From: Synergistaceae bacterium
GTDB lineage: Bacteria > Synergistota > Synergistia > Synergistales > Aminobacteriaceae
Length of the DNA stretch: 64,000 nucleotides
Reading direction: 5' to 3'
Assembly (NCBI GenBank): GCA_018436725.1
Contig: JAHDKT010000026.1
Location: 1 to 64,000 of the forward strand
The notes under the pieces were generated by a model. It made no database searches and was not told where the DNA came from. It saw only the letters and a list, made by a program, of their open reading frames with translations. The translations under genes and the position numbers were made by a program. Position 1 is the first letter of the stretch. Each line of letters starts with the position of its first letter. Positions 1-64,000 of the stretch are shown one piece after another.

Positions 1-542
1 CCGAACAGACTCGAAAGCTTTACCATATGATTCGCCCCCTTGGTGGATTTGAGATCTTGTTGCTTTGTGGTGAATCAATGATATCTCAAAAACACCGGGG
101 GCTTTTTAATTTTCCTCAAAACCTATTTTGGACAAGAGTGAATTATTACAGAAAAAATAGGGAAAGCAAACACAATCTTCAACGGCTCATCCAGGGGGAC
201 AAATATTTCTTCCCCTTGGATACGCGTTAAAACATGCATACATTTTCTTGCCGAGTACCTCCAGCAAGAAAAACTTTTCCCGGAAAAATATTATATTCCT
301 TCTTAATCAACAAGTGCTATTTCCCATTCTATACAATCTACAGAGCTATACTACACCAAATAAAAGATAAAAAGAAGCTTTCAAGACGAAATTAGAGACT
401 AATGAATTAGAACACATCATTTGATTGTCCGGTAAAAAACACAAATTTCAAAAAGCGCAAAACTATCGCTTTCCATGAACACCGCCAACTTAGGCCCGAG
501 TTGACGTCCCTTCAGGAAATGCTCGAATTGGCTTCGATCCGA

Positions 543-1586
543 TCAACCGGATTCAGAGCTGTAGCCAGCTTTCTTCTGCCCTCTTCCGCGAATCGCCTCT
601 TTCTTCTCCTCCGCCCCGCCTCCGAACCCGCCGCTCAGATACCCCTTCACCGTGAAGTCCGCCTTCCGGCACTCCTGGACGAAACGGGTCGTCCAGTCGC
701 CCGCGAGGCGCTGGAGGGCGTGGCGTTCTCTTCGGAGGCATCGGTTCCGCAGAGGGTGGGAGGCGAACTCGGTGACGACGTTGAAGAGGGCGTAGGCGTT
801 CTCGCCGAACTCTTCGCAGGCGCGATCGCAGAGGTCTTCGGCGTGCTGTTTCAGCGCTTCCCACTCCGCAAGCAGCGGCGCGTTCCCCTCCTTCTGTTCG
901 GGTGCGCGGAGCAGCAGAACTTTCTGGAAGAGCGGGAGGATATCGGCGCGGGGAACCCCGCACGCGCGCAGCGTCTCCAACGATTCGAGGAGGCTGTTTC
1001 TGAGTTCTTTAAGAGAATCCTTCGCCACGAGGAATGTGATCTCTTCCTTTATCTCCTTGCGGGAGTGGGGGTAGCTGAAGCGGATGACCGAGCGGGGGAG
1101 GATCAGACCGTTGCCGCACACCTTGCGGAAGTAGCCGACGTTGAAGGAGAGCGCCCGCTGCCCGTTGTAGCTGTTGGTGACGCGGACGAAGGGGCCGAAT
1201 ACGTCCTTGGCGCCTCCCTTGGGAAAAAAGCTGAAATCCGATGCGGTGCGCTTGTGTTGAAGGTCGATGTAGCAGTGACCTCCGCTCTCCGGAGCGTCCA
1301 CTTTGTGCAGTTCCCACTCGTCGGGCTTCGTATGGGGAAAGACCGCCGAGGCGCACCGGTACGCCCAGTCAAGGGCCTGCCGGTTGTCCACCAGGCGATA
1401 GTCGCGCCCGACCACGCCGACCACGCGGTTTTCCCGCGTGTTGACGATGGCCTTCTTGTCGCGCACGGCAAGGCGCTTCGCCGCCCCTCCCTCGCCGATT
1501 TCCGCGAACACGGGAAACGCCTCCACCGGAAACAGCACGTCTTCAAGAGCCGCCAAACGGGACACGGTCTTCACTCCTCGCTTCAA
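543..1586 (-). CDS. DUF932-like phage/plasmid-associated protein (function unknown)
   Basis: 347-aa ORF. The block ...RVTNSYNGQRALSFNVGYFRKVCGNGL... resembles the conserved core of the DUF932 family as I recall it. Last gene of a three-gene minus-strand operon, with only 35 nt to the upstream RHH gene. Confidence 0.45.
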   Translation of the reverse strand: MKRGVKTVSRLAALEDVLFPVEAFPVFAEIGEGGAAKRLAVRDKKAIVNTRENRVVGVVGRDYRLVDNRQALDWAYRCASAVFPHTKPDEWELHKVDAPESGGHCYIDLQHKRTASDFSFFPKGGAKDVFGPFVRVTNSYNGQRALSFNVGYFRKVCGNGLILPRSVIRFSYPHSRKEIKEEITFLVAKDSLKELRNSLLESLETLRACGVPRADILPLFQKVLLLRAPEQKEGNAPLLAEWEALKQHAEDLCDRACEEFGENAYALFNVVTEFASHPLRNRCLRRERHALQRLAGDWTTRFVQECRKADFTVKGYLSGGFGGGAEEKKEAIRGRGQKKAGYSSESG

Positions 1587-1620
1587 GTCGAATTTCGCCT
1601 TCTACCAGAGGAGGAGCGAA

Positions 1621-1803
1621 TCAGTCGATCCGCCCCTCCTCGATGAACCTTTCTATCAGTGCGCGCACAACGGAGTTCGCCGAATACATCGCGCCCGGAC
1701 GCTCTTCGTTCAATGTCTCCACCGCCCTGTACAGGTCGCGTTTCATCTTCTCGGGAAGACGGATTAAAAGAGTGGTGCTGTCCTTGGCGTACTGATTCGG
1801 CAT
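1621..1803 (-). CDS. ribbon-helix-helix (Arc/MetJ/CopG-type) DNA-binding protein
   Basis: 60-aa ORF with an N-terminal beta-strand (TLLIRLPEKMKRDLYRAVE), typical of RHH repressors. Sits between the Ro60-like gene and the DUF932 gene with short gaps. Confidence 0.55.
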   Translation of the reverse strand: MPNQYAKDSTTLLIRLPEKMKRDLYRAVETLNEERPGAMYSANSVVRALIERFIEEGRID

Positions 1804-1817
1804 GGCGCTTCCCCCCT

Positions 1818-3335
1818 CTATTCGAGGGCGCGGACAATCTCCACGAGGTCTCCGTACCCGCGGATCGAGTCGGCGATGAACGAAACGATGCGATCCGACC
1901 AGCCGTAACAGTAAAAAGTGTTTTCGTCTTCGGGCGGAACCATGGCGAACTGGTACGGAGAGACGTTTATCACGAAAACACGGGTTTCGGCGTTGACCTT
2001 CCTGCGGTACCCTTTAAGAACGTTGAAAAACGGGGAGCCCGTGTTCTGCTGCTCGTCGGTGACGATAACGATGGTGTCGCAGAATACGCGGGAAGCGATC
2101 ATCTCGCGTACTGAAACGCCGGTATTGGTGCCTCCCGAGGCTTCGATCCGCGATGCGGCGGCGAGGATGGACTCTCCGGGCCGCGTTGCGAAGGGGATGG
2201 ATTCTGTGTTGAAGAGGCGGATGAACGTGTCGCCTTCCGACTTCCGCAGTATGGAGAGCGCGAGCAGCGCCCCGGCTTGGAGCATCTGTCCGCTCATGGA
2301 GCAGGAGATGTCGAGCAGAACGGCTGTTCTTCCGGGAATTTCGGGAAGAGCGTCCGCGGAGAGTTCGACGGCCTTTTCGAGGGCGCGGCGAAGCCAGGGA
2401 ACGTCGACCATTGACCATGCGGAGGCGAAACGGAACGGGAGAATCTTCGCTTTGCGGATGGTTTCCGGGTTGGAAAAGCGTTCCTCGATCCCTGGCTGAG
2501 GTTCCGCTTGTGTGAAGACACCGTTGCGGGCGAGGGTGGCGAGGTGCCGCAACAGGGAGAACAAAGTCATGTCCGGCAGAAGCGCCCTCCAGAGTTCGGG
2601 CGACATGCTCTCCACCGAACCGGTGAGCGCGTTCCACGGAATCCGCCCTGCGCGGATCAGTTCGACGGCTTCGGAGAGATTCTCGCGGACATCGAGCCTC
2701 TTGAGCTTCTCGAATGCGGCAATGCGCGGAAGCAGACGAGGGTCGGGGCCGTCCGGACCGCTTTTTCCGGCGATGTACCGAAAGAGGGCCTGCACGGTTT
2801 CGTTCCCCGGCTTCGGGTGATAGACGCGGAGCAGATCTTTCAGAGAGTAGCCCCGTCCTTCCCCGCTGTATTTGAGCGCCTCGTACTCGTCGAGCCGCTC
2901 CAGACGCGCGCAGGCGAGCTTCTTGACCAGCCTGCCGCCCTGCCCTCTTCCCAGGGATTGCAAGGCGAGGGTGAACTCGACAAGATCGGCGACGGTGATG
3001 ACGACGCGGTCGAAAACGAGGGCGAAACGGCGGGGGGCGGCGAGGGAGAGCACGGCGAGGCCGATCAGGGGCTGCAGGCGCATGAACCCCTCGTTGCGGG
3101 CATAGACAAGGGCGCGGGCCATGAAGTCGGGATTTTCGTCGGCGGCGAAACGGTGCAGCGCAAGCGCGTGCTCGCCCAGCATCTCCTCGGACGCGTAGAA
3201 AACGCCGGAGATTGTGTTGACGAGCAGCATCCGGAGGTACTCCTCCCGCCAGTCGCGCTCGAACGCCGGATATTTCTCGCAGTTCAGCGGAAAAGCCGCG
3301 GTTCTCCCTTTCAGGACTTCCAGCGCATGCCCCAT
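1818..3335 (-). CDS. rsr: Ro60-related TROVE-domain protein with C-terminal vWA domain (Rsr-like)
   Basis: Long ORF; start set at the internal ATG (MGHALEVLKGRTAAF...). The N-terminal roughly 350 aa are TROVE-like and the C terminus carries a MIDAS-type motif (LLDISCSMSG = DxSxS) of a von Willebrand A domain. This is the Ro60/Rsr architecture. Confidence 0.7.
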   Translation of the reverse strand: MGHALEVLKGRTAAFPLNCEKYPAFERDWREEYLRMLLVNTISGVFYASEEMLGEHALALHRFAADENPDFMARALVYARNEGFMRLQPLIGLAVLSLAAPRRFALVFDRVVITVADLVEFTLALQSLGRGQGGRLVKKLACARLERLDEYEALKYSGEGRGYSLKDLLRVYHPKPGNETVQALFRYIAGKSGPDGPDPRLLPRIAAFEKLKRLDVRENLSEAVELIRAGRIPWNALTGSVESMSPELWRALLPDMTLFSLLRHLATLARNGVFTQAEPQPGIEERFSNPETIRKAKILPFRFASAWSMVDVPWLRRALEKAVELSADALPEIPGRTAVLLDISCSMSGQMLQAGALLALSILRKSEGDTFIRLFNTESIPFATRPGESILAAASRIEASGGTNTGVSVREMIASRVFCDTIVIVTDEQQNTGSPFFNVLKGYRRKVNAETRVFVINVSPYQFAMVPPEDENTFYCYGWSDRIVSFIADSIRGYGDLVEIVRALE

Positions 3336-3566
3336 CGCGATCACCTCTTGCCGTGAATTTTTGAACAGGTATCCGAAGAAAAAAAGGAACCCGCGAGGAA
3401 TATTGGGCGAGGTCAACCTTGTGGGCGGGAAACCCGCGCATACAAGGCTATTTCGAAGTATCCCCGCCCGGCGCCTCAACGAATTCCGCAAAGAGTATAT
3501 AGGGTATATTAATACCTGTCAAGGGGGGAGGAGAAATTTTTCTCCACTCCCCAGGCAGAAAAAAGC

Positions 3567-3595
3567 GTTGACACTTCCGTACAGGAGCCGTACAA
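3567..3595 (+). promoter_or_regulatory. sigma70-like promoter (TTGACA-17 nt-TACAAT) upstream of the tacA-like antitoxin gene
   Basis: ttgaca cttccgtacaggagccg tacaat lies about 20 nt upstream of the ATG at 3616. Both hexamers are consensus. Confidence 0.5.
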
Positions 3596-3615
3596 TCATC
3601 GCGGAGGTGTTCCTC

Positions 3616-3903
3616 ATGGAGAAAACATCAGTGAAAGAAAGCCGGATCGAAGCCCGCATTCCCTCCGATCTCAAGAAACGCCTCGCCAGGGCTGCGGCCC
3701 TGCAAGGGCGCACCCTCTCCGACTTCGTCGTCTCCGCGGCGGCGGAGGCCGCGCGCCGCACCATCGAAGAAGAAACGCTGCTGCGCCTGTGCGAAGAGGA
3801 CAGCCGTGCGCTGGCGCTCGACCTCTGCGCCCCCGAAAGGGAGCCCTCCCCCAGGCTGCGTGTCGCAGCGGCCCGCTACGATGCTGCGAAGCAGCCGGAA
3901 TGA
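3616..3903 (+). CDS. tacA: DUF1778-family RHH antitoxin (TacA-like)
   Basis: 95-aa product with the DUF1778 pattern R..DLK..L..AA...G.TLSDFVV..A. The stop overlaps the downstream toxin start (ATGA). Confidence 0.8.
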   Translation: MEKTSVKESRIEARIPSDLKKRLARAAALQGRTLSDFVVSAAAEAARRTIEEETLLRLCEEDSRALALDLCAPEREPSPRLRVAAARYDAAKQPE

Positions 3904-4397
3904 GCTGGAGATGCGTCCCGCTTTCGTCCGCGCATGATCGCAAGACGTTCGCGTGCGGCGTGGCGGAGCTTGACGAGTATTTTCGAAATCGTGCCGGGCA
4001 GGATCAGAAGAGAGGCTTCGCCTCGGTCTACGTCGCCGAATCCGAAACCGGCAAGAAGGACGCCGTCTGCGGCTACTACACTCTCTCCGCAGCAGGCGTC
4101 CTTCTTGAGAATCTTCCCGAGGCTCTGAAGGCAAAAATGCCGAGATACCCCTCCGTCCCGGCGGTTCGACTTGGAAAACTCGCCGTCTCGCTCGACTGCC
4201 GGGGGCAAGGTCTTGGAGAATATTTGCTCATCGACGCAATACGCAGAAGCCTGTCCGCCGCTGTAGGGTGGACTCTTTTCGTCGTGGACGCCAAAGACGA
4301 GAGCGCCCGGTGTTTTTTCCTGCACTTCGGATTCACTCCCCTTCCCAAGGAAGAGCGAACGCTCTACCTTCGGCGCAAGGATATCGAAAAATTGTAG
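3900..4397 (+). CDS. tacT: GNAT-family acetyltransferase toxin (TacT-like)
   Basis: The start overlaps the antitoxin stop. The N-terminal motif HDRKTFACGVAELDEYFRNRAGQDQKRGFASVYV matches TacT/AtaT-type GNAT toxins. A GNAT core with LGKLAV...GQGLG follows. Confidence 0.8.
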   Translation: MSWRCVPLSSAHDRKTFACGVAELDEYFRNRAGQDQKRGFASVYVAESETGKKDAVCGYYTLSAAGVLLENLPEALKAKMPRYPSVPAVRLGKLAVSLDCRGQGLGEYLLIDAIRRSLSAAVGWTLFVVDAKDESARCFFLHFGFTPLPKEERTLYLRRKDIEKL

Positions 4398-4530
4398 CCG
4401 TCTACCAATGAGCTTTCAATACCTTCCGCGCCGTCGTACGCGCGCAAGCCGTTCGGCGTTGTCGTCGTAGTAGCCGAGGGTTTGCGAGTCCATGCGAGAC
4501 CGTCTCCGCCTGCGCTGCCGCTTTCGATCG

Positions 4531-5519
4531 TCAGGAATCCCCTACATCTTCGACGAACTCGTAGCTTCCGTGCCACTCGCCGTAGCTTTCGGAGAAGATG
4601 CCGTTCCTCTCGGCGCCGGCATACTCTTTCCGGCCCGGAAGAATCCGGACGGCGACTATTCCCTCCTCTTCCTGGCGGAGCACCCCGGCATGCACTGCAG
4701 CGACCGCAAGGCTCGAGTCGTCGGTGTAAACGCCGTCTCCCCAGATGTTGCCGTGCGCCGTTCCCCGAACGCGGAAACGGAACACTTCGCCGTTCCGTCC
4801 TCGGAAGGATTCCAGATTCCCGGGATCGTCCGGAACCGTTCCATCCGCAACGGAAATGTCCGAGGAAACTTCGACTCCCAGCTCCCTGAGGCGATCCTTC
4901 GCGATCCCTTCAAGGAAGTCCCCCGTGTTTCCGCTCTGCTCCAGATAGGCCGTATACGCCGCTATCGCCTTCTCCTTTTGTCCGGTGCGCTCCATAGCCC
5001 TGCCGTAGCCGATGAAGTGGTCGAGCAGGTGCGCCGTCTTCGGGTCGGGAATGACTTCGTCGTAGAGGGCCGCAGCCTTCTCCCACATCTCCTCCTGCTC
5101 GTACAGAAAGAGAAGGCGCTGTTTCACAAGGGGGAGTCCGGGAGTGGAAAACATGGAGAACTTGTCGTCCAGTACGCGGGAGCCCGGGTAGCGCGCCAGA
5201 TACTGCTCCAGCAACGCGACGGCGTCCTTGTTTCTGGGCGGATCGAACGCCTGCATGTACATGTTGCTCAGCATCCAGTAGGCCTCTTCGGCGCGCCGCA
5301 CGCGGGGAGCTTTTTCGATAACCTCCAGGAAGAGAGGCTCGATTCCTTGAACATCCTGATCGTCCTTGGCGGCTATCCGATTGAAGAGCGTCCTCGCGAG
5401 CTTCTGCTGCTCGATAAGAGGCAACTCCTCCGCGAATACGCTCCCGACGCCCCACGATACCGAAACCGCCACGAAGAGCAGAGAGAGCGCGATGCAGATG
5501 AACACACGCAATACCCTTC
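4531..5519 (-). CDS. secreted TPR-repeat protein with C-terminal LCCL domain
   Basis: GTG start preceded by GGGAGG. Signal peptide (RVLRVFICIALSLLFVAVSVSWG). TPR-like helical middle region. C-terminal LCCL-like block (GTAHGNIWGDGVYTDDSSLAVAAVHAGVL). Confidence 0.6.
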
Positions 5520-6256
5520 TTTTCACACAAAACACCTCCCTTTCAGCCTGAACACCCCTTGCACACCGGTATTCTTCGCTCCCCAACCTGTCTTTCCAGC
5601 AAAAGCCCGGAATCCCTTCACTGCGGGCGGGGATGAACGACACTTCGGAGCCCGCGCCTTGCGGACAGCTGAATAGTACGATTTTTCCGACGAAAAATCA
5701 ACAGATTACGCGCAGATGCATACTCTTCATGGTATTTTCGACAGTCTTCTTGCAACACACCGCCCAAATTCTTCTGAATCGAGTAGGAGGGAGCGGCTAG
5801 CCCCCGTCCTCTCACACCACCGTGCGTACCGTTCGGTATACGGCGGTTCACGGAGTTTAACCTGTAGACAGAACCGAACTCGGACTGAACAGGCCTTGGG
5901 ATTCGAAGTATTGGATTCCGAAGGCTTTGTTTTATTGGGGCGTTCGCGCCAACCGCCAGTATCCTTTGCGCGATCCGCTGATTTTGACGGCCCATTCATA
6001 CGGTATCCCTCGGGCCATCAGCTCCCGCCGTCGTGTCTTTGTCTTTAAAAAACGTCATATCCGGTCATACTCAAAAGAGAATCACCCTCGATATGGAGAA
6101 CAAGCGTTGCCCATGCGACCTCGCGCCCAGACCGTCTTTCCTCGTCACGCGGCGCAACAGGCGCAAGCCGATCCTCTCGAAGAGCAGTTCCGCATCACCC
6201 GACTCGCGGTCCACGTGGAGCCTCCCATCCGGGATATAGTCATATGCAATTCGTCT

Positions 6257-8134
6257 TCACCTCATTTTCTTTTCGAAGCGGAAGAAATAATCTCCGCCTA
6301 CCATATCTTCAGGCGAATCGGGGTCTTTGTGCCGGGGATTGAAGAATTCCACTATGTGAAAGCCGCATCGATTCACATAAAAATGAATATTTCGCTTTTC
6401 AAAATACGGGGTAACGGTTTCCCAAACTTTTGTGTCAGGATGCAGCTTTTCAACTTCTTTCCAAATAGCCTGTCCCACACCACGACTCTGCGTTCCATAT
6501 TTTACATAGAGGAAATCAAGATGATTGCGTTGTGCTTCTTTGTCGATTACAACGATAGCTCCACCAACCATTTCACCATTCACAACCGCTTTGTAAGCAA
6601 ATGCCCCTTTTTTTGATAATGCAATGTCGATGTCCTTTTCAGGAAGTATCTCCACATCCAAGTCAGAAACCTCTGCCGCTATTCCTTTTTGAAAAGCCTC
6701 TTGCATATCCTTTTTGTATTCTGTCAAATCTTCTTGACTGACAGGTACCAACTTAAAATTCATATATGATGCTCCTTTTACAGGATACTGATACTTTTTT
6801 CGTTTTACGATAAGGAACACTGCTGTAAGCACAACCGCCATCACTTCAGCTGCAACAATGGAAATCCAAATACCATCAATTTGCCAAATCATTGGGAGAA
6901 GCAAAACAGAGCCGAGTTGGAACACCAATGTACGCAAGAAAGCAATCAAGGCGGAGGTTAGTCCGTCGTTCAGAGCAGTAAAGAAACCTGAACCGAAAAT
7001 GGCAAAACCCATAAAGGGAAATGCAATGGCGAAAATACGGAATCCGGAAACAGTCAAATTCATCAGCTCTTTGTCGTAACCCACGAATATTTGAGCCAAC
7101 GGAACAGCAAGCAGCTGTGCGGCAGTTACCATAACGAGCCCACCAACACCAAGCAGTCGAAGGCTTTTTTTTAAAAGTCCCTTGAGTTCGTCGTGATTTC
7201 TTGCTCCATCGTGATAAGCGAAAACAGGTGCTACACCTACAGAGTAACCTATAAAGGCAGCCGAAAAAACCATGCTGACAAACATCATGACACCATAAGC
7301 TGCCACACCGTTTTCCCCGGCGAATTTCAGAAGCTGTATGTTATAGAGCATTCCCACGATACTCATGGAAACATTGTTCATGAATTCGGAAGATCCGTTG
7401 GTACAAGCCTTGAAAATTGTCTTGCCATAAAAGCTGGTTTTGCCGAGGCGAAGAATACTGCTGTTTTTCCGAGAAAAATAGACAACAGGAATAATGCCGC
7501 CTATAAACTGGCTGACAGCCGTAGCAATAGCCGCTCCTGCCAGCTTATATTCCAGCGGAAGAAGAATCACCAAAAAAGCATCCAAAACCATATTGGCAAC
7601 ACCGGCCGCACCCGTCACGAAAAGGCCGAACCCAGGCTTTTCCGCCGCTACAAAAAAGCTTTGAAACACAAGTTGCAACACAAAAAACGGTAAAGTTGTA
7701 AGAATGATTCGTCCATAAACAACACAATGCTCAAGCAGCTCTTCTTTTGCACCAAGCAGCGCGGCAATGGGACGAATAAATACAAATCCCGATATGGTGA
7801 AGAGGACACCAAGAACAAAAGCCACATACACAAACAGGGAGAAATATCTGTTCGCCTTTTCCTTGTCACCCGCACCGAAGGCGTTGGCAACAATGGCGGT
7901 TCCTCCGGCGCCGAACATGAAGCCAACAGTTGCCACGATCATCAAAAATGGCATGATCAGATTGACTGCGGAAAATGCCACTTTGCCTGCATAATTCGAG
8001 ACAAAGAATCCGTCCACCACACTGTAAATGGATGTAAAAATCATCATAGCAATGGACGGAAGTGTAAATTTTATCAGCTTACCGTAGGTGAAACGATCCG
8101 AAAGCTGTATCGTCATGATTTCCTGCCAAACCAA
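6257..8134 (-). CDS. MATE-family efflux transporter fused to a C-terminal GNAT acetyltransferase domain
   Basis: 625 aa. About 12 TM helices typical of MATE in the first 440 aa. The C-terminal roughly 170 aa has the GNAT fold signature (VGGAIVVIDK...RGVGQAIWKEVE). Lower-GC patch. Confidence 0.7.
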   Translation of the reverse strand: MVWQEIMTIQLSDRFTYGKLIKFTLPSIAMMIFTSIYSVVDGFFVSNYAGKVAFSAVNLIMPFLMIVATVGFMFGAGGTAIVANAFGAGDKEKANRYFSLFVYVAFVLGVLFTISGFVFIRPIAALLGAKEELLEHCVVYGRIILTTLPFFVLQLVFQSFFVAAEKPGFGLFVTGAAGVANMVLDAFLVILLPLEYKLAGAAIATAVSQFIGGIIPVVYFSRKNSSILRLGKTSFYGKTIFKACTNGSSEFMNNVSMSIVGMLYNIQLLKFAGENGVAAYGVMMFVSMVFSAAFIGYSVGVAPVFAYHDGARNHDELKGLLKKSLRLLGVGGLVMVTAAQLLAVPLAQIFVGYDKELMNLTVSGFRIFAIAFPFMGFAIFGSGFFTALNDGLTSALIAFLRTLVFQLGSVLLLPMIWQIDGIWISIVAAEVMAVVLTAVFLIVKRKKYQYPVKGASYMNFKLVPVSQEDLTEYKKDMQEAFQKGIAAEVSDLDVEILPEKDIDIALSKKGAFAYKAVVNGEMVGGAIVVIDKEAQRNHLDFLYVKYGTQSRGVGQAIWKEVEKLHPDTKVWETVTPYFEKRNIHFYVNRCGFHIVEFFNPRHKDPDSPEDMVGGDYFFRFEKKMR

Positions 8135-8733
8135 CTGATCGCAAAGTCTGCAACAGCCGGCGCCAAGTCCTTAATATCCCAATCGCTTGTATTTATTATT
8201 AAGTGATATGCGTCACGCCGCCCCCACTCGGCGCCCGAAAGGATTTCCCTTGTCCGAGAGCGAATCTTATCGATCTCTTTCATCCTCTGAACGAGAGCTT
8301 TTTCCGTAAGTTGTTCGCTCTCCGAAGCACGTTCCATACAACGCTTCACCTTTGCCTCCACAACAGCACAAACAAATGTATTGAACGGATTGTATTTCTT
8401 TAAAATCACATCGGCGTTTCTACCTACGATGATACAATCCTTGCCCAAGGCGGCAATGTCCTCGATCACTCTTTTTTGCTCAAGCAGAAGAGTTACCCCG
8501 CTTGTTTGCATATATGTCGCAGAACCGATAGTGCTTCGAAAAGTAATGGGGAAATTCCGCCAACCGTGATTGTGTAACCTGCCCTCTACATAATTCGGAT
8601 CAAGCCCGCTTTTTTCAGCAACAGCAGAAATAATTTCACTGTCGTAATAATCAAAGCTCATAATATCCGCAAGACGTTTTCCGAGTTCACGTCCTCCGGA
8701 GCCGAATTCACGACTTATAGTAATAATTTTCAT
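8113..8733 (-). CDS. cytidylate kinase-like family protein (P-loop NTPase)
   Basis: N-terminal MKIITISREFGSGGRELGKRLA P-loop, characteristic of the cytidylate-kinase-like family. 206 aa. Confidence 0.6.
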   Translation of the reverse strand: MKIITISREFGSGGRELGKRLADIMSFDYYDSEIISAVAEKSGLDPNYVEGRLHNHGWRNFPITFRSTIGSATYMQTSGVTLLLEQKRVIEDIAALGKDCIIVGRNADVILKKYNPFNTFVCAVVEAKVKRCMERASESEQLTEKALVQRMKEIDKIRSRTREILSGAEWGRRDAYHLIINTSDWDIKDLAPAVADFAISWFGRKS

Positions 8734-8745
8734 TGCCTCTCTCCT

Positions 8746-9189
8746 TTATAAAGCACCGATTCGCTTACGAAAACAATCCGCATATTTTTCCATCAGACGA
8801 ATGTATGTGTTGATTTCTTCTGTCGACCAAGATTCAAAAGCCTGTACTTCCGCTTCGTAGAGCTTCGCCACAGTCTTCTTCACATACTCTTTGCCCTTTT
8901 CCGTCAGGACGATTTTTTTTGCTCTGCCTGTGTACTGTTCCAGAAATAGAATGCCATCAGCCTCTAAACCTCGAATAGCCGAGTTCACCGTCTGTTTGCT
9001 GATTCCCGATTTCTTATAAATATCGCTGAGCAAACAAATTTCGCCCGCGTCGTAGATTGTATACAACACAATAGAGACGCTGTCCGTAATGCCCAGCTTT
9101 AACGATGCCTGATGATACAATGCTTCCATTTCAGAAGTCAGATAATTGATTCGATGAATTTCGTCAAATCTCTTTTGATTCATCACCAT
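8746..9189 (-). CDS. MarR-family transcriptional regulator
   Basis: 147 aa with a winged-HTH core (SQLRILLYL-type: SDIYKKSGISKQTVNSAIRGLEADGIL). Followed by a palindromic operator. Confidence 0.8.
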   Translation of the reverse strand: MVMNQKRFDEIHRINYLTSEMEALYHQASLKLGITDSVSIVLYTIYDAGEICLLSDIYKKSGISKQTVNSAIRGLEADGILFLEQYTGRAKKIVLTEKGKEYVKKTVAKLYEAEVQAFESWSTEEINTYIRLMEKYADCFRKRIGAL

Positions 9190-9196
9190 ACCTCCA

Positions 9197-9236
9197 AGTA
9201 CGATTTCGTACCTTTATTATAGTACGAAATCGTACT
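9197..9236. promoter_or_regulatory. candidate MarR operator: two inverted copies of the 14-bp palindrome GTACGAwwTCGTAC
   Basis: agtacgatttcgtac at 9197-9211 and gtacgaaatcgtact at 9222-9236 flank the spacer ctttattata, immediately upstream of the MarR start codon. Confidence 0.5.
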
Positions 9237-9276
9237 TTCATCAATAGGGTTCAAAAAAGTTACAAAAACGAAACTC

Positions 9277-9700
9277 GTGGAAAATATCCCACGAGCCGAG
9301 TCGAATGCCGGAGGCGAGGTCTTGGAGATTATTTTGCTCATCGACGCCATACGCAGAAGCCTGTCCGCTTCCGTTGGTTGGACTCGTTTCGTCGTCGACG
9401 CACAAGACGAAAACACCCCCGACGCCCCACGATACCGAGCCCACCACAAAGAGCAGAGAAAGCGAGATGCGGATGAACACACGCAATACCATTTACTACG
9501 CGATACACCTCCCTTTTCGTCCGGAGCACCCGATGCGCATTACCATACATTGCTCCCAAGCGCGTCTTTTCAGACCTGCAATCGAAACTTTTTCACTCCT
9601 GCCGGGGTCAACAACACTTCGAAACTCCTTCTTGCGACACTTAGCAGACGGTTGAAAATATGATTTTTGACGAAAAATCAATCCTTCTTCCTTCGAGTAT
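9277..9700. repeat. diverged partial duplicate of upstream DNA (about 4180-4296 joined directly to about 5446-5720)
   Basis: Nucleotide and peptide-level similarity. LLIDAIRRSLSASVGWTRFVVDAQDE here versus LLIDAIRRSLSAAVGWTLFVVDAKDE in the toxin gene. PDAPRYRAHHKEQRKRDADEHTQY here versus PDAPRYRNRHEEQRERDADEHTQY at 5446-5530. The atgatttttgacgaaaaatcaa motif recurs at 9660 and 5683. Confidence 0.7.
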
Positions 9701-9775
9701 TATCGCCCCGATACATACACTTGCCGACATTAGTACGACTTCAGAGCGAAACTCTCGCCAAGCTTCTTCCGAAAA

Positions 9776-9818
9776 CAAAGAAGCGCCGGATCTCGGGCGA
9801 GATCTCCGGCGCTTCTTT
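9776..9818 (-). terminator. hairpin terminator downstream of ahpC
   Basis: aagaagcgccggatctc-gggc-gagatctccggcgcttctt perfect stem followed by a T-rich tract on the minus strand. Confidence 0.5.
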
Positions 9819-9837
9819 TCTCTGTGTTTTTCCAGAT

Positions 9838-10404
9838 TTACAGCTTGCCTACCAGATCGATCCCCGGAGTCAGGGTGTCCGCCCCGGGCTTCCACTTGGC
9901 GGGGCAGACCTTGTCGCCGTACTTGGCGACGAACTGGGCGGCCTGCACCTTGCGGAGCAGCTCCTCGGCATTGCGGCCTATACCCATGTCGTGGATCTCG
10001 TACGCCTTGATCACCCCTTCGGGATCGACGATGAAGGTGCCGCGAAGCGCCTGTCCGTCGCTCTCGACCATCACGCCGAAGAAACGGGAAAGAACGCATG
10101 CGGGGTCGGCGAGCATGGGGTACTGTATTCTCTTGATGGTCTCCGACGCGTCGGCCCACGCCTTATGCACGAAGTGCGTATCGGTGGAGACGGAGTAGAT
10201 TTCGCAGCCGATCTCCTTGAACTGCTCGTAAAAATCGGAGAGATCGTCGAGTTCCGTGGGGCAGACGAAGGTAAAGTCCGCGGGGTAGAAGAAGAAGACT
10301 CCCCATTTACCAAGAACGGAATCCCGTGTAACTTCAGTGAACTTCCCGTTGCGATACGCCTGAACTTTGAATTCCTCCAAACGACGTCCGATCAAATTTT
10401 CCAT
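9838..10404 (-). CDS. ahpC: peroxiredoxin (alkyl hydroperoxide reductase subunit C)
   Basis: 188 aa. Peroxidatic Cys motif FTFVCPTE and resolving Cys in the C-terminal VCPAKW, both typical 2-Cys AhpC features. Confidence 0.9.
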   Translation of the reverse strand: MENLIGRRLEEFKVQAYRNGKFTEVTRDSVLGKWGVFFFYPADFTFVCPTELDDLSDFYEQFKEIGCEIYSVSTDTHFVHKAWADASETIKRIQYPMLADPACVLSRFFGVMVESDGQALRGTFIVDPEGVIKAYEIHDMGIGRNAEELLRKVQAAQFVAKYGDKVCPAKWKPGADTLTPGIDLVGKL

Positions 10405-10605
10405 AATGCACCCTCCTCGAAAAGTATGTATTTCTTATGAACCGCGGATGTGGCCGCAAGCCGCGTCCGCGGAGAGAATCCAATTAAAAGCAAGTCGATT
10501 TAAAACAACAGTTAAATGATAGTCCATGTTGTTAGGTTTGTCTACCTCAAAAAGAAGAAAAACATAAAAATGCCGGAGAAAAATTTTTCACTCTTTTCTC
10601 GATGC

Positions 10606-10662
10606 AACACGATGCGACAGAGCGCCCTCCGGTTGTCGGACCGAAGGGCGCTCTGTCGCATC
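10606..10662 (-). terminator. hairpin downstream of the flotillin gene
   Basis: cgatgcgacagagcgccct...agggcgctctgtcgcatcg, a long inverted repeat just past the stop at 10675. Confidence 0.4.
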
Positions 10663-10674
10663 GATATGTTTTCG

Positions 10675-12153
10675 CTACGCGTTCCCCGTCTCTTCTTCCG
10701 GGGGCTTCTCCCTGTGCGGGTCGGTCTCGACGGGTTCGCCCGCGTCGGCCATCCAGCGTTCCGGCCCGGCCTCGCGGGGAACGGGCCAAGGCGCTTCGTT
10801 CTTCTGTCCGCCCTTCATGTAGGCGGGCAGCTCCATTCCCGCCATCTTGAACATGTCCTGCAGCGGCGGGATGGATTTCATCAGGCCGGAGAGGAAGTTC
10901 GCGGTGGAGGTCTTGTCGCTCGTTCCTCCGGCGCTGTCCCAGACCGTGACCTTGTCGATCTTGATCCCCTTGACGGCCTCGACCTGCGTCTTCACCAGTT
11001 CGGGGAGCTTGTCGGCGATCATCATCATGATGGCCTTGTCGGTATCGCCGCCCGCTGCCTTGACCAGGCGCTCGAAGCCCTCCGCCTGTTTGACCAGAAT
11101 CTCGCGGAGTCCTTTGGCCTCGGCGTTCATCTTCGCGAAGATGGCGTCGGCCTCGCCCGCGGCCTTTCGGCGCATCTCCTCCGCGTCGGCGTCGGCGCGG
11201 ATCTGGATCTTTTCCTTCTCGATTCCGGCATACACAAGCACGTCGGCCTCCTGGGTGGCCTTCTCGCGCTTGGCGCGCGCAAGCTCGGCTTCCTCCTCCG
11301 CCTTGTACGACTCCTCCAGCGCCTTGGCCGCCTGCACCTTCTCCGCGGCTTCGGCGAGCCTGTTGGACTCCGCCTGCTTTTCGCGGCGCTCCGCCTCCGA
11401 CTGCGCGATGGTGATCTTCGACCGGTTCTCTCCCTCGACTGCGGCGGCGTTCGCCTGAGCAACCTGAATCCGCTGGTCTCTCTGCGCGTTGGCCTCGCCG
11501 ATGGCCCCGTCGCGGTCCTGCTCGGCGACGCTCTTCTTCGCGTCGTTGACGGCCTTGGCCGCCGCTTCCTTGCCGAGCGCCTGGATGTAGCCGGACTCGT
11601 CGTTGATGTCGGTGACGTTGACGTTGATCAGGCGCAGGCCGATCTTCTTCAGCTCGGCCTCCACGTTGGCGGTGACGTTGGCGAGGAACTTGTCGCGGTC
11701 GGTGTTGATCTCCTCGATATCCATGGTGGCGATGACGAGGCGGAGCTGGCCGAAGATGATGTCTTTGGACAGCTCCTGTATCTCCGCGAGCTGGAGCCCC
11801 AGAAGTCGCTCGGCGGCGTTCTGCATGATGCCCGGCTCGGTGGAGATGCCGACCGTGAAGCGCGAGGGGACGTCGACGCGGATGTTCTGCTTGCTGAGCG
11901 CGTTTCTGAGGTTGACTTCGATGGAGAGCGGCGTCAGGTCGAGGAACTGGTAGGCCTGAATGACGGGCCAGATGAACGCGGCGCCTCCGTGGATGCACTT
12001 GGAGGACTGGTGCTGTCCGTCGATCGTCCCCACCTTTCCGTAGACCACGAGGATCTTGTCGGAGGGGCACTTCTTGTAACGAGCGAAGAGCGCGGCTACG
12101 GTGGTGAAGATGATGACGACTATCAGGGTGATCAGAATCAGACCGAATGTCAT
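10675..12153 (-). CDS. flotillin-family SPFH/band-7 protein
   Basis: 492 aa. N-terminal TM helix, SPFH domain, long Ala/Glu-rich coiled-coil (EA repeats) and flotillin C-terminal region. RBS AAGGAGAGG. Confidence 0.85.
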   Translation of the reverse strand: MTFGLILITLIVVIIFTTVAALFARYKKCPSDKILVVYGKVGTIDGQHQSSKCIHGGAAFIWPVIQAYQFLDLTPLSIEVNLRNALSKQNIRVDVPSRFTVGISTEPGIMQNAAERLLGLQLAEIQELSKDIIFGQLRLVIATMDIEEINTDRDKFLANVTANVEAELKKIGLRLINVNVTDINDESGYIQALGKEAAAKAVNDAKKSVAEQDRDGAIGEANAQRDQRIQVAQANAAAVEGENRSKITIAQSEAERREKQAESNRLAEAAEKVQAAKALEESYKAEEEAELARAKREKATQEADVLVYAGIEKEKIQIRADADAEEMRRKAAGEADAIFAKMNAEAKGLREILVKQAEGFERLVKAAGGDTDKAIMMMIADKLPELVKTQVEAVKGIKIDKVTVWDSAGGTSDKTSTANFLSGLMKSIPPLQDMFKMAGMELPAYMKGGQKNEAPWPVPREAGPERWMADAGEPVETDPHREKPPEEETGNA

Positions 12154-12184
12154 AGGTATCCTCTCCTTTCAGATGTCGGACGTG

Positions 12185-12790
12185 TTACGCCTTCTCGACC
12201 AGCAGCACGCCGTTGCCGGCGACCTCCGCAACCCGCACTGCGGTCCCTCTTGGAAGCGCCTCCCCCGCCGTCACGGCGTCGATCTCGCGAAGCGAGCCCT
12301 GCAGCGTGATGGAGATCTTCCCCCGTCCCGAGCGGCCTCCGGGGATGGGGATGTAGACCTCCCCCGTTCCGCCGATCGCGTTGTTGACGTCCATCGTGCC
12401 GCTCTGCGCCAGCCGCGTGATGGAGACGAAGAGCAGCGCGACGAGCAGCATGACCCCGCCCGCGATGAGCAGAGAGCCGAAGAGGACGAGGTATTCGCCC
12501 GCCCCGGCGTTGTGGAGCGTGATGCCGCTCCAGCCGAAGACCGTGAAGAAGGTGATGAAGTTCTTCACGGTGAAGATGCGGAAACCGCTCGCCTCGCCCG
12601 CCTCTCCGTCTCCGTCCGAGTCGAGGCCCTCTCCTCCGTCGCCTTCCACGCCGCCGTCCGCGTCCTCCCCGCCCATGCCCGTGAAGGTAAGCACGAGCTG
12701 AATAAAGAAGAGCACGGTAAAGGGAATCGCGATATACCAGAAGATTTTTTCAAACATGATCATGCCGCTCCACCACTCGCCCAATCGCAC
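12185..12790 (-). CDS. NfeD-like membrane protein (flotillin-associated, OB-fold C-terminus)
   Basis: TM helices, then an acidic Gly/Asp-rich linker, then a C-terminal beta-rich OB-like domain (GEVYIPIPGGRSGRGKISITLQGS...GTAVRVAEV). Exact start uncertain (GTG, TTG and ATG candidates between 12757 and 12790). Immediately upstream of the flotillin gene. Confidence 0.65.
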   Translation of the reverse strand: MRLGEWWSGMIMFEKIFWYIAIPFTVLFFIQLVLTFTGMGGEDADGGVEGDGGEGLDSDGDGEAGEASGFRIFTVKNFITFFTVFGWSGITLHNAGAGEYLVLFGSLLIAGGVMLLVALLFVSITRLAQSGTMDVNNAIGGTGEVYIPIPGGRSGRGKISITLQGSLREIDAVTAGEALPRGTAVRVAEVAGNGVLLVEKA

Positions 12791-12821
12791 CGCCTCCTTT
12801 GCGCTGCCTGAATGTATGTCG

Positions 12822-14252
12822 TTAACTGCGGATTCGCAGGCTGAACTTGACGACGACCTCTTCGTCGGGTTTTGCGGGAACGTCGAAGCGGAGCGTGAAG
12901 GCGTCGGCCTGTTCGTACGGATGGGTCGATGCGATCACTTCCCAGTCCCCCCAGACGGGTTCCAAGAAGGAGACGACGACGGACTCCTCCTTCTTGCGGT
13001 TTCTGACGACCAGCTCCCACGACGTCTCGTAGAGGTTGTCGGCCAGCTTCCTGTAGCGCGTCTGCCGGCGTTCGGCGACCACGTCGAACGCCTCGCCCAC
13101 CCTCAGGCGGACCTCCTCGTTGCGCGGCGTGTGCTCGATGCGGTCCTCGCCGATGAACTGGAGGCTGCCTTGGGAGTCTTTCTTGTACAGCCTGATGATC
13201 CCCTTGGGAAGCGGCATGCCGAGGTTGTTCTCCTCGGAATTTTTAAAGGAGATGACGACGTCCACCTTCTGTTTCAGCAGCCCCCGCTGGAGCGACGAGG
13301 TGAAGTAGTGCCGTTCGCCGCGGGTGATGTACTCCTTGCCGATCTTCGTCCCGAACGCTTCGAGCAGGCTGATCTGCTTGGTCTGGTTGTTCCCTATCGT
13401 CGTCTTCCGCGACAGGTTGTAGATGTGGTATTCGAAAAATGATTCTTCCACGAAGGAGGGCGCAGCCTCCGGAACCGGCATTCCCATCCCCCGGTACATG
13501 GGGGGAGGAACGACGTCGGCGATCGTCTGCACTTCTCCCGCGATCAGTTTGAGCGTCGCGTCCCGGTACGCCGCGCCGCTCCTGTTGTTCAGGGTGACCC
13601 ACCCGGTGAGGTCGGCGGCGGTGTCGGCGTCGTCGAGGACGAAGATGTAGTCCGCCTTCCACGTCATCCCCTTCGTCAGGTAGGAGACCTCGACGTCGTG
13701 CTTCTCCTTCGCGGAGTTGGCATAGAGCCACGCCAAGGTGGGGCGCGCATAGAGGTTGTCCGGTATGGAGGGGACGATCTTCAGCCCGGGGTAGTTCAGG
13801 TAGATCTGGCCGCCGATGTCGAAGACGAGCCCGTTGTTCGTGCTCAGCAGCGTGCCCTCGACGATCTCCTTCTTCCCCTGGTAGTCGTTCCATACCTCGA
13901 TCTTCACCGTGCGCCCGACGAACTTCTCCAGCAGCTTCTCCGGGCTGATGAGGTCGTACTCGTAGTTCTGCTCGAGAATCGCCAGCGAGCGGGGATCGTT
14001 GAGCGACTTCACATGCACCGTTTCCGGCCTGATGGCGGAAGCCACGTCCATGAAACGCAGCTCACCCTGTCCCTCTTTAAGCAGGATGCTCCTGACGTCC
14101 TTCACAAGGGCGAGATCCGTGTTGTACACCGTGACCTCTACCCCCGTCCGATCGGCTTCCGAGCTCGAAACCACCTCCGCCCCGAGTGCAGGCAGGGCGG
14201 AAAAGAAGACGAGCAGGAAGAAACACAGGAACAGGATGTGTACGCTTTTCAT
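12822..14252 (-). CDS. secreted DUF4139-family protein
   Basis: 476 aa with signal peptide. N-terminal and C-terminal conserved blocks resemble the DUF4140/DUF4139 (mucoidy-inhibitor-like) family. Same operon as nfeD and flotillin. Confidence 0.5.
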   Translation of the reverse strand: MKSVHILFLCFFLLVFFSALPALGAEVVSSSEADRTGVEVTVYNTDLALVKDVRSILLKEGQGELRFMDVASAIRPETVHVKSLNDPRSLAILEQNYEYDLISPEKLLEKFVGRTVKIEVWNDYQGKKEIVEGTLLSTNNGLVFDIGGQIYLNYPGLKIVPSIPDNLYARPTLAWLYANSAKEKHDVEVSYLTKGMTWKADYIFVLDDADTAADLTGWVTLNNRSGAAYRDATLKLIAGEVQTIADVVPPPMYRGMGMPVPEAAPSFVEESFFEYHIYNLSRKTTIGNNQTKQISLLEAFGTKIGKEYITRGERHYFTSSLQRGLLKQKVDVVISFKNSEENNLGMPLPKGIIRLYKKDSQGSLQFIGEDRIEHTPRNEEVRLRVGEAFDVVAERRQTRYRKLADNLYETSWELVVRNRKKEESVVVSFLEPVWGDWEVIASTHPYEQADAFTLRFDVPAKPDEEVVVKFSLRIRS

Positions 14253-14313
14253 TTGTCAAACCTCCCCTTTTTCCACAATGCTAGGAACACACGTTTTGTT
14301 CACCGCTCTCCGA

Positions 14314-15513
14314 CTACGTCGCACCCGCGGATTCCGCGAGAGCGTCGAGCAGGAAGAGCACACGCATTAAATAGAGCAGCACGCCGCCGTTCGCGGCGAG
14401 GATGACGCCGATGAGCAGTCCGGGGATGATCCCGGGCGCGAGCATCGACGAGCCGAACATCGCCGAGAGTCCCCCCAGGGCGATCTGCGTGGAGTACAGT
14501 TTGACGAGGAGCGACGGAACCGGTGTGGAGGGCAGCATCTTCCGCGTCTTCACCAGCGAGGGGAGCGCCTTCGCCAGCGTGAGGCCTCCGTTCAGGATGT
14601 TGAGCACGCCGACGAGGAGCGTCAGCGGGGCGACCAGGATGTCCGGCACGATGCAGGAGACGATGCCGAGTCCGGCGAACAACACGCCGAGGTACACGAC
14701 GAGCCAAGAACGAGGGAATGCGCCGATGGGGGTATTCCCCGCCGCAAGCATCTGCACCGAGAAGACGACCATCAGCAGGCCGAGCTGCGCGCTTCCCGAG
14801 AAGGGGAGCAGGCCGAGGTTCACGGGCAGGAGCAGGGCTCCGAGGAGCATCATGAAGACGCCGGTGAGCATGAGCATCGCCTTGTCGAAGGGGAGCCCGC
14901 CCTTCTCTCCCGCATCCGCGGAAGCCTCTGGGTACTCCGTGTACACGGCGGCGAGGACGCGCGAGAGATTCAGTATCGCCGCGCCGTAGAGGAGAACCGC
15001 CGTCGCAGTGCCGTACCCGGACAGAAAGTCCGGCCTGTGCACGAGCAGTCCGGAGAGCATGGACAGCGCATAGACCGCGCCGCACGCGAAGGGCAGGGGC
15101 CGGAGCACGCCCCCGACGCGCAACCACAAGCGGAGTTTTTCCTTGGAGAAGAGCATCTGAAGCAACAGGAGCGCCCCTCCGGGTCCGAGGCAGACGACCA
15201 GCATCCACCGAGCGAGCATGTTCGGTATTCCGGGGATGAAGCAGGTCACGATCCCGATAGAGGCGACCGAAACGCCGACGCCGAGCAGCGCGTTCGACAC
15301 GGGAAGCTCGCCGAAAGGCGTCTTCCCGAGCATGACGGTCTGCAGGGCGAAGAAGAAGAGCAGAAGACCGTACAGGCCGTTCTCATAGTACGGCAGCAGG
15401 CCCGCGTACACCGGGAAGAGCAGGATTCCGGCGATGAACACCGTCATTCCGGCGATGAACAGCAAGACGGTTTCCAGCGGCAGGCACACGATATCGAAGA
15501 GTCCGCGACGCAT
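14314..15513 (-). CDS. polytopic integral membrane protein (unknown function)
   Basis: 399 aa, about 10-12 hydrophobic helices, no recognisable catalytic motif. First gene of the flotillin operon. Confidence 0.5.
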   Translation of the reverse strand: MRRGLFDIVCLPLETVLLFIAGMTVFIAGILLFPVYAGLLPYYENGLYGLLLFFFALQTVMLGKTPFGELPVSNALLGVGVSVASIGIVTCFIPGIPNMLARWMLVVCLGPGGALLLLQMLFSKEKLRLWLRVGGVLRPLPFACGAVYALSMLSGLLVHRPDFLSGYGTATAVLLYGAAILNLSRVLAAVYTEYPEASADAGEKGGLPFDKAMLMLTGVFMMLLGALLLPVNLGLLPFSGSAQLGLLMVVFSVQMLAAGNTPIGAFPRSWLVVYLGVLFAGLGIVSCIVPDILVAPLTLLVGVLNILNGGLTLAKALPSLVKTRKMLPSTPVPSLLVKLYSTQIALGGLSAMFGSSMLAPGIIPGLLIGVILAANGGVLLYLMRVLFLLDALAESAGAT

Positions 15514-15551
15514 CGGATCAAGCCTCCTTTCTTCAGAGAAGGGGACGCGCC

Positions 15552-16358
15552 CTAATAGTACGTCCCCTTCGTCCTGTAGTTCTCCCGGCGCTCGGCGGCC
15601 AACTTCCGTGCGAAGACGTCGTACTCATCCCTGCGCTCCCTGTAGGTCGCGTCGAAATCGCGCATCGTCTGCGGGAAGATGATCAGGAGGGATTTCTTCT
15701 CCACCTCCGTCAGAATGTACTCGACCGCGTCGTCCACGCGGACGGCGTCCGGAGGCGGCGGAACGTCCCCGAAGATCGCGGTGGCCACGTTGCCGGGGCA
15801 GAAGACGCTGAAGTTCAGCCCCTCCGTCTCCAGCTCGTACTGCAGGCTCTCCGTCATGGAGATCACGGCGGCTTTCGTGGCGGCGTAGACCGCCTGGTAC
15901 GGAATGGGCACCCGCCCCGTGATGGAGCCGGTATTCACGATATGCCCGAAGCCCTGCTCGCGCATGAGGGGAATCGCGCCGTACGTGCCGTAGACGACGC
16001 CCATCAGGTTGAGATCCACGACGAACTTCCATATCTCGAAGGTGATCTTCTCGGTGGGAAGCGTCATGCCTATCCCCGCGTTGTTGAAGACGAAATCGAG
16101 ATGCCCTTCGAACGCTTTCGCCCTGGAGACGAGTTCGGCGACCTGTTCCTGCTTGGTCACGTCGGCGAGTACGGGGAAGACCTTTCCGGGATACTGTTCG
16201 TTCAGGCGCTTCGACTCCCGCGTGAGGTTCTCCTCCTTGACGTCGCCCATGAAGACGGCGGCGGCGCCCTTCGCCAGCAGATGCTCGACGAGCCCCAGAC
16301 CGATTCCCGAGGCGGCTCCCGTCACCGCGGAGACCTTGTTCTCATAATATCCGGCCAT
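15552..16358 (-). CDS. SDR-family NAD(P)-dependent oxidoreductase
   Basis: Start at MAGYYENK. TGAASGIG Rossmann motif, NNAG, catalytic YxxxK (YAATK), about 268 aa. Confidence 0.85.
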   Translation of the reverse strand: MAGYYENKVSAVTGAASGIGLGLVEHLLAKGAAAVFMGDVKEENLTRESKRLNEQYPGKVFPVLADVTKQEQVAELVSRAKAFEGHLDFVFNNAGIGMTLPTEKITFEIWKFVVDLNLMGVVYGTYGAIPLMREQGFGHIVNTGSITGRVPIPYQAVYAATKAAVISMTESLQYELETEGLNFSVFCPGNVATAIFGDVPPPPDAVRVDDAVEYILTEVEKKSLLIIFPQTMRDFDATYRERRDEYDVFARKLAAERRENYRTKGTYY

Positions 16359-16375
16359 CACATACACTCCCTTCT

Positions 16376-17182
16376 TTACGGCAGCATTTTCGAGTCGCCC
16401 ACGTTGAGCCTGGCGGTTCCCTTCACCATCTTCGCGCCCGTATACTGTACGACCGGCAGTCCGGCCAGCTCTCCGACGATCCTGCACTGGAGCGGATGCT
16501 GCTCGTAGGTGAGCGGCGTCCAGCGGATCGATCCCTCGCCCGTCCACACCCGCCGGACCACCATCTCCTGCGGATAGAGCGTCGCATGGCTCAGCGTCGC
16601 GCCCCCCTTGCCGAGGTTGGGCAGGTATCGCCAACCGAAGAAATTCACCTTCGGATTTTTGTTGACCTCGGCGATCTGCTCTTCGTCGAGTTCTCCCTGT
16701 CGTGTAAGTTCGAGGGAGAGGAACGTGTTGCTCTCGTAGCTCGCGGACGTGAACCAGCGCTCGCCTACGCGGCGTTCCGAGGCGATGTCCGCGAAGATCT
16801 TCGGCATGCCGTCTTCCTCGCGCCCGCCGATGATCGGGCACGCCTTGTTCTCCCAGATGACCAGCACGTACTCGCCGACGAGCCCTTCGGAATTTCCTTC
16901 GTACCGGACCGGAACGCTCGCTTGAATCAAGCGATACTCGCCCCCGGCCATCCAGTCGACATCGCGGCAGTTGGCGTACTGCACGTTCACCATCGGTTCG
17001 AGCATCTCGAAATCCCGGGGGATGAAGCGCAGCAGCGCGTCCGCCTCCGTCCGGAACGAAACGCAGATGCACGTCATGTCGCCGTAGACCGTCCGCACCG
17101 GGTAGAACGGGTCGCCTCCGAAATGCACCGGCATCTTGTAGACGTAGTTTTCGTTGAACCTGAACAGGCCTCGCATTCCCAC
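16376..17182 (-). CDS. acetoacetate decarboxylase-family (ADC-like) protein
   Basis: 268 aa. Size and beta-rich sequence pattern are consistent with the ADC family. Weak assignment made from memory of the family. Confidence 0.4.
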   Translation of the reverse strand: MGMRGLFRFNENYVYKMPVHFGGDPFYPVRTVYGDMTCICVSFRTEADALLRFIPRDFEMLEPMVNVQYANCRDVDWMAGGEYRLIQASVPVRYEGNSEGLVGEYVLVIWENKACPIIGGREEDGMPKIFADIASERRVGERWFTSASYESNTFLSLELTRQGELDEEQIAEVNKNPKVNFFGWRYLPNLGKGGATLSHATLYPQEMVVRRVWTGEGSIRWTPLTYEQHPLQCRIVGELAGLPVVQYTGAKMVKGTARLNVGDSKMLP

Positions 17183-17231
17183 CCCTCCATTCGAAGAATA
17201 TATTCATCTATTATACTCTTTTTGCTACAAC

Positions 17232-17270
17232 AAAAAGAGCGCATCCTAAAAATTCGGACACGCTCTTTTT
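17232..17270 (-). terminator. intrinsic terminator downstream of recQ
   Basis: The agagcg...cgctct stem is flanked by A-run and T-run (aaaaagagcg...cgctcttttt). Confidence 0.5.
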
Positions 17271-17295
17271 CCGACTGCGTCTCGACCGGCGGCAA

Positions 17296-19140
17296 CTACT
17301 TCATCGAAGCGGATGCAGACGCGTGTTCCCGGAGCAGTTCCAGAAAGGCCGCGCCGTACTTCTCCCGCTTGGCGTACCCCACGCCGCTCACCTGGAGCAG
17401 TTCGTCCGGCGTCTGCGGCAGCTTCTCGCACATGTCGCGAAGCGTCGCGTCGGCGAAGACCACGAAGGCGGGGACGCCCTGCGCGCTCGCGATCTCTTTT
17501 CGGAGGGCGCGCAGCTTGTCGAAGAGTTCGAGGTCGCTCGGCTCCATGAGCATGCTCGGTTTCTTCGATTCGGCGACAAGCGGCTTCGGTTCTTCCTTCG
17601 CCACGGGCATCATGAGTTTTTCTCCCCGGAAGAGCACGCCCCTGGCGGCCTGCGTCGTCTTCACCACGGGGAACTCGTCGTCCGTTATCGTGATGTACCC
17701 CCTCGCGAGCAGAAAGTCGATCTTCGCGCGCAGAGAACGCTCGCTCTCGTCCTTCATGATGCCGTAGGTGGAAAGCTCGTCGAGGCCCAGCTTGAGCACG
17801 CGCTCGCTTTTGCTCCCGCGCAGCGTGCCGATGAGCAGCGAGACTCCGTAGCGCTCCTTCATCCTGAGCACGCAGGAGAGAATCTTCTGCGCGGGGATGG
17901 TGATATCCTCCTGCTCGAAGTCGCGGAGGCAGTTGGAGCAGTGGCCGCAGGCCGCGGGGGACTCGTCCCCGAAATAGGTCAGGATGGCGGCCCGGAGACA
18001 GTCCGTCGTGTGGCAGTAGGCGACCATCTTGCGCAGCCTGTTCCGCTCGGATTCGCGCACCTTCTTCAGCGTCTCCTCGTCCAGTTCTTCGTTCTCGCGC
18101 TCCTTTTCGATGAAGAACTGATTCGTGAGCACGTCCTGCCCGCCGTAGAAGAGCACGCACTCCGCGGGGGAGCCGTCCCGTCCGGCGCGCCCCGCCTCCT
18201 GGTAGTAGCTCTCCATGTTCTTCGGCATGTTGTAGTGGAGCACGTACGCGACGTTCGACTTGTCGATCCCCATTCCGAAAGCGTTGGTCGCCACCATGAT
18301 CCGCGCGTCGTCGGCCTGGAAGCGGTCCTGGTTCTCGCGCCGCTCCTCCTGCGTCAGTCCGGCGTGGTAGCGCGTCGCGGAGTACCCCGCGTCGCGGAGC
18401 GTCTCGCAGACCTCGTCGACGGTCTTGCGCGTCAAGCAGTAGACGATGCCGCTCTTCTCGCTGCGGCTGCGCAGAAAGTCCTTCAGCGCCGCCGGTTTGC
18501 TCTTCGGCGACTGTACTTCGAAGTAGAGGTTTTTGCGGTCGAAACCCGTAGTGACGACGTGCGGAGCGCGGAGGTTCAACAACTGGACGATGTCGTCGCG
18601 CACCTGCGGCGTCGCCGTGGCGGTGAAGGCCCCGAGCACGGGGCGGAGCGGGAGCGAGTGAATAAACTCGCCGATCTTCAGGTAGCTCGGGCGGAAGTCC
18701 TGCCCCCACTGCGAGACGCAGTGCGCCTCGTCGACGGCGACGAACGGGATGGAAGCGCCTCGGGCAAACTCCATGAAATCCTCCGTCGCGAGGCGTTCCG
18801 GCGCGACGTAGAGCAGCGTGTACTTCCCCGCGCGGGCGTTGCGGAGGACGGTCTTCATCTGGGGGAACGTGAGCGTGCTGTTGAGAAACGCGGCGGCCAC
18901 ACCCGACTGACGGAGCGCGCTCACCTGGTCCTTCATCAGGGAGATCAGCGGGGAGACGACCAACGAGACACCCTCGAAGAGGAGCGACGGGATCTGGAAG
19001 CAGAGCGACTTTCCCGCCCCCGTCGGCATGATCCCCACCGCGTCGCGCCCGTCGAGCAGCGCGTCGATGACCTCCTCCTGCCCGGAGCGGAAGCCCCCGA
19101 AGCCAAAGTACTCCTTCAGCACGACGTGCTTGTTGCGCAT
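17296..19140 (-). CDS. recQ: ATP-dependent DNA helicase RecQ
   Basis: 614 aa. Walker A GAGKS, DEAH box (VAVDEAHCVSQWGQDFRP), Zn-binding Cys cluster, RQC and HRDC regions. Confidence 0.9.
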   Translation of the reverse strand: MRNKHVVLKEYFGFGGFRSGQEEVIDALLDGRDAVGIMPTGAGKSLCFQIPSLLFEGVSLVVSPLISLMKDQVSALRQSGVAAAFLNSTLTFPQMKTVLRNARAGKYTLLYVAPERLATEDFMEFARGASIPFVAVDEAHCVSQWGQDFRPSYLKIGEFIHSLPLRPVLGAFTATATPQVRDDIVQLLNLRAPHVVTTGFDRKNLYFEVQSPKSKPAALKDFLRSRSEKSGIVYCLTRKTVDEVCETLRDAGYSATRYHAGLTQEERRENQDRFQADDARIMVATNAFGMGIDKSNVAYVLHYNMPKNMESYYQEAGRAGRDGSPAECVLFYGGQDVLTNQFFIEKERENEELDEETLKKVRESERNRLRKMVAYCHTTDCLRAAILTYFGDESPAACGHCSNCLRDFEQEDITIPAQKILSCVLRMKERYGVSLLIGTLRGSKSERVLKLGLDELSTYGIMKDESERSLRAKIDFLLARGYITITDDEFPVVKTTQAARGVLFRGEKLMMPVAKEEPKPLVAESKKPSMLMEPSDLELFDKLRALRKEIASAQGVPAFVVFADATLRDMCEKLPQTPDELLQVSGVGYAKREKYGAAFLELLREHASASASMK

Positions 19141-19141
19141 A

Positions 19142-20057
19142 CTACTTTTCCACCTCGTCGAGGGCGAGGGCGAGGGCGCCGCAGACTCCCGCGTCGGCTC
19201 CGAGAGAGGGGGGGACGATGTACCCGTCGATGCCCTCTTCGAGAGCGTGGGAGACGATGTACCCGTCGAGGACGTCCCTTACCTCCGCGCGGACCATCCC
19301 GAAGAAGCGCTCGATCCCGAGAAGGCCGCCGTTCGGGACGCTCCCGCCGAGGATGATCCGCCGGGGCGAGAGCGCGCAGACGACGTTGGCGAGGGCCAGC
19401 GCGACGTAGCGGGTCTCGAAGCGCCATGCGGAAGAGTCCGGGGAGATCTCCTCGGCGGGCGTTCCTGTCCGCTTCTTCATGGCGGGACCGGAGCAGAGCC
19501 CCTCCCAGCAGTCGCCGTGGAACGGGCAGACTCCCTCGAAGGCGTCGCCCGGAATCCTGGGGATGCGCATGTGCCCCATCTCGGGGTGGACGAGGCCGTG
19601 GACGAGCCGTCCGCCCGCCATCACCCCGGCGCCGATGCCGGTGCCGATGGTGATGTAGACGAAGTCGTCCAACCCTGCGGCGGCCCCCCAGCGCCGCTCG
19701 CCGAGCGCCGCGGCGTTCACGTCCGTGTCGAAGGCGACGGGTATGGAGGGAAAGGCGCGCCGCACCGTCCCGAGAATATCGGTATGCCGCCATCCTGCCT
19801 TCGGCGTCGTGGTGATGAAACCGTAGGTGGACGATGAAGGGTCAAGGTCCACCGGGCCGAACGAGCCTATGCCTATGGCGTACAGCGCGCCACGGCGCGT
19901 CTCTTCCTCGCGGAACCATTCCGTCGCGACGGAAAGAGCGGCGTCGGGATCGCTCCCTGAAGGGAAGACGGCCCGGCTCAGATCGCCCGGCCCGCTCCCC
20001 GCCGCGCAGACGATCTTCGTCCCCCCGGCCTCTATTCCCCCGACAAGGGGTTGTCCA
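19142..20057 (-). CDS. ROK-family sugar kinase (glucokinase/fructokinase-like)
   Basis: Start at MNGQPL with RBS AAGGAGG. N-terminal GIEAGGTK. ROK zinc motif (C-x-C-G-x(2)-G-C-x-E: CPFHGDCWEGLCSGPA). Confidence 0.8.
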
Positions 20058-20207
20058 TTCATCGAAAAAGCCTCCTTCTTAAGTACAGTGCATACGCGCG
20101 TTCTTCTCTGCGGCGCTTCGAGAATACGGGACGGCGCACGGTTCTCCACCGCCCTGCGGACAAAGCGTATATCCGGCGCCATTTTGAGAGCGTCGACTGC
20201 TCCCTGT

Positions 20208-20777
20208 TCAGTTCGCGCAGCAGCGCCCCTCCACCAGCATGGCCTTCGCCAGTTCGTCGGCCTTCCTCTTGCCCTTAAGAAGTTCCACGAGGGCCAGCGC
20301 GAAGTCCATGGCGACGCCGGGGCCCGCAGCGGTTATGAGCTTTTCGCCCGCACATAGACGCTCCTCGGTACAGTTGATCTCGTCGAGGCGGCGTCTGAAG
20401 GCCGGATGGCAGGATGTCTTCTCGTCGCCGAGCAGTCCCAGGGGGTGCAGCACCACCGCCGGAGCCGCGCAGATGGCCGCGATGGCTCGCCCCTCCGCCC
20501 GCTGCTTCTTCAGCATATCGCCGAGCAGCGCGGAGGCCGCGAGGTTCGCCGCCCCCGGCATTCCCCCCGGAATCACGATCAGGTCGAAGGTCCGTCCGGC
20601 GACCTCGGCAAGCGTCATATCGGCCTGAACCGAAATACCGCGGGCCCCCTTCACCATAAGCCCCTCCAGCGACGCGACCGTCACGTCGACATCGGCCCTC
20701 CGCAGCACGTCGATCGGCGCGATCGCCTCGATCTCCTCGAATCCCTCGGCAAGCACCGTAAGCACAGTCTTCGCCAT
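20208..20777 (-). CDS. DJ-1/PfpI (ThiJ) family protein
   Basis: Start at MAKTVL with RBS AAGGAGG. Nucleophile elbow AAICAAP. About 190 aa. Confidence 0.85.
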   Translation of the reverse strand: MAKTVLTVLAEGFEEIEAIAPIDVLRRADVDVTVASLEGLMVKGARGISVQADMTLAEVAGRTFDLIVIPGGMPGAANLAASALLGDMLKKQRAEGRAIAAICAAPAVVLHPLGLLGDEKTSCHPAFRRRLDEINCTEERLCAGEKLITAAGPGVAMDFALALVELLKGKRKADELAKAMLVEGRCCAN

Positions 20778-20921
20778 CGTCGCTCCTCCTTCTCGATAGA
20801 ATTGATCATACTGAACCCGGCTTTTCGTTCTATTATACCCGAGCGCACCTCTCTCCACCGTTCGCGGATGATACAATGATGAAGCGCAGTGCGCACTTTT
20901 TCAGGAAAGGGACGGTACGGC

Positions 20922-21818
20922 ATGACGAAAGAACGAATCGGATTCATCGGCCTAGGCATCATGGGGAAGCGCATGGCGCTGAACCTGCTCAAGGCGGGGT
21001 ACTCCATGACCATCCGCAGCGGCAGCGAAGAGACCCGGAACGAGTTCGCCGCGAAGGGCGTCCGGGTGGCGCGGACTCCCGCCGATGTGGCTGCCGAAAG
21101 CGACGTGATCATCACCATGCTTCCGGGATCTCCCGAGGTGGAGGAGGTCGTCCTGGGAGATCACGGTATCATCCGCACGGTCCGGGAGGGGAGCGTCTGC
21201 ATCGACACGAGTTCCATCGATCCGGTGACGTCGGTACGCATCGCCTCGGAGCTGCGGAAGAAAGGCGTCTCCATGCTCGACGCCCCGGTCAGCGGCGGCC
21301 AGGAGAAGGCGGAATCAGGCACGCTCTCCATCATGGCAGGAGGCGACGAAAAGGTCTTCGAGCGCTGCCGGGGCATTCTGCGGGCGATGGGCAAGGACGT
21401 CGTCCTCGTGGGCTGCTCGGGGGCGGGGCAGATCGCCAAGCTGGTGAACCAGTGCATCGTCGCCGTCAACATGGCGATCGTGGGCGAGGCCATGTGCCTC
21501 GGGAAGAAGGCCGGAGTGGACCCGCGGAAGATCTTCGAGGCCATACGGGGAGGGCTCGCCGGAAGCCAGTGCATGACGGACAAGGCGCCGCGCATGTTCA
21601 CCGGAGACTACGCCCCCGGCGGAAAGATGTGGCTCCACGTCAAGGATCTGAAGAACGTGATGACCGCGTGCCATGAATACGATGTCGCCATGCCGCTGAC
21701 CGAGAGCGTTCTGAAGATGATGGAGGAGGTCGTGCGGGACGCGGGTCCGGACACCGACCACGGAGGCGTCGCCAAGTACTTCGAAAAGCTCAACGGCGTC
21801 TCGCTGGTGACGGAATAG
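20922..21818 (+). CDS. garR: NAD(P)-dependent 3-hydroxyacid dehydrogenase (HIBADH/tartronate-semialdehyde reductase family)
   Basis: GFIGLGIMG Rossmann motif. Catalytic Lys region (GxxGxGxxxKxxxN: GAGQIAKLVNQ). About 298 aa. Confidence 0.8.
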   Translation: MTKERIGFIGLGIMGKRMALNLLKAGYSMTIRSGSEETRNEFAAKGVRVARTPADVAAESDVIITMLPGSPEVEEVVLGDHGIIRTVREGSVCIDTSSIDPVTSVRIASELRKKGVSMLDAPVSGGQEKAESGTLSIMAGGDEKVFERCRGILRAMGKDVVLVGCSGAGQIAKLVNQCIVAVNMAIVGEAMCLGKKAGVDPRKIFEAIRGGLAGSQCMTDKAPRMFTGDYAPGGKMWLHVKDLKNVMTACHEYDVAMPLTESVLKMMEEVVRDAGPDTDHGGVAKYFEKLNGVSLVTE

Positions 21819-21996
21819 GGAGTGCCGCTGCCGGCGTCAGAACCGGGAAGGCTTCAGTCTACGCACACCGCTCGTCCGTCTTGACCTGCATGCTCAAACC
21901 GGTTGCATTTTTACCGTTTTAGGCAAATATCGGTAAAATTTAGGACCGGGTGATGTTAAATGCTGGAAACAGTACAGTCCCTGATTCTCAGCGTCG

Positions 21997-22812
21997 TTAG
22001 TTTGCTCCGCTTTTCATCCCCAGCAGCGGGGAGGGCTCGCCGTGCCAGGTCACCAGGATGTGCGTCCTCGCCCTTGTCGCGGCGACGTGGAGCAGAGAGC
22101 GCTCGCGGGTTTCCAGCTCGTCCATCATCAGCGGATCCTCCTGCTCCCGCCGCGACTTCGGCGGGACGCCGGCCTCGTCGCGGTTCTCCGGCCCTCCGGC
22201 CTCCAGCTTCACAAGAGGAAGACCTCGCCCGGCAAGCGCCTCGCGATAACGTTCAAGAAGCGCCCGCGAGCGGACGACCAGGCAGACGTCCTTCAACCAC
22301 TCCCCTTTGGACTCGATCTCCTTCAGGAACCCGGCCAGAAAATCCGCCTCCTCGTCGAACGAGCCGAATCCCTCCAGACGCGGCTCCTGACCGCGCAGCA
22401 GCGAACGGTACCTCTGGAGGTCGTCCTCCCCTCCCTCCAGATCGTCGAGAGGCCGCCCGTCCAGCACATAGGTGTTTCCCGAATCCGGGTGCAGCACGAT
22501 GCCGCGGTAGGCGTCGTCGATCCGCACGGAACGGAGCTTCTTGCCCTTCGCGTCGCGGATCTTCTCGAAGTTGATCCCCGGAAAGTCCGGCCGCTCGCTG
22601 AAGCGCCTGATGAACTCCAGCACCTTCTCCTGCCGGGCGCGCGGCATCTTGAAGAGCGACGGAAAGCAGTCCCTGGAGACTGCGACGTTCGGTGTGAAGT
22701 TCATACTCTTCGGCCCTTCGGGAGAGAATATAAGTTGATCACTCGTTTGTTTCCGCCACAACGGTCCTGTCGCCTGGATCCGAGCATCCTGTTTCAATAT
22801 CGCAATACCCAA
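21997..22812 (-). pseudogene. remnant of a UvrD/Rep-type helicase (C-terminal motif VI only, no ATPase core)
   Basis: The C terminus (LLHVAATRARTHILVTWHG) matches SF1 helicase motif VI (LLYVAxTRAk..L.l). No Walker A or B anywhere in the 271 aa. The N-terminal region is unrelated. Confidence 0.35.
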
Positions 22813-22881
22813 CCGGAAAAAGCTTTGTTCTCACTCCAGTTCATTGCCACGATGTGATCACAAAGAAAGGATGTGTCTCCG

Positions 22882-22983
22882 ATGAGAATATGCGATTCGT
22901 CGATCCGCGTCCGCATGGATAGCGAGACAAAACAAAAAGCCTCCGCCGCGCTGGAGGAAGCATTCAAGGAGCTGGGGATCTAG
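22882..22983 (+). pseudogene. dinJ: DinJ/RelB-like antitoxin remnant (internal in-frame deletion)
   Basis: The 33-aa product joins a DinJ-like N-terminal strand (IRVRMDSETKQKASAAL) directly to the DinJ C-terminal tail (EEAFKELGI, compare E. coli ...DDLFDKLGI). The middle roughly 50 aa is missing. Confidence 0.5.
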
Positions 22984-22984
22984 C

Positions 22985-23270
22985 GTGCTTTCCATACGTT
23001 ATTCCGGACGTTTCGAACGCGATGTGCGCCGCCTGGAGAATCGAGGCGAAGTGATGGAAAAACTCAAGGTGGCCATGCGACTCTTGGCGCAGCAAGAGAG
23101 CTTGCCCGCCGCATACGGAGATCACCCCTTGAAAGGGGAATGGAAATGATATCGGGATATCCACATCGAACCCGATTGGATTCTGATATATCGAATCGTC
23201 GGAACCGCGTTGCTTCTGGTTGACTCCGGGGCGCATGCCGATCTCTTCGATAAATTGGATATGGTGTGCT
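22985..23270 (+). pseudogene. yafQ: YafQ/RelE-family toxin interrupted by in-frame TGA at 23147-23149
   Basis: GTG start 1 nt after the dinJ stop. VLSIRYSGRFERDV...AAYGDHPLKGEWK then TGA then YRDIHIEPDWILIYRIV, versus E. coli YafQ ...AVYKDHPLQGSWKGYRDAHVEPDWILIYKL. The stop sits exactly where Gly (GGA) is expected. Confidence 0.6.
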
Positions 23271-23490
23271 CTTGCACGGCAACAAGACGATGTCTCCCTC
23301 ATGCGGATGAAGGTTTCCCGGCTATACGGGCTGTAGAGGAGGATCTCTCTCGAGTAGGCGCTCTCGACGCCGTACTTGTCGCAGACAAACTCCGCTTCAC
23401 CCAAAATTCTTTTTCCATTCGCGTTCGAGCGCGGCCGCGCCGGAGGAAGCGCATCTGCACCTCCGGCGCGGCTTGTGGTCGTCCGCTCCT

Positions 23491-25110
23491 CTACTTGACG
23501 CCTCCGAGGATCGCCATGGCGCGGGCGAGAATCTTGGTTGCTTCCATCATGCCGTCGATCGAAAGGCTCTCGTTCGGCTCGTGCATTCCGGTTCCGCCCT
23601 CGATTCCCCAGGCCGCCATGCGGTAGCCGAAGGGCGTTCCTTTGGCGTCCACGGGCTCGTTCCTCCATGCGCTGGCATAGGTGCCGCCGTAGGTGATCGA
23701 AGGTTCGCGATCCTTGCCCGTCACTCCCGCGTACGCGGCGCGCAGCGTGACGACGATCTCGGAGTCCCACGGGATGGTGTAGGGCTTGCCGCCGCCGGTG
23801 ACGTGGACTTCCTTCCCCTCGCCCATCTCGAAGCCCTTCGCGGCGAAGGCGGCGGTGACCTTCTCCTTGATCTCCTGCCCGGTGTAGTGCTTCACGTCGT
23901 GGACTTTGAGGTCGGCGCCCGAGTCCGGGTAGCGGATGTTTACATGGAATGTGAGTTCTGCGGCCTTCAGTTCGACGAGCCCCATGTTGACGGTGATGAT
24001 GTCGTCGAACTCTATGCCGCCCTGCTTGATTCCAAGGGCTTCGCCGTCGGCGGTGTCGACGCCGATGAGGTCGACCAGCCGGGCGGCGTGCGCGCCCCAG
24101 CTCTCCTCGGCGCCGATCTTCGACAGAATGGCGAGCGTACGGACGTTGGCGTTCCGTCCTTTCCACGCCTGGCCGGAGTGCGCCGCTACGCCGTTGACGT
24201 CGATGAAGACGTTTTTGCCCTCGTTCCGGACCTTGACGTCGCTCTTCCAGGGCTGTTCCGCGACGAACGCGGCTACCGAGGCGGCCAGCGCTTCCGCGCT
24301 CTTTTCATCCGCCGCTTCGAGAACGGCGTTGCACTGGTCGGAGACCGCGTTGCGCGCCGTGCCGCCCTTGAGCGAGGCGAGGCGGATCGCTTTCGACGCC
24401 TCGACGGGGAGCTTTCCGGCGACGTTGACGCCGGTCTTTTCAATGTAGGTGACGGCGAAGCTGCCGGAGTCGGGGGAGAATCCGAGCACCGGCCACTCCT
24501 CCTTGCCCTCCTTGCAGAGCTTCGCATACTCGGCGACGCAGCTCCAGCTCTTTCCGTCGCTGCCGCTTCCGTCCTCGGAGGTGCCGAAGAAGATGCGGAT
24601 GCGGCGGTTCAGAGACAGTCCGGCGTCGTTGATCGCCTTGAGCGCATACATGGATGACACGGCCGGCCCCTTGTCGTCGAATGCGCCGCGGCCGATGAGC
24701 TTTCCGTCCACGATCTTCCCCTCGAACGGTCCGGCCAGAGTCCAGAGTTCGAGGTTGCCCTCGGGAACGGTATCGAGGTGGACAAGCACCATCACCATCT
24801 CGGGTGCGCTCTCCGGGCCGGTCTCGAGGTACCCGAACCGATACTCGGGGTGCTTATGGGCGCGGAAACCCATCTGCCGCCCCAGTTCGAGCGCATAGTC
24901 CAGAACCTGCTTCACGCCTTCGGAAGGCGTTGTAGGGGAACCGTGATTGTAGCTTTTGATCTGAATGATTTCCTGAACCGACTTGATCTGCGCATCCCGC
25001 GCAGCGTCGATCTTTCCGTCGAGGACGTCCTCCCAGGAAACGGCAAGAAGGACGGAAGCGCTGCACAGCACAAGAAAAAACGAAAACACGAAACGCATGA
25101 ATCGCACCAT
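23491..25110 (-). CDS. secreted M20-family dipeptidase (Sapep/PepV-like)
   Basis: 539 aa with signal peptide. M20 metal-binding motifs (HLDTVP, GRGAFDDKG, EE in GTSEDGSG region). Confidence 0.75.
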   Translation of the reverse strand: MVRFMRFVFSFFLVLCSASVLLAVSWEDVLDGKIDAARDAQIKSVQEIIQIKSYNHGSPTTPSEGVKQVLDYALELGRQMGFRAHKHPEYRFGYLETGPESAPEMVMVLVHLDTVPEGNLELWTLAGPFEGKIVDGKLIGRGAFDDKGPAVSSMYALKAINDAGLSLNRRIRIFFGTSEDGSGSDGKSWSCVAEYAKLCKEGKEEWPVLGFSPDSGSFAVTYIEKTGVNVAGKLPVEASKAIRLASLKGGTARNAVSDQCNAVLEAADEKSAEALAASVAAFVAEQPWKSDVKVRNEGKNVFIDVNGVAAHSGQAWKGRNANVRTLAILSKIGAEESWGAHAARLVDLIGVDTADGEALGIKQGGIEFDDIITVNMGLVELKAAELTFHVNIRYPDSGADLKVHDVKHYTGQEIKEKVTAAFAAKGFEMGEGKEVHVTGGGKPYTIPWDSEIVVTLRAAYAGVTGKDREPSITYGGTYASAWRNEPVDAKGTPFGYRMAAWGIEGGTGMHEPNESLSIDGMMEATKILARAMAILGGVK

Positions 25111-25520
25111 TCGACACTCCTTTCACGATCGCAGCGTTGCATTGAAACGGATTGCACACTCTCCCCGCGCAGTCGGACACCCCTCCTTTCAGGGTCGCGC
25201 AGGGTGTTTGCGAACGGACGGAACGACCTCGCTCTCGGAACGCCGGCGAAGCTCCCCGCCGCAGCGACGCAGGCCGCCATGTGAAGGGCGGATCGCCCGT
25301 GCACGCTGCATTGCGCACAAGAATCTTTTGCCTGTATCAAGCTTATATTCTGTCCACGCTCTTTGTCAAGCATCCCCTCCGCGCCATGGATTCACCGGGA
25401 AATATGTCCGGACGTCCCTCTGTTCAACGGCCGACGACGTTCTTCAACACCTCCGGCATGGTATGATACGTGTGCAACACAATGCTTCGTCGAGGAAGCT
25501 TTTATAAGGAGAGATACATC

Positions 25521-25958
25521 ATGTTCGAAACCGTTCTTGTCGTCCTGATCGGGTTGGCGGGCGGCGTCGCCGTGGGGCTTCAGTCACCGCTCGCCGGAGC
25601 TATGGGACAGAGAATAGGCCCGACCGCGAGCAGCCTGATCATCCATCTGGGGGGACTGTTTCTCTCTTTGCTCCTGCTCTGGTTCAGAGGGGGAGAACGG
25701 ATTCAGCACTGGCAGTCGCTGCCATGGTTCATGCTCGCAGCCGGGGGGCTGAGAGTCGTTCTTTTCCAGACGATCAACGTCACGCTCCCCCGCCTCGGGG
25801 CGACCGCCATGGTGACGTTGATCATCGCGGGGCAGCTGGTAACGGGCGTTCTGATCGATTCGCAGGGGTGGCTCGGAGTCGCGGCGCGCCCGCTCGAACC
25901 GGTCAGGGCGGCGGGCGTCCTCCTGCTGCTCGCAGGGGGCTGGTTGATCGTGCGATAG
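25521..25958 (+). CDS. small DMT-superfamily membrane protein (DUF606/YdcZ-like)
   Basis: 145 aa, four to five TM helices, RBS AAGGAGAG. A truncated paralog recurs at 44233-44603. Confidence 0.65.
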   Translation: MFETVLVVLIGLAGGVAVGLQSPLAGAMGQRIGPTASSLIIHLGGLFLSLLLLWFRGGERIQHWQSLPWFMLAAGGLRVVLFQTINVTLPRLGATAMVTLIIAGQLVTGVLIDSQGWLGVAARPLEPVRAAGVLLLLAGGWLIVR

Positions 25959-25973
25959 GGCGGGGAAGACGAC

Positions 25974-27596
25974 ATGGACATCTCTCTGCGGGAGCTGCTG
26001 GCGATGCCGGCGCTGAAGGGGATCAGGATTCTCGCTGGGGAGCGCGGCCTCGACAGACGCCGGGTCTCCTCGGTGACGGTGATGGACGCGCCCGATCCGT
26101 ACCAGTGGATACAGGGCGGCGAACTCGTCGTCACCTCCGGCTATATCTTCCGCGACGCCCCTCTTTCCATCCTCGACGCCATCGAAAAGCTCAACGGGAA
26201 AGAGTCGTCCGGCTTCGGGATCAAAGTGCAGCGCTACGTCAAGACGGTGCCTCCCGAGGCGCTCGCCCTGGCGGACACGCTCCACTTCCCGCTGCTCGAC
26301 ATCCCCTTCTCCTTCGCCTTCCGCGACGTGATCGATCCGGTGCTCACCTCCATCGTCAACCGCCAGGCGCGGCAGATCAAATTTTCCGAGCAGGTGCTCT
26401 CGTCGTTCTCGACGATGGTCACCAGGGGCGCGAGCGAGGAGGAGATCTGCGCCAGTCTGCGGAAGTTCGCCAAGTGCGACCTCGCCTTCTGCGACACCAC
26501 GTTCGGCACGTTCTGCTTCGCCGCGGCCGATGAGTTCGTTCATATCGTCCGGAGCACGCCCCTCTCCGACCTTTTCCGTCAGTTCCTCTCGGTGAAGATC
26601 GCCATCGGCGAGCGTGTATACGGCTATCTCGTCTTTCATCGCCCCCCATCGGTTCCTACCCATGACGACTGGTTCATACCCGTGAGCCACGCCCGGACGG
26701 CTCTGCTGCTGCGCCTCCAGAAGCGTCTCGCCCATGCGGAGACGGAGCGGCGCTACAGGAGCGAGTTCGTGCTCGACATCCTGAACAAGAACCTCCGGTT
26801 CGAGAAGGAGCTGTGGAACCGGGCCGCCCTGCTCGACTGGGACATCGAAGGCCCCAGATACGTCGCCGTCGTCGACATCGACAACTACAAACGCCAGTTC
26901 GAGGACGTCGCCGTACGGGATGCTCTGCGCAGCATCGAGGAGACCAAGCGGCGCATCTACACGATCTCGAACACCGTCATCCGCTCGGCCTTCCCGAGGG
27001 TTCCCTTCACCGAGATGAGCGACTCCGTGGCGTACATCCTTGCCGCACCGCTCGGAGAGAGCGCCGCCGTGGGCGACCTTCAGCCCGTGCTGAAGACGTT
27101 GCAGGACGAGGTCTTCGGCGCGACCGGAAAGAGCGTGACCATCGGCGTCGGCAGGGTCAAACCGTCCGTCCTTCAGTCCTCCGAAAGCTACGACGAAGCG
27201 CGCAGGGCGCTGGAAATGATCCGCTCCGCACAAGGGCCCGGCAGAATCGCCTTCTGGAACCGACTCGGGGTGAACAAGCTCCTCTTCAGCCTCTCCGACG
27301 CCGCCGCCGCCGAGGACTTCTGCCGCGAGATGCTCTCCCCGCTGCTCGACCTCGACGAGACGCATCGGGAGACGATGCTGAAGACGCTTTCGGCGCTCGC
27401 GGAGTGCAACTGGTCCGTAAAGGAGAGCGCGCGCCTCCTCTCCGTTCACGAGAATACCGTCAAGTACCGCTACAAGAGGGTCCGAGAGCTGCTCGACTTC
27501 GACCCCGACTCCTCCGAGGACCGCCTCCGCATGGCGCTCGCCCTGAAGATCCTCTCTCTCGGCATCTCCGCCGCCTGTTCGATAAAAACAAAATAA
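25974..27596 (+). CDS. PucR/CdaR-family transcriptional regulator
   Basis: 540 aa. N-terminal purine-catabolism-regulator-like domain. C-terminal PucR HTH (LKTLSALAECNWSVKESARLLSVHENTVKYRYKRVRELL). Confidence 0.8.
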   Translation: MDISLRELLAMPALKGIRILAGERGLDRRRVSSVTVMDAPDPYQWIQGGELVVTSGYIFRDAPLSILDAIEKLNGKESSGFGIKVQRYVKTVPPEALALADTLHFPLLDIPFSFAFRDVIDPVLTSIVNRQARQIKFSEQVLSSFSTMVTRGASEEEICASLRKFAKCDLAFCDTTFGTFCFAAADEFVHIVRSTPLSDLFRQFLSVKIAIGERVYGYLVFHRPPSVPTHDDWFIPVSHARTALLLRLQKRLAHAETERRYRSEFVLDILNKNLRFEKELWNRAALLDWDIEGPRYVAVVDIDNYKRQFEDVAVRDALRSIEETKRRIYTISNTVIRSAFPRVPFTEMSDSVAYILAAPLGESAAVGDLQPVLKTLQDEVFGATGKSVTIGVGRVKPSVLQSSESYDEARRALEMIRSAQGPGRIAFWNRLGVNKLLFSLSDAAAAEDFCREMLSPLLDLDETHRETMLKTLSALAECNWSVKESARLLSVHENTVKYRYKRVRELLDFDPDSSEDRLRMALALKILSLGISAACSIKTK

Positions 27597-27776
27597 GAGC
27601 GCATATTTGTCTTTCAAGGACATTGTTCTCCTTCAACACATCGCTTATGATGTATTCTGCTTCGTGCAGCGTGTCGGTACGACCGCGGCACACAGAGAGC
27701 GAACGTGACGGGGCGCGCCCTTTCATTTTTCCGTCGAACGCGCTCCCCGGACTCATTTCGAGAAGGAGGGGTTGAG

Positions 27777-28982
27777 GTGGCGGACTTTCGCGCATCCGCG
27801 CAGAAGCTTCAGCAGCAGATAACGTCCTGGAGACGGGATCTGCACAAGATTCCCGAGACGGGGGTGGACACCCCGCAAACGGAGGCGTACATCTGCGCCG
27901 AGCTGGACAAGATGGGGGTCTCCTACCGCAGAGGCCTCGGCGGACACGGCATCGTAGCCCTCGTCGAGGGAAAACACAAGAAGAAGGTCTTCGCGATCCG
28001 CGCGGATATCGACGGCCTTCCGATCAAAGAGGAGACGGGGCTTCCCTTCGCCTCCGGGAACGGGTGCATGCACGCTTGCGGCCACGACGCGCACGCGGCG
28101 ATGGGGCTTGCCTCGGTGAAGCTGCTGAACGACGTCCGGGGAGAGATCGACGGCTCGGTGCTCGTCGTATTCCAGCCCGGCGAAGAGGGGTGTCCGGACG
28201 GCCCCGGCGGAGCGAAGCGGATGCTCGACGACGGCGCCTTCGAGGATCCGAAGCCGGACGCGATGGTGGGGCTGCATACGGGCTCCATCTGGAAGGATTT
28301 CGTCCCCGGCGAGATAGGCTACCGTCCGGGCAGCATCATGGCATGCATGGACCGCTTCGAGATCCTCGTCAAGGGGAAGGGCTCGCACGGGGCGTACCCC
28401 CAGGGCTCCGTGGACACGATCTCCATCGCGGGGCAGATGATCTGCGAGCTGCAGACGATCGTGAGCCGCGAGGTCGACCCGCAGGAGCCGTGCGTGATCA
28501 GCCTCGGGGAGATCCACGCGGGAAGCGCCTTCAACATCATCCCCGGAGAGTGCCGCATCACCGGCACGGTCCGGGCCTTCAACCAGGAGATGCGGGAGTT
28601 CCTGGCCCGCCGTATCGGCGAGGTCGCCTCGGCGGTGGCCTCCGGAATGCGGGGGAGCGTCGAATTCTCGTACGGCTGGCACGGCCCCGCGCCCGTGGTG
28701 AACGACCCCGTCATGACTGAGGAACTTCGCCTGGCGGCGGAGAAGGTCGTCGGCCCCGAGAAGGTCCGTGAAATTTCGCGCCCCTCGATGGGCGGCGAGG
28801 ACATCGCCTTCTTCCTCGAAAAGGCCCCCGGCACGTTCTTCTTCTTACCCGGCTGCAACGAGGCGAAGGGGCAGACGTGGCCGCACCACAACAGCCGCTT
28901 CGACATCGACGAGGACGTCCTCTGGATCGGTCCGGCCGTCATGGCCACGATGGCCGTCGACTGGCTGAAAAAACAGGCGTAG
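27777..28982 (+). CDS. M20D-family amidohydrolase (N-acyl-L-amino acid amidohydrolase/hippuricase-like)
   Basis: GTG start after AAGGAGGGG. Motifs HACGHDAH and GEEG plus a dimerisation lid. A partial paralog at 44665-45300 starts with ATG at the equivalent codon. Confidence 0.85.
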   Translation: MADFRASAQKLQQQITSWRRDLHKIPETGVDTPQTEAYICAELDKMGVSYRRGLGGHGIVALVEGKHKKKVFAIRADIDGLPIKEETGLPFASGNGCMHACGHDAHAAMGLASVKLLNDVRGEIDGSVLVVFQPGEEGCPDGPGGAKRMLDDGAFEDPKPDAMVGLHTGSIWKDFVPGEIGYRPGSIMACMDRFEILVKGKGSHGAYPQGSVDTISIAGQMICELQTIVSREVDPQEPCVISLGEIHAGSAFNIIPGECRITGTVRAFNQEMREFLARRIGEVASAVASGMRGSVEFSYGWHGPAPVVNDPVMTEELRLAAEKVVGPEKVREISRPSMGGEDIAFFLEKAPGTFFFLPGCNEAKGQTWPHHNSRFDIDEDVLWIGPAVMATMAVDWLKKQA

Positions 28983-29040
28983 CGTGTAGTGAAAGGGAGT
29001 CCCCTGCGGGCTCCCTTTTCCGATGAAGGGGGGAAGGAAC

Positions 29041-30132
29041 ATGCTCAAGAATCGGTTGAAGGAGCTGCTGAAGGAGCTGACGTCGATTCACGGCGTCTCG
29101 GGACGCGAGCAGAAGATCGTCGCCGCGCTCGCGGAGAAGCTGGGGCCGCTCGCGGACGAGATGACGGTGGACAACTGGGGCAATATCGTCGCCGTGCGGA
29201 ACGGCGGACAGCCGGGACCGAAGGTGATGGTGGCGGCGCACGCCGACGAAATCGGCCTGTGCGTCAAGAACATCCTGCCGAACGGCTTCATCCTGATGAG
29301 CCGCATCGGCGTCGTCAGCGACCTGCTGCTCCAGGGGCGGCGCGTGCGCGTCAACGGAACCGTCCCCGGAATCCTCGGCATCAAGGCGGGACATCTGATG
29401 AGCCCGGAAGAGCGTACCAAGGTGAAGCCGATGAACGAGTGCTACATCGACGTCGGCGCGTTTTCTAAGGAAGAGGTCCTCTCCATGGGGATCCGCGTAG
29501 GCGACCGCATCTCCTTCGAAGGGGACTTCATGGAGATGCACAACCCCGATCTTGTCTGTTCCAAGGCGGTCGACGACCGCATCGGCTGCTCCATCATCGT
29601 CGCCCTCTTCGAGGAGCTGCGGGGGCAGAGCTTCCCCGGTACGCTCTGCGGCGTGATCACGGTCCAGGAGGAGATCGGCCTCAGAGGGGCCGCCATGATC
29701 AGCGGGAAGGTCGCGCCGGACTACGCCATCGCCCTCGACACGATTCCGAGCGGCGATACCCCCGACGTGAGCTACGATCGACAGCTCCCGGTGCGCCTCG
29801 CCGGCGGACCGGCCGTCGCGCTTCTCGACGGTTACGATTCGGCGTTCATCTCCAACGTGGTGCACCCCAAGGTGCAGCGAATCCTGGAGGAGGCCGCCGC
29901 GCGGGCGGGCACGCCGCTGCAGATGGTGACGCTGGGCGGCGAGGTCTACACCACCGACGCGGCCAACATCTCGCTCGAGGGGAACGGGATTCCCGTGGGC
30001 CTGCTGCTGACGCCCCGCAGGTACTCCCACTCTCCGGTGGAGCTGCTGCATATGAACGACCCGGTCTGCGTGGTCAACGTACTCAAAGAGGTCGTCCTGA
30101 AGAACGGATCGGTCTCCCTGAGCTTCATTTAG
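29041..30132 (+). CDS. M42-family aminopeptidase (FrvX/glutamyl aminopeptidase-like)
   Basis: About 363 aa. HADEIG, DDRIGC and EEIGLRGA motifs typical of M42. Confidence 0.85.
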   Translation: MLKNRLKELLKELTSIHGVSGREQKIVAALAEKLGPLADEMTVDNWGNIVAVRNGGQPGPKVMVAAHADEIGLCVKNILPNGFILMSRIGVVSDLLLQGRRVRVNGTVPGILGIKAGHLMSPEERTKVKPMNECYIDVGAFSKEEVLSMGIRVGDRISFEGDFMEMHNPDLVCSKAVDDRIGCSIIVALFEELRGQSFPGTLCGVITVQEEIGLRGAAMISGKVAPDYAIALDTIPSGDTPDVSYDRQLPVRLAGGPAVALLDGYDSAFISNVVHPKVQRILEEAAARAGTPLQMVTLGGEVYTTDAANISLEGNGIPVGLLLTPRRYSHSPVELLHMNDPVCVVNVLKEVVLKNGSVSLSFI

Positions 30133-30186
30133 CCTGTTCCACGGGACGACAGACATCCCGTTCTCTATAATCGAGGAGGTGGGGCA

Positions 30187-31428
30187 ATGGCGCTTGAGAT
30201 CAACGCTCGTCGCCTGATGAGCCATCTTGAGGAACTGAGCAGCTTCAACCGCACCCCCGGCGAGGGGGTCACCCGTTTTTCGTACTCCGCGGAGGACGGG
30301 GAGGCGAGGAAGTATCTGCTGTCGCTCTTCAACGCAGCGGGGCTCGGCGTTTCGGTGGACGGGGTCGGCAACATCCGGGCCCGTCTGGAGGGCTCCCGCC
30401 CGGACGCTCCGGTCGTCCTTTCGGGTTCGCATATCGACACGGTGCTTCACGGCGGAGAATACGACGGCGCGGTGGGAACGCTCGGCGCGCTGGAGGCTGT
30501 GCAGACCGTGGCGGAGAGCGGCGCGCCGCACAGTCACCCCATAGAAGTGATCGTCTTCGCGGAGGAGGAGGGTTCCAACTTCGGCTCCACGCTGTCGGGG
30601 AGCAAGGCCCTCGTCGGGAAGTACGGCGTCGACGAGATGAAGAAGCTGAAGAATCCCGAAGGAAAGACGATGTACGACATGGCTCGGGACGCGGGGTACG
30701 ACCCCGACTCGATGCCGTCGCATCTACTCCGCCCCGAACTCGTGAAGGCCATGATCGAGCTGCATATCGAGCAGAGCGTGGTGCTGGAATCGAAGGGAAT
30801 TCCCGTGGGCATCGTCCAAGCCGTCGCGGGGATCAAGGCGCTCGAGATCCGACTGAAGGGAGTTTCAAACCATGCGGGTGCGACCCCGATGAATCTCCGG
30901 CAGGACCCCATGGTGGCGGCGGCGCATCTGATCGCGCAGGTCGAAACGCTGGCGAAAGGTACCGGGACGGGCTCGACAGTGGCTACCGTCGGCAGAATCC
31001 AGTGCTTCCCCAACGTCTCGAACATCATTCCGGGCGAGGTCCGCTTCTCCATCGACATCCGCGATACGGTCCGGTCGGGTATCGAATCGGTCGTGGACGG
31101 AATGGCGGTGCTCGCGCCGGCGACCGCCGTCTCCAGAGGGCTCGCGCTGGAAATCGTCCCCGTCTCGGAGTCGGCTCCGGTGGCGCTGGACTCCGGCGTG
31201 CTCTCGGTCATCGAGGCGTGCGCGAAAAAACAGGGGACGCCGTATCACAGGATGAACAGCGGCGCGGTACACGACGCATGTATGTTCGCTCCCCTCGTTC
31301 CCACGGGAATGATATTCGTCCCCAGCAGAGGGGGCAGAAGCCATGTTCCGGAGGAGCACACGGCCCCGGAAGAAATTGCGAAGGGCGCGGCGCTCCTTGC
31401 CGAAACGCTGCTCGAACTTGCACGATGA
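30187..31428 (+). CDS. Zn-dependent M20-family hydrolase of the allantoate amidohydrolase / N-carbamoyl-L-amino-acid hydrolase family
   Basis: 413 aa. SHIDTV, EEEGSNFG and HAGATPM motifs typical of AllC/AmaB-type amidohydrolases. Confidence 0.75.
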   Translation: MALEINARRLMSHLEELSSFNRTPGEGVTRFSYSAEDGEARKYLLSLFNAAGLGVSVDGVGNIRARLEGSRPDAPVVLSGSHIDTVLHGGEYDGAVGTLGALEAVQTVAESGAPHSHPIEVIVFAEEEGSNFGSTLSGSKALVGKYGVDEMKKLKNPEGKTMYDMARDAGYDPDSMPSHLLRPELVKAMIELHIEQSVVLESKGIPVGIVQAVAGIKALEIRLKGVSNHAGATPMNLRQDPMVAAAHLIAQVETLAKGTGTGSTVATVGRIQCFPNVSNIIPGEVRFSIDIRDTVRSGIESVVDGMAVLAPATAVSRGLALEIVPVSESAPVALDSGVLSVIEACAKKQGTPYHRMNSGAVHDACMFAPLVPTGMIFVPSRGGRSHVPEEHTAPEEIAKGAALLAETLLELAR

Positions 31429-31533
31429 AAGGCGGTGATGGATGGCCGATACACGGTGCGACGAGAGAATCGACGATCGCTGTAGAGACTCCACGAGTGA
31501 ACGGCGCAAGCGCTTCGGAGAAGACGGAGCGGC

Positions 31534-32274
31534 ATGTCGTTCTGCGAAAGAGACAACGGAGAGGAAAGAGAGGTGTCTGTCTTGGATGAAGTGTTGAAGG
31601 TAGCAAACTCCATGGGGGCATGGATCACGGCCGCCCCCATAGTCATCATCGCTCTTGTGCAGGTGCTCCTGTACTACCGTCAGATCTACCACGCGGCGGA
31701 CGCGGTCAACCTGAAGCCCGAACAGCTCCGCAAAGCGTTCCACACCGGCATGGTCACGTCCATCGGGCCCGTGGTGGCTATTTTCATCATCATGGTCGGA
31801 CTGATGTCCGTCATAGGCGCGCCCATGGCGTGGATGCGCCTGTCGGTCATCGGCGCGGCGCCCACGGAGTTGACCGCGGCCACGCTCGGCGCGGACGCTA
31901 TGGGAGTGAAGTTCGGCGGGGAAGGGTACAACCTTCAGGTCATGGCCGTCTCCTGGTGGACGATGGCGATCAACGGCGTGGGCTGGCTGCTCCTCGTCGG
32001 CCTCTTCGCCCACAAGCTGGAGGACGTGCGCGAGAAGGTCGGCGGCGGCGATACGAAGTGGCTGGGCATTCTCTCGGTCGCGGCCATGATCGGCGTCTTC
32101 GGCTACCTGAACAGCAGGAATCTCACCAAAATCAGCGGCCCGTTCGTCGCGGCGGTCGTCGGCGCCCTCTCCATGGTCGTCCTGCTCCAGGTCGCGAAGA
32201 AGATGCCCAAGATCAAGGAGTACACTCTCGGCATAGCCATGCTCGTCGGCATGTTCGCCGCGATGTTCTACTAG
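31534..32274 (+). CDS. integral membrane protein (unknown; first of a pair)
   Basis: Hydrophobic multi-helix protein. Exact start uncertain (ATG 31534 or downstream TTG/ATG). Confidence 0.45.
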   Translation: MSFCERDNGEEREVSVLDEVLKVANSMGAWITAAPIVIIALVQVLLYYRQIYHAADAVNLKPEQLRKAFHTGMVTSIGPVVAIFIIMVGLMSVIGAPMAWMRLSVIGAAPTELTAATLGADAMGVKFGGEGYNLQVMAVSWWTMAINGVGWLLLVGLFAHKLEDVREKVGGGDTKWLGILSVAAMIGVFGYLNSRNLTKISGPFVAAVVGALSMVVLLQVAKKMPKIKEYTLGIAMLVGMFAAMFY

Positions 32275-32284
32275 AGAAGGAGAG

Positions 32285-32971
32285 GTGACTGAAATGGCAG
32301 CAGAGCAGATCAACGAACAGAAGTACCACGAAGTATGGACGACGCCGGTGATCAAGATCGGCGTGATCACCATGCTCCTGGCCTCGGGCCTGAGCTTCAT
32401 TCCCCTGATCTACCTGTACATGGTCCACGGCGTCCTTCCCCCCTTCGCGCAGGCGATGACGGCATGGGTGCTGGTCGCGTCGGTCTTCGGCGCTTTCTAC
32501 GTCGTCGAGCCGATATCCTACTACCCCATCCTGGGGTTGGCGGGGACATACATCTCCTTCCTCAGCGGCAACATCTCGAACCTCCGGCTCCCCTGTTCCG
32601 CCATGGCGCAGGAGGTCGTGGGCGTCGAAGAGGGAACCAAGCAGGCCGAGATCATCGGCACCATGGGCATCATCGGCTCGGTGGTGGTGAACCTCGTGGG
32701 CGTCACCCTCGCGGCGTTCGTCGGCACGTGGCTCATCGGCCTCTTCCCGCAGTTCGTGGCCGACGCCTTCAGACAGTACACCGCTCCGGCGATCTTCGGC
32801 GCGGTCTTCGGCCAGTTCGCCATGCGGCAGCCGAAACTGGCTCCGTTCGCCCTCGCCATTCCGATGACGCTGCTCTACTTCAAGATGCCCATCTGGCTCG
32901 TCATCCTTGCGGCGGTCTTCGGAACCATCGCGATCTCCAGAATTTTCTACAAAATGAAGATCATCCACTAA
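32285..32971 (+). CDS. integral membrane protein (unknown; second of a pair)
   Basis: 228 aa, multi-pass. Separated from the preceding gene by 10 nt. Probably a two-subunit transporter associated with the amidohydrolase cluster. Confidence 0.45.
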   Translation: MTEMAAEQINEQKYHEVWTTPVIKIGVITMLLASGLSFIPLIYLYMVHGVLPPFAQAMTAWVLVASVFGAFYVVEPISYYPILGLAGTYISFLSGNISNLRLPCSAMAQEVVGVEEGTKQAEIIGTMGIIGSVVVNLVGVTLAAFVGTWLIGLFPQFVADAFRQYTAPAIFGAVFGQFAMRQPKLAPFALAIPMTLLYFKMPIWLVILAAVFGTIAISRIFYKMKIIH

Positions 32972-33221
32972 AGCGCAGGGGAAGCTTCACGACACGCACG
33001 CACCGGGGAACACGCGTCGAGGCGAGCACATGCTCTCCTCGACGCGTGTTTTCGGCGGTTCCATCGCTCCATTGATATCAGGTAGACTTATCGTCCCTCT
33101 TCGCCTTGTCCCGGACGGTAAGCAAGAGGAGAGAGGAAGAGTTTTGCCGTTATGCAGAACTGTGCATAACGGCGATTCCTTTGTCCGTATCGGCCGGCAC
33201 GGACTGCCCCTTTTCAAGACT

Positions 33222-33251
33222 GATCAAAACGCGGCGCGTTGCGCGCCGCGT
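33222..33251 (-). terminator. terminator downstream of the MCP gene
   Basis: gcggcgcg-ttg-cgcgccgc hairpin followed by gttttgat on the minus strand. Confidence 0.4.
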
Positions 33252-33287
33252 TCGCCGTCGTCATCCTCGCGCTCTCTCAGCGCTTCT

Positions 33288-35294
33288 TCAACGCCGGACC
33301 TTGCTCTCCTGCGTCACTTTGAAGCGCGCGACCGCCTGCTGCAACATTTCGCCCAGGTTCACAAGTTCTTCCGAAGCCGCCGCGATCGCCTCCACTACCT
33401 TGCTCTGCTCCTGCATCGAACGGTTCACTCCGCCGACCTGCTCCGCGATCTCGACGCTCGACTTCGACACGCCGTCCATGCCCGCCGTCATCTCCTCCGC
33501 GCTCGCCGATTGCTCCTCCACCGTCGCCGCTATGGTCTGGATGTTCTCCGTCACGTTGTTCATCCGCTTCACAACGTCGCGTATGACTCCGCTCGTCTCG
33601 GAGGCCTTCTTTACGAGTTCCTGGAGGATCTTCGACGACCCCTCGGAGTCCTTCAGCGCGCTCTCCGTCCGCGAGATGATCTCCCCTATCAGCTTCCCGA
33701 CCTCGCCCGCCGCCCGGTTCGACTCCTCCGCCAGCTTGCGGACCTCTTCGGCGACGACTGCGAATCCGCGCCCGGCCTCCCCTGCGCGCGCGGCCTCGAT
33801 CGCCGCGTTCAACGCCAGCAGGTTCGTCTGGTCGGCGATCTGCGTAATAGTAACCACGAATCCGGAAATGTTCTTCACCGTCCCGGAAAGATTCGCCACC
33901 GCGCTTCCGACCTGCTCGCCCGCCTTCGCCGTCTTCGTGATCATGACGGCCATCTCCTCGACCGAGTCGCCGCCCTTCTGCGCGGCCTCGGAAACCGCAA
34001 CGGCGCCTTCGCCCGCCTCGGACGCCGCCTGCGCCGCCGCCTGCGCGCCGGAGGCGACTTCCTCGACGCCCGCGTTCGTCTCCTCGACCGCCGCGGCCGC
34101 GTTCTCGGTCTGCGCGCTCGTCTTCTCCGTGATCGCCAGCACTTCCTCTATAGCGGCCGTCGACTCCTCGGCGGCTGCGCTCAGATCCTCCGCCTTGGCC
34201 AGCACGTGCTGCGCCGTCTCAAGAATCTCGCGGATGGAGCCGGAGACGAGCGTGATCATCGAATTGACAGACCCCACCAGGAGGTTGATCTCTTTCATGC
34301 CGCTTTTCAGTTCGACAGTCGAGGTCAGGTCGCCTTTTGAGACTGCGTCCATCTTCTCGGCGATGATCTTGACCGGCTTGGCGATGCTTTTCGCCACCCA
34401 GAGCGAAATCAGCACCACGACGAGCGCGATCACCGCCACGGAGATCCAGATGGCATTCCGGATAGCCCGCACCGGCGCAAGAAACTCCTGAATCGGCGTG
34501 GTGACGGCGGCGAGCCACCCCGTGCCGTGGACGGGCGCGTACGCGTTCATCTGGTCTCTACCGTTGAAGAAATACTCAATCCTTCCGGCTCTGCCCGCAA
34601 GACCGTCGCGCATGGCGTTCGCCAGCTCCGAGGCGACTCGCTCGCTCTCGACCGTCAGGCTGAGCTTGCCCAGCAGATCGACCACCGGATGAGCGACGAG
34701 CACGCCGGACTTGTCGATGAGATAGGCGTACCCGCTCCGCCCCCAGACGAGAGAGGATATCTCCTTGGAGATCGTCTCCAAGGACTCCGACGCCACAAGC
34801 ACCCCGACCACTTTCCCGTCGACGACGATGGGAGAAGCGTAGAAAACCGTCATCGCTCCCGTAAGCCTGTGAACGACCGGTTCAGAGATTACCGACCTTT
34901 TCTCCTTGACCGCACGGATGAAGTATTCTCTGTCTTTGATATTTATTTCCTGAGGGCCGAGTCGAACATCGTTGATGGCGCCGTCAAGGGTTGCGACGAA
35001 AATATTCCCAAAATTATACTGATCGTACAGCGGAAGGAGAGACGGCTGCTGTTCCGCCCAGTTCATCGACCGAACGACATGTCGCTCCGCCTGCGTCGTT
35101 AAAATAATAGACCGCTCGCGAAGATAGGCGTCCACCTTCTCGGAAAGGCCCAAGGCGAGCGCGTCACCCTCCTTCCATGCCGCATCGATGATCGCCGTCT
35201 GCGATCTGTTCATGGCGATCAGGCCGACGACGGCCACCGCCGAAAGCGAAACGACAAGAAATATCCCGATGAGTCTACCACGAAGCGTATTCAT
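33288..35294 (-). CDS. methyl-accepting chemotaxis protein with periplasmic dCache-type sensor
   Basis: Start at MNTLRGRL with RBS AAGGAGG. TM, about 270-aa periplasmic domain, TM, HAMP, then Ala/Glu-rich MCP signalling domain with the highly conserved hairpin region. Confidence 0.9.
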
Positions 35295-35955
35295 ATCGTA
35301 CCCCTCCTTTTCGGAATCAGGCTTGTGAAAGAGCGTTCCCGTCACGCCGTTCTTCTTTGCGCAGACTCCGCTGAGTTTCGAGTCCACATCCCCTTCTCTC
35401 CTAGACGATTCTCATCGTTTCCGCCTTTCAGCGATCCTAACCGAGAACGGATCGCCTATAACGACAAACCCGACGTCCTTTCGACGTTGAGCGGGGCGGC
35501 GATATTCTATTCATAGCGAGTCCAAAGGATCATCGGAGCATTAGTATGCGCTCTAAGGGAGGAAGAAACATCGAAAAGACCTACAGTTCTTCAACTGGAA
35601 AACTTTACAGTTGACAATTCAGCAACTTTCCTTGAAAATCCGAATGCGACAATGGCGCAGTTCCGCAGGATATGGATCGGGCGCCGCTCTCGCTCGCGAA
35701 CCCGCTTCCCGAGAAAATCCCGATCGTCTTTCGGCGAAAGGAGCGGAGATAGTCGGATTGCGGACCTCCTTAGGGCCGGGAGTAAGCAGATCGCCCGTAG
35801 TGAAGGCGTCGCCGGGATTCAAGAAAGGATTCGCTTACGTCAAGGAAGCACTCGCAGATTCAGGGGCAAACTGCGAGGCCGCGTTTTTCGCCGGAGGAAC
35901 GACCTCTCCTCTTTCTTGATCGGCGTCGTAAGGGCAATGCGAACAAATCCTGGCA

Positions 35956-36468
35956 TCAAAAGACACAGTTCGCCTCTTTCAGCCTGGATAGCAGTCGTGC
36001 GGCGAGCAGACCGACCGCAAGACCGGTTGCTGCGCCCGCGGCAAGCAGCACGGGAAGGTAGACGAGAAGGGGGCGGATATCCCCCACCAGAAGGGCAACG
36101 ACCGAAAACTGCCCGATATTGAACGCGAACGCTCCTCCGGCGCTCACCCCGGCTATCGAAAATGCGTCGATACACCGGAGCGTCGCCATGCTTCCGACGG
36201 CGATCAGCCCGCCTCCCAGGCTACATAGAAAGGCGAAGACGTTTCCCGTGAAGAGAAGCGTCAGGAGCACTCTGCAAAGAACGACAAGAAGAGCGGCCCT
36301 CGCCCCTAAAAGGTAGAGGGCCGTGACTACGAAAATGTTCGCGAAGCCGAGCCTGACACCCGGAAGCGGCAGCGACGGGAGCAGATTCTCAAGCATTCCG
36401 GTCGCGAAGGCGAGCGCCGTCAGCAAACCGACGATCCCCGCGCGACCACCCCTAATCGGAGGGCGCAT
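35956..36468 (-). CDS. Gx transporter family membrane protein (heptaprenyl-diphosphate-synthase component-I-like)
   Basis: 170 aa, five TM segments, glycine-rich. Overlaps the upstream NusG-II gene. This pairing is typical. Confidence 0.65.
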   Translation of the reverse strand: MRPPIRGGRAGIVGLLTALAFATGMLENLLPSLPLPGVRLGFANIFVVTALYLLGARAALLVVLCRVLLTLLFTGNVFAFLCSLGGGLIAVGSMATLRCIDAFSIAGVSAGGAFAFNIGQFSVVALLVGDIRPLLVYLPVLLAAGAATGLAVGLLAARLLSRLKEANCVF

Positions 36469-36862
36469 CGAACTCCGTCTCCCCGCTTCCGATGACCTTC
36501 AGGACGAGCCTGTTCGGAAGACAGACTGTCGCCTCCCCAGGATGCTTGATCCAGCCCGTCCGCACGCAGCGGCCGTCGGGGCAGTCGGAACGAAGCATCC
36601 GGATTCGTCCGCCTTCGCTACGGATGACGACATCCCCCCCGGCGCTGCCGGTCAGCGAGTATTCGGACGGAGTTCCTCCCTTGGAAAGCGGGAAAGTATG
36701 CACCACCTCGCCGCCAACCGTCAGAATCGCCGAACGCTCTCCATTTCCCGGCGCAAGACTCCTCCATGCGAAGAGCACCAGAGCAAACAGCAGGAGTCCA
36801 CCGACAAGCAGGAGATCTCTTAAATCAATACTTTCCACATCGGAGAGAGATAGCCGGACCAT
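36452..36862 (-). CDS. NusG domain II-containing (DUF1312) membrane-anchored protein
   Basis: N-terminal TM, then a beta-rich domain with a CxxxxC pair (DCPDGRC). Start at 36862 or 36883. Confidence 0.6.
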   Translation of the reverse strand: MVRLSLSDVESIDLRDLLLVGGLLLFALVLFAWRSLAPGNGERSAILTVGGEVVHTFPLSKGGTPSEYSLTGSAGGDVVIRSEGGRIRMLRSDCPDGRCVRTGWIKHPGEATVCLPNRLVLKVIGSGETEFDAPSD

Positions 36863-36921
36863 TGCGTTAACCACCATACCCAACTAAGCATCGGGCGACA
36901 CCCGAAGACCTCATATTCATA

Positions 36922-38307
36922 TCACTTGGTATATATTTCGAGCAATTTATGCCTCTCGCTATTATAGAGCTTTGAAATAAGCTCGCCGAAGAGAAAAGAC
37001 ACGTTTACACCCTGTCCGCCGTTATAACCGAGTGCATAGAAGATGTTTTTATGCCTTCCGGTGATCCCGATCCTTTCGCTCTTGCTCCTGGTTTCGCAAA
37101 TAATACCGTTCCACGTGTTTTCAATACGGATACCTTTGAGCGATGGATAGAGTTCGGAGAGTCGTTTAGCGATCTGGGCCTCGATCGTCCGGAGATCGCC
37201 GGGATACAGGAGACTTTCGTCGTCGTTGTACTCCACGCTGCCGCCGCCGATGACGATGCGACGGTCTTTGGTGATGATCATGTGGAAGGTGGCGTCCGAA
37301 TCCGTACCGGCGTATTGGTCGTCGTACCATGCAATGTGATCTTTCCAACCAAGGCTCCGGTATTGTTCCTCGCTCAACGGCGCGGTAACGGCTACTTGAG
37401 TATGGGCGGGCTCGATGTCATTCGCCAGAAAGTTCAAGGTAGCCGCAGCGTAGGCGTTGGCAGCGATAACAATACTTTTCGCCTTGACCTTGTATCTATT
37501 GCCTTTGGCGACAACCGGAAGCTCGATGATCTTCCCCTCGTTATAACCCCACACAGTACTGTTCTCGTAGATGACAACCCCGGCATCTTCGGCCAGTTTC
37601 TTTAAAGCGGCCACCAGCTTGCCCGCGTTCACCATACCGCCGTTGGGATCGTAGACTGCCCCGAGAAGTCCGGGGGATCCCAGCATACCGATTGCTTTCT
37701 CCCGCTCCCAGAATTCGATAGGCATGCCCATTTCCCGGGCAGCGGCTGCGTATTGCCGAAAATCGGCCAGGTTCTCCCGATCGAAGATACCCAGGCTTTG
37801 GCCGTTGAGTACAAACTCTGGATCTATGCCGGAGGATTCGGCCAGAGCCTTAAAGCGTTTCATGCCGGCGACCGTGATGTCATAGATCTCCTTATGATGA
37901 GCCTTGTTCGCTCCCATCACGAAGCCACCCTCGCTGTAAGTCTGGGCAAGAACAAGACCTCCGTGACGTCCGGAGGCTCCGCTGCCGACTCGCCCGGCCT
38001 CGAAGATCACCACTTCAAGCGCGGGATTGGATTTCTTGATGTGATAGGCAGCGGACAGCCCCGTATAGCCGCCACCGATAACCGCCACATCGACGCTCAG
38101 GTTTTTATCCAAAGCGGGATTGACCCGAGGAAGAAACTGCGCCCAGTAACTTTCGTTTTTATCGAAAATCATCGACTCGTCGAGATCGACGCCCTCCGCG
38201 AAACCTCCTGAAGCCAGCAGGATTAAAAAAAGAAGCGACAAGAACGCCTGCAAGCGATGCTTTCGCAAAATTTCGGACGCCCTAAATAGCATGCCGATAG
38301 TTCGCAT
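36922..38307 (-). CDS. secreted FAD-dependent oxidoreductase (DAO family)
   Basis: Signal peptide, VAVIGGGYTGLSAAYHI dinucleotide-binding motif, about 460 aa. Low-GC patch. The ORF could extend to 38406. Confidence 0.7.
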   Translation of the reverse strand: MRTIGMLFRASEILRKHRLQAFLSLLFLILLASGGFAEGVDLDESMIFDKNESYWAQFLPRVNPALDKNLSVDVAVIGGGYTGLSAAYHIKKSNPALEVVIFEAGRVGSGASGRHGGLVLAQTYSEGGFVMGANKAHHKEIYDITVAGMKRFKALAESSGIDPEFVLNGQSLGIFDRENLADFRQYAAAAREMGMPIEFWEREKAIGMLGSPGLLGAVYDPNGGMVNAGKLVAALKKLAEDAGVVIYENSTVWGYNEGKIIELPVVAKGNRYKVKAKSIVIAANAYAAATLNFLANDIEPAHTQVAVTAPLSEEQYRSLGWKDHIAWYDDQYAGTDSDATFHMIITKDRRIVIGGGSVEYNDDESLLYPGDLRTIEAQIAKRLSELYPSLKGIRIENTWNGIICETRSKSERIGITGRHKNIFYALGYNGGQGVNVSFLFGELISKLYNSERHKLLEIYTK

Positions 38308-38485
38308 TGGAATACCCCCCTTTTTTCCGCATAGCCGAAATCCGACGGCAACCAAGTCTATGTGACGTTTTGAAGCCCTCCTGGATACTTGTTTTTCTAT
38401 CGTCATGCAATAGCAGATCAGACTATCGACACATTATGAAGGCTTTGCATGTTTGCGTCTTTGCGAGTTTCTTATTTAATTTTCA

Positions 38486-39059
38486 TTATTTTGCAATTAT
38501 AGCGTTTTTGGGAAAGAAGTCAAGGTTTATAACATTGATGTAGTTCCGCTTGCTGCCCGCCGCCTCTACGTTCATCGGGCATCGGGCCAGGAGCGAGCTG
38601 AGCAGTTCGTTCCTGGCGGACTGTCGCTGGGAGATGCTTTCGATAGTCGTAGTGCTCGGGATCGTTCCGGGAGAGAAGAGTTCCAGCCTGTCCGCAAAAA
38701 CGTGAAGTCGAATCTTGGAGCCGTAGATCGAGTAGTCCCGGCGAGCGACAGCGTTGGTCACCGCCGCGAAGACTGCGTTCATCGAAAACTGCGGCGTTTC
38801 GATTCTATTGGGAGTTTTTTACGGCGAGCCCCCGCGTGTTTCGTTCGACGAATTTGCAAGCCTCCCTTATTTGAACGTCCAGCGGGCCGACGACGTCCTT
38901 CGCGTCCAGTTGGTACGCGGCGTTCCGCTCGGCGCCGGGATAGCATACGGCTTGAATGAGGGCGCTGGAAAGGTACGATTCCGGCGCGTCCGAAGCCATG
39001 AGAATACCGCTCACCGTCGCTCGAATGCTTTCGTTTTCGTCTTTGGCGATCAGCCTCAT
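38486..39059 (-). pseudogene. frameshifted remnant of an ATP-binding (HATPase_c_4/AlbA_2-type) putative regulator gene
   Basis: Two adjacent ORFs in different frames. The second contains AVTNAVARRDYSIYGSKIRLHVFADRLELFSPG, the hallmark HATPase_c_4 motif (..NAlvHRDY...i.v..f.drieiiSPG). Confidence 0.5.
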
Positions 39060-39501
39060 CTTCCCTAGAAAATCCCGATCCGCCTTCGGTGAAAGCAGCT
39101 ATTCGGGCTTTTTTCATTCTCGTACATCATCGACCTCCGTTGTCGCGTCTTCTCGCGTCTTCTCGCGCCTTCTCGCGTACATTCATTTCGAGCTGTCGTC
39201 GGGACTCCATCCTCAGGCTTATGCCTTGTCGTTGCGTGTCGTTGCGGATGGCGGGGCGGACGTAATCCCGTCCGAACCACAATATGCAGACTCCCGACGC
39301 TAGTCAAACGTTTTTTCGTGCCCCGCCCGGCCTCCCGAGGCGCACACCCACCACCTTTTTCCCGCCTGCGAAATTCGAGTATGGACAAAATTTATAATAT
39401 GCCGTACTATCTTTGCAAAGCATCGGCCGCTAATTGAACATAATATTCTGTCCAATAAGAGCCGTTTTGTGTATATTCTAATATTTTAGGAGGGTGTCGT
39501 T

Positions 39502-40095
39502 ATGAGTCTTGAATTCGACGAGAAGCTGTCGCATCTGGAGAAGCCGTCTCGGGCGGACGTGCCCGACGAGCATATGAAGATCTACGAGGAAAACGTGGCG
39601 TCCATGGAGAAAAACTGGGGGTTCATCAACAACCTCTTCAAGGTGCTCCCCCTCAATTCGTCCCAGTACATGGGCTTCCTCCATTTCAAGGCCTCTCTTT
39701 TCACCCCCGAGACCTGCTACCTGAGCAACGCCGACAAGGAGATGATCGGCCTGGTCGTTTCCTCCACCAACGGCTGCAACTACTGCCTGACCACCCACAG
39801 CGACTACCTCCGCGGCATGACGAACGACCCCGTGTGGGTCGACCAGCTCACCTACAACTACCGCGCGGCCAAGCTGACGGAAAAACAGCGCGCCCTCTGC
39901 GACTACGCCTATTTCGTCACCGCCTATCCCAGAGAGATCACCACGGAACAGGTGGACAAGCTCCGGGAGGCCGGCTTCAACGACCACGAGATTCTCGAGG
40001 CCGCCTACGTGGCGGGTTTTTTCAACTACACGAACCGCTGGGTGAGCACCATCGAGCCTCTGGCGAACCCGGGACACTACAGCCACAACCGCTGA
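39502..40095 (+). CDS. carboxymuconolactone decarboxylase-family / peroxidase-related (AhpD-like) protein
   Basis: 197 aa. Tandem CMD-like helical repeats with CxxC-like NGCNYCLTTH motif. Confidence 0.7.
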   Translation: MSLEFDEKLSHLEKPSRADVPDEHMKIYEENVASMEKNWGFINNLFKVLPLNSSQYMGFLHFKASLFTPETCYLSNADKEMIGLVVSSTNGCNYCLTTHSDYLRGMTNDPVWVDQLTYNYRAAKLTEKQRALCDYAYFVTAYPREITTEQVDKLREAGFNDHEILEAAYVAGFFNYTNRWVSTIEPLANPGHYSHNR

Positions 40096-40107
40096 CGGGC
40101 GGACATC

Positions 40108-42051
40108 ATGGAGTACAAACGCCTGTTTGAAAAGGGAAGAATCGGCAATCTGACACTCCGGAACCGCAGCGTCATGAGCCCCATGGCGACCGATTTCGCC
40201 GACCACGACGGAACCGTCTCCATGAAGCTGCTCCGGTACTACCAGGAGCGCGCCAGAGGCGGCATCGGCCTGATCATCAACGAGTACACCGGAGTGGACC
40301 ACGTGGACAGCGTTCCGTCGCCCCATAACCTTCGCGCGTCGGCCGACTGGCACATCGCGGGGCTGGAAAGCCTCGTGGATGCCGTGCACGCCTACGGGGC
40401 GCTCATCTTCGCCCAGATTCACCACGGCGGCTCCACGTCGAAGCCCGCGCTGAGCGGCAGGCAGTCGCTGAGCGCGAGCGACGTGCCCGCCGCCCCCGGA
40501 GCGCCCGCGCCCAGGGCCATGACCATCGAGGAGATCAAGGCGGTTCAAAAAAAATTCACGGACGCCGCCGTGCGCTGCAAAAAGGCGGGGTACGACGGCG
40601 TAGAGCTTCACGGCGCCCACTCCTATCTCATCGGGCAGTTCTTCAGCCCGTACTACAACAAGCGAACCGACGAGTACGGCGGCGGCTTCGAAAACCGCAT
40701 GCGGTTCACGGGAGAGATCATCGACGGCATCCGGGCCGCCCTCGGCAGCGGATTTCCCCTTTCGGTGAGGATAAGCGGCGACGAGATGACGCCCGGGGTT
40801 CCCGGCGCCCTGACCCTCGAGGACGGACTTCGGATAGGGAAATACCTGGAAGAGAAGGGAATCGACGTCCTGAACGTGAGCAACGGAAGCGCGCTCAACG
40901 GCAACGCGAACTGCGACCCCTACTCCTACGCGCCGGGCTGGAAGAAGCATGTGGCGAAGGCCTTCAAGCAGGCCCTGAAGATTCCCATAATCGCGACGAA
41001 CACCATCAAGGATCCCGCCTTCGCCGAATCGCTTCTCGAAGAAGGGGTGTGCGACTTCGTGGGCCTCGGTCGCTCGCAGTTCGCCGATCCCGACTTCATG
41101 AAGAAGGCGAAGGAGGGGCGGGAGGACGAAATCCGCCAGTGCATCGGCTGCATGGTCTGTCGGGAGCGCCTTCTGGCGAAGGGGCAGACGGCGGTGTGCG
41201 CCGTCAATCCGCGCATGGGGCGGGAGTATCTTTATCCCGACTACCCGAGGAACGGCTCGGGGAGGACGGTCTGCGTCGCCGGCGGAGGACCGGGAGGCAT
41301 GGAGGCGGCCAGGGTGCTGGCAGAACGGGGATTCGCCGTGACGCTGATCGAGAAGCGTCCGGACCTCGGGGGCGCCCTCCTCCTGGCGGACAAACCGCCC
41401 CACAAGGAGCTGATCACCCGTCTCATACGCACGATGAAAAGAGAACTCGAAGTTCTGGGGGTGAACGTGGTCTGCGGAACGGAGGCCACTCCCGAACGTG
41501 TGAAAAAGTATGCGCCCGAGGCCGTCTTCATCGCCACTGGCGCGGTTCCACTGATCCCGAAGATTCCGGGAGTCGATCTCCCGAACGTGTGCACCGCAGA
41601 CGACGTGGTGGAGGGAAAGGCGCGCCCCGCAGGGCGCGTGGCTGTGATCGGCACCGGAATGACGGGGCTCGAGACCGCCGAGATGCTCGGAGCGGCGGGG
41701 TGCGATCTGCTGCTCGTGGAGATGCTCCCCGATATCGGGCCGGGAATCTTCCCCGTGATCAGGAACGATATTCTGGGCCGCGTCATGGCCATGAAGCCCG
41801 AGGTATACGCCGGACACAAGCTCGTGGAAATCCTTCCCGACGGCATCCGCATGACCCGCGCCGACGGCGCGGTCGTGGAGGCCGATATCGACGCCGTGGT
41901 GCTCTCCCTCGGCATCCGCCCGACCAGGAACGTCGTGGAAGCGTTCGAGGCGGCGTTCGAGCGCGTTATCCCCGTGGCGGACGCCGCCACGCCCGGCAGA
42001 ATCTACGAGGCCACGAAGGACGCCTTCGACAAGGCGTATCATTTCGAGTAA
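40108..42051 (+). CDS. Old-Yellow-Enzyme-family FMN oxidoreductase fused to FAD/NAD(P)-binding domain (2-enoate reductase / 2,4-dienoyl-CoA-reductase-like)
   Basis: 647 aa. N-terminal OYE TIM barrel (HGAHSYLIGQFFSP). 4Fe-4S Cys cluster (CIGCMVCRE...C). C-terminal GGGPGG dinucleotide-binding domain. Confidence 0.85.
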   Translation: MEYKRLFEKGRIGNLTLRNRSVMSPMATDFADHDGTVSMKLLRYYQERARGGIGLIINEYTGVDHVDSVPSPHNLRASADWHIAGLESLVDAVHAYGALIFAQIHHGGSTSKPALSGRQSLSASDVPAAPGAPAPRAMTIEEIKAVQKKFTDAAVRCKKAGYDGVELHGAHSYLIGQFFSPYYNKRTDEYGGGFENRMRFTGEIIDGIRAALGSGFPLSVRISGDEMTPGVPGALTLEDGLRIGKYLEEKGIDVLNVSNGSALNGNANCDPYSYAPGWKKHVAKAFKQALKIPIIATNTIKDPAFAESLLEEGVCDFVGLGRSQFADPDFMKKAKEGREDEIRQCIGCMVCRERLLAKGQTAVCAVNPRMGREYLYPDYPRNGSGRTVCVAGGGPGGMEAARVLAERGFAVTLIEKRPDLGGALLLADKPPHKELITRLIRTMKRELEVLGVNVVCGTEATPERVKKYAPEAVFIATGAVPLIPKIPGVDLPNVCTADDVVEGKARPAGRVAVIGTGMTGLETAEMLGAAGCDLLLVEMLPDIGPGIFPVIRNDILGRVMAMKPEVYAGHKLVEILPDGIRMTRADGAVVEADIDAVVLSLGIRPTRNVVEAFEAAFERVIPVADAATPGRIYEATKDAFDKAYHFE

Positions 42052-42093
42052 GCGGGAATTCCCCCGCCTGATAGCAAAGCAACGATCAACAAT

Positions 42094-42399
42094 ATGGACG
42101 CCGAGGGGAACGCCCATTACCCGGGGTGGGATCTCGAAACGGTGAAATGGCTGTGCGCGGAGCGGAGCATCGGCTCCATCGGCCACGAAACGCCGGACAC
42201 GAACCCCGCCTGCCGACAGCGCGACATCGGCTTCGCCGCCGAGGACTACATCCTCCGGCAGGACAAAACCCAGGTCGAGCTGCTGTGCAACCTCGACAAA
42301 GTACCGCCCGCAGGAGCGATCATCTTCTGCATGTTCCCCAAACTGAAGGGCGGCACGGGCTTCCCGGCCAGATGCTTCGCCGTCTGCCCGGCTGAATGA
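42094..42399 (+). pseudogene. C-terminal fragment of a cyclase-family (kynurenine-formamidase-like) protein
   Basis: The 101-aa ORF corresponds to only the last third of cyclase proteins (..IGSIGHETPDT......PKLKGGTGFPARCFAV). The N-terminal His-rich metal site is missing. The upstream gene ends 42 nt before. Confidence 0.45.
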
Positions 42400-42449
42400 T
42401 CCTCTACGGTGCGGGGCGCTTCTCCTCCGTGCCGACCGCAAAAAAACAG

Positions 42450-42492
42450 GGGCGCTCCCGCTTGCGACGGAACGCCCCTGTTCATTGAACAC
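42450..42492 (-). terminator. intrinsic terminator downstream of the SLH/OmpM-like gene
   Basis: aaaaaaacaggggcg...cgcccctgtt. GC stem followed by TTTTTTT on the minus strand. Confidence 0.55.
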
Positions 42493-42514
42493 CGAAACGT
42501 TTTTCTACCTCGAG

Positions 42515-43987
42515 TTAAAAAGATATGGATGTACGCAGCCGAATCATATGGTCGTCCTTCTGTGTCCATAAAGCGGCATTATCGAATTCGATCTTGTCGT
42601 ACAACAACTCGAACTGCAGGGAGGGCGAGTATAAATAACGAACGCCCAACATCCAGTTCGTGTGGTCCGCCATACCGTCTGCGGAAACGTCGTATTTCAC
42701 GTCGAGATAACGGAAAAAAGTAACCCATCGCTCGGACCACTCCTGTTCCGCAGCGATCAAAAGATAGTTCATCCCGTTGTTTCGCGTAGGATCGTCGATG
42801 CCGAAAGCAGGACTCGCCGCTGAGTCTTCCGCGATTTGCTCAGCGTAGGCGAGGCCGTTGATATGCGTCATGAACGTAGGATCGAGCTTGGCATACTCGA
42901 TCCACAAGCTCGAGTACTTCAACGTATCCCGCCCGATATCGAGAATCGCCTTGTACGCCTTGGGGGAGTCGTCCAGTCCGTTGTTCGCGGCCGCCCAATC
43001 ATACTTGTTCGCCGCGTACATACCACGCAATGCAATATCCGGGGTGAAATTCACTCCGAAGTCGATCCAGTATGATTGTACTTTTTCCAGTTCCGCATTG
43101 GAACCAAGCTTGAACTCCTTTACGAGTCCGTTGACGCTCATAGAAAGTTCTTCGTTGAAATCCAACCGCATTCGCGCACCGTAGATATCCTGTTCGCCTT
43201 CTTCGCTAGGATCGTCGTAATGCCCCCACAAAAGCGCGAACGCTCCCATTCCGAACTGCTTGTCGAACACCATGCCTTCGATGTTGTCGTTAAGAAACCA
43301 CGCATCGTCGCCATAGGCGTCGTTATACAGGCCTTCTTCCCAAACGATGCCATCCGTACGACCGAACTTGGCTGTAATCTCCCAAGGAAAATTCACGGTG
43401 ATGAAATTCTCTTTCCAATAAAGTCCTGATGAATTTCTTCTGGCAAGAAGGGCGCTGTAGGTTACTTTTTCGTCGATGCGCCGTACCAATTGAATCCAAT
43501 TGTCGTCGAAGCGCATAGAAAGGTCTTGTTTACCTTCTTCCGTATACGAACCGCCCTCGAGGTCGGCCCATTTCCAGTCCATTCGGAAAGAACCGCTGAT
43601 CGACCAACCCCCTAATTTTTCTTCGAGAACGGCAAGACGTCCGTCCACTTTATTCACCTTTACACCGAGCGCATCAAGCTCGTCCTTGAACTCGACGACC
43701 AGCCTTTTCAGCATTTCGACATCCTGTCGATCCGCTTTTTCCGCATCCATCGCAGCGAGAACCCTGGCCGTCGCGGAAGCGGCCTCATAACGAGTCATCG
43801 GTTGAGCGCCCTTATAGGTTCCATCGGGATAACCGGACAAAAATCCCTTTGCCGCAAGCTGGGCAATGGAGTCGTAAGCCCAATGCCCGTTCGGTACATC
43901 CATAAAAGGATTGGTTGCCGCGAGAGAAGGAAAGGAGAAAAACACGACGCTTAAAAATATCGCACCGAAGAGAAATCTCTTATTCAT
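42515..43987 (-). CDS. S-layer-homology (SLH) domain outer-membrane protein, OmpM-like porin
   Basis: Start at MNKRFLFGAIFL (signal peptide). N-terminal SLH motif (FMDVPNGHWAYDSIAQLAAKGFLSGYPDGTYKG), coiled-coil linker, then roughly 350-aa beta-barrel-like region with alternating aromatic residues. Lower-GC. Confidence 0.8.
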   Translation of the reverse strand: MNKRFLFGAIFLSVVFFSFPSLAATNPFMDVPNGHWAYDSIAQLAAKGFLSGYPDGTYKGAQPMTRYEAASATARVLAAMDAEKADRQDVEMLKRLVVEFKDELDALGVKVNKVDGRLAVLEEKLGGWSISGSFRMDWKWADLEGGSYTEEGKQDLSMRFDDNWIQLVRRIDEKVTYSALLARRNSSGLYWKENFITVNFPWEITAKFGRTDGIVWEEGLYNDAYGDDAWFLNDNIEGMVFDKQFGMGAFALLWGHYDDPSEEGEQDIYGARMRLDFNEELSMSVNGLVKEFKLGSNAELEKVQSYWIDFGVNFTPDIALRGMYAANKYDWAAANNGLDDSPKAYKAILDIGRDTLKYSSLWIEYAKLDPTFMTHINGLAYAEQIAEDSAASPAFGIDDPTRNNGMNYLLIAAEQEWSERWVTFFRYLDVKYDVSADGMADHTNWMLGVRYLYSPSLQFELLYDKIEFDNAALWTQKDDHMIRLRTSISF

Positions 43988-44150
43988 CGATTTTCCATCT
44001 TCTTTCTTGAAATAATCTTTAATGTTTACAAACCAACCATACGCCACGCCTCGAATCGCAGGAGACGTATCCCGTGCGCGGCAGAATTCCCCAAGGAATA
44101 CCCCCCTTCGCCCTTTTCAACTACGCGTCATCCAAACATGTACATTTTGC

Positions 44151-44208
44151 TGGTATTCTGCGCGCCGGTTAGTTAGATAAATCTAACTAACCGGCGCGCA
44201 GAATACCA
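44151..44208. repeat. perfect 58-nt palindrome (28-nt arms, 2-nt centre)
   Basis: tggtattctgcgcgccggttagttagat aa atctaactaaccggcgcgcagaatacca, exact reverse complement arms. Confidence 0.9.
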
Positions 44209-44232
44209 CAACTTTTGCCATCCGTCAATCAT

Positions 44233-44603
44233 TTCTTATCAGGGCGCTGGGACAGCGGATCGGCCCCACCGCGAGCAGCACGACCCTGCACCTCTCCGGG
44301 TTGCTGCTCTCGCTGTTTCTGCTCTGGTGCGGAGGGGGAGAACGGATTCAGGAGTGGTATACGGCGCCGTGGTACATGCTTGCCGCAGGATGCCTGGGGG
44401 TGGCGCTGTTCCGGACGATCAACGTGACGCTCCCCTGTCTGGGCGCGACGGCCATGGTGACCCTGATCATCGTCGGGCAGCTGTTGACGGGCGTCCTGAT
44501 CGACGCGCAGGGGTGGCTGGGGACGGCGGCGCGACCGTTCGACATGTTCAGGGCGGCGGGCGTGCTTCTGTTGCTCGCCGGAGGCTGGCTGATCGTCCGG
44601 TAG
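44233..44603 (+). pseudogene. 5'-truncated paralog of the DMT membrane-protein gene at 25521-25958
   Basis: Alignable from codon about 26 onward (QRIGPTASS...GGWLIVR). Identical C-terminus. No start codon or RBS at the truncation point. Confidence 0.6.
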
Positions 44604-44664
44604 AATTTTTTCGGCAGCGTTTATAACGAGACATCAAGAGGTATAGAACAAAGGAGATGGTACG

Positions 44665-45300
44665 ATGGCGGACTTTCGCGCTTCGGCGCAGCGGCTTCAT
44701 CAGCGGATAACAACATGGCGGCGGGATCTGCACGGGATTCCCGAGACGGGAGTGGACACCCCGCAGACGGAGGCGTATATCTGCGCCGAGCTGGACAAAA
44801 TAGGCGTCTCCTACCGCAAGGGGCTCGGCAAACACGGCGTCGTCGCGCTCGTCGAGGGAAAGCATAAAAACAGGGTCTTCGCGATCCGCGCGGACATGGA
44901 CGGCCTTCCCATCAAGGAAGAGACGGGGCTTCCCTTCGCCTCGCAGAACGGTTGCATGCACGCATGCGGGCACGATGCGCACGCGGCGATGGGACTGGCC
45001 TCGGTGAAGCTGCTGCACGACGTCCGGGAGAAGATCGAGGGCTCGGTGCTCGTCGTCTTCCAGCCCGGCGAAGAGGGGTGCACCGACGGCCCCGGCGGAG
45101 CGAAGCGGATGCTCGACGACGGCGCGTTCGACGATCCGAAACCGGACGCGATGGTCGGCCTGCATACCGGCTGCAACGAGGCGAAGGGACAGACGTGGCC
45201 GCACCACAACAGCCGCTTCGACATCGACGAGGACGTCCTCTGGATCGGACCGGCCGTCATGGCGACGATGGCCTTCGACTGGCTGAAGAAACAGGCGTGA
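44665..45300 (+). pseudogene. internally deleted paralog of the M20D amidohydrolase gene at 27777-28982
   Basis: 211 aa versus 401 aa. Colinear through ...DAMVGLHTG, then jumps in-frame to CNEAKGQTWPHHNSRFDIDEDVLWIGPAVMATMA. The deletion removes the lid domain and one metal ligand region. Confidence 0.65.
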
Positions 45301-45428
45301 CGGTTTTCCGGAAAGAGTCGTGCGCTTTTCGAGCGTCCACACTGGAATGAAAGAAGCCGGGAACCACCCCCTCGCGGACTCTCGGCTTCTTTTTTCAACG
45401 TTCTTTCAAGCCTTGCAACGAAGGCGGT

Positions 45429-46688
45429 CTAGTTGCGCCCCCCTTTCGCGCGCACGCAGAGAAGAGGAAGAAGCGCCAACAGGAAGAACGCCGGGAAACC
45501 CGCGCTGTTGCAGCCGCCTCCCGAGTCGCCCGGAGCCGGATTGACCGGCGCGTCGACGACCACGAAGGAGTAGAAGTTGCCTCCGAGCGCGGCCGGGCCG
45601 AACTCCCACGACTCCGCTCCCTTGTAGGCCATCAGGCGAGTCCCCGCGGCGAACCAGAGAATGCCGTCCACATTGTCGTACTCCATGCGCCACGTAAATC
45701 CTGGACCGCTTGGATCTCTGTACACTTCGCCGACGTTTCCCGCGGCGAGTCCCTGGAGCGTCGTCTTGAAAATCCGGCTGTCGAACTGCGACCACGTCGC
45801 GTCGTAGGCTCCGGCGAAGACATAGACGTCGCCGTTCGCGGCGAAGGCCAGATCGCGGAAGTCGTACCCCCAGGCGTCGGGGAGAGCCGCCGCGGAAGCG
45901 TCGCTGGCCTTAAGGAGCGTCTCCACGGCGAGCGTGTTCGGGTGCACCCTCTGTATCATGGAGTCCGGGTTGAAGTCCCCGCCCTTTTGCATGCCGCCGT
46001 TGCCGACGACGTAGAGCATGCCGTTGTACGCCTTGATCGAGAGGGCGTTCTTGCCGACGTTCGCCGTAGCCATTACATTCAAGTCTCCGTCCAGCTTCAC
46101 GACTTTTCCGTCGGCGTATTCGAGCGAACTCCAATCGCCCTTCACCTCGTTGAAAAGAGCGAACAGGTAGTCGCCGACCCGCACGATCCCCTCGCCGTGG
46201 ACGTCGTACCCCGCGGTTCCGCTGAATGCGAACGAGGAGACCTCGCCGTATTCGTCGCTCCGCGTATCGATTTTCGAGACCTTCGCATTGTCGTAATCCA
46301 CGACGTACAGATACCGCCCCATCGCCGCCGCTCCGCGGCTGTTCGAAAACGAACGCCACCGCGCCTCTTTCAACGGCGCCCGATATTCTCCGCGCGCGTC
46401 GTATATCCAGACCGTGTCGGACTGTCCGCGCGCGTACTGGGCGAGGAGAACGCGCAGAGCGTTCTCCTCGTTCCTGAATCCGTAGACCTGATGATCCCCT
46501 CCGAGATTCGTCACGACGTTCTTCACCGGCGTTCCGGGAACGCCCGAAGCCGACACCGGAACTCGCCCCATGCTCCCCGAGGCGTACGTATCGTCCACCA
46601 CGGTGTAGACGACGCTCCCCCATGCGGCGATCGGGACCAGCAACACCGCGAGCAGCGTAATGAGCGCGCACCATCTTCTTTTCACCAT
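45429..46688 (-). CDS. secreted beta-rich protein with Synerg-CTERM-like C-terminal sorting tail (possible B12-capture protein)
   Basis: Signal peptide. Repeated blade-like segments (YVVDYDN, LYVVGNGG, DVYVFAG). C-terminal DSGGGCNSAGFPAFFLLALLPLLCVRAKGGRN resembles the GGGC-hydrophobic-basic tripartite Synergist-CTERM motif. Immediately downstream of btuB. Confidence 0.55.
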   Translation of the reverse strand: MVKRRWCALITLLAVLLVPIAAWGSVVYTVVDDTYASGSMGRVPVSASGVPGTPVKNVVTNLGGDHQVYGFRNEENALRVLLAQYARGQSDTVWIYDARGEYRAPLKEARWRSFSNSRGAAAMGRYLYVVDYDNAKVSKIDTRSDEYGEVSSFAFSGTAGYDVHGEGIVRVGDYLFALFNEVKGDWSSLEYADGKVVKLDGDLNVMATANVGKNALSIKAYNGMLYVVGNGGMQKGGDFNPDSMIQRVHPNTLAVETLLKASDASAAALPDAWGYDFRDLAFAANGDVYVFAGAYDATWSQFDSRIFKTTLQGLAAGNVGEVYRDPSGPGFTWRMEYDNVDGILWFAAGTRLMAYKGAESWEFGPAALGGNFYSFVVVDAPVNPAPGDSGGGCNSAGFPAFFLLALLPLLCVRAKGGRN

Positions 46689-46775
46689 TTTCCAACCCCT
46701 CCGTTTCAGGATTCATTCATCTCCATCGCCCTTTGCCGCGTTGTTTTTCCGTCGTTGCTCGCCTCCTTGTCTCCG

Positions 46776-48758
46776 TCAGAAGTTCCAGTGGAGCGTGAGA
46801 TACAACGTCCTCCCCCGAAGCGGGTAGTAAAGCGTTCGATCCGGTCCGGAGCCTCCTCCGAGACGCAGCGTTTCCGGCCCTCGGTCGAAGAGATCGTCCA
46901 CTCCCGCGACGACGCGGAGTCCGTCGGCAAGGTCGTACTTCCCTCCGACGCCTACGGTGAAAAGATTGCCCGACCGGATTGTTTCGGCGCTGTCGAAGTA
47001 CATCTCCCCGATATAGCGAAGCTCCGTAAAGAGGCTGCCCCTCCCGTCGGAGAGCGTTCTGGAAAGCCTGAGCAGCCCCTCCCATTCCGGACGATTGGGA
47101 AGGCGCTTCCCCTGCCTGTAGTCGCCGGGCGTCTCGTTCACCGCGTCCATCCAAGTGCACGAGGCGAAAAGTCCCCACGCTCCCCGTTCGATGGTCGACT
47201 CCAGCTCGACGCCCCGCACGCGCGCCTCGCCGACGTTCTGGTACACGCCGTAGCGGGGGCTCGTCATCACGAATTCGATCAGGTCGTTCGAACGTCTGGC
47301 GAAGAACGTCGCGCCGGCCGCGACGAGAAGATCGCCGACCGCGCCGCGCCACCGGACGCCGACATCCGCCTGGGTTCCGTCCTCCCATAACAGATCGGGG
47401 GCCGGTCGGATGCCCGCGCCGTCTCCGTAGCGCTCGTAGATGTTCGGCGCCCGGTTGTACGAACCGAAAGAGGCGCGCCAGCTCCAGCCGTTTTTCAGCT
47501 CGCGGATCACCCCGGCCCCCCATGAGAACTTGCCCTCTCCGTCGAGAACGTTCCAGCGAAGCACGGGCGTCAGCAGAAAATTCCCGGTTCCGTCGAGAGC
47601 GATCATATCCTGCAGGTGAATGTTCAGGCTCTCCTGCGCGAACGAATCCAGTCCGCCCAGCCCCTGGACGACATCGCCGCGCACGTCGAGCGTCTCGCGG
47701 GAGTAGTCGAGCAGCAGCTCCGCGAAGTGAGACTCCCCGATCGCAAGGGAAGCGTCCACGGCGAATCCCGCGCGCTGGGCGCGATACTCGTTATGCCGCT
47801 CCCCCCGGCCGCCGATCATGTCGTCCGGATCGTCGTACGTTTTCGTCTGCTCCAGCCACTCCGCCCTCCACCCCCACTCGACGTCTCCGGCGGTCTGCCT
47901 GCGCCCTACGGCGAGGCTCCACTGCCGTGTGTCCAGCTCTGCCCCGCAGGGCTCCTGCGCGCCGGGACGGTCGAAACCCGGAGCGGGAAGCGGCAGGGCC
48001 CGGTCGTCCTCTCTCCATGAAAACCGGGCGTGCCAGCTCTCGTCCTCCCACTTCATCAGCAGGTTCGTGCGCGAAAAGGAGTTGTTCCGCCGCTTCGCCT
48101 CGTAATCGTCCTCCGGCGTGTACGGAGTGTCGTTGTCGTTCCAGTATGAGAAATCTCCGTCGCTTCGTTCATGGGCGACGCCGAGGGAGAACGCGCCCCC
48201 GCCGAGCGGCCTGCTCCAGAAGAGTCCGCTCCGCGCTCCGCCGTAGGAGGAGACGCCGAGCGTCAGACTCGCTTCGGAGCCCTTCGGCTTCCTGGTGACG
48301 ATATTGATGACGCCGCCCATGGCCGCGCGGTTGAAACGAGAGGGAACGTACCCGCGATAGACCTCGATCCGCTCGACGTCGTCGACGGGAATCGCGGAGA
48401 GATCCACTGCGGATTCGCTCCCCAGATTCGCCAGCGTTCCGTCGATATAGACCGCCACCTGCGCCGACGTGCTTCCCCTGACGGAGGCCACGGTGTAGGC
48501 GCCGCGCCCTCGCGCCTCGACGACATGAAGGCCCGGAACGCGCTTCAGAAGATCGGGCAGACTCTTCTGCTCGCCCTGCATCTCCTCGGGACGCACCACC
48601 GTCACCGCCCCCGGAGAGAAGACCTCCTCCTCCAGCGGCGAGGCGACGACATGCTGCTCCGGCAAGAGCACCTCCGCCGCCGAGACCGGAGAAAGCGCCG
48701 CCGCGGCAAGGCAGAGAAAAAGCGCCCCCGCCCGCGTACACACTCTCATCGCGTTCAT
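46776..48758 (-). CDS. btuB: TonB-dependent outer-membrane receptor (cobalamin-type, BtuB-like)
   Basis: Start at MNAMRVCTRAG (signal peptide). TonB box region, plug and 22-strand barrel, C-terminal aromatic residue (..TLHWNF). Preceded by a cobalamin riboswitch. Confidence 0.8.
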   Translation of the reverse strand: MNAMRVCTRAGALFLCLAAAALSPVSAAEVLLPEQHVVASPLEEEVFSPGAVTVVRPEEMQGEQKSLPDLLKRVPGLHVVEARGRGAYTVASVRGSTSAQVAVYIDGTLANLGSESAVDLSAIPVDDVERIEVYRGYVPSRFNRAAMGGVINIVTRKPKGSEASLTLGVSSYGGARSGLFWSRPLGGGAFSLGVAHERSDGDFSYWNDNDTPYTPEDDYEAKRRNNSFSRTNLLMKWEDESWHARFSWREDDRALPLPAPGFDRPGAQEPCGAELDTRQWSLAVGRRQTAGDVEWGWRAEWLEQTKTYDDPDDMIGGRGERHNEYRAQRAGFAVDASLAIGESHFAELLLDYSRETLDVRGDVVQGLGGLDSFAQESLNIHLQDMIALDGTGNFLLTPVLRWNVLDGEGKFSWGAGVIRELKNGWSWRASFGSYNRAPNIYERYGDGAGIRPAPDLLWEDGTQADVGVRWRGAVGDLLVAAGATFFARRSNDLIEFVMTSPRYGVYQNVGEARVRGVELESTIERGAWGLFASCTWMDAVNETPGDYRQGKRLPNRPEWEGLLRLSRTLSDGRGSLFTELRYIGEMYFDSAETIRSGNLFTVGVGGKYDLADGLRVVAGVDDLFDRGPETLRLGGGSGPDRTLYYPLRGRTLYLTLHWNF

Positions 48759-48789
48759 ACGCACCACCCCTTTTTTCTTCCGAACATAG

Positions 48790-49045
48790 AAAAAAGGAGG
48801 AGACCGCCGGAATACGGTCCCCTCCTTCCGCAAGTACAGGCTTCCGGAAAAAGCGAAAAGACCGCCTCTCACCCGCGTGATCGACGAAAAAACAGGCTTT
48901 CGGCAGGTCTTCCGACTCTCGGTCATCCTACTCCCGCGTCTTCCCGCCCGAGGGCAGTGACGTCGTGCGGTTTCGTCCCGATTACGGCGGCGGGGCCGTT
49001 CCGGTTTCGCACCGGATTCCCTTCTCCGAAATCCTTCGATATTCG
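48790..49045 (-). ncRNA. cobalamin (B12) riboswitch with terminator expression platform, leader of btuB
   Basis: Minus-strand leader reads AGGGAATCCGGTGCGAAACCGGAACGGCCCCGCC...CGTCACTGCCCTCGGGCGGGAAG...GGAAGACCTGCCG. These parallel the E. coli btuB leader blocks (AGGGAATCCAGTGCGAATCTGG...ACACTGCCATTCGGTGGGAAG...GAAGACCTGCCG) and the B12-box. A ggagg(g)gaccg/cggtctcctcc hairpin plus TTTTTT follows at 48790-48830. Confidence 0.7.
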
Positions 49046-49089
49046 GTTGCGTTTCGCCGGGCTGCACGCTTTCCCCGGCCGTCCGGCGG

Positions 49090-49842
49090 TCAACGCAGAC
49101 GAAAAACAATGCTCGCCCGAGCGCGTATCTCTCCCGGAGCATCGAACGTCCAGAGCTTCGCCGCGTTCACCGCCGCCTCGTCCAGCCTGGAGAATCCGCT
49201 GCTCGTCGAAACCGCGACATCCACAGTCCGCCCCGAACGTATGGTCAGCAACAGATGCACAACGCCCTCTTCTTTTCGCCTTCGCGAGAAGAGAGGATAT
49301 TCCGGAGCGGTTCTCGACAGAATCCGGAGCGTCTCCACATCCACGGGCTCCCCGCGCACGCCCCCCGTCGTGGAGATCGCGCCCGCTCCGCTCCGCGCTT
49401 CCGTCTTCGTCCCGGCCGCCGTTTCGGAGGAGAGCGCGTCCGCTCCCGGACGGGGGGCGCCGGAGAGAGGCTCGTCAAGCGTTTTCTTCGGCTGCGCGCG
49501 CGGAGGTTGCTCCGGCTCGCTCTTCGCCTTCGGCGCGGCGGCTTTTTTCGCCCCGCCGCTCCGTGCGGGCTTCTTCTCCGATTTCGAAGGGAGAACGGCG
49601 GCCGGCTGCTCCTTTTGCGTCGTCTTCTCCTCTTTCTTCACCGGACGAACACTCTCGGGCGCTGGATCAGCCTTCGGGATCGGGAGCGCTTCCGCGGAAC
49701 CTTCCGAAATACGCGGAGCTCCATGGAGCACGACGCGGAACACTTCCGGCGGGTCCGCGTGCTCGACGTCGACCCCCGGCAACAGAAAGAGGAGCGAGTG
49801 GAGCGCGAGACTTACGCTCAGAGCGGCGATCCACCTTCTCAT
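49090..49842 (-). CDS. tonB: energy transducer TonB
   Basis: N-terminal TM anchor, Pro/Lys/Glu-rich spacer, C-terminal TonB domain (RILSRTAPEYPLFSRRRKEEGVVHLLLTI...). Start overlaps the exbD stop. Confidence 0.7.
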   Translation of the reverse strand: MRRWIAALSVSLALHSLLFLLPGVDVEHADPPEVFRVVLHGAPRISEGSAEALPIPKADPAPESVRPVKKEEKTTQKEQPAAVLPSKSEKKPARSGGAKKAAAPKAKSEPEQPPRAQPKKTLDEPLSGAPRPGADALSSETAAGTKTEARSGAGAISTTGGVRGEPVDVETLRILSRTAPEYPLFSRRRKEEGVVHLLLTIRSGRTVDVAVSTSSGFSRLDEAAVNAAKLWTFDAPGEIRARASIVFRLR

Positions 49843-50225
49843 CGAGCGCCGTCTCCTTGCAGGGCGAGCCCCGTCGAAACGATCCCCTCGCGTCGAAGCA
49901 CGTCCAGCACCTCCGCGACCACGCCGTACGGCGCTTCGCGATCTCCCGCCAACAGAATATCCCGCCGCGCCGCCGCGGCCGCCGCCGCGAGAGGAGCGAG
50001 CTCTTCCATTCGCGTCTCCCTGTCGCCCCAGAGCACGCTCCCGTCCTTCCTCACCGTGAGCAGAAGGGCGTTCTCCTCCGTTTTTGCAACGGCTTCGCCG
50101 ACCGGAAGATCCACCTCGATGCGCCCCTGAAGAAAGTTCGCGGTCAGGACGAAGAAGATGATCAGCATGAAGAGCACGTCGATCAGCGGCGTGATATCAA
50201 GCTCCGGCCGACGACGGCGTCTCAT
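49839..50225 (-). CDS. exbD: biopolymer transport protein ExbD/TolR
   Basis: 128 aa. Single TM (ITPLIDVLFMLIIFFVL), then a periplasmic domain. Confidence 0.8.
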   Translation of the reverse strand: MRRRRRPELDITPLIDVLFMLIIFFVLTANFLQGRIEVDLPVGEAVAKTEENALLLTVRKDGSVLWGDRETRMEELAPLAAAAAAARRDILLAGDREAPYGVVAEVLDVLRREGIVSTGLALQGDGAR

Positions 50226-50860
50226 GGCGCGCCCTTCCCTCGGAGGCCGGCGTTCGCCGGAGCCGGGAAACGCTCCCGGATCAAAAAGTCCGCGCCCCTC
50301 CTGAGACACTCCTCCTGGGAGTCGACGCGGCTGGACAGAAAGCCGTGGAGGAAGAGCGCGGGAATGGCGACGGAGAGCCCCGCGACGGTCGTAAAGAGCG
50401 CCTTCCAGATTCCGCCCGTCACCGCCGTAGCGGTGATCCGCCCTCCGGAATGCAGCCCGGCGAACATCTCCATCATGCCGAGCACCGTGCCCAGCAGCCC
50501 CAGAAGCGGCGCGATCCTCCCCGTCATCTCCAGAAAGAGCAGGCGCTTCTCCCACCGGTAGACCTCGCGGCGAACCTCCTGCTCCACCAGCACGCCCATC
50601 CCCTCGCGGTCGACGTCCCAGTGGGTCAGCGCGGCCTGAAAGATACGGTGCAGCGAGCTGTTCGAAGCGAAGACGACTCCGCGGGCGTCCTCCGCTCTCC
50701 CCGATGCGCACGCGGCCGCGAACTCCGCCTCCAGTCGCTCGGGGTTCGTTGAAGCCCGCCGGAAGAAAAGCAGCCGCTCCACGATCACGGCGACCGCCGC
50801 CACGGAGAGAGCGGCCAGCACCCACATCAAAAAACCTCCGGCCTCGAAGTACGACAGCAT
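50222..50860 (-). CDS. exbB: MotA/TolQ/ExbB proton channel
   Basis: Start at MLSYFEAGG preceded by GGAGG (alternative ATG at 50875). Three TM helices with the conserved TxxxGLxGTVxGM motif. Confidence 0.8.
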   Translation of the reverse strand: MLSYFEAGGFLMWVLAALSVAAVAVIVERLLFFRRASTNPERLEAEFAAACASGRAEDARGVVFASNSSLHRIFQAALTHWDVDREGMGVLVEQEVRREVYRWEKRLLFLEMTGRIAPLLGLLGTVLGMMEMFAGLHSGGRITATAVTGGIWKALFTTVAGLSVAIPALFLHGFLSSRVDSQEECLRRGADFLIRERFPAPANAGLRGKGAP

Positions 50861-50883
50861 GGTCCCCACCTCCATTGCGTTCT

Positions 50884-51861
50884 CTACCTTCTCTTCCTCA
50901 GCAGCAGCCAGAGGAAGAAAAACGATCCGATGCTCGACGTGAGCGCGCCCACCGGAATCTCCGCCGGCGCCCAGAGCGTCCGGGCGGCGGTGTCGCACAG
51001 CACGAGAAAACCTCCTCCGAAGAGCAGCGAGGCTCCGCACAGCCGGGAGTGGTCCGACCCCACCAGAGATCGGCAGATATGAGGAACCATGAGCCCGACG
51101 AATCCGATAGGGCCGCAGAGGGCCACGTTCACGCCGACGGCCAGCGAAACCGCCAGAAAGAGCAGACGCCGCATCCTCTCCGCGGGAACGCCTCTGCTCA
51201 AGGCGAGTTCCTCGCCGCAGACGAAAAGATTCAACTCCCGCGAGCACAGGCGCGCCGTGCAGAATATCAGGAGCAGTCCGGGCAGAGCCGCGCGCACCGA
51301 GTCGAACCCCGCGGTCTGGATGCCCCCCATCGACCACCGCATGATTCTGAAGGTGTCGACGTATCCGCCGCCGTACTGCACGATCATGTTCAGGCTGCCG
51401 AAGAGAAAGCTGATCGCGATTCCCGCCAGCAGCAGCGTTCCCTCCGACATCCCCCCTCCGCGCAGCGTGCCCGCGGCGTAGATGACGGCCGTCGCGAGCA
51501 TCGCTCCCAGAAACGCGGATGTGGAAAGGGCCGAGAACAGTCCGAAGACGGTGAAGGAGAAGCCGAAGCGTATGGAGAGCACCGCGCCGAACGCCGCTCC
51601 CGTGGACACGCCCAGCATATCGGGAGAAGCCAGATCGTTGCGGAAGAGCGCCTGAAACACCATGCCGCAGAGGGAGAGCGTCGCTCCGGTGATCCACCCA
51701 AGGAGCACCCGCGGAAGGCGCAGCTCCCAGAAGATGCGCCCGCCGTTGCCGCCGCTCCGCAAAATGTCTTCCCAAGAGACGGAGTGCATCCCGACGAACG
51801 GAGCGACGGCGACGCAGAGCAGCGAGAAGAGCAGAACGGCGGGCAAAGCGAAGCGCTTCAT
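50884..51861 (-). CDS. btuC: FecCD/BtuC-family ABC permease (cobalamin/iron-chelate type)
   Basis: About 325 aa, 10 TM helices. Overlaps the upstream ATPase gene by 4 nt. Confidence 0.85.
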   Translation of the reverse strand: MKRFALPAVLLFSLLCVAVAPFVGMHSVSWEDILRSGGNGGRIFWELRLPRVLLGWITGATLSLCGMVFQALFRNDLASPDMLGVSTGAAFGAVLSIRFGFSFTVFGLFSALSTSAFLGAMLATAVIYAAGTLRGGGMSEGTLLLAGIAISFLFGSLNMIVQYGGGYVDTFRIMRWSMGGIQTAGFDSVRAALPGLLLIFCTARLCSRELNLFVCGEELALSRGVPAERMRRLLFLAVSLAVGVNVALCGPIGFVGLMVPHICRSLVGSDHSRLCGASLLFGGGFLVLCDTAARTLWAPAEIPVGALTSSIGSFFFLWLLLRKRR

Positions 51862-52646
51862 AACACCAGACCTCGCGGGGCGACGTACGGAACGCGCACC
51901 CCGTCTCCGCCGAAGGAGTGAAACTCGGTGTCGAAGATCTCGCGGAGCAGTCCGGCGTCCAAAAAGTCGTCCGTCGCGCCATCCCGGAGAACTCCGCCCC
52001 CTTTCAACGCGAGCACCCTGTCCGCGCTCCGCAGCGCCAGGTTGATATCGTGCGTCACCATGAGCACCGTGATTCCCCTCTCGCGATTGACGCGCTCCAC
52101 AAGAGCGGTCATCTCCACCTGACAGCGGTAGTCCAGAAACGACGTCGGTTCGTCCAGAAAAAGCATATCCGTCGTCTGCACGAGCGCCGCGGCAAGCAGC
52201 GCCTTTTGTCGTTCGCCGCCGCTCAGCAGATGCACGGGGCGATCCTGCAGCCCCTCCAGCTCCGTCAGACGGAAGGCGTTGGCGAGGATTTCGCGGTCGT
52301 CGACGCTCTCTCCGGAAAACGCCGACTTCCACGGATAACGCGAAAGAAGCAGAAACTCCCGCACCGTGAACGGAAGCGAATCGGTCCCCGACTGGGGGAT
52401 CCACGCGATGCGTCTGGCGATCCGACGCCGGGAGAGCCCCTCCATCGGACGCCCTTCGAGCAGCACCGTTCCCGACGATGGGCGCCGCAACCCGCCGAGA
52501 CACTTGAGAAGACTGGTCTTCCCCGCCCCGTTGGGACCCACGATCGCAAGAAACTCGCCTCGCCGCACCGAGAACGAAACCCCGTCGAGAGTTCGCGTCC
52601 CTCCAAGAACGAGGCCGAGAGCGCGGGCCTCCAGAAGAGGCGTCAT
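51858..52646 (-). CDS. btuD: ABC transporter ATP-binding protein (BtuD/FecE-like)
   Basis: Walker A GPNGAGKTS, signature LSGGERQ, Walker B LFLDEPT, H-loop. Confidence 0.85.
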   Translation of the reverse strand: MTPLLEARALGLVLGGTRTLDGVSFSVRRGEFLAIVGPNGAGKTSLLKCLGGLRRPSSGTVLLEGRPMEGLSRRRIARRIAWIPQSGTDSLPFTVREFLLLSRYPWKSAFSGESVDDREILANAFRLTELEGLQDRPVHLLSGGERQKALLAAALVQTTDMLFLDEPTSFLDYRCQVEMTALVERVNRERGITVLMVTHDINLALRSADRVLALKGGGVLRDGATDDFLDAGLLREIFDTEFHSFGGDGVRVPYVAPRGLVL

Positions 52647-53563
52647 GGAATCCACTCGATCTCCGGATGAAGAATTTCCGCGAAGGCGCGCAGAATCCGC
52701 CCTATTCTCGGCCCCGGACGGAGAAAGAGCGTCCCTTCCAGAATATGCACCCGCCCCTCCGTTACCGCGGGAACCTTCGCGCTCTCCGTCCACTGCCGCA
52801 CAAGACGCTCTCGGTCGAAAACATATTCGGCGTCGACCGGCTCCATCGAGTGGTAGAAGTTCCTGTCGCCGATCAAATCGACGATCACCTCCGGATTCAG
52901 CGAGAACAACCCTTCGACGGAGAGCAGCGGATAGTCCGCGCCGCCCGGCCCCACCGCGTTCGCGCCGCCCGCGAGTTCGATCAGCTCGTTGTAGAACGTA
53001 GCTCTCCCGGCCGCGTAAAAAGAGGTGATACGCGGCTCCGAAAGCTCCCTGGAAACGGCGAGCAACACCCGGGGACGGCTCGCCGTCGCGGCGACCTTCT
53101 CCGCGAGAGCGGCGATCTCCGCGCGCATCTTCCCGATCAACGCCGCGGCCGCCGCCTCTTCGCCGCACGCGCGGCCCAGCGCCTCGACCGAGAGAAGCAC
53201 CTCCTCCACCGAATTCTGCTTCAGCAGCACGTACGGAATCCCCAACCGCTCGATCTGCGGAAGGAACTGGAGATGAAGATCCTGAAAGACGATCAGGTCC
53301 GTTTCCGCGGCGAGAAGAGCTTCGAGATTGAGCGCGGCGAATCCTCCCAACCGCGGCTTCGTTCGCGCCTCCGGAGGCGTGTCGCAGAAATCGGTGACGC
53401 CGACGAGCCGATCTCCCAGTCCCAATGCGAAAAGGAACTCCGTCCCCACCGGAGAGAGCGACACGATCCGACGCAGCGCCCCCGACAGGGACGTCGCGAA
53501 AAAGAACACGAAAAGCAGCGCAAGGAGCGCTCCTCCCGTTCGAACTTTAAACCACGCTCGCAT
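52643..53563 (-). CDS. btuF: periplasmic substrate-binding protein, class III (BtuF-like cobalamin binding)
   Basis: Signal peptide. Two-lobed class III SBP pattern (IVSLSPVGTEFLFALGLGDRLVGVTDF...). RBS GGGGGAGG. First gene of the operon under the second riboswitch. Confidence 0.75.
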   Translation of the reverse strand: MRAWFKVRTGGALLALLFVFFFATSLSGALRRIVSLSPVGTEFLFALGLGDRLVGVTDFCDTPPEARTKPRLGGFAALNLEALLAAETDLIVFQDLHLQFLPQIERLGIPYVLLKQNSVEEVLLSVEALGRACGEEAAAAALIGKMRAEIAALAEKVAATASRPRVLLAVSRELSEPRITSFYAAGRATFYNELIELAGGANAVGPGGADYPLLSVEGLFSLNPEVIVDLIGDRNFYHSMEPVDAEYVFDRERLVRQWTESAKVPAVTEGRVHILEGTLFLRPGPRIGRILRAFAEILHPEIEWIP

Positions 53564-53584
53564 CACGGCATTCCTCCCCCAAAA

Positions 53585-53775
53585 AAAGAGGAGACCGCAC
53601 GGGCCTCCTCGAATAAACACCAACCTACAGGGTGATACATGCCCGCGCACAACACCCGTGCGCTCTCCGTGATTTTCTGGCTTCCGAAAAAATTTTCGGT
53701 TACAGTGGCGGGGCCGCTCCGGACTTGCACCGGATTACTCCGCGGAGAACGCGTATTCAATTGCATTGAATTCTA
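53585..53775 (-). ncRNA. second cobalamin riboswitch with terminator, leader of btuFDC-exbBD-tonB
   Basis: Minus-strand leader contains AATCCGGTGCAAGTCCGGAGCGGCCCCGCCACTGTAACCG....CGGAAGCCAG (B12 box GCCACTG). A gaggaggcc...cggtctcctc hairpin plus TTTTTTT lies just before the RBS. Confidence 0.65.
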
Positions 53776-53949
53776 GGCCTTCTTACTTCGCGCGTCAACT
53801 GCGAAGAAGACCACGCGGTCGAAAAACAGAAAGGAGCGGTGCTCTTTTCTGTCGAATTTTCACCTAAAGCCGCCGATGATTCTCGGTCGTTTCGACTTGA
53901 AATATGCTACGATAGAAAACAAAACCACGCCGAGGAAGGATCATTCCCG

Positions 53950-55476
53950 ATGAGCAAAAAGCACCTCACGAACGGAAACGGAGCTTCAGTCGGCCTCGAT
54001 ATCGCGTCGCTTTCGGGGCATCTCTGGGAGTCCGCCAACATCCTGCGCGGCGCGGTGGACGCAGCCGACTTCAAGACGTACATCTTTCCGCTGCTCTTCT
54101 TCAAACGCATTTCGGACGTCTTCGACGAAGAGTACGCCGCCGCCATGGAGAAATCCGGCGGCGACGAGGAGTTCGCCGGGTTTCCCGAAAACTACCGCTT
54201 CCAGGTGCCGGAGGGGTGTCACTGGAAGGATGTCCGCGCCCGGAGCGAGAATATCGGGCACGCCCTGCAAAAAGCCATGCGCTGCATCGAGCAGGCCAAC
54301 CCCGAGACGCTGCACGGCATCTTCGGCGACGCCCAATGGACGAACAAAGAGCGCCTCCCCGACCCCCTTCTCAAGGATCTGATCGAGCACTTCTCCTCCC
54401 TCGACATGGGAAACGTCCGCTGCAGGGCCGACGTTCTCGGGCAGGCCTACGAATACCTGATCAAGAAGTTCGCCGACCTCGCCAACAAAAAGGCCGGAGA
54501 ATTCTACACCCCCCGCCCCGTCGTCTCTCTGATGGTGCGCATCCTCTCGCCGGAAGCGGGGGAAACCGTCTACGACCCCGCGTGCGGAACCGGCGGAATG
54601 CTTCTCGAAGCGCTGCACCACGTCAAGGAACGCGGCGGCGACGAAAACCTCATGCTGGGCAAGCTCTACGGGCAGGAGAAGAACCTGACCACCAGCGCCA
54701 TCGCGCGGATGAACCTCTTTCTTCACGGCGCGGAGGACTTCCATATCGCCCGCGGCGACACCCTCAGAAATCCGGCGTTCTACTCCGGAGACAGCCTCGC
54801 CGCCTTCGACTGCGTCATCGCCAATCCTCCCTTCTCCCTCGAAAAATGGGGAGAGGACGTCTGGATCAACGACCCGTACGGGCGCAACTTCGCGGGGCTT
54901 CCACCCGCCTCCACAGGAGACTTCGCATGGGTGCAGCACATGATCAAGTCCATGGCCCTCAAGAGCGGCCGCATGGCCGTCGTCCTTCCTCACGGCGTCC
55001 TCTTCCGCATGTCCAGAGAAGGAGCCATCCGGCGCGCGCTGCTGGAAATGGACCTTCTCGACGCCGTGATCGGCCTCGGACAGAACATCTTCTACGGAAC
55101 CGGGCTCGCCCCCTGCATCCTGGTCTTCCGCCACAGAAAGAAAGAAGAGCGCCGAGGCAGGGTGCTCTTCATCGACGCCTCCAAGGAGTACAAGACGGGC
55201 CGGGCCCAGAACGAACTGCTGCCCGAGCACGTCGAAAACATTCACCGCCTGTACGAGGAGTATCGGGATGTCGAAGGGCTCTGCCGGGTTGCCGAACTCG
55301 CCGAAATCCGCGAGAGCGACTTCAACCTGAACATCCCCCGCTACGTGGAGCCGCTGATCGAAGAGGAGACCGTCACTCTCGAGGAGGCCGTCGCCGGTCT
55401 CAAGGAGTCCCTTGCCGCCGCGTACGCCGCCGAGGACCGTCTGAAAGAGCTGCTGACCATGGAGGGAATGCTGTGA
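53950..55476 (+). CDS. hsdM: Type I restriction-modification DNA methyltransferase subunit M (copy 1)
   Basis: 508 aa. N-terminal HsdM N domain. AdoMet motif (DPACGTGGML). Catalytic NPPF. C-terminal helical HsdM tail. Confidence 0.9.
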   Translation: MSKKHLTNGNGASVGLDIASLSGHLWESANILRGAVDAADFKTYIFPLLFFKRISDVFDEEYAAAMEKSGGDEEFAGFPENYRFQVPEGCHWKDVRARSENIGHALQKAMRCIEQANPETLHGIFGDAQWTNKERLPDPLLKDLIEHFSSLDMGNVRCRADVLGQAYEYLIKKFADLANKKAGEFYTPRPVVSLMVRILSPEAGETVYDPACGTGGMLLEALHHVKERGGDENLMLGKLYGQEKNLTTSAIARMNLFLHGAEDFHIARGDTLRNPAFYSGDSLAAFDCVIANPPFSLEKWGEDVWINDPYGRNFAGLPPASTGDFAWVQHMIKSMALKSGRMAVVLPHGVLFRMSREGAIRRALLEMDLLDAVIGLGQNIFYGTGLAPCILVFRHRKKEERRGRVLFIDASKEYKTGRAQNELLPEHVENIHRLYEEYRDVEGLCRVAELAEIRESDFNLNIPRYVEPLIEEETVTLEEAVAGLKESLAAAYAAEDRLKELLTMEGML

Positions 55477-57014
55477 AGAAGAGCCGACCCATCACGCACG
55501 CCGAACTCGAATCCTACCTCTGGGGAGCGGCCGTACTGCTGCGCGGCTATATCGACGCGGGCGACTACAAGCAGTTCATCTTCCCGCTGCTCTTCTACAA
55601 GAGGCTGTGCGACGTCTACGACGAAGAGCTGGCCGAAGCGCTGGAGACGTCCGGCGGCGACATCGAGTACGCCTCGCTTCCGGAGCAGCACCGCTTCCAG
55701 ATCCCCGAAGGCGCGCACTGGAACGACGTCCGCACCGAGGTCCGCAACGTCTGAAAGGCTATTCAGAACGCTCTCCGCGCCATCGAAAAAGCGAACCCGG
55801 ACACGCTCTTCGGGGTCTTCGGCGACGCCCAATGGACCAACAAGGACCGCCTTCCGGACCACATGCTCCGCGAACTGATCGAGCACTTCAGCTCCCGGAC
55901 GCTCTCCATCGCCAACTGCCCCGAGGACGAACTCGGCACAGGGTACGAATTCCTGATCAAGAAGTTCGCCGACGACTCCGGACACACCGCAGCGGAGTTC
56001 TACACCAACCGCACCGTGGTCCACCTGATGACCGAGATGCTCGAACCGCTCTCCGGAGAATCCATCTACGACCCCACCTGCGGATCGGCCGGAATGCTCC
56101 TCTCGGCCGTCGCGTACCTTAAGCGCCGGCGGAAGGAGTGGCGGAACCTGCGCCTCTTCGGCCAGGAGAAGAACCTCCTGACCTCCGCCATCGGCAGAAT
56201 GAACCTCTTCCTGCACGGCGTCAAGGACTTCAGCGTCGTTCGGGGCGACACCCTGACGAACCCCGCCTTCGTCGAGGGCGACCGACTCATGCGGTTCGAC
56301 GTGGTGCTCGCCAATCCGCCCTACTCCATCAAACAGTGGGACCGCGACGCATGGAGCGCCGATCCGTGGGGGCGGAACATCTACGGCGCCCCGCCGCAGG
56401 GGCGCGCCGACTACGCCTTCTGGCAGCATATCGTCCGGAGCATGAAGCCCGACACCGGCCGCTGCGCCATCCTCTTTCCGCACGGCGTGCTCTTCCGCGA
56501 CGAAGAAGCCGCCATGCGCGAAAAGCTGATCGACCACGACGTGCTGGAGTGCGTGCTCGGCCTCGGGCCGAACCTCTTCTACAACTCCCCCATGGAGGCC
56601 TGCGTCGTGATCTGCCGCATGAACAAACCGCCGGAGCGAAGAGGCAGGGTCCTCTTCATCAACGCGGTGAACGAAGTCGCCCGCGAACGAGCGCAGAGCT
56701 TCCTGAGCGAAGAGCACATCGAAAAGATCGTCGAGGCCTACCGGACGTACGAGAATCGCGAGGGGTTCGCCCGCGTGGCCGAAAACGGCGAGATTCGGGC
56801 CAACGGCGGCAAACTCAGCCTTCCGCTCTATGTGCGAGGCGCCGACGGAAACGGCAACGGAGCGGGCGAACGCGTCGGCCTCAAGCAGTCGATAGCGGAG
56901 TGGCTGGAAAGCTCCGCCGCCCTGCGGGAGTCGATGGACGAGCTTTTCGCTCTGCTTGAAGAGCAGACGCGACCGGACGACGGCGAATTTGCGAAAGGAG
57001 GACGTCTGCGATGA
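55473..57014 (+). pseudogene. hsdM: Type I R-M methyltransferase subunit M paralog (copy 2) with in-frame TGA at 55752-55754
   Basis: GTG start overlapping the hsdM1 stop, preceded by GGAGGG. About 50% identical to copy 1 along its full length (DPTCGSAGML, NPPYS). A single TGA replaces the Gly aligned to hsdM1 ...SENIGHALQKA (VRNV*KAIQNALRA). Confidence 0.65.
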
Positions 57015-58186
57015 GCGCGCGATCCCTGAAGCCCGGCTGGAGGATGGTCACGTTCGGGGATGTCGTGAAGAACGTGAACATGGTCGAGCGCGATCCCGTA
57101 TCCAAAGGTATCGAGCGGATCGTCGGACTGGAGCACATCGACCCGGAGAATCTGCATATTCGGCGATGGAGTTCCGTTGAAGAGGGAACGTCCTTTACTC
57201 GTAAATTCGTCCCCGGCCAGACTCTTTTCGGGAAGCGGCGCGCCTATCAGCGGAAAGTCGCCTTTGCCGAGTTCGAAGGCATCTGCTCCGGCGATATTCT
57301 GACCTTCGAACCGAAGAGCACGGACGCGCTGCTGCCAGAACTGCTGCCTTTCATATGTCAGACCGACGCCTTCTTCGAGCACGCGCTCAACACCTCGGCG
57401 GGTTCTCTTTCTCCAAGGACCAGTTGGTCGGCGTTGCAGGGCTTCCAATTCCCGCTGCCGCCGCTCGATGAGCAGAAGCGCATCGCCGAAATCCTGTGGG
57501 CGGCGGATGAGGCGGTGGAAGCGTATACCATTGCCTACAATAAGCTTGTCAAGTTGTCCGAGGCGATTGTTGAGTGCGATATTTGTTCAATGTTGTACCC
57601 TTGGCAGCCACTTGGCTCTGTATTAACGGCCATTCTGGCTGGGAAAAGTGTTGTTGGAAGCACTATGCCAGCTAAGCCTAATGAATACGGTGTCCTTAAA
57701 GTTAGCGCTGTTGGGGCAACAGGATTTAAACCTGATGAGAACAAACGCCTTCTTAGATCTGAAGATTTTTTACACCGATATAGAATTAATAATGGCGCCC
57801 TGTTAATAACTAGATGTAATACAACTGCTCTTGTGGGTAGAGTTTGCATTGTGCAAAGCGACTTTCATCACTTGATGTTATGCGATAAAACGTTACAACT
57901 TATTCTAGATGAAAATATAGTTAATATTCGGTTTGTTTATGAAGCTTTGCGTTCTCATCGTGTAAGAACTCAAATTGCTGGACTTGCCACTGGCACAGGT
58001 GGCGCTATGAAAAATCTTTCTCAACAAGATCTTCGTTCACTTTTAATTCCATTGCCATCCAAAGAAAGTCAAAATATAGCCATACACAAAGTTTCTCAAA
58101 TCGCGAAGCAAAAAGATATTATCTCCGGATGGATCGCTAGATTGGTTGATTTGAAAAAGCAGGTTACGAGGACGCTAATATGCTGA
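57011..58186 (+). CDS. hsdS: Type I R-M specificity subunit S
   Basis: 391 aa. Two target-recognition domains separated by a conserved central helix (PPLDEQKRIAEIL). Start overlaps the hsdM2 stop. Sharp GC drop after about 57540 (TRD2). Confidence 0.85.
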   Translation: MSARSLKPGWRMVTFGDVVKNVNMVERDPVSKGIERIVGLEHIDPENLHIRRWSSVEEGTSFTRKFVPGQTLFGKRRAYQRKVAFAEFEGICSGDILTFEPKSTDALLPELLPFICQTDAFFEHALNTSAGSLSPRTSWSALQGFQFPLPPLDEQKRIAEILWAADEAVEAYTIAYNKLVKLSEAIVECDICSMLYPWQPLGSVLTAILAGKSVVGSTMPAKPNEYGVLKVSAVGATGFKPDENKRLLRSEDFLHRYRINNGALLITRCNTTALVGRVCIVQSDFHHLMLCDKTLQLILDENIVNIRFVYEALRSHRVRTQIAGLATGTGGAMKNLSQQDLRSLLIPLPSKESQNIAIHKVSQIAKQKDIISGWIARLVDLKKQVTRTLIC

Positions 58187-58289
58187 TATAAAATGATTTC
58201 TTAATAATTCTACATTTTATTGTTTTTTTAATTTTTTGCTTAAATCAAAGCGTGGTTGCTGGATATTTTATATACAGGGAGGTTCTCAA

Positions 58290-60866
58290 ATGGCGTTTAA
58301 AATCCCCGCAAAGCTACTAGTGTCCATCGCAGACCCGGAATCGTTGTTCCGTGACCTGAGGGATCGGGCGGTAGAAGGCCTTCTTGCTCAGCAGGCAGAC
58401 ATGCTTCGAAAATACATGGAGCATGTTGATGCGCATGATATTGCGCTTGAGCTACCTACCGGCAGCGGGAAAACCTTAGTTGGTCTTCTTATAGCAGAAT
58501 GGCGCAGAAGAACAAGGCAGGAAAGATGTCTACTACTTTCCCCAACTAAACAACTCGTCCATCAGATCTTCGAACAGGCCAAAGGGAAGTATGGAATTAA
58601 TACACTCGATTTTTCCGGCTCCAAGCATAACTACACAGCACCCGATAAATCCGCATTTAAAAACTGTGAAGCTATAGGCATTGCCACATATAGCGCCTTT
58701 TTCAACACAAATACTTTTTTTAGTGATGCTCATACGCTTATTTTTGATGATGCACACGCTGCTGAGACTTATGTGTCAAACTTGTGGTCTTTGGAAATAC
58801 ATCGTTCTAAAGATGAAATGATATTTAACGCTATCTGGAAAATAATCGAGCCCTATACAACAGAAAACGAGCAACTCTGTTATGACCAAGACACTGATGG
58901 GGGGATTGATACTTCGTTTGTCAATAAGATTCCCACTCCTTATTTTCTAGAATGCAAGACCGCGCTGGCGATTGTATTGAATGATGCGTCCAGAAGAGGT
59001 GAAAAATATGAGGAGTACAGCTACCGATGGCTTATGATTAAAGACCACCTTCATGCATGTCACCTCTATTACACCAGTAATTCAATTCTTATTCGTCCTC
59101 TTATACCACCTACAAAGAGCTTTAAGCCTTTCCTAGATGCGAATCAGCGCATTTATATGTCAGCCACTCTCGGGGAAGGTGGAGATCTTGAACGAATATT
59201 CGGCCGGAAAACAATTACACGGATTCCCGCCCCAGATGGATGGGACAAGCAGGGAATCGGCAGGCGTTTTTTTGTCTTTCCTATGCGAAAATGGGATGAT
59301 AAAGATTCATTAAATTTTGCACTTTCTTGGATCTCTAAATTTGATAGAGTTCTTGTGCTTACTCAAAGCAATCGAGATGCAGAGATAGTAAAGCAGTCTA
59401 TTAAACAAATCGAAGCTCTAAAGAATCATTCGATTTTCGATGCTACGGAACTGGAGCTATCTAAGAAGATTTTCACTCAGAAGGACTCCGCTATCGCGAT
59501 TTTGGCGAATAGGTATGACGGAATCGATCTAATCGGAGACGAATGTAGATACTTGATAGTCTATGGCCTTCCAGAATCAACAAATCTCCAAGAACGTTTT
59601 ATCATCAGTCGATTAGGGGCATCTGTTCTTTTTGATGTACGCATCCGTACTAGAATAACCCAAGCTGTAGGACGATGCACCCGCTCATCAAGTGATTATG
59701 CGCTTGTAGTGGTCATTGGCGAGAAAGCGAATCAATATTTTCACATGCCAGAAAAAAGAGCGGTTTTGCATCCGGAACTTCAAGCAGAAGTAAATTTTGG
59801 CATTGAGCAGTCAATAGTTGGAGATGTCTGTGAACTAGAGGATAATATTAATTCATTTATCATGCATGATTCTGAGTGGAAATCCGCTGATAATTATATA
59901 TTAGAAACAAGAGACAAATTAAAACAATTACCGATATCTTCAGCAAGCCAGCTTGGGAAAGCAGTCGTTAGTGAAGTTGCATTTAATGATGCGCTTTGGT
60001 TTGGGAAGTTTGACGTTGCTCTCTCATCAGCAAAAGATGTGCTTGCCTGCCTTGCAGGTGGACATGAACTGAAGGGCTATTCCGCTCTCTGGAATTACCT
60101 CGCAGGTTCCGCAGCGTATCAAGAAGAGGAAAAGGATATAGCAAAGGAGCATTTCTCTGCGGCGTTTTCATGTGTTAGCACATTGCCATGGCTTAGGCAA
60201 ATTCAGAAGTTGACTTCTAACCGATTGCCACAAACACCAATGATTATTATGCATGAAGCACGTATTGAGCGCATAGAGCACATACTTGAAAAGTTTGGAA
60301 AAATAAATAGTGTTAAAATAGAGAGGTATTTTAACTCAATCAGAGATGGGCTTTCAAGCACTCAATCACAACCTTTTGAAGAAGCTCAAGTTAAAATTGG
60401 ACTGCTTTTAGGGTTTATAGCTGGAAAAACCGAAAATTCAGGCGATCCAGATCCATGGTGGATAATAGGTAAAGAAGGCATTGTTTTTGAAGACTACACT
60501 GCAACGGGAGAGAAGCCAATTATTTCTAAAGAGAAAACATTGCAAGCAAAGGCCCATCCTGATACCCTTAAAAAAACGCATCCTCATGTAAATTTCAGCG
60601 TTGTATTATGCTCTACATCAAGGACATTACATTATGCCGCAGAACCTCATACAGAAGGCGTTTATTTCATTCATAAAGATGAGTTTTGTGAGTTCTCTGA
60701 ACAATGTTTTAAGCTCATCCGTAGTCTTTGGGATACATTTCAATCATCTGGAAATATGCGTTGGCGAGAGGATGCCGCGGAAAAAATACATTCAGCCGGA
60801 TTAGAAAACGAAGACATCTTGTCATTTTTGAGAAATACACAGCTTGCTTCATTAGTGAAAGGTTAA
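58290..60866 (+). CDS. SF2 (Rad3/DinG/DEAH-like motifs) helicase-family protein with about 390-aa C-terminal domain of unknown function, embedded in the Type I R-M operon
   Basis: Start at MAFKIP with GGGAGG RBS. Walker A LPTGSGKT (about aa 55). Motif II FDDAH (about aa 165). Motif III MSATL (about aa 313). Motif VI QAVGRCTRS (about aa 483). The C-terminal half has no recognisable family. About 40% GC versus about 65% for hsdM and hsdR. Confidence 0.65.
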   Translation: MAFKIPAKLLVSIADPESLFRDLRDRAVEGLLAQQADMLRKYMEHVDAHDIALELPTGSGKTLVGLLIAEWRRRTRQERCLLLSPTKQLVHQIFEQAKGKYGINTLDFSGSKHNYTAPDKSAFKNCEAIGIATYSAFFNTNTFFSDAHTLIFDDAHAAETYVSNLWSLEIHRSKDEMIFNAIWKIIEPYTTENEQLCYDQDTDGGIDTSFVNKIPTPYFLECKTALAIVLNDASRRGEKYEEYSYRWLMIKDHLHACHLYYTSNSILIRPLIPPTKSFKPFLDANQRIYMSATLGEGGDLERIFGRKTITRIPAPDGWDKQGIGRRFFVFPMRKWDDKDSLNFALSWISKFDRVLVLTQSNRDAEIVKQSIKQIEALKNHSIFDATELELSKKIFTQKDSAIAILANRYDGIDLIGDECRYLIVYGLPESTNLQERFIISRLGASVLFDVRIRTRITQAVGRCTRSSSDYALVVVIGEKANQYFHMPEKRAVLHPELQAEVNFGIEQSIVGDVCELEDNINSFIMHDSEWKSADNYILETRDKLKQLPISSASQLGKAVVSEVAFNDALWFGKFDVALSSAKDVLACLAGGHELKGYSALWNYLAGSAAYQEEEKDIAKEHFSAAFSCVSTLPWLRQIQKLTSNRLPQTPMIIMHEARIERIEHILEKFGKINSVKIERYFNSIRDGLSSTQSQPFEEAQVKIGLLLGFIAGKTENSGDPDPWWIIGKEGIVFEDYTATGEKPIISKEKTLQAKAHPDTLKKTHPHVNFSVVLCSTSRTLHYAAEPHTEGVYFIHKDEFCEFSEQCFKLIRSLWDTFQSSGNMRWREDAAEKIHSAGLENEDILSFLRNTQLASLVKG

Positions 60867-60877
60867 TAGGGCCGCCC

Positions 60878-63811
60878 ATGTTTAACGAAGAAAACACCGT
60901 CGAGCAGTTGATTCTCGATGCGCTTCGCGGCGGAGCGTCTTACAGCAGAGTCGCGGGGCGGAGCGGCGGCTCGGGAGAGTGGCGCTTCATCCCCTCCGAC
61001 GAGCTGCGGCGCTCCTCCTCCGACGTGCTGGTGGAGCCGATGCTCTACGATGCCCTCCTTCGCCTCAACCCGGAGATCGAAGCGCAGCCGAATCGCGCGG
61101 ACGAGGTGCTCTACCGATTGCGCGCCATTCCCCTTTCGGTGCAAAGCGAGGGGCTTGTCCGCTCCAACGAGCTGTTTGCGGAGTGGCTCCGCGGCGAGAA
61201 GTCCATGCCCTTCGGCGAACGCGGCGAACATACCCCCGTCCGCCTGATCGACTTCGAAGACCTCTCCAACAACGAGTACGTGGTCACGAATCAGTGGGTC
61301 TATCCCGTCAAGGAAGGGGGAAAGCGCTTCGACATCGTCCTTCTGGTCAACGGAATACCGCTCGTGATCGGCGAGGCGAAGACGCCGGTGCGCCCCGCCG
61401 TGACATGGATCGACGGCGCCTCCGACATCCACGACGCCTACGAAAAGAGCGTGCCGCAGATGTTCGTTCCCAATGTCTTTTCCTTCGCCACCGAGGGAAA
61501 GCGCTTCCGCTACGGCACGGTTCGGATGCCGCTCGATATCTGGGGCCCGTGGCACGACGGCGACAAGTCCGAGGGCAGCCTGGCGGACGTGCGGCGCTCC
61601 GCCCGTTCGATGCTCCGTCCTTCGGTCGTTCTGGACCTCCTGCGGAACTTCACGCTCTTCGCCACGGACAAAAGACACAGCCGCATCAAGATCATCGGCC
61701 GCTATCAGCAGTACGAGGCCGCCAACCTTATCGTCGAGCGCGTGGTCCGGGGCTCCCCGAAGAAGGGGCTGATCTGGCACTTTCAAGGTTCGGGGAAGTC
61801 GCTCCTGATGGTCTTCGCGGCGCAGAAGCTGCGGATGCACCGCGAGCTGGGCAACCCCACGGTGATGATCGTGGTGGACAGGATCGACCTCGACACCCAG
61901 ATCACCGCCACCTTCAACGCCGCCGACATTCCGAACATGATCGGAGCCTCCGCCCGGAACGAGCTTCACGACCTGCTGGCCGCGGACACGCGCAAGATCA
62001 TCATCACCACCATTCACAAGTTCGCCGAGACGGGCGGACGGCTGAACGAGCGTTCGAACATCATCGTGATGGTGGACGAGGCGCACCGCACCCAGGAGGG
62101 CGACCTCGGACGCAGGATGCGCGAGGCCCTCCCCAACGCCTTTCTCTTCGGCCTGACCGGAACGCCGATCAACAAGCGGGACAGGAACACCTTCTGGGCA
62201 TTCGGCGCGGAGGAGGACGAACAGGGGTACATGAGCCGCTACTCCTTTCAGGACTCCATCCGGGACAAGGCCACGCTCCCGCTGCATTTCGAGGCGGTGG
62301 ACGTCAAGCTGCACATCGACAGGGTAGCCATCGACGAAGCCTACGCACGCATGACCGACCAACTGAGCGAAGAAGACCGCGACGACCTCGCGAAGCGCGC
62401 CGCGAAGATGGCGGTGCTCATCAAGGCCCCGGAACGGGTGAACGCGATCTGCCGGCATATCGTCGGACACTTCGCGGAGAAGGTGGAGCCGAACGGCTTC
62501 AAGGCGCAGGTGGTCACGTTCGACCGGGAGTGCTGCGTGCTGTACAAGAGGGCGATGGACGAGCTGATCGGGCCGGACGCAAGCGCCGTCGTGATGAGCA
62601 CGCAGGGCGGCAAAGCCGATAATTACGCCGGGTGGAAGCTGGGGAAAGACGAGGAGGAGCGTCTTCTCGACCGCTTCCGCGATCCGAACGATCCGCTCAA
62701 GTTCCTGATCGTCACTTCCAAGCTGCTGACCGGGTTCGACGCCCCCATCCTGCAGACGATGTATCTGGACAAGCCGATGAAGGACCACAGTCTTCTGCAG
62801 GCCATCTGCCGGACGAACCGCGTCTACTCCGGCAAGACGCACGGCCTGATCGTGGATTACCTGGGCATCTTCGACGACGTGGCGAACGCCCTCGACTTCG
62901 ACGAAAAGTCCGTCCAGCGAGTTGTGACCAATCTCGAAGAGGTCAAGGCGGAACTTCCCGGAATCGTGGAGCGCTGCCTCGCCTTCTTCCCGGGAACGGA
63001 CCGTTCCGTCGGCGGGTACGAGGGGCTGATCGCCGCGCAGGACTGTCTGCCGAACAACGAAATCAAGGACAGGTTCGCCGCCGAATTCTCGGTGCTCTCC
63101 AGGCTCTGGGAGGCACTCTCCCCGGACCCCGTACTCGCTCCGTTCGAGAAGGACTACAAGTGGCTGACGCAAGTTTACGAATCGGTAAAGCCCCTGAGCG
63201 GCAAAGGCAAGCTGCTCTGGCACGCGCTCGGGGCCAAGACCATCGAACTGGCCCACAGGAACGTCCATCTGGAGACGGTGCGCGACGACCTCGAAACGCT
63301 TGTGATGGACGCGGATATTCTGGAGGAGTTCCTGAAGAACAAGAAGGGGAAGGAGAAAGAGATCGAGATCAAGCTCATCGCGCGGCTTCGGAAGCACAGG
63401 GGCAATCCGAAGTTCATCGCGCTCGGCGAGCGGCTCGAAAAGCTGAAGGAGCGGCACGAACAGGGACTGCTCAACAGCCTGGAGTTTTTGAAGGAGCTGC
63501 TCGCTCTGGCGAAGGAGGTCGTGCAGGCCGAGAAGGAAGTCGACCCCGTCGAGGAGCGGAAGGATGCCAAGGCCGCCCTCTCCGAACTGTTCGCCGAGGT
63601 GAAAAACGTGAACACCCCGGTGATGGTGGAGCGCATCGTGAACGACATCGACCAGATCGTGCGGGTGGTCCGCTTCCCTGGATGGCAGGACACCACCGAG
63701 GGAAAGCGCGAAATCCAGAAGGCTCTGCGCGAGCTGCTCTACGTCAAGTACAAGATCAAAGACGCGGACCTCTTCGAGAGGGCGTTCCAGTACATCAGGC
63801 AGTATTACTGA
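60878..63811 (+). CDS. hsdR: Type I R-M restriction subunit R (HsdR)
   Basis: Start at MFNEENTVEQ. N-terminal nuclease domain (DIVLLVNGIPLVIGEAK = PD-(D/E)xK). Walker A GSGKS, DEAH (VMVDEAHRTQ), helicase C motifs (TGFDAP...QAICRTNR). About 977 aa. Confidence 0.9.
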   Translation: MFNEENTVEQLILDALRGGASYSRVAGRSGGSGEWRFIPSDELRRSSSDVLVEPMLYDALLRLNPEIEAQPNRADEVLYRLRAIPLSVQSEGLVRSNELFAEWLRGEKSMPFGERGEHTPVRLIDFEDLSNNEYVVTNQWVYPVKEGGKRFDIVLLVNGIPLVIGEAKTPVRPAVTWIDGASDIHDAYEKSVPQMFVPNVFSFATEGKRFRYGTVRMPLDIWGPWHDGDKSEGSLADVRRSARSMLRPSVVLDLLRNFTLFATDKRHSRIKIIGRYQQYEAANLIVERVVRGSPKKGLIWHFQGSGKSLLMVFAAQKLRMHRELGNPTVMIVVDRIDLDTQITATFNAADIPNMIGASARNELHDLLAADTRKIIITTIHKFAETGGRLNERSNIIVMVDEAHRTQEGDLGRRMREALPNAFLFGLTGTPINKRDRNTFWAFGAEEDEQGYMSRYSFQDSIRDKATLPLHFEAVDVKLHIDRVAIDEAYARMTDQLSEEDRDDLAKRAAKMAVLIKAPERVNAICRHIVGHFAEKVEPNGFKAQVVTFDRECCVLYKRAMDELIGPDASAVVMSTQGGKADNYAGWKLGKDEEERLLDRFRDPNDPLKFLIVTSKLLTGFDAPILQTMYLDKPMKDHSLLQAICRTNRVYSGKTHGLIVDYLGIFDDVANALDFDEKSVQRVVTNLEEVKAELPGIVERCLAFFPGTDRSVGGYEGLIAAQDCLPNNEIKDRFAAEFSVLSRLWEALSPDPVLAPFEKDYKWLTQVYESVKPLSGKGKLLWHALGAKTIELAHRNVHLETVRDDLETLVMDADILEEFLKNKKGKEKEIEIKLIARLRKHRGNPKFIALGERLEKLKERHEQGLLNSLEFLKELLALAKEVVQAEKEVDPVEERKDAKAALSELFAEVKNVNTPVMVERIVNDIDQIVRVVRFPGWQDTTEGKREIQKALRELLYVKYKIKDADLFERAFQYIRQYY

Positions 63812-64000
63812 TGCGGTGCGTTCGGTGAATTCGCGAAGTGAAGTCGCGGGTAGCACCGAAACAAGTTGAGAAGGAGCGGGATGCTTGAATATGGAAGCTG
63901 AGATATTTTTGCGATTCTCCGCGAAAGATTCTCCGCGAAAGACTTGCGGGAATAAATAAACTATGATAAAAAATACGTGAAAAAGTTTTCCGAAGACCTA

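Follow-up and report, generated by a model that had tools for sequence, protein, structure and literature searches.

Does a Ro60-type gene that shares an operon with a DUF932 gene mark an unfamiliar RNA-surveillance module, or does it belong to a chromosomal Rsr (Ro60)/Y RNA operon in which the DUF932 gene is a bystander, and does a Y RNA lie beside it? Bacterial Ro60/Y RNA particles are known and have been studied in very few species. The questions arise from one end of a 64-kb stretch of DNA (the window, to which all positions refer), and the answer favored here, with reasonable confidence, is that the locus is a chromosomal variant of the Rsr/Y RNA operon, characteristic of a Synergistota-type clade, with DUF932 probably incidental. 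The features on which the argument draws are as follows.

543–1586, minus strand: gene for a DUF932 protein of 340–347 aa (Pfam DUF932)
1621–1803, minus strand: open reading frame for a 60-aa protein, 14 nt past the rsr stop
1818–3335, minus strand: rsr, for a Ro60-type protein of 505 aa (Pfam TROVE and vWA_Ro60, both above cut-off)
3377–3489, minus strand: candidate Y RNA of about 105–113 nt (model R1, folding energy, covariation)
3494–3522, minus strand: predicted sigma-70-type promoter of the Y RNA/rsr unit (promoter scan, conservation)
3568–3596: predicted promoter of tacAT (promoter scan)
3616–4397, plus strand: tacA-tacT toxin-antitoxin cassette (Pfam TacA1 and GNAT)

This layout agrees in part with an earlier sequence-only reading, which had proposed an rsr-RHH-DUF932 operon: the gene positions, the shared minus strand, and the 14-nt gap after rsr all stand, while the ribbon-helix-helix (RHH) label of the middle gene found no profile match. 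The surroundings had been turned about; the AT-rich stretch described as upstream of the operon (positions 1–542, 35–41% GC) lies downstream of DUF932, and the tacAT promoter, placed downstream, in fact points away from rsr on its upstream side. The tacAT cassette is a TacA1 and GNAT pair by Pfam (TacA1, 72.5 bits against a cut-off of 21; Acetyltransf_7, 29.8 against 27) that was inserted on the upstream side of the rsr −35 box, 7 nt away, the interval 3529–4536 having no counterpart in the related loci L012, L013, L092, and L176; it is a neighbor, outside the rsr module. The genes within 5 kb of the locus are tacAT and one for an LCCL/TPR protein.

Judged by its sequence, the gene at 1818–3335 is an Rsr/Ro60 orthologue. 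The Ro60/TROVE-vWA assignment of the sequence-only reading is borne out, as both Pfam domains score above their cut-offs (TROVE, PF05731, 35.1 bits against 23; vWA_Ro60, PF25045, 33 bits against 27.7). A profile of the clade aligns nearly full-length with the solved Ro60/Rsr structures 1yvp, 2nvo, and 9nen (E 1e-41 to 1e-36), covering residues 36–530 of Xenopus laevis Ro60 (1yvp, E 1.7e-41) and matching Deinococcus radiodurans Rsr (2nvo) at E 1e-36; it also matches PHROG 850, an RNA-binding protein family (E 5e-31). The vWA domain carries a MIDAS-type DxSxS motif (DISCS), and the clade shows DISCS, GGT, and TDEQQN without variation; many of the 254 homologues collected are named TROVE or Ro60. 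Given that the NCBIfam equivalog RNA-bind_Rsr (NF041674) scores 64.1 bits against a cut-off of 900, the protein represents a divergent clade and is no equivalog by the NCBI rule. The mechanically called open reading frame begins at a TTG, extends to 3491 (557 aa), and swallows the RNA element described below; the homologues begin in alignment at the ATG of 3335, which is the true start codon and is preceded by a ribosome-binding site, GAGGTG, at 3342–3347.

Directly behind rsr, the 60-aa protein is, on comparative sequence grounds, a true and conserved companion of Rsr in this clade. Its gene lies 3–25 nt past a TROVE gene in every context read in the Synergistota-type clade, its sequence identity among relatives is 67–97%, which exceeds the conservation of Rsr, and only 16 clusters of it occur among 5.8 billion proteins. 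Whether it acts on DNA or on the Rsr particle bears on the promoter, a near-consensus pair of TTGACA (3522–3517) and TATACT (3499–3494) separated by 17 nt, with 11 of 12 matches in the promoter scan. Inside the spacer lies an inverted repeat, GGTAT-TAAT-ATACC (3516–3503), which is a candidate operator. The block TTGACAGGTAtAtAtATACC plus TATAcT is retained in all 11 Synergistota-type loci, in which the TROVE proteins are only 55–65% identical, and occurs once in the window against a chance expectation of 0.

The 60-aa protein is possibly the operon’s repressor, of RHH type and acting on this palindrome. It shows the pattern of a hydrophobic strand (LLIRLP), helix, loop, and helix; it aligns end to end with Arc over 41 columns that include the strand and both helices, although not significantly (hhalign, P 0.08, with a hand-entered Arc sequence), and its N-terminal part aligns with the RHH N-terminus of TacA (hhalign, P 0.0065). 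No Pfam RHH family matches it (DUF2274, at E 0.025, was the only match), a PDB profile search found nothing, and a single-sequence AF2 model, helix-helix-helix at pLDDT 71, found nothing in Foldseek. That missing RHH match, together with the protein’s conservation and the constant closeness of its gene to rsr, a near-overlap that suggests coupled translation, would also suit a protein that serves the Rsr/Y RNA particle as subunit or chaperone, rather than a DNA-binding repressor. Such a role is viewed here as somewhat unlikely: the strand-helix-loop-helix likeness to Arc and the TacA alignment speak against it, as does the co-occurrence of the spacer palindrome with the 60-aa protein in 11 of 11 loci, since a palindrome needs a binding protein.

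Between this promoter and rsr lies the RNA. The sequence-only reading had suspected a Y-like RNA in either of two intergenic regions, 3336–3566 or 1–542; the first yielded the candidate at 3377–3489, whereas the second returned only insignificant Rfam matches and nothing with R1, a core model comprising only the two closing helices, H1 and H2. R1 matches 3377–3489 on the minus strand with 44.9 bits (E 2e-11), its sole match in the 64-kb window, and the candidate folds with a minimum free energy (MFE) of −49.1 kcal/mol (z = −3.4). It would start approximately 6 nt past the promoter, and its terminal U-run ends about 41–43 nt before the rsr ATG. Its parts, all on the minus strand, are predicted to be these.

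3474–3487 paired with 3386–3398, minus strand: closing helix H1, with one bulged U
3462–3469 paired with 3405–3412, minus strand: helix H2, GGGG with CCUC
3417–3447, minus strand: apical hairpin of 31 nt
3379–3385, minus strand: U-run (U7)

A duplex search also offered a pairing of the 5′ strand of H2 with CCCGCCC of the inner hairpin, which was set aside for the homologous CCUCGCCC, also the MFE pairing; the former is possible as an alternative.

The element is tightly linked to TROVE genes in genomes. A conserved block upstream of TROVE was found in relatives, and R1 placed candidates upstream of TROVE in 75 of 87 loci from Synergistota and Firmicutes; 97 of its 102 matches in TROVE loci lie on the TROVE strand, at 7–580 nt before the ATG (median from the last copy to the ATG, 41 nt), against no match in 79 TROVE-less control loci. 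Four further TROVE loci gave four matches, three just upstream of TROVE and one overlapping the called start of an open reading frame. The helices also covary strongly. In the core constructs, for which the 3′ strands of the seed were located by duplex energy, which favors pairing, pairing reaches 82% of cells, compared with 70% after shuffling, double-sided changes are present in 13 pairs, and the observed covariation score was reached by none of 500 shuffles. Across 101 distinct sequences, in a large alignment fitted by the model, 88.7% of cells pair compared with 71%, compensatory changes occur in 17 of 21 pairs, and the covariation score is 0.49, compared with 0.17 for shuffles and 0.08–0.13 for slid partners.

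As to its class, the equivalents of the 5′ and 3′ stems of H1 and H2 align with the Rfam YrlA stems in locus L062, tandem sets of two or three copies occur at many TROVE loci, with tRNA-like T-arms in some, and the Paenibacillus copies carry a T-arm, in agreement with published YrlA (PMC4201824). The window’s own RNA gave negative D-arm and T-arm tests and is filed for that reason as a YrlB-like RNA lacking the tRNA-like domain, not as YrlA: Rfam, at its gathering cut-off and at E ≤ 10, returned no Y RNA, YrlA, or tRNA match in 1–6500, an ARAGORN scan of the window was negative for tRNA-like genes, and the T-loop motif GTTCRANYC is absent from the candidate. The element at 3377–3489 is accordingly designated a candidate Y RNA without a tRNA-like domain, and we infer that Rsr would bind it. 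In the few lineages seen, operons without RtcB had a single short Y RNA and those with RtcB had several larger ones.

The location of this RNA in the 5′ untranslated region of rsr keeps a purely cis-regulatory role among the candidates. The element might be an mRNA leader, such as an attenuator or an autoregulatory Rsr-binding site, in place of a free Y RNA; its distance from the ATG (43 nt here, a median of 41 nt for the last copy across loci), the terminator-like H1 and U-run, and the promoter scan, which predicted no separate rsr promoter between the element and the ATG, all fit. An exclusive leader role is nevertheless considered unlikely. YrlA, whose Rsr-binding stems are matched by the core in alignment, is a Y RNA that works in trans; the tandem copies at many loci, some of them with T-arms, would be superfluous in an attenuator; and in Mycobacterium smegmatis a YrlA that is likewise encoded upstream of rsr is co-precipitated with Rsr (PMC4201824). 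The two roles, leader and free Y RNA, could coexist.

The third gene is where the locus departs most visibly from its relatives. Its assignment to DUF932 by the sequence-only reading is upheld by Pfam (PF06067, 49.6 bits against 23, profile positions 2–214 of 227); the TIGR03299 subfamily scores 37.6 bits against a cut-off of 110.7, and in fold the protein matches models of phage DUF932, TIGR03299, and DUF945. Translation may start at TTG 1586 or at GTG 1565, as called in the twin contig L009, so the gap to the 60-aa gene is 34 or 55 nt, and neither a terminator nor a promoter was predicted between the two; DUF932 is probably co-transcribed with the rsr unit. The third operon position in relatives holds RtcB (as in the sister loci L001, L007, L008, L010, L011, and L180), an unrelated gene, or nothing, and tblastn with a sister-locus RtcB found no match in the 64-kb window; DUF932 is probably a lineage-specific addition in RtcB’s position.

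It is tempting to regard this gene as a functional third component, an enzyme or effector that replaces RtcB beside the Rsr/Y RNA particle in a new variant of RNA surveillance or repair. It occupies the exact position of RtcB in the sister operons, on the same strand and across a short gap with no predicted promoter or terminator; invariant polar positions are numerous in its subfamily (D, H, N, R, K, and C), as in enzymes; and it is intact in five assemblies (the window, L009, L012, L092, and L176) at 90–97% identity, which is compatible with a functional link. This proposal is nonetheless regarded as quite improbable. DUF932-TROVE adjacency occurs in one narrow lineage only (the window, L009, L012, L092, and L175/L176), the 90–97% identity of whose members makes it effectively one evolutionary event, and the trio of TROVE, DUF932, and the 60-aa protein, for which the sequence-only reading had suggested a co-occurrence survey, does not recur as a module. 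Among 80 loci with homologous DUF932 genes, 79 have no TROVE gene, 60-aa protein, or RtcB within 6 kb; in these the DUF932 genes are 47–55% identical and sited among defense genes, with varied neighbors (GmrSD, an Eco57I-type methylase, SNF2, UvrD, WYL, ADP-ribosylglycohydrolase, and RhuM). Other sister operons without RtcB carry unrelated genes or none in the third position, and no link in fold or sequence between DUF932 and RNA enzymes was found. The more specific proposal that DUF932 took over from the RtcB ligase as functional partner of Rsr/Y RNA, together with a Y RNA that lost its tRNA-like domain, is likewise decidedly improbable. A literature search returned no paper with both DUF932 and TROVE, and the DUF932 literature that it returned gives no function.

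The suspicion of a mobile-element-borne module does not survive synteny. In related Synergistota genomes the rsr unit keeps the same chromosomal context, in the order Band_7, LCCL, rsr, and only the cassettes around it come and go: tacAT upstream in the window, and a defense island downstream in relatives, with an Hma system directly downstream in L176. A 60%-GC block, considered as a GC-rich island, was rejected on the same grounds, the GC-rich DNA being native chromosome and the AT-rich stretches insertions. That the whole rsr/60-aa/DUF932 block is a mobile or anti-phage defense module is highly improbable, even with tacAT on one side and the Hma system of relatives on the other, the phage/plasmid family of DUF932, and the report in one preprint of a DUF932 gene under selection following exposure to phage (bioRxiv 10.1101/2025.06.20.660599), as the rsr unit keeps its neighborhood, no integrase, repeats, or tRNA border was seen around the block, and PADLOC, which bears equally on the earlier description of the module as defense-like, has no family for any of the three proteins.

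The favored reading, a variant Rsr/Y RNA operon, can be drawn together as a mechanism. From one sigma-70 promoter (3522–3494, minus strand), transcription would begin at about 3487–3489, and the first ~110 nt of the transcript would be the Y RNA (with predicted ends), its 5′ and 3′ ends pairing as the long stem H1. The asymmetric loop and H2 (GGGG/CCUC) that follow H1 would be the counterpart of the Rsr-binding stem of YrlA, and the top of the RNA a simple hairpin in place of the tRNA-like domain. H1 and the U7 after it look like an intrinsic terminator, at which many transcripts would stop and be released as free Y RNA; transcripts reading through it would allow expression of all three genes, rsr, the 60-aa gene, and DUF932. 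Rsr, with its TROVE ring and vWA domain, would bind the Y RNA stem and, by analogy with Deinococcus and Salmonella, may serve in the surveillance or decay of structured or damaged RNA. The 60-aa protein would most likely bind the spacer palindrome, autoregulate the operon, and take the place of RtcR. DUF932, most likely of phage, plasmid, or defense-island origin, would have arrived at the 3′ end of the operon, on the border of a variable defense region and in a lineage without adjacent RtcB, and is probably no working partner of Rsr.

Several consequences follow if this arrangement is correct. The Rfam Y RNA model rests largely on the tRNA-like domain; R1 recovers forms without it that escape Rfam, and a large number of Y RNAs in bacteria therefore probably lack annotation. 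Reduction of such an RNA to an Rsr-binding stem and a hairpin, as would be the case here, bears on the purpose of the tRNA-like module, and the 60-aa partner with its conserved palindromic candidate operator suggests a regulatory circuit other than RtcR. The DUF932 link is probably incidental; were it real, it would be of consequence for a large orphan family, and replacement of RtcB by DUF932, if true, would provide a first functional handle on this phage/plasmid family as an RNA-directed enzyme or ribonucleoprotein effector.

Comparison with known systems places each component. The DUF932 protein resembles the phage/plasmid-like DUF932/TIGR03299 proteins in its Pfam score and fold matches and differs from the family at large in its adjacency to rsr, which is confined to the window’s lineage as against the 79 other loci; we know of no such protein with a known function. 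The 60-aa protein shares with the RHH repressors Arc, Mnt, and CopG its size, its strand-helix-helix pattern, and a palindrome in its promoter, but shows no significant sequence or fold match to them and has an inter-helix loop approximately 6 residues longer. The RNA resembles YrlB in the absence of a tRNA-like domain; YrlB-type RNAs are lineage-specific. Its two closing helices and loop correspond to the 5′ and 3′ stems of YrlA (Rfam RF02553), and, as published for YrlA, it shares a strand with rsr and lies less than 4 kb away (PMC4201824), but it has neither D-arm nor T-arm and draws no Rfam YrlA match at E ≤ 10. As in M. smegmatis, the Y RNA lies immediately 5′ of the Ro60 orthologue and partly inside an over-extended open reading frame annotation; the M. 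smegmatis YrlA, however, has an RNase P-cleavable tRNA-like module, and the window RNA has none (PMC4201824).

At the level of the operon, the closest comparison is the rsr-yrlBA-rtcBA locus of Salmonella Typhimurium, controlled by RtcR and sigma-54, which likewise combines an Rsr orthologue and Y RNA(s) on the same strand in one transcription unit (PMC7790460; PMC4201824); sister loci of the window’s clade also carry RtcB. The window differs in that its single-copy Y RNA precedes rsr, DUF932 stands in the place of RtcB (no RtcB match by tblastn), the promoter is of sigma-70 type with a palindromic candidate operator, and a clade-specific 60-aa protein follows rsr. Lastly, the Rsr/Yrn1/PNPase particle of D. 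radiodurans, in which the Ro60 ring sits on the Y RNA stem and the other end of the RNA recruits an effector, provides by analogy the expected mode of action (PMC4201824; PMC7790460), with the difference that the putative effector-binding module of the window RNA would be a plain 31-nt hairpin with about 15 unpaired nt.

Rsr and DUF932 families within a three-gene arrangement on the minus strand had been described from the sequence alone, and both the open reading frames and the Pfam scores agree with that description:

1818-3335, minus strand: rsr (TROVE), the mechanical open reading frame being cut back to the ATG where homologues begin
1621-1803, minus strand: 60-aa gene
543-1586, minus strand: DUF932 gene, 347 aa from TTG or 340 aa from GTG 1565, the start picked by the gene caller in the twin contig L009

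Gaps of 14 nt (rsr/60-aa gene) and 34-55 nt (60-aa gene/DUF932) separate the genes. TROVE and vWA_Ro60 in the first protein and DUF932 in the third exceed curated Pfam cut-offs, the 60-aa protein has no Pfam match, and the same searches confirmed plus-strand tacA/tacT and, further along, an LCCL/TPR protein. The flanks had been assigned the wrong way round: the AT-rich 1-542 stretch lies downstream of DUF932 rather than upstream of the operon, and the tacAT promoter lies upstream of rsr, divergent from it, rather than downstream. A profile of the Rsr clade (26 members) aligns with solved Ro60/Rsr structures along almost their whole length (1yvp, E 1.7e-41; 9nen, E 8.5e-41; 2nvo, E 1e-36), the vWA MIDAS residues DISCS, GGT, and TDEQQN are invariant across the clade, and Rsr matches PHROG 850, "RNA-binding protein", at 5e-31. 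The clade is divergent, as its score of 64 bits with the strict NCBI Rsr equivalog model is far from the required 900. Aminobacteriaceae and Synergistaceae MAGs supply the closest relatives (95-99% identity), a second tier (53-68%) is largely Synergistota-type too, and a third (42-48%) comprises Paenibacillus, Brevibacillus, Cohnella, Thermoanaerobacterium, and Syntrophomonadaceae.

A hidden Y-like RNA had also been predicted, and a candidate was found, even though Rfam returned no Y RNA, neither at the gathering score nor at E <= 10. When the sequences preceding TROVE in seven relatives were aligned, a conserved block emerged, in the order TTTGCGGAAT.CGCGAGGCGC....GGGG.T.CTTCGA, variable insert, TTCCTCGCG, and T-run. 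Two helices recur in every sequence: H1 (12-15 bp), formed by the 5' and 3' blocks, and H2 (7-9 bp), formed by the segment that ends in GGGG and one that contains CCUC. The loop separating them is asymmetric, and the top module spans 20 to >200 nt. Across 23 core constructs, in which the seed 3' strands were positioned by duplex energy, paired cells amounted to 82.4% versus 69.6% when shuffled, 13 of 22 pairs were altered on both sides, and none of 500 shuffles and no slid register came near the observed score. R1, a covariance model built from this H1/H2 core, has a single match in the 64-kb window, at 3377-3489 on the minus strand (44.9 bits, E 2e-11), and 101 matches at E < 0.01 in 88 sources (the window and 87 loci). 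Of 102 matches placed relative to a TROVE gene, 97 share its strand and precede the ATG by 7-580 nt (median gap, 41 nt); 75 loci carry at least one near match, and 22 of those carry two. Four further TROVE loci yielded one match each, three directly upstream of TROVE and the fourth (in L173) overlapping the 5' end of the TROVE ORF as called, which is over-extended. For the 101 distinct matched sequences, whose alignment was itself fitted to R1, paired cells reached 88.7% versus 71.0%, 17 of 21 pairs showed compensatory change, and the covariation score was 0.494 versus 0.172 for shuffles and 0.08-0.13 for slid partners. The window RNA folds on its own as predicted (MFE -49.1 kcal/mol, z = -3.4). 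In a duplex test, the H2 5' strand CGGGCGGGG (3462-3469) also pairs, at -17.9 kcal/mol, with CCCGCCC in the apical hairpin's 3' half (3424-3430), and a second conformation is possible on this modelled pairing.

The candidate RNA is positioned to be transcribed with rsr from a single promoter:

3522-3494, minus strand: promoter TTGACA-17-TATACT, 11/12 matches

H1 begins 6-7 nt past the -10 box, U7 (3385-3379) follows H1 directly, the rsr RBS and ATG lie 32-44 nt beyond U7, and no other promoter is predicted between the Y RNA and the rsr ATG. With this layout, the Y RNA would be the first product of the operon transcript, and the RNA:protein ratio would be governed by incomplete termination at H1/U7. 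The promoter spacer contains the inverted repeat GGTAT-TAAT-ATACC; the block CTTGACAGGTAtAtAtATACC(N3)TATAcT is kept in 11/11 Synergistota-type loci, where the Rsr proteins are 55-65% identical, and it occurs once in the window. A palindrome in such a conserved, unique block resembles an operator and is a candidate for one. The relative locus L014 has a second promoter-plus-palindrome copy (TTGACAGGTAGATATATACC...TATAAT) at 4524-4560, in front of a 170-aa ORF and separated by about 1.3 kb from the Y RNA promoter downstream; this copy may be another target of the operon's putative regulator.

Whether that regulator is the 60-aa protein is roughly an even call: it is a putative repressor that would bind the conserved palindrome, the main alternative being that it is a subunit of the RNP. 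Its gene begins 3-25 nt past the TROVE stop in every context read, and the protein is 67-97% identical among relatives, a conservation exceeding that of Rsr, with only 16 clusters among 5.8 billion proteins (all >= 76% identical) and none in Firmicute TROVE loci. The ribbon-helix-helix (RHH) fold previously ascribed to it was confirmed by neither profile nor fold searches; whole-length alignment of its pattern (LLIRLPE strand, helix, loop, helix) with Arc repressor and alignment of its N-terminal part with the TacA RHH were not significant. This candidate operator/repressor pair and R1 are the analysis's most useful by-products.

Recurrence of the proposed trio was surveyed in two ways, through the gene after the 60-aa gene around Rsr and through the neighbours of DUF932. 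In the Synergistota-type clade the former varies, DUF932 occupying the position only in the window lineage:

L001, L007, L008, L010, L011, L180: RtcB (split in L180)
L015: isochorismatase-like gene
L177: amidohydrolase
L014, L172, L179: nothing on that strand

In L177/L178 (4347-5985), the TROVE gene is frameshifted near codon 304, and the gene caller instead gave a 392-aa ORF on the opposite strand together with a vWA fragment. Among 80 metagenomic loci with DUF932 relatives, TROVE and the small gene occur only in L092 (94% identical, same lineage); among the remaining 79 (47-55% identical, drawn from many phyla), none carries TROVE, the small gene, or RtcB inside 6 kb, and R1 has no match at E <= 1 in their roughly 0.55 Mb. 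DUF932 neighbours vary (ADP-ribosylglycohydrolase, WYL regulators, GmrSD, Eco57I-type methylase, SNF2/UvrD helicases, VIT-vWA, RhuM). Given the order Band_7, LCCL, rsr, 60-aa gene, DUF932, and Hma-type system in L176, a complete, 2.5-Mb relative, DUF932 sits where the rsr operon meets a defence island. Components of the Hma-type system are DUF499/HmaC, DUF7680, a DUF1156 methylase, and an SNF2 helicase; it follows DUF932 immediately in L176 (11187-20993) and L012 (8843-13515), and its DUF499 gene is frameshifted or split in L012/L175. Homology between the window and these relatives breaks off near 583-591, just past the DUF932 stop. Most likely, DUF932 arrived in this one lineage and is co-transcribed because of where it lies; that it works together with Rsr and the Y RNA is improbable.

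The 60%-GC DNA is native chromosome, and comparison with the relatives L012, L013, and L092 exposes two insertions:

3529-4536: tacAT cassette, inserted 7 nt ahead of the -35 box that serves the Y RNA and rsr
about 5543/5778-10673: low-GC block (38-47% GC) of about 5 kb past the LCCL gene, absent from L012, L013, and L092

The window and L009 carry the former; L012, L013, L092, and L176 lack it. As the insertions lie around the rsr unit, the unit itself is not mobile, and PADLOC models cover none of its proteins. The low-GC block holds a 625-aa MATE-like ORF (6257-8134, minus strand; C-terminal part acetyltransferase-like by eye only), an 82% copy of the Band_7/LCCL intergenic region and LCCL 5' part (9408-10284), and, at 9301-9418, an 85% copy of a 3' piece of tacT; its junction is mosaic. 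L092 homology ends exactly at 5778, which therefore marks an edge of inserted DNA; an Rfam group II intron domain V/VI match at 5778-5848 (minus strand; 36.7 bits, gathering 40, E 1.4e-4) is adjoined by no reverse-transcriptase ORF. Elsewhere, cobalamin riboswitch matches occur at 48885-49045 (minus strand; 97.2 bits, full length) and 53673-53736 (minus strand; 36.6 bits, partial).

Known Y RNAs place the candidate more closely. Copies in Paenibacillus-type loci come with a T-arm (GGCAGGTTCGACTCCTGC) and without, paralleling YrlA and YrlB, which were published as two such forms (PMC4201824). A further upstream copy in L062, a Firmicute TROVE locus, scores 44 bits with Rfam YrlA (RF02553; gathering score 69), and the YrlA 5'/3' stems coincide with H1, loop, and H2 (ACCGAGGCGCCUGGACGGGUUAC ... 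CCUGUCCGACCUAUUUCCUCGGU); the R1 core thus corresponds to the stem module proposed by Chen et al. as the Rsr-binding site. The window RNA shares this core with YrlA, but its top is only a 31-nt hairpin with about 15 unpaired nt, and it lacks D and T arms, which is why Rfam missed it. By its sequence features it is filed as a tRNA-domain-less (YrlB-like) bacterial Y RNA candidate, not YrlA. R1 candidates stand upstream of TROVE in 75 of 87 loci; Firmicute TROVE loci (L016-L091) carry up to three tandem Y RNAs (in L062 at 5539-5670, 5683-5800, and 5804-5936), which Rfam's threshold would leave unannotated, the YrlA model reaching only those 44 bits on one of them. In Synergistota-type operons with RtcB (L001, L007, L008, L010/L011), the Y RNAs are larger and mostly number two or three (just one, of 159 nt, in L001; one of those in L010/L011 with a T-arm), whereas those without (window, L014/L172/L179, L015, L173) have a single short one of 92-127 nt lacking a tRNA-like domain, a contrast that spans few lineages and is phylogenetically confounded. 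A tRNA-Leu(CAA) gene, called by both ARAGORN and Rfam (52 bits), lies at 9116-9199 within the L008 operon (Y RNA, rsr, small gene, RtcB), where it separates the small gene from a 195-aa ORF.

Two-thirds of the proposed rsr-RHH-DUF932 module is accordingly real, namely rsr and the small protein, with a Y RNA in addition; the window locus is a variant of the known Rsr/Y RNA system, in which DUF932 is probably incidental. In D. radiodurans, Rsr is tethered to PNPase by Y RNA for structured-RNA decay, and in Salmonella damaged tRNAs induce the rsr-yrlBA-rtcBA operon via RtcR (PMC4201824; PMC7790460). By analogy, the window unit retains Rsr and the Y RNA stem but lacks an adjacent ligase and a tRNA-like module, whether through loss or because they were never there, and it appears to use a putative small repressor in place of RtcR.

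Follow-up and report, generated by a model that had tools for sequence, protein, structure and literature searches.

In a 64-kb window of a Synergistaceae contig, a low-GC efflux cassette beside ahpC lies within DNA that came from another lineage. Judged by sequence comparison, the window is a chromosome of one locus type (state A) carrying a patch of a second type (state V) from 6036 to about 9850. Transfer of this 3.8-kb V-type patch between Synergistales lineages by homology-facilitated illegitimate recombination (HFIR) is the best explanation of the arrangement, and we regard it as probable. The diverged copies of the tacT-TPR region on either side of the cassette, ascribed in the initial annotation to an old duplication-insertion, are orthologous forms of a single locus, one from each of two lineages. 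The features are collected in Table 1.

Table 1 Features of the ahpC-tacAT region, in window coordinates
Feature	Position	Strand	Evidence
tacA antitoxin (RHH, TacA1), intact, A-type	3619..3903	+	Pfam PF08681, E 3e-20
tacT GNAT toxin, intact, 165 aa, A-type	3900..4397	+	Pfam Acetyltransf_7/10/1; 4192-4308 is repeat copy 1a
TPR + LCCL secreted protein, intact, A-type	4531..5526	-	Pfam LCCL E 8e-17, TPR_14; 98.9% DNA identity to L161
A-type intergenic region upstream of TPR/LCCL	5527..5777	-	Starts exactly at intron insertion site; aligned to L161
5'-truncated class-C-type group II intron, last ~268 nt	5778..6045	-	Rfam RF00029 and genomic intron copies
Segment X, V-type DNA between cassette and illegitimate joint	6036..6231	.	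94% to L152, L157
MATE efflux transporter with C-terminal GNAT acetyltransferase fusion, 619 aa	6257..8116	-	Pfam MatE 2e-39, Acetyltransf_1 6e-7
Cytidylate-kinase-like protein	8113..8733	-	Pfam PF13189, 5e-35
MarR-family regulator, 145 aa	8746..9183	-	Pfam MarR_2
Terminator-like hairpin and T run, cassette/remnant boundary	9272..9297	-	Outside Desulfobotulus-shared DNA (ends 9253)
Donor tacT' fragment, repeat copy 2a	9301..9418	+	85% to 4192-4308; 85-87% to L027 and L161 tacT; 96.6% to L152
Donor TPR/LCCL' first 28 codons, repeat copy 2b	9408..9492	-	BLASTN and site alignment
Donor intergenic IG' (9493-9769) and donor-type ahpC terminator T' (9770-9837)	9493..9837	-	W=V at nearly every informative site
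Homologous crossover interval: last 17 nt of ahpC and stop codon	9838..9855	.	SNP site table
ahpC peroxiredoxin, recipient type, homology anchor	9838..10404	-	NCBIfam TIGR03137, 297.8 bits, above cut-off

Three states of one locus

All compared sequences were metagenome assemblies, and the locus occurred in three states among related Synergistales. State A (L161/L162) has the order flotillin-ahpC-TPR/LCCL-tacT-tacA-tpx, without the cassette. State V (L152, L153 and L157-L160) has the order ahpC-remnant-MarR-kinase-like-MATE/GNAT-X-tpx; it came from at least four independent data sets and includes a 210-kb contig with tpx-ETF synteny as in L027. State W, formed by the window and L001-L019, holds both copies, the intact one and the remnant. 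This comparison with related genomes, proposed in the initial annotation, thus found the remnant alone in state V, in the same broken form and with the same deletion junction as in the window, and the intact copy alone in the cassette-free state A.

Three-way SNPs assigned each part of the window to one of the two types. Between 10000 and 13500, W agreed with A against V at 188 sites, with V against A at 9, while V and A agreed against W at 5; between 9400 and 9999, W agreed with V at 106 sites and with A at 9. Divergence of V from the recipient type in flotillin and ahpC is about 5%. On the ahpC side W differed from L161 at 3 sites in 835 nt (99.6% identity), and on the side of the intergenic region and TPR gene (5778->4548, against 9748-10982 of L161) identity was 98.9%. 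The patch (6036-9855) was 98.3% identical to L157, the closest V sequence found, and recipient tacAT was 94.3% identical to L161 at the DNA level. Because the patch differs by 1.7% and tacAT is only 94% identical to L161, these sequences are relatives and not the exact parents, which are not in hand. The V variants are themselves mosaic near the ahpC end, and the locus is mosaic in all lineages.

To the left of the patch, a TacA1/DUF1778 antitoxin gene is followed by the GNAT toxin gene with an overlap of 4 nt, forming an intact TacAT module (3619-4397); the exact TacT protein was present on 14 contigs. The signal-peptide codons of the neighbouring TPR/LCCL gene (5433-5526) are part of repeat copy 1b. 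Pfam agreed with the initial gene calls here and in the island (TacA1, GNAT toxin, TPR plus LCCL, MatE-Acetyltransf_1 fusion, Cytidylate_kin2 and MarR).

The repeat proved to be real and diverged, as first reported. BLASTN of 9200-9760 against 4100-5760 returned one block of 85% identity over 118 nt with one 1-nt indel (9301-9418 against 4192-4308, E 1e-33) and one of 72% over 281 nt (9408-9681 against 5433-5701, E 4e-32), and both pairs were found again when the whole window was compared with itself by BLAST. Identity in the second block falls short of the 80-85% given initially. Weak homology continues beyond the second block to about 9763/5777, and the copies share no exact match longer than a 21-mer, which is internal (9418/5443). 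Since the blocks overlap by 11 nt at 9408-9418, a loose match common to the 3' part of tacT and the TPR signal-peptide codons, the deletion in copy 2 is about 1.12 kb (the equivalent of 4309-5432), close to the 1.15 kb of missing DNA noted before. Donor tacT' is a pseudogene, a frameshifted 118-nt internal piece with a 1-nt insertion, and TPR/LCCL' is joined out of frame to antisense tacT', creating a spurious 83-aa ORF (9241-9492).

The efflux cassette in the patch

Base composition and distribution both mark the cargo as foreign. Its genes have a GC content of 42-45% and a GC3 of 43-47%, compared with 58-67% and 67-89% in neighbouring genes, and near-identical cassettes occur in unrelated phyla; the earlier reading of these AT-richer genes as acquired cargo was supported by the low GC3 and these near relatives. 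The cargo core (6232-9253) shares 84-87% DNA identity with a MarR and MATE-GNAT pair of Desulfobotulus, the MATE-GNAT protein is 87% identical to a Desulfobotulus sp. protein, and the MATE part reaches 80-88% protein identity across Clostridia, Brevinema and Leptotrichiaceae. These matches identify the core as a widely transferred MarR/MATE-GNAT efflux cassette. The kinase-like gene is missing from the Desulfobotulus cassette, and the gap between MarR and MATE-GNAT is seen in L028-L032. Segment X, at the far end of the patch, had no homologue found other than its L152/L157 matches.

A promoter-like site (promoter scan, 10/12) lies upstream of the MarR gene at 9244->9216, and a perfect palindrome of 16 nt at about 9198-9240 (palindrome I1 in L157), a probable operator, overlaps it. 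With this palindrome over the promoter and intact ORFs, the cargo is probably a MarR-repressed efflux operon. In mepRAB-type operons of Firmicutes, a MATE efflux transporter is under MarR-type regulation, and NF000131 is the MepA model. The cassette resembles them in having a MarR-family gene directly upstream of the MATE gene and a palindrome overlapping the promoter, and its database relatives are named MepA; it differs in the C-terminal GNAT domain of the transporter, which falls below the MepA equivalog cut-off, and in the cytidylate-kinase-like gene between regulator and transporter. The transporter is a MATE protein by Pfam (135 bits, cut-off 24.9). Assignment to the MepA equivalog (NCBIfam NF000131) was rejected at 77.3 bits against a cut-off of 850, and the cut-off of the generic MATE subfamily TIGR00797 was not reached (137 against 147.4).

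The intron fragment and the two joints

The left boundary of the island is a truncated group II intron, which the initial annotation had overlooked. Domains V and VI are both present (5848->5778; Rfam RF00029, model positions 1-77 of 77, E 1.8e-5, 36.7 bits, just below the GA of 40). The C-terminal 54 codons of the intron-encoded protein (IEP, the maturase) occupy 6045->5884 and are interrupted in frame by a TAA at 5934-5932. The fragment peptide aligned with IEP C-termini immediately upstream of domain V, and two of three database homologues contain PF08388; the peptide itself gave no Pfam hit for GIIM, and no reverse transcriptase domain lies within these last 54 codons. A total of 119 genomic intron copies aligned to the fragment at 92-96%, most of them ending at 5777/5778. 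Domains I-IV and the 5' GUGYG end are absent, and the DNA upstream of 6045 is V-type (X), not intron. The fragment can neither splice nor move.

The intron 3' end at 5778 is the exact point where the A-type intergenic region resumes. In L161 and L022 the empty site consists of a hairpin (-39 to -47 kcal/mol) on the same strand followed by GTTT|TCAG, a post-terminator position, and two full-length intron relatives (L035, L079) were likewise placed after a hairpin and T run. Class IIC introns insert right after terminator hairpins (PMC1702495, PMC4748821). The fragment resembles such introns, for example B.h.I1 of Bacillus halodurans (PMC1702495; PMC4748821), in its domains V-VI, its maturase tail and its insertion a few nucleotides past the hairpin of an intrinsic terminator, in the same orientation as the gene that ends there. 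Unlike B.h.I1-type introns, it keeps only the last ~268 nt and has a stop codon in the maturase tail, and the original terminator has been replaced.

At the right joint, 9855 is the last site at which W agrees with A against V, and 9838 is the first at which W agrees with V against A. Identity to L022 is about 97% as far as the ahpC stop and 50-60% beyond it, and the donor-type terminator T' (9770-9837) folds into a hairpin of -36.5 kcal/mol. At the left joint, homology between V and W ends at 6036, inside the maturase tail. Here both read ...GACGTTTTTT[A/C]AAGACAA[A/G]GA and then split, W into intron IEP codons and V in the direction of tpx; the 7-10-nt microhomology, AAGACAA(A/G)GA at about 6036-6045, is common to V (L152, L157) and the intron IEP tail. 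The foreign DNA thus spans about 6036-9850, plus the intron fragment at 5778-6045, which replaces the island limits of 5720-9700 given initially. The earlier statement that no transposase or integrase is present holds for intact ORFs, but not for remnants, namely the intron 3' fragment and an IS-like end at window 1-141.

Origin of the patch

The geometry of the joints is that of HFIR. Homology is confined to one side (ahpC), donor and recipient share none at the left joint, the microhomology there falls in the range of 3-10 bp, and both a donor-like (V, 98.3% over the patch) and a recipient-like sequence (A, 99.6% and 98.9% in the flanks) can be identified. The passage of PMC6382021 that cites de Vries & Wackernagel 2002 describes HFIR as one homologous anchor plus a 3-10-bp microhomology, and the same source places it in natural transformation of Acinetobacter baylyi, Streptococcus pneumoniae and Pseudomonas stutzeri. 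As in HFIR so described, ahpC homology lies at one end, microhomology (7-10 nt) at the other, and the recipient DNA between is replaced. Unlike the experiments outlined there, the present case is inferred from natural metagenome genomes, its illegitimate joint falls within a group II intron already resident in the recipient, and its donor DNA had a degenerate orthologue of the recipient's neighbour genes.

The order of events would be as follows. In state V beforehand, the cassette had replaced tacA and the 5' part of tacT, and a 1.1-kb deletion had joined what was left of tacT to TPR/LCCL, of which the first 28 codons remained. An A-type ancestor would have acquired a class-C group II intron just past its ahpC terminator hairpin, a target typical of such introns; no A-type genome with a full-length intron at the site was found, so we infer this pre-event state of the recipient. 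The ancestor would then have taken up V-type DNA from a related lineage. The incoming DNA paired with the recipient at ahpC, as the crossover within 9838-9855 shows, and its other end was joined illegitimately, by the microhomology seen at the joint, to the maturase tail of the resident intron. In this way 3.8 kb of donor DNA would have replaced the recipient ahpC terminator and about 1.65 kb of intron. Recipient TPR/LCCL-tacAT would have stayed intact because the left joint fell upstream of those genes, and the donor's degenerate remnant would have come to lie 4 kb from them in direct orientation, as the 'diverged partial direct repeat'. Because the donor DNA carried a degenerate orthologue of the neighbouring genes, the product resembles a duplication. 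Against HFIR, ahpC is free of donor alleles to within 17 nt of its end, which is unusually tight for a homologous anchor; this is less odd if the true donor had an A-like ahpC.

The same parents could have reached this state in two steps, which we consider rather unlikely. The V segment would have entered by ordinary recombination, with its other crossover placed, for example, further left or in a different copy of the intron, and a later microhomology-mediated deletion would have removed the intervening DNA and the intron 5' part to create the joint between X and the intron. Spontaneous deletions, like HFIR, typically show microhomology of 7-10 nt, the remnant itself holds one such deletion, and mosaicism is general at the locus. 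However, this route assumes an unobserved intermediate and takes more steps than one HFIR event, no intron adjoins X in state V, and a double crossover with tpx as left anchor would have lost recipient TPR-tacAT. The initial model, in which tacT-TPR was duplicated in situ long ago, one copy decayed and cargo inserted between, is very improbable. In its favour, the copies are in direct orientation and 72-85% identical. Against it, state V contains the remnant, deletion junction included, without an intact copy, the one copy present in state A nearly matches the intact copy of the window, and remnant and cargo are V-type by SNPs between two A-type flanks. Moreover, conservation of the non-coding DNA nearby is at least 95% between the lineages, so a 28% diverged intergenic copy is not of local age.

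An assembly chimera, joining V-type and A-type contigs through a shared intron repeat, could be suspected from the many short contigs that break between 5822 and 6086 and from the wide repetition of domains V-VI. It is hardly credible, given that both joints read the same in at least five assemblies made independently with different pipelines (the JGI contig L001/L010 and NCBI MAG contigs L002, L004, L005 and L011), that the joint between X and intron is unique sequence and that the switch on the right falls within ahpC and away from any repeat. Equally remote is retro-capture, in which the intron reverse transcriptase, while retrohoming by target-primed reverse transcription at the ahpC terminator, left the intron template after ~270 nt for a V-type transcript and copied the 3.8-kb operon, the cDNA end then being resolved through ahpC homology. 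The 5' side of the intron is missing as after abortive reverse transcription, microhomology is present at the joint, the cargo genes all point the same way as the intron and the insertion stops exactly at the intron 3' end; if true, this would be a natural case of group II intron-mediated capture of cargo genes. It nevertheless requires V-type RNA to have been in the same cell as an A-type chromosome, and the copying to have passed two terminator-like hairpins (9770-9837, 9272-9297) and a piece of gene in antisense. Neither poly-A nor any other sign of an RNA origin was found, and HFIR at the DNA level accounts for the same features by known steps. An integrase/att island was rejected. Low-GC cargo between direct repeats that include a host gene end is a likeness to such islands, but the window has no integrase, and the repeats are 72-85% identical over 400 nt with ends that do not match the island ends. 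By ORF list and Pfam the island encodes only MarR, kinase-like and MATE-GNAT proteins and no tyrosine or serine recombinase. The island ends (5778/6036 and about 9850) lie outside the repeats and carry no identical core repeats, and no terminal inverted repeats of the island were found. The initial view that no recent IS event was involved agrees with this, as no IS or integrase brought the cargo here.

Transfer by HFIR is a well-documented, ordinary kind of event, and no new kind of system is revealed. Its value lies in the donor-like, recipient-like and product states all being recoverable from public metagenomes, so that both joints can be placed at nucleotide resolution. Where a diverged direct repeat flanks an island, it can be a degenerate orthologue that came along with the cargo from the donor and need not be a duplication or an att site, and annotation pipelines and island finders should be cautioned that a repeat-flanked island need not mean duplication. 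The MarR/MATE-GNAT efflux cassette is documented here as having passed from phylum to phylum and then from one Synergistales lineage to another in anaerobic digesters.

Repeat copies and the cassette between them

BLASTN of 9200-9760 against 4100-5760 gave two significant, colinear matches, and the same pairs were recovered by whole-window self-comparison and a repeat search. The diverged partial direct repeat of the tacT-TPR region described in the initial annotation was thus confirmed, but its identity of about 80-85% applies to the first block only, the second being lower than stated. Block 1 comes from the interior of the 3' part of tacT, the GNAT toxin gene, and block 2 contains codons 1-28 of the TPR/LCCL gene (opposite strand) together with the sequence upstream of that gene. 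An 11-nt overlap joins the two blocks at a point where the parental sequences are loosely alike, and it is the scar of a ~1.12-kb deletion. Gene callers annotated an 83-87-aa ORF in this region, in which the 28-aa signal peptide of the donor TPR/LCCL is fused out of frame to antisense tacT'. The ORF retains a ribosome-binding site and upstream region, but most probably encodes only a spurious or junk peptide.

Pfam upheld every earlier gene call, and the genes between the copies were AT-rich, as had been proposed (GC 42-45%, GC3 43-47% vs GC3 67-89% in neighbours). Pfam identifies the transporter as a MATE protein, but it scores far under the MepA/FepA equivalog cut-offs. A MarR and MATE-GNAT pair of Desulfobotulus sp. 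showed 84-87% DNA homology over 9253-8746 and 8121-6232; unlike the window cassette, it is without the cytidylate-kinase-like gene, an extra here. In Clostridia, Brevinema and Leptotrichiaceae, MATE homologues share 80-88% identity at the protein level, and the cassette is thus widely exchanged. The palindrome upstream of marR, probably a MarR operator, lies over the -10 of the best promoter-like site, a position that fits MarR autoregulation. In line with the initial annotation, no transposase or integrase gene was found flanking the cassette, and no transposon-like terminal inverted repeats were found around it. The IS-like element end at the left end of the window was missing from that site in L010 and L011. 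In L011 (GCA_018434985.1, 12497-12638) it stood inverted at window position 6397, within the GNAT part of the MATE-GNAT gene, so the element is active in the population, with the cargo gene knocked out in one MAG.

Features in the window (W, the arrangement with both copies)
Feature	Window coordinates	Strand	Observation
IS-like element end	1-141		terminal sequence CACTCTTGTCCAAAATAGG...
Ro60/TROVE-vWA gene, 60-aa ORF, DUF932 gene	543-3341		left of tacA
Repeat block 1	9301-9418 vs 4192-4308		85% over 118 nt, one 1-nt indel, E 1e-33
Repeat block 2	9408-9681 vs 5433-5701		72% over 281 nt, E 4e-32
Gap in place of 188-aa gene	4398-4530		133 nt
Group II intron domains V-VI	5848-5778	minus	whole Rfam model covered, 36.7 bits, just below gathering score
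C-terminal tail of intron-encoded protein (IEP)	6045-5884	minus	54 codons with in-frame TAA, directly upstream of domain V
V-type patch	6036-9855		98.3% identity to L157
Donor segment X	6036-6231
Palindrome upstream of marR	9198-9240		perfect 16-nt inverted repeat, AAGTACGATTTCGTAC / GTACGAAATCGTACTT
ORF annotated by gene callers	9241-9492	minus
Inverted repeat between flotillin and ahpC	10562-10666	minus	24-nt perfect arms; sub-threshold Rfam match to STnc400, 39.7 bits (GA 80); probably just the flotillin terminator
Second diverged patch	~14000-16500		V = A, W differs at 129 sites in 2.5 kb (~5%)
Diverged repeats	25603-28980 vs 44248-45298		three blocks, 78-96% identity, ~17 kb apart
Two cobalamin riboswitch matches	48885-49045 and 53673-53736 (minus)		above gathering score; 53673-53736 partial (model positions 49-166)
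Tandem pair	54043-55178 vs 55539-56665		~1.1 kb, 67% identity

Relatives with and without the cassette

An exact 23-mer from the remnant (the degenerate donor tacT'/TPR/LCCL' beside ahpC) was found on one metagenome contig, L152, and the same scan of metagenome contigs revealed no intact TPR'/tacT' of the remnant lineage. L152 was 97.7% identical to window 6036-10629, but left of 6036 it has 146 nt and then a thiol peroxidase gene (tpx), not the intron described below. This arrangement, state V, was also present in L153 and L157-L160; L157 lies on a 210-kb contig (GCA_053529055.1) that shows the full tpx-oxidase-ETF synteny. Its order is ahpC-T'-IG'-ΔTPR'::ΔtacT'-MarR-kinase-like-MATE/GNAT-X-tpx (T', donor-type ahpC terminator; IG', donor intergenic region), and the cassette stands in place of tacA and the 5' part of tacT. 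X and the neighbouring 146 nt had no blastn/tblastx homologue in the window or any fetched locus, and the X ORF had no Pfam match. The deletion scar and cassette junction of state V are those of the window, with the second intact copy absent. The remnant standing alone with the same scar contradicts the old duplication-insertion proposed initially.

The exact proteins of the window occurred on many digester metagenome and MAG contigs in the same arrangement at >99% identity, one flotillin cluster member being named Synergistales bacterium. MAGs of state W include GCA_018433465.1, GCA_018436905.1 and GCA_018434985.1. For the comparison with relatives lacking the island, cassette-free loci were reached via homologues of the TPR/LCCL protein. 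Their gene orders were flotillin-ahpC-TPR/LCCL-Ro60 (L022-L026, L155), an arrangement without ahpC (L020/L021), ahpC-TPR/LCCL-tacT-tacA-tpx (L027), and flotillin-ahpC-TPR/LCCL-188 aa-tacT-tacA-...-tpx in L161/L162 (GCA_018433135.1), which we call state A. Window 5778-4548 was 98.9% identical to L161, the match starting exactly at the intron 3' end. The 188-aa gene of L161 (11044-11610), between TPR/LCCL and tacT, has no Pfam match and is missing from the window; this absence, and a tacAT identity to L161 of only 94% vs 98.9% for TPR/LCCL, points to further mosaicism. L161 is also without the Ro60-DUF932 module, keeping a ~160-nt DUF932 3'-end fragment between tacA and tpx (12745-12907). The defence-like genes that come after the module vary with the relative (SNF2/DUF4391/KilA-N/methylase or DUF499/DUF7680/DUF1156), and no Y-RNA-like Rfam match was found near it.

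The intron fragment and the patch junctions

At the left edge of the island, the initial annotation had overlooked a group II intron fragment. Domains V-VI are preceded by the IEP tail, which has three database homologues, two of them with the maturase domain PF08388. No intron sequence lies further upstream, so what remains is the final ~268 nt of an intron truncated at its 5' end. GTDB genomes contain a 24-mer from domains V-VI in at least 119 stretches, and the matches listed are mostly from Bacillota. These copies showed 92-96% alignment identity, and most alignments end at 5777/5778, which fixes the intron 3' end there. Among the matches listed, none was recognisably Synergistales, and no full-length copy of the intron was seen in that order. 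When the IEP tail served as a protein query, it matched three proteins, none longer than 110 residues. Neither this search nor the listed 24-mer matches contained an A-type genome bearing the intron, and the contexts of two other TPR/LCCL relatives (P0003, P0006) held no intron-bearing state. In Lachnospiraceae bacterium AC2029, two full-length relatives (1.9 kb) immediately follow a terminator hairpin and T run, the published behaviour of class C group II introns (PMC1702495, PMC4748821). The 5' end expected of the complete intron is GTGNTGCG... In L161 and L022, the point matching the intron 3' end is 3-4 nt past the ahpC terminator hairpin (...CUGCGUUU/UCAG). Since the A-type match starts at that point, the fragment occupies a canonical class-C site on A-type DNA, and the terminator originally preceding it is no longer adjacent. 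No Rfam family reached its gathering score near the island, and the 64-kb window held no tRNA genes.

W, V (L157) and A (L161) were aligned three ways and informative sites were counted. In 10000-13500, W=A≠V, W=V≠A and V=A≠W sites numbered 188, 9 and 5, and in 9400-9999 they numbered 9, 106 and 12; the final A-type position was 9855 and the initial V-type position 9838. The patch diverged 1.7% from V and the flanks 0.4% from A; V and A differ by ~5% towards flotillin/ahpC and by 11% towards tpx. At the left joint, both W and V have ...GACGTTTTTT[A/C]AAGACAA[A/G]GA and then part, W into intron maturase codons and V towards tpx. From these site counts, the switch and the left-side divergence it follows that W is an A-type chromosome carrying a 3.8-kb V-type patch. 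The patch ends on the right at a homologous crossover within the terminal 17 nt of ahpC, and on the left at an illegitimate junction with 7-10-nt microhomology inside the resident intron. A native-to-foreign switch at the intron site (9764) was rejected, as the identity profile and site table place it at the ahpC stop. A V-type backbone for W, based on L152 and L022 alone, was overturned by L157 and L161. State A cannot have arisen from W, since it has an A-type terminator that L022 shares; neither can state V, since both of its flanks are V-type. The second diverged patch (DUF4139/399-aa gene region) suggests another import into the W lineage.

Origin of the arrangement

The window has the geometry of homology-facilitated illegitimate recombination (HFIR; PMC6382021, citing de Vries & Wackernagel 2002), in which incoming DNA is anchored by homology at one end, is joined at a microhomology at the other, and replaces the recipient DNA between these points. 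In an event of this type, the ahpC terminator and ~1.65 kb of intron would have been replaced by donor DNA. At the sequence level, the alignments demonstrate which types the parents were, where the two junctions lie, and the microhomology; a complete intron in the recipient, a single event behind both joints, and the route of DNA delivery are inferences. The main rival to a single HFIR-type event is a two-step route, import followed by a microhomology deletion. Retro-capture by the reverse transcriptase of the intron is unlikely, and so is assembly chimerism, since several independent assemblies cross both joints.

These results indicate that the repeat is real, and that it reflects a recombination mosaic rather than a duplication. 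All parts are of known kinds, namely HFIR-type integration, a decayed class-C intron, a TacAT module with a pseudogene, and a MarR-MATE efflux operon. The case is of value because the reconstruction is unusually complete, and because it advises caution when repeats around islands are interpreted.

Follow-up and report, generated by a model that had tools for sequence, protein, structure and literature searches.

A perfect 58-nucleotide palindrome with a centre found in both orientations, upstream of an accessory porin gene in one Synergistaceae lineage

The window analysed in this work is a stretch of 64,000 nucleotides from a bacterium of the family Synergistaceae. It contains, amid housekeeping-type genes of the chromosome, a variable island whose genes encode a methyl-accepting chemotaxis protein (MCP), Hpre_diP_synt_I and CMD proteins, an OYE-type reductase and a cyclase-like fragment. 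The island also holds an ectopic ompM-like gene (ompM'), a long perfect palindrome, and the remnants of a DMT_YdcZ gene (DMT') and of an M20 amidohydrolase gene (M20'), as well as an extra strain-specific insert of 2.67 kb (36583-39251). The sister species L028, with a nucleotide identity of about 91%, was found via the adjacent gene for a 419-aa protein and lacks the whole island (33062-45459). The GC content of the ompM' block (about 42400-44220) is approximately 50%, against 60-67% in its flanks, and the palindrome lies at the very edge of this low-GC block, upstream of the accessory porin gene. The features of the locus are listed in Table 1.

Table 1. Position of the palindrome and of the surrounding features in the window
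Feature	Position	Strand	Basis or remark
Variable island containing the palindrome, 12.4 kb	33062-45459		Strain- and species-variable; missing from sister species L028/L027
Hairpin with 14-bp stem	42445-42482		Separates the 3' end of ompM' from that of the cyclase-like fragment; AACA...TGTT shape of local terminators
Ectopic ompM-like gene (ompM')	42515-43987	-	490 aa; Pfam SLH and porin-like C-terminal region
Rest of the ompM' leader	43988-44150	-	No homology to the canonical leader; 0 substitutions among strains
Degenerate third outer-arm motif (GGAATTCTGCCGCGC vs GGTATTCTGCGCGCC)	44076-44090	-	3 matches in the window vs 0.17 expected; pattern chosen post hoc, low weight
TTTTGC direct repeat, resembling a target-site duplication	44145-44150 and 44213-44218	+	Abuts the left arm; 4 nt past the right arm
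Palindrome, left arm TGGTATTCTGCGCGCCGGTTAGTTAGAT	44151-44178		Direct sequence; same in 9 assemblies
Mirror extended -10-like motif TGGTATTCT	44151-44159	+	In the left arm; faces the DMT'/M20' remnant; no good -35; purely a prediction
Palindrome, centre, 2 nt	44179-44180		AA on the + strand, TT in ompM' sense; inverted in L034 and L041
Palindrome, right arm ATCTAACTAACCGGCGCGCAGAATACCA	44181-44208		Direct sequence and half-site matching
Candidate sigma-70-like promoter facing ompM'	44200-44228	-	Consensus scan; 1 site vs 0.6 expected, weak alone
Junction zone between ompM' block and DMT' remnant	44209-44241		Alignment to intact DMT'
5'-truncated DMT_YdcZ pseudogene	44242-44603	+	Pfam profile matched from position 45 (of 140) onwards; identity to the intact L040 gene 98%
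M20 amidohydrolase remnant	44665-45300	+	561-nt internal deletion at a 9-nt microhomology (45167-45175)

The palindrome (44151-44208) reads TGGTATTCTGCGCGCCGGTTAGTTAGAT-AA-ATCTAACTAACCGGCGCGCAGAATACCA, with two 28-nt arms that are 100% complementary, around a 2-nt centre that lacks self-complementarity. No other inverted repeat of the window is as long. With up to 3 mismatches allowed, the half-site has no match in the window beyond the two arms themselves, and 100 shuffles yielded not a single match. Folding of the single strand gives -54 kcal/mol for RNA (z = -10.9) and -35.9 kcal/mol for DNA (z = -15.4). The description given in an earlier note made from the sequence (58 nt, 28-nt arms, 2-nt centre, zero mismatches) is thus confirmed, and the structure is far beyond chance. 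A scan of the palindrome against Rfam returned only chance matches to miRNA hairpins (18-31 bits, against gathering scores of 60-120 bits).

Both arms were found without any difference in eight further assemblies of the same species (L001, L002, L003, L025, L026, L034, L035 and L041), which brings the carriers to a total of nine assemblies, all of one Synergistaceae species and drawn from five or more data sets. The carrier contigs were retrieved with the exact sequence of the OmpM-like protein and with near-identical members of its cluster (0-4 amino-acid differences). L001, L003 and L025 are three MAGs from a single project, L002 and L026 are Logan assemblies of SRR13787008 and SRR13787012, L034 comes from GCA_032941855.1, L035 from JGI 3300005665, and L041 is a SPAdes contig (ENA ERZ724080). 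Palindromes are prone to assembly errors, and the orientation of the centre is ambiguous at k ≤ 28, both of which would speak for an artefact of assembly or sequencing. Against this, the identical 58-mer occurs with identical flanks in all nine assemblies, which draw on five or more independent data sets and on three or more styles of assembly (MEGAHIT-style MAGs, Logan contigs, the JGI assembly and the SPAdes contig), and 58 nt are short enough to fit into one short read. An artefact, which had been raised earlier, is extremely improbable, and for the palindrome itself this explanation is effectively refuted; the two alleles of the centre are those seen in the assemblies. An engineered scar, another origin suggested earlier, does not fit the carriers either, which are environmental MAGs from several projects.

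On the other side of the palindrome, alignment to the intact DMT' gene gives unambiguous DMT_YdcZ homology from position 44242 and possible homology from position 44226. The candidate start at 44226 consists of CAATCA and an adjoining 10-nt patch, in which 7 positions differ, each by a change to A or T. The pseudogene is devoid of its promoter and has lost its initial 21-25 codons; at the protein level, the fragment is 94% identical to its nearest full-length relatives. In L034, L038 and L040, M20' has remained intact. Along the right flank (M20', the gene for the 419-aa protein, a TonB-dependent receptor and TonB/ExbBD), L040 and L038 are 98-99% identical to the window, and therefore belong to the same species or nearly so. 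These two strains have an intact DMT'-M20' pair with its native promoter at the equivalent position, with an AAA_14 ATPase gene upstream, and neither ompM' nor the palindrome was found on their fetched contigs. The junction beside the palindrome is accordingly genuine, and it is recent, having formed within the species. At this junction, illegitimate recombination removed the 5' end of the DMT_YdcZ gene. The palindrome lies 17-33 bp from it, on the ompM' side.

These observations modify the picture drawn by the earlier note, which had placed the palindrome at a rearrangement junction between the start of the ompM-like gene (43987, minus strand) and a truncated duplicate of a DMT/amidohydrolase region beginning at 44233. 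The rearrangement junction is upheld, with the palindrome 17-33 bp away rather than on it, and the start of the ompM-like gene stands as given. The beginning of the DMT homology moves to 44242 (certain) or 44226 (possible), and the DMT/M20 fragments are the decayed remnant of an intact DMT'-M20' module, not a duplicate made in situ. That one arm might be native DMT sequence was also considered and rejected, neither arm being homologous in alignments to the paralogue or to intact DMT'.

The ompM' protein has 949 homologues, the nearest of which outside the species is 64% identical. Its nearest relatives are found in MAGs of the Aminobacteriaceae and Synergistaceae; the biology of OmpM has been described (PMC10628300). 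For comparison with canonical ompM genes, six loci in relatives were used (L004, L005 and L030-L033). In five of the six, a conserved context was found, comprising a gene for a cell-envelope sugar enzyme or glycosyltransferase, OmpM, a protein of 254-261 aa, PFK and a GLUCM-like protein. The upstream gene codes for a Glyco_transf_9 heptosyltransferase in L030 and L033 and for an epimerase in L031 and L032, the contexts of L004 and L005 being unannotated. A structured leader of approximately 330 nt is strongly conserved across the six loci, and no inverted repeat was found upstream of ompM in any of them. The ompM' gene is an ectopic paralogue with an upstream region unrelated to that of canonical ompM. 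A conserved ompM operator was rejected, since no such site lies upstream of the six relatives and the leaders are unrelated.

Between the junction and the start codon of ompM', a single sigma-70-like promoter candidate was found, and it reads towards ompM'. It is composed of a -35 element TTGACG (44228-44223), a 17-nt spacer and an extended -10 element TGgTATTCT (44208-44200) located in the right arm of the palindrome. The native DMT promoter of the lineage also has a conserved extended -10, TG(G/A)TATGAT. Transcription of ompM' is predicted to start at approximately position 44193, within the palindrome, which would give a leader of about 206 nt, similar in length to the canonical ompM leaders (at least 200 nt, structured). 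Folding of the predicted leader gives a 5' hairpin of 13-16 bp. The gene-distal arm would thus supply the extended -10, transcription would begin inside the palindrome, and the ompM' mRNA would carry a 13-16-bp hairpin at its very 5' end. With this predicted promoter and 5' hairpin, the palindrome may have been co-opted for the expression of ompM'.

A comparable arrangement exists in the 5' UTR of Escherichia coli ompA, where a 5'-terminal stem-loop stabilises an abundant mRNA. By analogy, the 5' stem-loop of ompM' could stabilise its message. Both cases concern a porin mRNA with a long leader and a stable hairpin situated at the 5' end or close to it, the latter predicted for ompM'. They differ in that the transcription start of ompM' is a predicted one, and in that the DNA palindrome extends some 12-15 bp beyond what an RNA hairpin would need.

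Among the nine assemblies, the intergenic region (43988-44241, 254 nt) varies at the centre dinucleotide and nowhere else. Read in the sense of ompM', this dinucleotide is TT in seven assemblies and AA, the exact reverse complement, in the two others (L034 and L041); the L041 contig was assembled with SPAdes at low coverage (4x), and at k ≤ 28 the orientation of the centre is beyond the reach of a multi-k assembler. The closest assembly to L041 is L025 (99.2% identical, with the same M20' deletion variant), which has its centre in the other orientation. The change therefore appears either to have recurred or to have been moved by recombination. The divergence between L034 and the window is 1.5% of sites, from which the chance that two independent substitutions produced exactly this change is estimated at about 2.5e-5. 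A single inversion of the spacer would account directly for the two alleles. Selective constraint on the intergenic region was rejected, as zero substitutions are not significant at a strain divergence of 0.1-0.8%; the divergence of ompM' leads one to expect only about 2 intergenic substitutions per comparison, and their absence is compatible with neutrality.

Identical arms with variation confined to an inversion of the spacer are the pattern by which replication template switching was assessed, and at the level of the nine assemblies this is the pattern found. When the template is switched between the arms of an inverted repeat, the arms become homogenised and the spacer is inverted (PMC8604942). 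In E. coli, template switching causes mutations at quasipalindromes (PMC7202029), and minute inversions associated with hairpins are commonplace in plastomes (PMC6824564, PMC12928735). The present palindrome resembles these systems in its perfect arms, its tiny spacer, the reverse-complement polymorphism of the spacer and its location in non-coding DNA, as well as in requiring no recombinase. It differs from the quasipalindrome systems in that arms of 28 bp are long for a spontaneous bacterial case, and in that the data here are natural metagenome assemblies and not a genetic assay.

We infer from these comparisons a template-switch origin, and the reading that we favour, to which we give about an even chance, is that replication template switching created the palindrome, as an inverted duplication, and has kept it perfect, with a possible co-option as promoter and 5' hairpin of ompM'. 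A nascent strand would have folded back and been copied, yielding a perfect second arm. The same process would keep the arms identical and would now and then invert the 2-nt spacer, and hence give rise to the TT and AA alleles among strains. Long hairpin-forming DNA triggers fork stalling and breakage, and for this reason a deletion or fusion end-point could plausibly have formed beside the palindrome. Among the origins listed by the earlier note, hairpin-mediated recombination comes closest to this reading. Some observations speak against the favoured reading. The distance of 17-33 bp between palindrome and junction means that the two may have unrelated origins, and the 6-nt TTTTGC repeat that brackets the palindrome fits an insertion better than a duplication in place. 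A pre-palindrome state, with a single arm or imperfect arms, was not found, since the collections hold no relative of the ompM' upstream region outside the species.

The search for further copies was extended beyond the window. In 454 kb of fetched related loci, nothing was found at up to 7 mismatches beyond chance hits seeded by the 19-mer search. An exact 22-mer of the half-site is absent from 185,579 species-representative genomes and from the IMG/VR viral contigs, and blastn (E up to 1) gave no half-site match among PLSDB plasmids and INPHARED phages. In the JGI metagenomes, a 19-mer gave 19 matches, all single and non-palindromic, in approximately 9 unrelated contexts of coding-like appearance. 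The palindrome is genuine, confined to one Synergistaceae lineage and single-copy in everything searched, that is in the window, the 454 kb of loci and the representative genome, viral, plasmid, phage and metagenome collections. Among the genes called between approximately 29.8 and 54 kb of the window (about 24 kb), there was no Pfam match to a transposase or integrase.

Several known classes of palindromic DNA were compared with the locus. Abutted IS ends, such as the circle or (IS)2 junctions of IS30 or IS911, form palindromes that are close to perfect, about 50-60 bp long and with 0-3 bp between the halves, and the protelomerase site telRL of phage N15 is a near-perfect palindrome of roughly 56 bp. 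The palindrome described here is alike in length, near-perfection and spacer. It differs from both in being chromosomal, in having no second copy and in being accompanied, among the called Pfam genes, by no flanking IS body, transposase or protelomerase. A telRL site was rejected, as the called neighbours gave no Pfam match of phage or telomere-resolvase type and there was no phage match. An integron attC site (59-base element) has a similar length, is likewise an imperfect-to-perfect palindrome and also lies at the edge of a gene-sized block, and the heptamers GTTAGAT and ATCTAAC fit GTTRRRY and RYYYAAC. In contrast to attC, however, these core-like heptamers adjoin at the centre of the palindrome (GTTAGAT-AA-ATCTAAC) instead of lying at its outer ends, the pairing is perfect, without extrahelical bases, and there is no integrase or cassette array, so that attC was rejected as well. 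REP/RAYT and IS200-type hairpins were rejected on architecture, copy number and the lack of a cognate enzyme among the neighbours.

Three other explanations have to be weighed against template switching. Back-to-back IS or MITE ends, one of the origins proposed earlier, are not borne out: looking for half-sites as such ends gave no further copy in any collection searched, and the surrounding 10 kb or so contain no transposase. In a related explanation, the palindrome would be an orphan minimal MITE-like element, made of two 28-bp terminal inverted repeats with hardly anything between them, whose insertion upstream of ompM' would have duplicated 6 bp of target and brought in an outward-reading -10, in the manner of Correia elements or IS-derived hybrid promoters; the predicted empty site is ...ACATTTTGCCATCC.... 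There is precedent for this in Correia elements, which are known to give rise to promoters and, in 5' UTRs, to RNase III-sensitive hairpins (PMC2649163), and bacterial MITEs have been reviewed (PMC10969869). The locus agrees with such an insertion in several respects: the palindrome ends in 5'-TG...CA-3', the TTTTGC repeat brackets the palindrome plus 4 nt (expected by chance with a frequency of 0.7-2%), and the -10 in the arm is properly spaced, at 17 nt, from a -35 in the flank. The likeness to Correia elements and MITEs further extends to terminal inverted repeats of about 26-28 bp, a position upstream of a gene, arms able to supply promoter elements and a hairpin in the transcript. Correia elements, however, are 100-155 bp long and occur in hundreds of copies with TA duplications, whereas the palindrome is 58 bp long with a 2-nt interior, is single-copy in the window, related loci, genomes, IMG/VR, metagenomes, plasmids and phages, and has only a 6-nt repeat that is offset by 4 nt on one side. 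Its size as an element (58-62 bp) would be far below that of described MITEs, and we know of none as small. With, in addition, no transposase across the approximately 24 kb of Pfam-annotated genes, we give this explanation a small chance of being right.

The earlier note had also raised a high-affinity site for a dimeric regulator of the porin gene. The perfect symmetry of the palindrome over the candidate promoter could point to a lineage-specific operator, at which a dimeric or tetrameric protein would repress the accessory porin gene through overlap with the -10 and the transcription start, possibly binding the degenerate motif at 44076-44090 as well. Consistent with an operator are this partial third outer-arm motif, about 60 nt downstream, the absence of substitutions from the arms in 9 assemblies, and a precedent in the window itself, where a palindrome with 16-nt arms (9196-9237) lies at a divergent promoter next to a MarR gene. 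We nevertheless regard an operator as improbable. Operator half-sites are normally much shorter than 28 bp, and selection for binding explains neither perfection at all 28 positions nor a centre that flips. No regulator gene was identified among the neighbours of the palindrome or elsewhere in the island, zero substitutions are compatible with neutrality at the given divergence, and the site is missing upstream of every ompM relative examined, although this last point affects a lineage-specific operator less. Very doubtful, finally, is the idea that an intrinsic terminator of unusual length, or an insulator hairpin, arrived with the ompM' block and would block read-through, for example antisense transcription from the operon of the TonB receptor and the 419-aa protein across the dead DMT'/M20' genes. 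The lineage does use stems of 14-24 bp with tiny loops as terminators, exemplified by the hairpins at 33009-33050 (20-bp stem, 2-nt loop, kept in L028 by compensatory changes), at 10610-10663 (24-bp stem, 12 nt past the stop codon of a Band_7 gene) and at 42445-42482 between convergent gene ends, and downstream of the gene for the 419-aa protein there is just one terminator-like match (5-pair, minus strand, 45371-45359). These local terminators, however, have the form AACA...stem...TGTT with flanking A and T runs and lie at gene 3' ends, whereas the stem of the palindrome ends in GAATACCA, followed by GCAAAAUG on the minus or CAACUUUU on the plus strand, with no adjacent U-tract in either direction. 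No gene ends at the palindrome on either strand, and the terminator scan did not call it. An ordinary intrinsic terminator was accordingly rejected on its tail sequence and position, against the characterised local terminators.

Template switching, then, is the reading that we retain. There is also a slim chance of a more unusual system, either a self-renewing regulatory module, in which an inward extended -10 in each arm would make up face-to-face promoters and, with complementary 5' hairpins on the transcripts, control both ompM' and the DMT'/M20' remnant, or the smallest MITE (58-62 bp), which would have created a porin promoter.

The palindrome is a fresh instance of a known sequence behaviour, not a new kind of system. 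If the favoured reading is true, it would represent a clean natural case, in the little-studied phylum Synergistota, of a long perfect palindrome that persists, stays perfect and flips its spacer. It would adjoin a recent end-point of illegitimate recombination, and one of its arms may provide the promoter and the 5' hairpin of an OmpM-type accessory porin. Its main value is that of a well-documented case and of a marker for a hypervariable island. The ratio of flip to flop alleles in public reads would offer a direct in situ measure of template switching or inverted-repeat recombination in uncultured bacteria.

The DMT_YdcZ-M20 gene pair is 92-98% identical among related Synergistales contigs (L036, L037 and L039 compared with L038 and L040) and lies in at least two genomic contexts, beside either Sulf_transp/WYL genes or a TonB-receptor operon, so that it behaves like a mobile module of two genes. 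Strains whose DMT'-M20' pair is intact have an AAA_14/DUF4143 ATPase gene upstream of it (L040:1-2216, L038:1-2623), bracketed by a 71-nt direct repeat. The repeat copies the 3' end of the gene that comes before, corresponding to window positions 21741-21811. This arrangement may have been left by a further insertion at this hot spot.

Between the two M20 paralogues (window 27778-28980 on one side, L034:1196-2398 and window 44665-45300 on the other) identity is patchy, with 96% over the last 132 nt and 88% over the first ~510 nt. Because of this patchiness, and because the intact M20 gene of the same-species contig L034 (1196-2398) is 94% identical overall to the 27.8-kb paralogue of the window, gene conversion between the paralogues is suggested. 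Within the 12.4-kb island, a 2.67-kb segment of the window is missing from four same-species contigs (L001, L002, L025 and L034). The stretches that match on either side share 6 nt at its boundary, and the segment was therefore inserted or deleted at a junction that carries a 6-nt repeat.

On L041, another same-species contig from the public ENA/NCBI data, the ompM' ORF (P0124; L041:6796-6840) ends in ...IGRASCRERV, which we take to be translated Illumina adapter sequence. If so, this public contig is chimeric, with an adapter at its end.

Terminators of this lineage seem normally to combine a long stem with a tiny loop, as in two very long hairpins of the window (see the table). The one at 33009-33050, which is separated by 11 nt from the island's left edge, is kept in the sister species (L028) through compensatory substitutions; the one at 10610-10663 lies 12 nt past the point where a Band_7/SPFH gene stops. 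A perfect inverted repeat in a divergent promoter region, beside a MarR-family gene (8746-9189), is probably the operator of that gene.

Coordinates and content of the sequence features
Feature	Position	Description
Inverted repeat	window 9196-9237	perfect, 16-nt arms, 10-nt spacer; AAGTACGATTTCGTAC...GTACGAAATCGTACTT
Terminator-type hairpin	window 10610-10663	24-bp stem, 6-nt loop
Terminator-type hairpin	window 33009-33050	20-bp stem, 2-nt loop
2.67-kb segment	window 36583-39251	DAO-family FAD oxidoreductase and HATPase_c_4 helicase-like fragment
Conserved ompM upstream region	L004:5590-5945, L005:5575-5950, L030:2660-3030, L031:2620-3030, L033:2650-3030	

The ~330 nt upstream of the canonical ompM genes are strongly conserved across several Synergistota, reading TTGACAATATGACCTTGG... 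followed by a structured leader. RNAalifold predicted 52 pairs in this leader, 7 of which carry compensatory changes, and a comparison with Rfam gave no match. The region may be a cis-regulatory leader, so far undescribed, that belongs to the major porin/tether gene.

What the first reader, a model, noticed from the sequence alone, without database searches (positions are those of the whole stretch)
44233..45300. Truncated second copy of the DMT-transporter / M20D amidohydrolase region, with the PucR regulator and the amidohydrolase lid removed in-frame
44233-44603 matches 25596-25958 and 44665-45300 matches 27777-28982. The copy lacks the first 25 codons of the DMT gene and the whole PucR gene (1.6 kb). 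It carries a 570-nt in-frame deletion inside the amidohydrolase (LHTG joined to CNEAKGQ). The retained amidohydrolase fragment has a proper ATG and an intact frame, so a shortened protein could still be made. Together with the dinJ case and the 9277 repeat, this window shows a recurring pattern of duplicate-then-precisely-delete events.
Basis: seen in the sequence. Interest (0 to 1): 0.55.

Follow-up and report, generated by a model that had tools for sequence, protein, structure and literature searches.

The report
Decaying remnant of displaced gene pair
The short second copy is real. It is not a fresh duplicate trimmed by neat deletions, but the broken, neutrally decaying leftover of a separate transporter–amidohydrolase gene pair that is still intact at the same chromosomal spot in related Synergistales bacteria, which makes it an ordinary pseudogene.

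Summary
Window 44248-44603 matches 25603-25958 at 77.5% nt. 44666-45175 matches 27778-28287 at 87.8%. 45167-45298 matches 28849-28980 at 96.2%. There is a 570-nt in-frame gap and an open 211-aa ORF.

Copy B is not derived from copy A. It is 97-100% identical to an intact "B-type" pair found in related Synergistales genomes: DMT_YdcZ (145 aa), a 61-nt spacer, then M20D (401 aa), with no PucR. That pair has the same right flank as copy B (98-100% identity). So PucR was never deleted from this copy.

The DMT 5' end was lost where a highly variable left-hand segment, which carries copy A, abuts the pair. The breakpoint is at 44241/44242. The 570-nt deletion lies between 6-nt CCGGCT repeats. It removes aa 171-360, which is the lid plus about 55 aa of catalytic core.

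Substitutions on the remnant lineage fit neutrality (N:S 12:4, expected 3:1). Intact lineages give 17:46. A sister strain has added a nonsense codon, a 15-nt deletion and a 180-nt deletion.

Other strains have the same truncated DMT but a full-length M20D whose centre is A-type. This is either gene conversion or an assembly chimera.

Verdict: a displaced, decaying pseudogene pair of low interest.

The parts
44242..44603 (+). 3' fragment (codons ~26-145 plus stop) of a B-type DMT_YdcZ transporter gene; a pseudogene lacking the first transmembrane helix, the start codon and the promoter
   Evidence: Pfam DMT_YdcZ, profile positions 22-140 of 140. 96.9% nt identity to the intact 145-aa gene of L085, 77% to window copy A. 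An in-frame stop lies at 44184, and there is no ATG/GTG/TTG before TTG 44301. Sister strain L003 has TGG>TAG at 44514-44516.
44604..44664 (+). Native 61-nt B-type spacer between DMT and M20D, with an AAGGAG ribosome-binding site at 44651-44656
   Evidence: All intact B-type loci have the same 61-nt spacing. It is unrelated to the DMT-PucR and PucR-M20D spacers of copy A. L003 has a 15-nt deletion and clustered substitutions here.
44665..45300 (+). B-type M20D amidohydrolase gene with an internal 570-nt in-frame deletion (aa 171-360 of 401). It forms an open 211-aa ORF and is most likely a pseudogene
   Evidence: Pfam Peptidase_M20, profile positions 1-98 of 206 only, with no M20_dimer domain. 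99.0% and 100% nt identity to the two retained parts of the intact L085 gene. The exact protein is P0001 in public assemblies. L003 has a further 180-nt deletion, equivalent to window 44759-44938.
45167..45172 (+). Deletion junction: a single CCGGCT left from two 6-nt direct repeats that flank the 570 nt in the intact gene (gene nt 503-508 and 1073-1078)
   Evidence: Base-by-base comparison with the intact L085 gene and with copy A.
44209..44241 (.). 33 nt between the palindrome and the breakpoint. It has no counterpart in intact B-type loci or at copy A. The illegitimate joint lies at its right end (44241/44242)
   Evidence: Multiple alignment of the upstream regions. BLAST against all fetched loci hits only window-type strains. 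A minus-strand promoter-like site at 44228-44200 points toward the porin gene.
44151..44208 (.). 58-nt palindrome (28-nt perfect arms with a 2-nt centre) next to the breakpoint; function unknown
   Evidence: (dG -35.9 kcal/mol, z -12.7). The centre is AA in window-type strains and TT in L115/L117.
45352..45395 (+). Hairpin followed by a T-run downstream of the M20D remnant; the native 3' end of the B-type pair, facing the convergent 419-aa gene
   Evidence: Read directly from the sequence (AGAAGCCGGGA ... TCTCGGCTTC TTTTTT). It is conserved in L003 and L085. Terminator function is inferred.
25521..25958 (+). Copy A: intact DMT_YdcZ gene (145 aa)
   Evidence: Pfam match to profile positions 1-140 of 140. 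A promoter-like GCATGGTATGATA motif at 25456 is shared with B-type loci.
25974..27596 (+). Copy A: PucR-family regulator (540 aa), present only in the A-type locus
   Evidence: Pfam PucR + GGDEF_2 + HTH_30. It is present in all A-type loci and absent from all B-type loci.
27777..28982 (+). Copy A: intact M20D amidohydrolase (401 aa, GTG start)
   Evidence: Pfam Peptidase_M20 + M20_dimer. PDB relatives are YxeP 1YSJ, ILL2 1XMB and Sapep 4EWT. AF2 model pLDDT 93.8.
19864..44241 (.). Variable block that separates the shared left flank from the remnant. 19.9-25.5 kb holds divergent alleles of genes that L085 also has. 25.9-44.2 kb holds genes absent from that position in L085: PucR, M20D_A, M42, M20/M28, DUF5058, MCP, OxFMN and an SLH porin
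   Evidence: Identity to L085 is 92-99% left of 19.9 kb, 70-92% within 19.9-25.4 kb, and 98-100% right of 44242.

Best explanation
Window 44242-45300 is the non-functional, decaying remnant of a resident 'B-type' two-gene unit. Related Synergistales genomes carry this unit intact at the same chromosomal position: DMT_YdcZ transporter, 61-nt spacer, M20D amidohydrolase, never with PucR.

The DNA to the left of this pair is highly variable between strains. In the window's lineage it was replaced by a divergent block of about 24 kb. That block carries its own diverged version of the locus (copy A, with PucR) plus about 18 kb of extra genes. The right end of the block was joined illegitimately 76 nt inside the resident DMT gene. 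This removed the promoter, the start codon and the first transmembrane helix, and left the rest of the pair stranded downstream as a displaced allele.

The stranded genes have since decayed:
- A 570-nt deletion between 6-nt CCGGCT repeats (slippage or microhomology-mediated) removed the lid and part of the catalytic core of the M20D.
- One sister strain then added a nonsense codon, a 15-nt deletion and a 180-nt deletion.

That the two ORF deletions are in frame is most simply chance (1/9).

Shown: B is a distinct allele type with intact orthologues; the breakpoint and the deletion junction; neutral substitution on the remnant lineage; further decay in a sister strain.

Inferred: the direction and mechanism of the replacement (one-sided homologous anchoring plus an illegitimate joint, i.e. 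homology-facilitated illegitimate recombination), and the lack of expression.

The confidence of 0.8 applies to 'a decaying remnant of a distinct B-type pair, not a trimmed duplicate of A'. The specific recombination mechanism on its own would rate about 0.5.
For: 1. B groups with intact B-type genes and not with A. Identities to L085 are 96.9% / 99.0% / 100%, against 77% / 88% / 96% to A. The 78/88/96 gradient holds for every B-type gene against A, so it is a property of the two allele types.
2. Intact B-type pairs exist: 145-aa DMT, 61-nt spacer, 401-aa M20D, no PucR. In L085, L086, L087, L091 and L093 they have the same right flank as the window (419-aa gene, TonB-dependent receptor, TonB/ExbBD) at 98-100% identity.
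3. L085 is collinear with the window at 15364-25125 and 44242-52033 but lacks the DNA between them. Identity falls to 70-92% in 19.9-25.4 kb, next to copy A.
4. L085, L091/93 and L089 share homology only from 66 nt upstream of the DMT start rightwards. Their left contexts all differ.
5. DMT_A nt 1-76 is as diverged from B-type (80%) as the rest of the gene (78%). This rules out a simple insertion that split one gene.
6. Lineage-specific changes on the remnant are 12 nonsynonymous or nonsense against 4 synonymous. The neutral expectation is 3.0:1 (p=1.0). Intact lineages give 17:46 (p=1.7e-15 against neutrality). Fisher's test, remnant versus intact: p=0.0008.
7. Sister strain L003 (~98% identical) shares both junctions but adds TGG>TAG, loss of the DMT stop codon, a 15-nt deletion and a 180-nt deletion.
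8. The deletion is flanked by an exact CCGGCT repeat.
9. There is no start codon for the DMT fragment and no plus-strand promoter-like site.
10. Precedent for displaced 3' fragments left by this kind of recombination: PMC5361080 and PMC3240628.
Against: - The donor of the left-hand block was not found. The porin's nearest relative outside the strain cluster is only 64% identical and sits in another context. The illegitimate joint therefore cannot be inspected for microhomology, and the direction of replacement is inferred only from identity profiles.
- The left region also differs by about 8% between L085 and L091/93. The window is therefore not uniquely the 'odd' haplotype.
- The M20D ORF remains open, with a good ribosome-binding site, in all strains. 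Both of its deletions are in frame, and all metal-ligand motifs are retained (CGHD, GEEG, GLH, HHN).
- AF2 models the 211-aa product confidently (pLDDT 89.9). That model is MSA-driven and says nothing about stability.
- Only 16 substitutions underlie the neutrality estimate.
Confidence: 0.8

Rival explanations
1. One reading: copy A was recently duplicated within this genome, and the duplicate was then trimmed by precise deletions of the DMT 5' end, PucR and the lid.
For: The gene order (DMT then M20D) matches. The similarity is significant. The 570-nt gap is exactly in frame.
Against: B is 97-100% identical to intact B-type genes elsewhere and only 77-96% to A. dS between A and B is 0.17-0.73. 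No non-coding similarity exists. The PucR-less 61-nt spacer is native to B-type loci. The 5' truncation coincides with a strain-variable boundary.
Confidence: 0.03
2. A and B are ancient tandem paralogues that were both present in the ancestor, about 16-19 kb apart. L085-type genomes lost the A-containing segment. In the window lineage the redundant B copy decayed through a local deletion that removed its 5' end.
For: A and B share a promoter-like motif and leader. A and B have exchanged sequence: the C-terminal 96% identity and the L115 mosaic. The left region is variable in all strains.
Against: No genome was found with the porin segment next to an intact B pair. The genes left of A (the 539-aa M20, DJ-1 and the NAD-binding gene) are as diverged from L085's as A is from B. 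That fits an allelic block rather than a deletion in L085. L085's DMT has its own B-type 5' end and is not an A/B hybrid.
Confidence: 0.12
3. The 211-aa ORF is a functional, selected 'mini' M20 protein: a lid-less metal-binding catalytic core made from its own translation signals.
For: The ORF is open, with an ATG and an AAGGAG site. The invariant C101/H103, E136/E137 and H167 and the C-terminal HHN motif are retained. The AF2 model has pLDDT 89.9. Single-domain M28 aminopeptidases resemble the M20 catalytic domain (PMC6271292). The further deletion in L003 is also in frame.
Against: The deletion also removes about 55 aa of catalytic core, including the near-invariant E341/D342 and strand 352-357. 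Lid residues contribute to substrate binding in M20 enzymes (PMC6271292). The substitution pattern is neutral. L003 deletes 60 more codons, including the conserved RADxDxLP region. The upstream promoter region was lost.
Confidence: 0.04
4. The truncated copy is an assembly artefact: a collapse or chimera between two similar loci.
For: A and B share exact stretches of at least 41 nt. Short-read contigs visibly break inside these genes. The L115/L117 mosaic could be such a chimera.
Against: Identical junctions appear in at least 8 assemblies from different samples and assemblers. These include a 660-kb contig that spans A through B. The remnant carries its own substitutions.
Confidence: 0.01

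Closest known systems
Pseudogene remnants produced by bacterial deletional bias (gene decay after loss of function)
   Same: It is truncated relative to intact orthologues and has lost its start codon and promoter. Substitutions follow a neutral N:S ratio. Successive microhomology-flanked deletions and a nonsense codon appear in sister strains.
   Different: One of the two fragments (M20D) still reads as an uninterrupted 211-aa ORF because both of its deletions are multiples of three. Gene callers therefore annotate it as a protein (P0001).
Displaced 'orphan' 3' fragments downstream of Rhs/CDI/T6SS effector loci, attributed to homology-facilitated illegitimate recombination (PMC5361080; mechanism defined in PMC3240628)
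   Same: An incoming, diverged version of the locus lies upstream. The resident version lacks its 5' end and is shifted downstream. Homology is good on one side only, and the other joint lies inside a gene.
   Different: These are metabolic genes, not toxin/immunity modules. There is a single displaced copy, not an array. About 18 kb of unrelated genes lie between the incoming and displaced copies. The donor and the joint microhomology could not be examined. There is no sign that the orphan is retained for function.
M20D (ILR1/YxeP/HipO-type) amidohydrolases, e.g. B. subtilis YxeP 1YSJ, A. thaliana ILL2 1XMB, S. aureus Sapep 4EWT
   Same: Copy A and the intact B-type gene are full-length members: E=1e-67 to YxeP, with Peptidase_M20 plus M20_dimer domains. 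The remnant keeps the N-terminal 170 aa and the C-terminal 41 aa, including the metal-ligand motifs.
   Different: The remnant lacks aa 171-360: the whole lid/dimerisation domain and part of the catalytic domain.
Interparalogue gene conversion (ectopic homologous recombination between diverged copies)
   Same: In L115/L117 the locus-B M20D carries a clean A-type tract of 611-803 nt, bounded by stretches where A and B are identical.
   Different: It is not established that the tract is biological rather than an assembly chimera. It is also unclear whether it overwrote an intact B gene or refilled the 570-nt deletion.

Membership tests
Recent intragenomic (segmental) duplication of copy A | The second copy's closest relative is the first copy in the same genome | tested here: not met
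   B is 96.9-100% identical to intact B-type genes of other genomes and 77-96% to A.
Recent intragenomic (segmental) duplication of copy A | Similarity extends through non-coding DNA and is uniform along the copy | tested here: not met
   Similarity stops at start and stop codons, and the spacers are unrelated. dS is 0.73, 0.41 and 0.17 in the three segments.
Pseudogene / decaying gene remnant | Truncated or disrupted relative to intact orthologues | tested here: met
   The DMT lacks nt 1-76 and any start codon. The M20D lacks 570 of 1206 nt compared with L085, L091, L093 and L089.
Pseudogene / decaying gene remnant | Relaxed selective constraint on the lineage | tested here: met
   N:S is 12:4 against a neutral expectation of 3.0. 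Intact lineages give 17:46. Fisher p=0.0008. The sample is small (16 changes).
Pseudogene / decaying gene remnant | Independent further disruptive mutations in close relatives | tested here: met
   L003 has a nonsense codon, loss of the stop codon, a 15-nt deletion and a 180-nt deletion.
Pseudogene / decaying gene remnant | Not expressed or not functional | not testable with these tools
   Only indirect evidence: the promoter-like region was lost and no plus-strand promoter-like site was found.
M20D amidohydrolase (functional enzyme) | Complete Peptidase_M20 catalytic domain | tested here: not met
   The Pfam PF01546 match covers profile positions 1-98 of 206 only. Helices 311-325 and 343-347, strands 330-332 and 352-357, and E341/D342 are deleted.
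M20D amidohydrolase (functional enzyme) | Lid/dimerisation domain (PF07687) | tested here: not met
   It is absent from the 211-aa product and present at aa 194-286 of copy A.
M20D amidohydrolase (functional enzyme) | Metal-ligand motifs (Cys/His in CGHD, Glu in GEEG, His in GLH, C-terminal His) | tested here: met
   C101, H103, E136/E137 and H167 are invariant and retained, and the HHNSRF motif is retained. Assigning these residues as ligands rests on knowledge of the family, not on a test here.
DMT_YdcZ transporter (functional) | Full-length profile of about 140 aa with an initiation codon | tested here: not met
   Only profile positions 22-140 are covered. There is no ATG/GTG/TTG between the in-frame stop at 44184 and 44301.
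Displaced allele created by homology-facilitated illegitimate recombination | An incoming homologous module upstream and a resident 3' fragment lacking its 5' end downstream | tested here: met
   Copy A lies upstream and the B fragment lies downstream at the native right flank.
Displaced allele created by homology-facilitated illegitimate recombination | One-sided homologous anchor: a switch from high to low identity on one side only | tested here: inconclusive
   Identity to L085 drops at about 19.9 kb. However, the left region is also diverged between L085 and L091/93.
Displaced allele created by homology-facilitated illegitimate recombination | Microhomology between donor and recipient at the illegitimate joint | not testable with these tools
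   The donor arrangement was not found.

The most novel reading that the evidence does not exclude
The displaced allele may not be simply dying. In strains L115/L117 a 611-803-nt tract copied from the incoming paralogue (copy A) spans exactly the region that is deleted in the window. That would mean the 570-nt deletion was refilled by paralogue-templated gene conversion, which restored a full-length M20D ORF at the remnant locus. The remnant would then be a pseudogene intermittently 'resurrected' by its replacement.
Probability: 0.2. Interest if true: 0.4.

Novelty: new member of a known kind. Interest (0 to 1): 0.2.

Why it matters
The main value is corrective.
- A 211-aa 'M20 peptidase' and a 75-aa 'DMT transporter' are being called as genes in public assemblies of this Synergistales lineage, but they are pseudogene fragments.
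- What looks like 'duplication followed by precise deletions' is really two diverged versions of one locus placed side by side by recombination at a strain-variable boundary.
- The locus gives a tidy natural series of gene decay: intact pair, then 5' truncation, then a 570-nt deletion, then a nonsense codon plus further deletions.
- It may also be an example of exchange between a displaced allele and its replacement. That could interest people studying recombination and pseudogene dynamics in uncultured anaerobes.
- No new type of system is involved.

Tried and rejected
- Genome-contig scan with M20D_A. The window's species is not among the representatives. The nearest Synergistales loci (L004, L005; 65-69% aa) have neither DMT nor PucR nearby, so they say nothing about ancestry.
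- Metagenome scan with the SLH porin and a protein search with the porin. The aim was to find the native context of the block's right end and of the palindrome. Only distant relatives (<=64%) in unrelated contexts turned up. The donor remains unknown.
- More distant DMT_YdcZ relatives (P0123, P0124). They are not linked to M20D or PucR, so they cannot show whether A gained PucR or B lost it.
- 'Island inserted into one DMT gene'. Rejected because DMT_A's first 76 nt are as diverged from B-type as the rest of the gene.
- 'L085 is an A×B recombinant deletion'. Rejected because its DMT 5' end is B-type.
- AF2 model of the 211-aa product. It is confident but uninformative about stability, so it was not used as evidence either way.
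- Rooting L115 relative to the deletion-bearing strains. Three sites support each of the two trees, so this is unresolved.
- Rfam scan. No RNA family lies in or near the remnant.
- Other long palindromes in the window. Their sequences are unrelated, so there is no repeat family.
Full report
**Observation**

A BLAST of 43.5-46.2 kb against the whole window gives three collinear plus-strand matches and nothing else below E=0.1:
- 44248-44603 matches 25603-25958 (77.5%).
- 44666-45175 matches 27778-28287 (87.8%).
- 45167-45298 matches 28849-28980 (96.2%).

Copy A consists of DMT_YdcZ (25521-25958), a PucR-family regulator (25974-27596) and an M20D amidohydrolase (27777-28982, GTG start).

Copy B consists of a DMT fragment, a 61-nt spacer and a 211-aa ORF (44665-45300). 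The ORF has an ATG and an AAGGAG site. In it, GLHTG is joined to CNEAKGQ across a 570-nt gap.

Similarity stops at the start and stop codons. The spacer and the 3' flank of B resemble nothing at A.

**Copy B is not a recent duplicate of A**

Nei-Gojobori estimates between A and B:

| Segment | dS | dN/dS |
|---|---|---|
| DMT | 0.73 | 0.21 |
| M20D N-terminal part | 0.41 | 0.16 |
| M20D C-terminal part | 0.17 | 0.11 |

The divergence is old and accumulated under purifying selection.

A protein search with the DMT fragment found a full-length 145-aa protein that is 97% identical to it (P0121 cluster). Its contigs carry an intact pair: DMT, a 61-nt spacer, then a 401-aa M20D, with no PucR.

In L085, L086, L087, L091 and L093 this pair is followed by the same 419-aa gene, TonB-dependent receptor and TonB/ExbBD genes as copy B in the window. 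Identity there is 98-100%.

Per segment, window B is 96.9% / 99.0% / 100% identical to L085, against 77% / 88% / 96% to A. Every B-type gene shows the same 78/88/96 gradient against A.

B is therefore the local representative of a separate allele type. Its native state lacks PucR, so PucR was not deleted from this copy.

**Where the 5' end went**

L085 is collinear with the window at 15364-25125 and at 44242-52033 but lacks what lies between. Identity to L085 along the window runs as follows:

| Window region | Identity to L085 |
|---|---|
| Left of ~19.9 kb | 92-99% |
| 19.9-25.4 kb (DJ-1, NAD-binding gene, 539-aa M20; the genes left of copy A) | 70-92% |
| Right of 44242 | 98-100% |

L085, L091/93 and L089 share homology with each other only from 66 nt upstream of the DMT start rightwards. 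Their left contexts all differ. The pair therefore abuts a strain-variable region.

In the window lineage the boundary lies 76 nt inside the DMT gene, at 44241/44242. There is an in-frame stop at 44184 and no ATG/GTG/TTG before 44301. The conserved promoter-like GCATGGTATGATA motif is gone.

DMT_A's first 76 nt are as diverged from B-type (80%) as the rest of the gene (78%). This rules out a simple insertion that split one gene. L085's DMT 5' end is B-type, so L085 is not an A×B recombinant.

The simplest reading is that a divergent block of about 24 kb replaced the left side. That block includes the A version of the locus plus about 18 kb of extra genes. Its right end was joined illegitimately inside the resident DMT. 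This resembles the displaced 'orphan' fragments attributed to homology-facilitated illegitimate recombination (PMC5361080, PMC3240628).

The donor could not be found. The mechanism and its direction are therefore inferred.

**The 570-nt deletion**

Compared with the intact L085 gene, the deletion removes gene nt 509-1078 or an equivalent window. It lies between exact CCGGCT repeats at nt 503-508 and 1073-1078, leaving one copy at window 45167-45172. This is a typical slippage or microhomology deletion.

It removes aa 171-360. Pfam places M20_dimer at aa 194-286 of A. The AF2 model of A (pLDDT 93.8) places the lid at about 176-305.

The deletion therefore also removes:
- helices 311-325 and 343-347;
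- strands 330-332 and 352-357;
- the near-invariant E341/D342.

'Lid removed' understates the damage. The metal-ligand motifs are retained.

An AF2 model of the 211-aa product is confident (pLDDT 89.9). It merely reproduces the parent fold from the alignment, so I do not take it as evidence of stability. Lid residues take part in substrate binding in M20 enzymes (PMC6271292).

**Evidence of decay**

Sister strain L003 has ~98% identical flanks and lies on a 660-kb contig that also carries copy A. It shares the palindrome, the breakpoint and the CCGGCT junction.

It has in addition:
- TGG>TAG in the DMT fragment;
- loss of the DMT stop codon;
- a 15-nt deletion and clustered substitutions in the spacer;
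- a further 180-nt deletion in the M20D, flanked by CGCGGA/CGCAGA, leaving 151 aa (P0002).

I polarised substitutions with the intact B-type genes. The remnant lineage has 4 synonymous changes, 11 nonsynonymous changes and 1 nonsense change. The neutral expectation is 3.0:1 (binomial p=1.0). The intact lineages have 46 synonymous and 17 nonsynonymous changes (p=1.7e-15 against neutrality). Fisher's test, remnant versus intact, gives p=0.0008.

No plus-strand promoter-like site lies near the remnant.

Identical junctions occur in at least 8 assemblies. This excludes an artefact.

**An unexpected twist**

L115 (GCA_032941855.1) and L117 (Logan SRR25941765) have the same porin-palindrome-truncated-DMT junction but a full-length 401-aa M20D at locus B.

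Across 61 sites that are fixed differently in A-type and B-type genes, this gene reads:

| Gene nt | Type | Informative sites |
|---|---|---|
| 1-375 | B | 22 |
| 417-1027 | A | 37 |
| 1180-1194 | B | 2 |

The A tract is within 1 nt of circulating A alleles. It spans the whole region that is deleted in the window.

Three readings are possible:
- A-to-B gene conversion on a still-intact B gene.
- Conversion that refilled the deletion.
- A chimeric assembly, since the boundaries fall in stretches where A and B are identical.

Rooted site patterns split 3:3 between L115 lying outside the deletion-bearing clade and L115 grouping with L003. I cannot decide between these readings. L115/L117 therefore cannot be treated as a simple intermediate stage.

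**Comparison and verdict**

Copy A and the intact B-type genes are ordinary M20D amidohydrolases (YxeP, ILL2 and Sapep relatives). They are paired with a YdcZ-type DMT protein.

Copy B fails the tests for a functional member of either family. It meets those for a decaying pseudogene.

The 'recurring duplicate-then-delete pattern' is better read as recurring remnants of diverged alleles. The other composite repeat (9301-9681 against 4192-4308 and 5433-5701) is likewise only 71-85% identical.

The finding is real but ordinary. It is a new instance of a well-known kind and of low interest. The only mildly novel possibility is paralogue-templated repair of the deletion.

Noticed in passing
window 44151-44208; L115:2776-2833; L117:42-99: A 58-nt palindrome (28-nt perfect arms, 2-nt centre, dG -35.9 kcal/mol, z -12.7) sits 33 nt left of the breakpoint. 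Its outer ends read 5'-TG...CA-3', and TTTTGC occurs on both sides. The 2-nt centre is AA in window-type strains and TT in L115/L117, i.e. the spacer is flipped. No other copy exists in the window or in the fetched loci. Its function or origin is unknown; candidates are an operator, a miniature element or a break-repair footprint.
   Followed up: partly
L115:3290-4495 and L117:556-1761 (equivalent to window 44665-45300): The full-length M20D at the remnant locus is a clean B/A/B mosaic, with an A-type tract between nt 376-417 and nt 1027-1180. This is either interparalogue gene conversion (possibly refilling the 570-nt deletion) or an assembly chimera.
   Followed up: partly
window 9301-9681 versus 4192-4308 and 5433-5701: A second composite remnant. 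It joins a fragment of the C-terminus of a GNAT-type toxin gene (next to a DUF1778-like antitoxin at ~3640-3903) to a fragment of the 5' end or upstream region of the minus-strand 370-aa gene, with about 1.1 kb missing between them. Identity is only 85% and 71.5%, so it is old. An AT-rich palindrome lies at 9196-9237 beside it.
   Followed up: partly
window 36583-39251: A 2.67-kb stretch absent from sister strains L003 and L114/L096. It holds a DAO-family FAD oxidoreductase (36922-38406, minus strand) and lower-GC DNA with what look like degraded gene fragments (38.5-39.1 kb).
   Followed up: partly
window 48885-49045 (-) and 53673-53736 (-): A full cobalamin riboswitch (97 bits) lies upstream of the TonB-dependent receptor gene. 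The right flank of the remnant is therefore a B12-regulated uptake operon, and the 788-aa ORF listed for the receptor is over-extended (other assemblies aa). A second, partial cobalamin riboswitch hit lies at 53.7 kb.
   Followed up: no
L089/L090/L092/L094 versus L091/L093 versus L085: The same DMT-M20D pair occurs in at least three different left contexts and two different right contexts. The DMT protein (P0216) is identical in L089 and L091. No integrase or transposase is in sight. L089's 3' flank matches copy A's 3' flank up to window 29017. The pair behaves as a recombining cassette.
   Followed up: partly
P0005 (Synergistetes bacterium HGW-Synergistetes-2, 2.2-kb contig); window ~29088-29115: An A-like M20D N-terminus (110 aa) is fused to 'IFCSRPETP', which is the minus-strand reading of the 5' end of the neighbouring M42 gene. 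This is another rearrangement or a chimeric contig at this locus.
   Followed up: no
window 21866-23414 and 22072-22260: These stretches are absent from L085 and from sister strain L095 respectively. A minus-strand ORF at 22000-22812 has a weak UvrD_C-like hit below Pfam's threshold. This is more strain-variable DNA left of copy A.
   Followed up: no
window 54043-55178 versus 55539-56665: Tandem paralogous genes at 67% nt identity; not examined.
   Followed up: no
window 25456-25468; L085 ~7935-8000: A promoter-like motif, GCATGGTATGATA, and a leader are conserved upstream of the DMT gene in both A-type and B-type loci, although the surrounding intergenic DNA is diverged.
   Followed up: no
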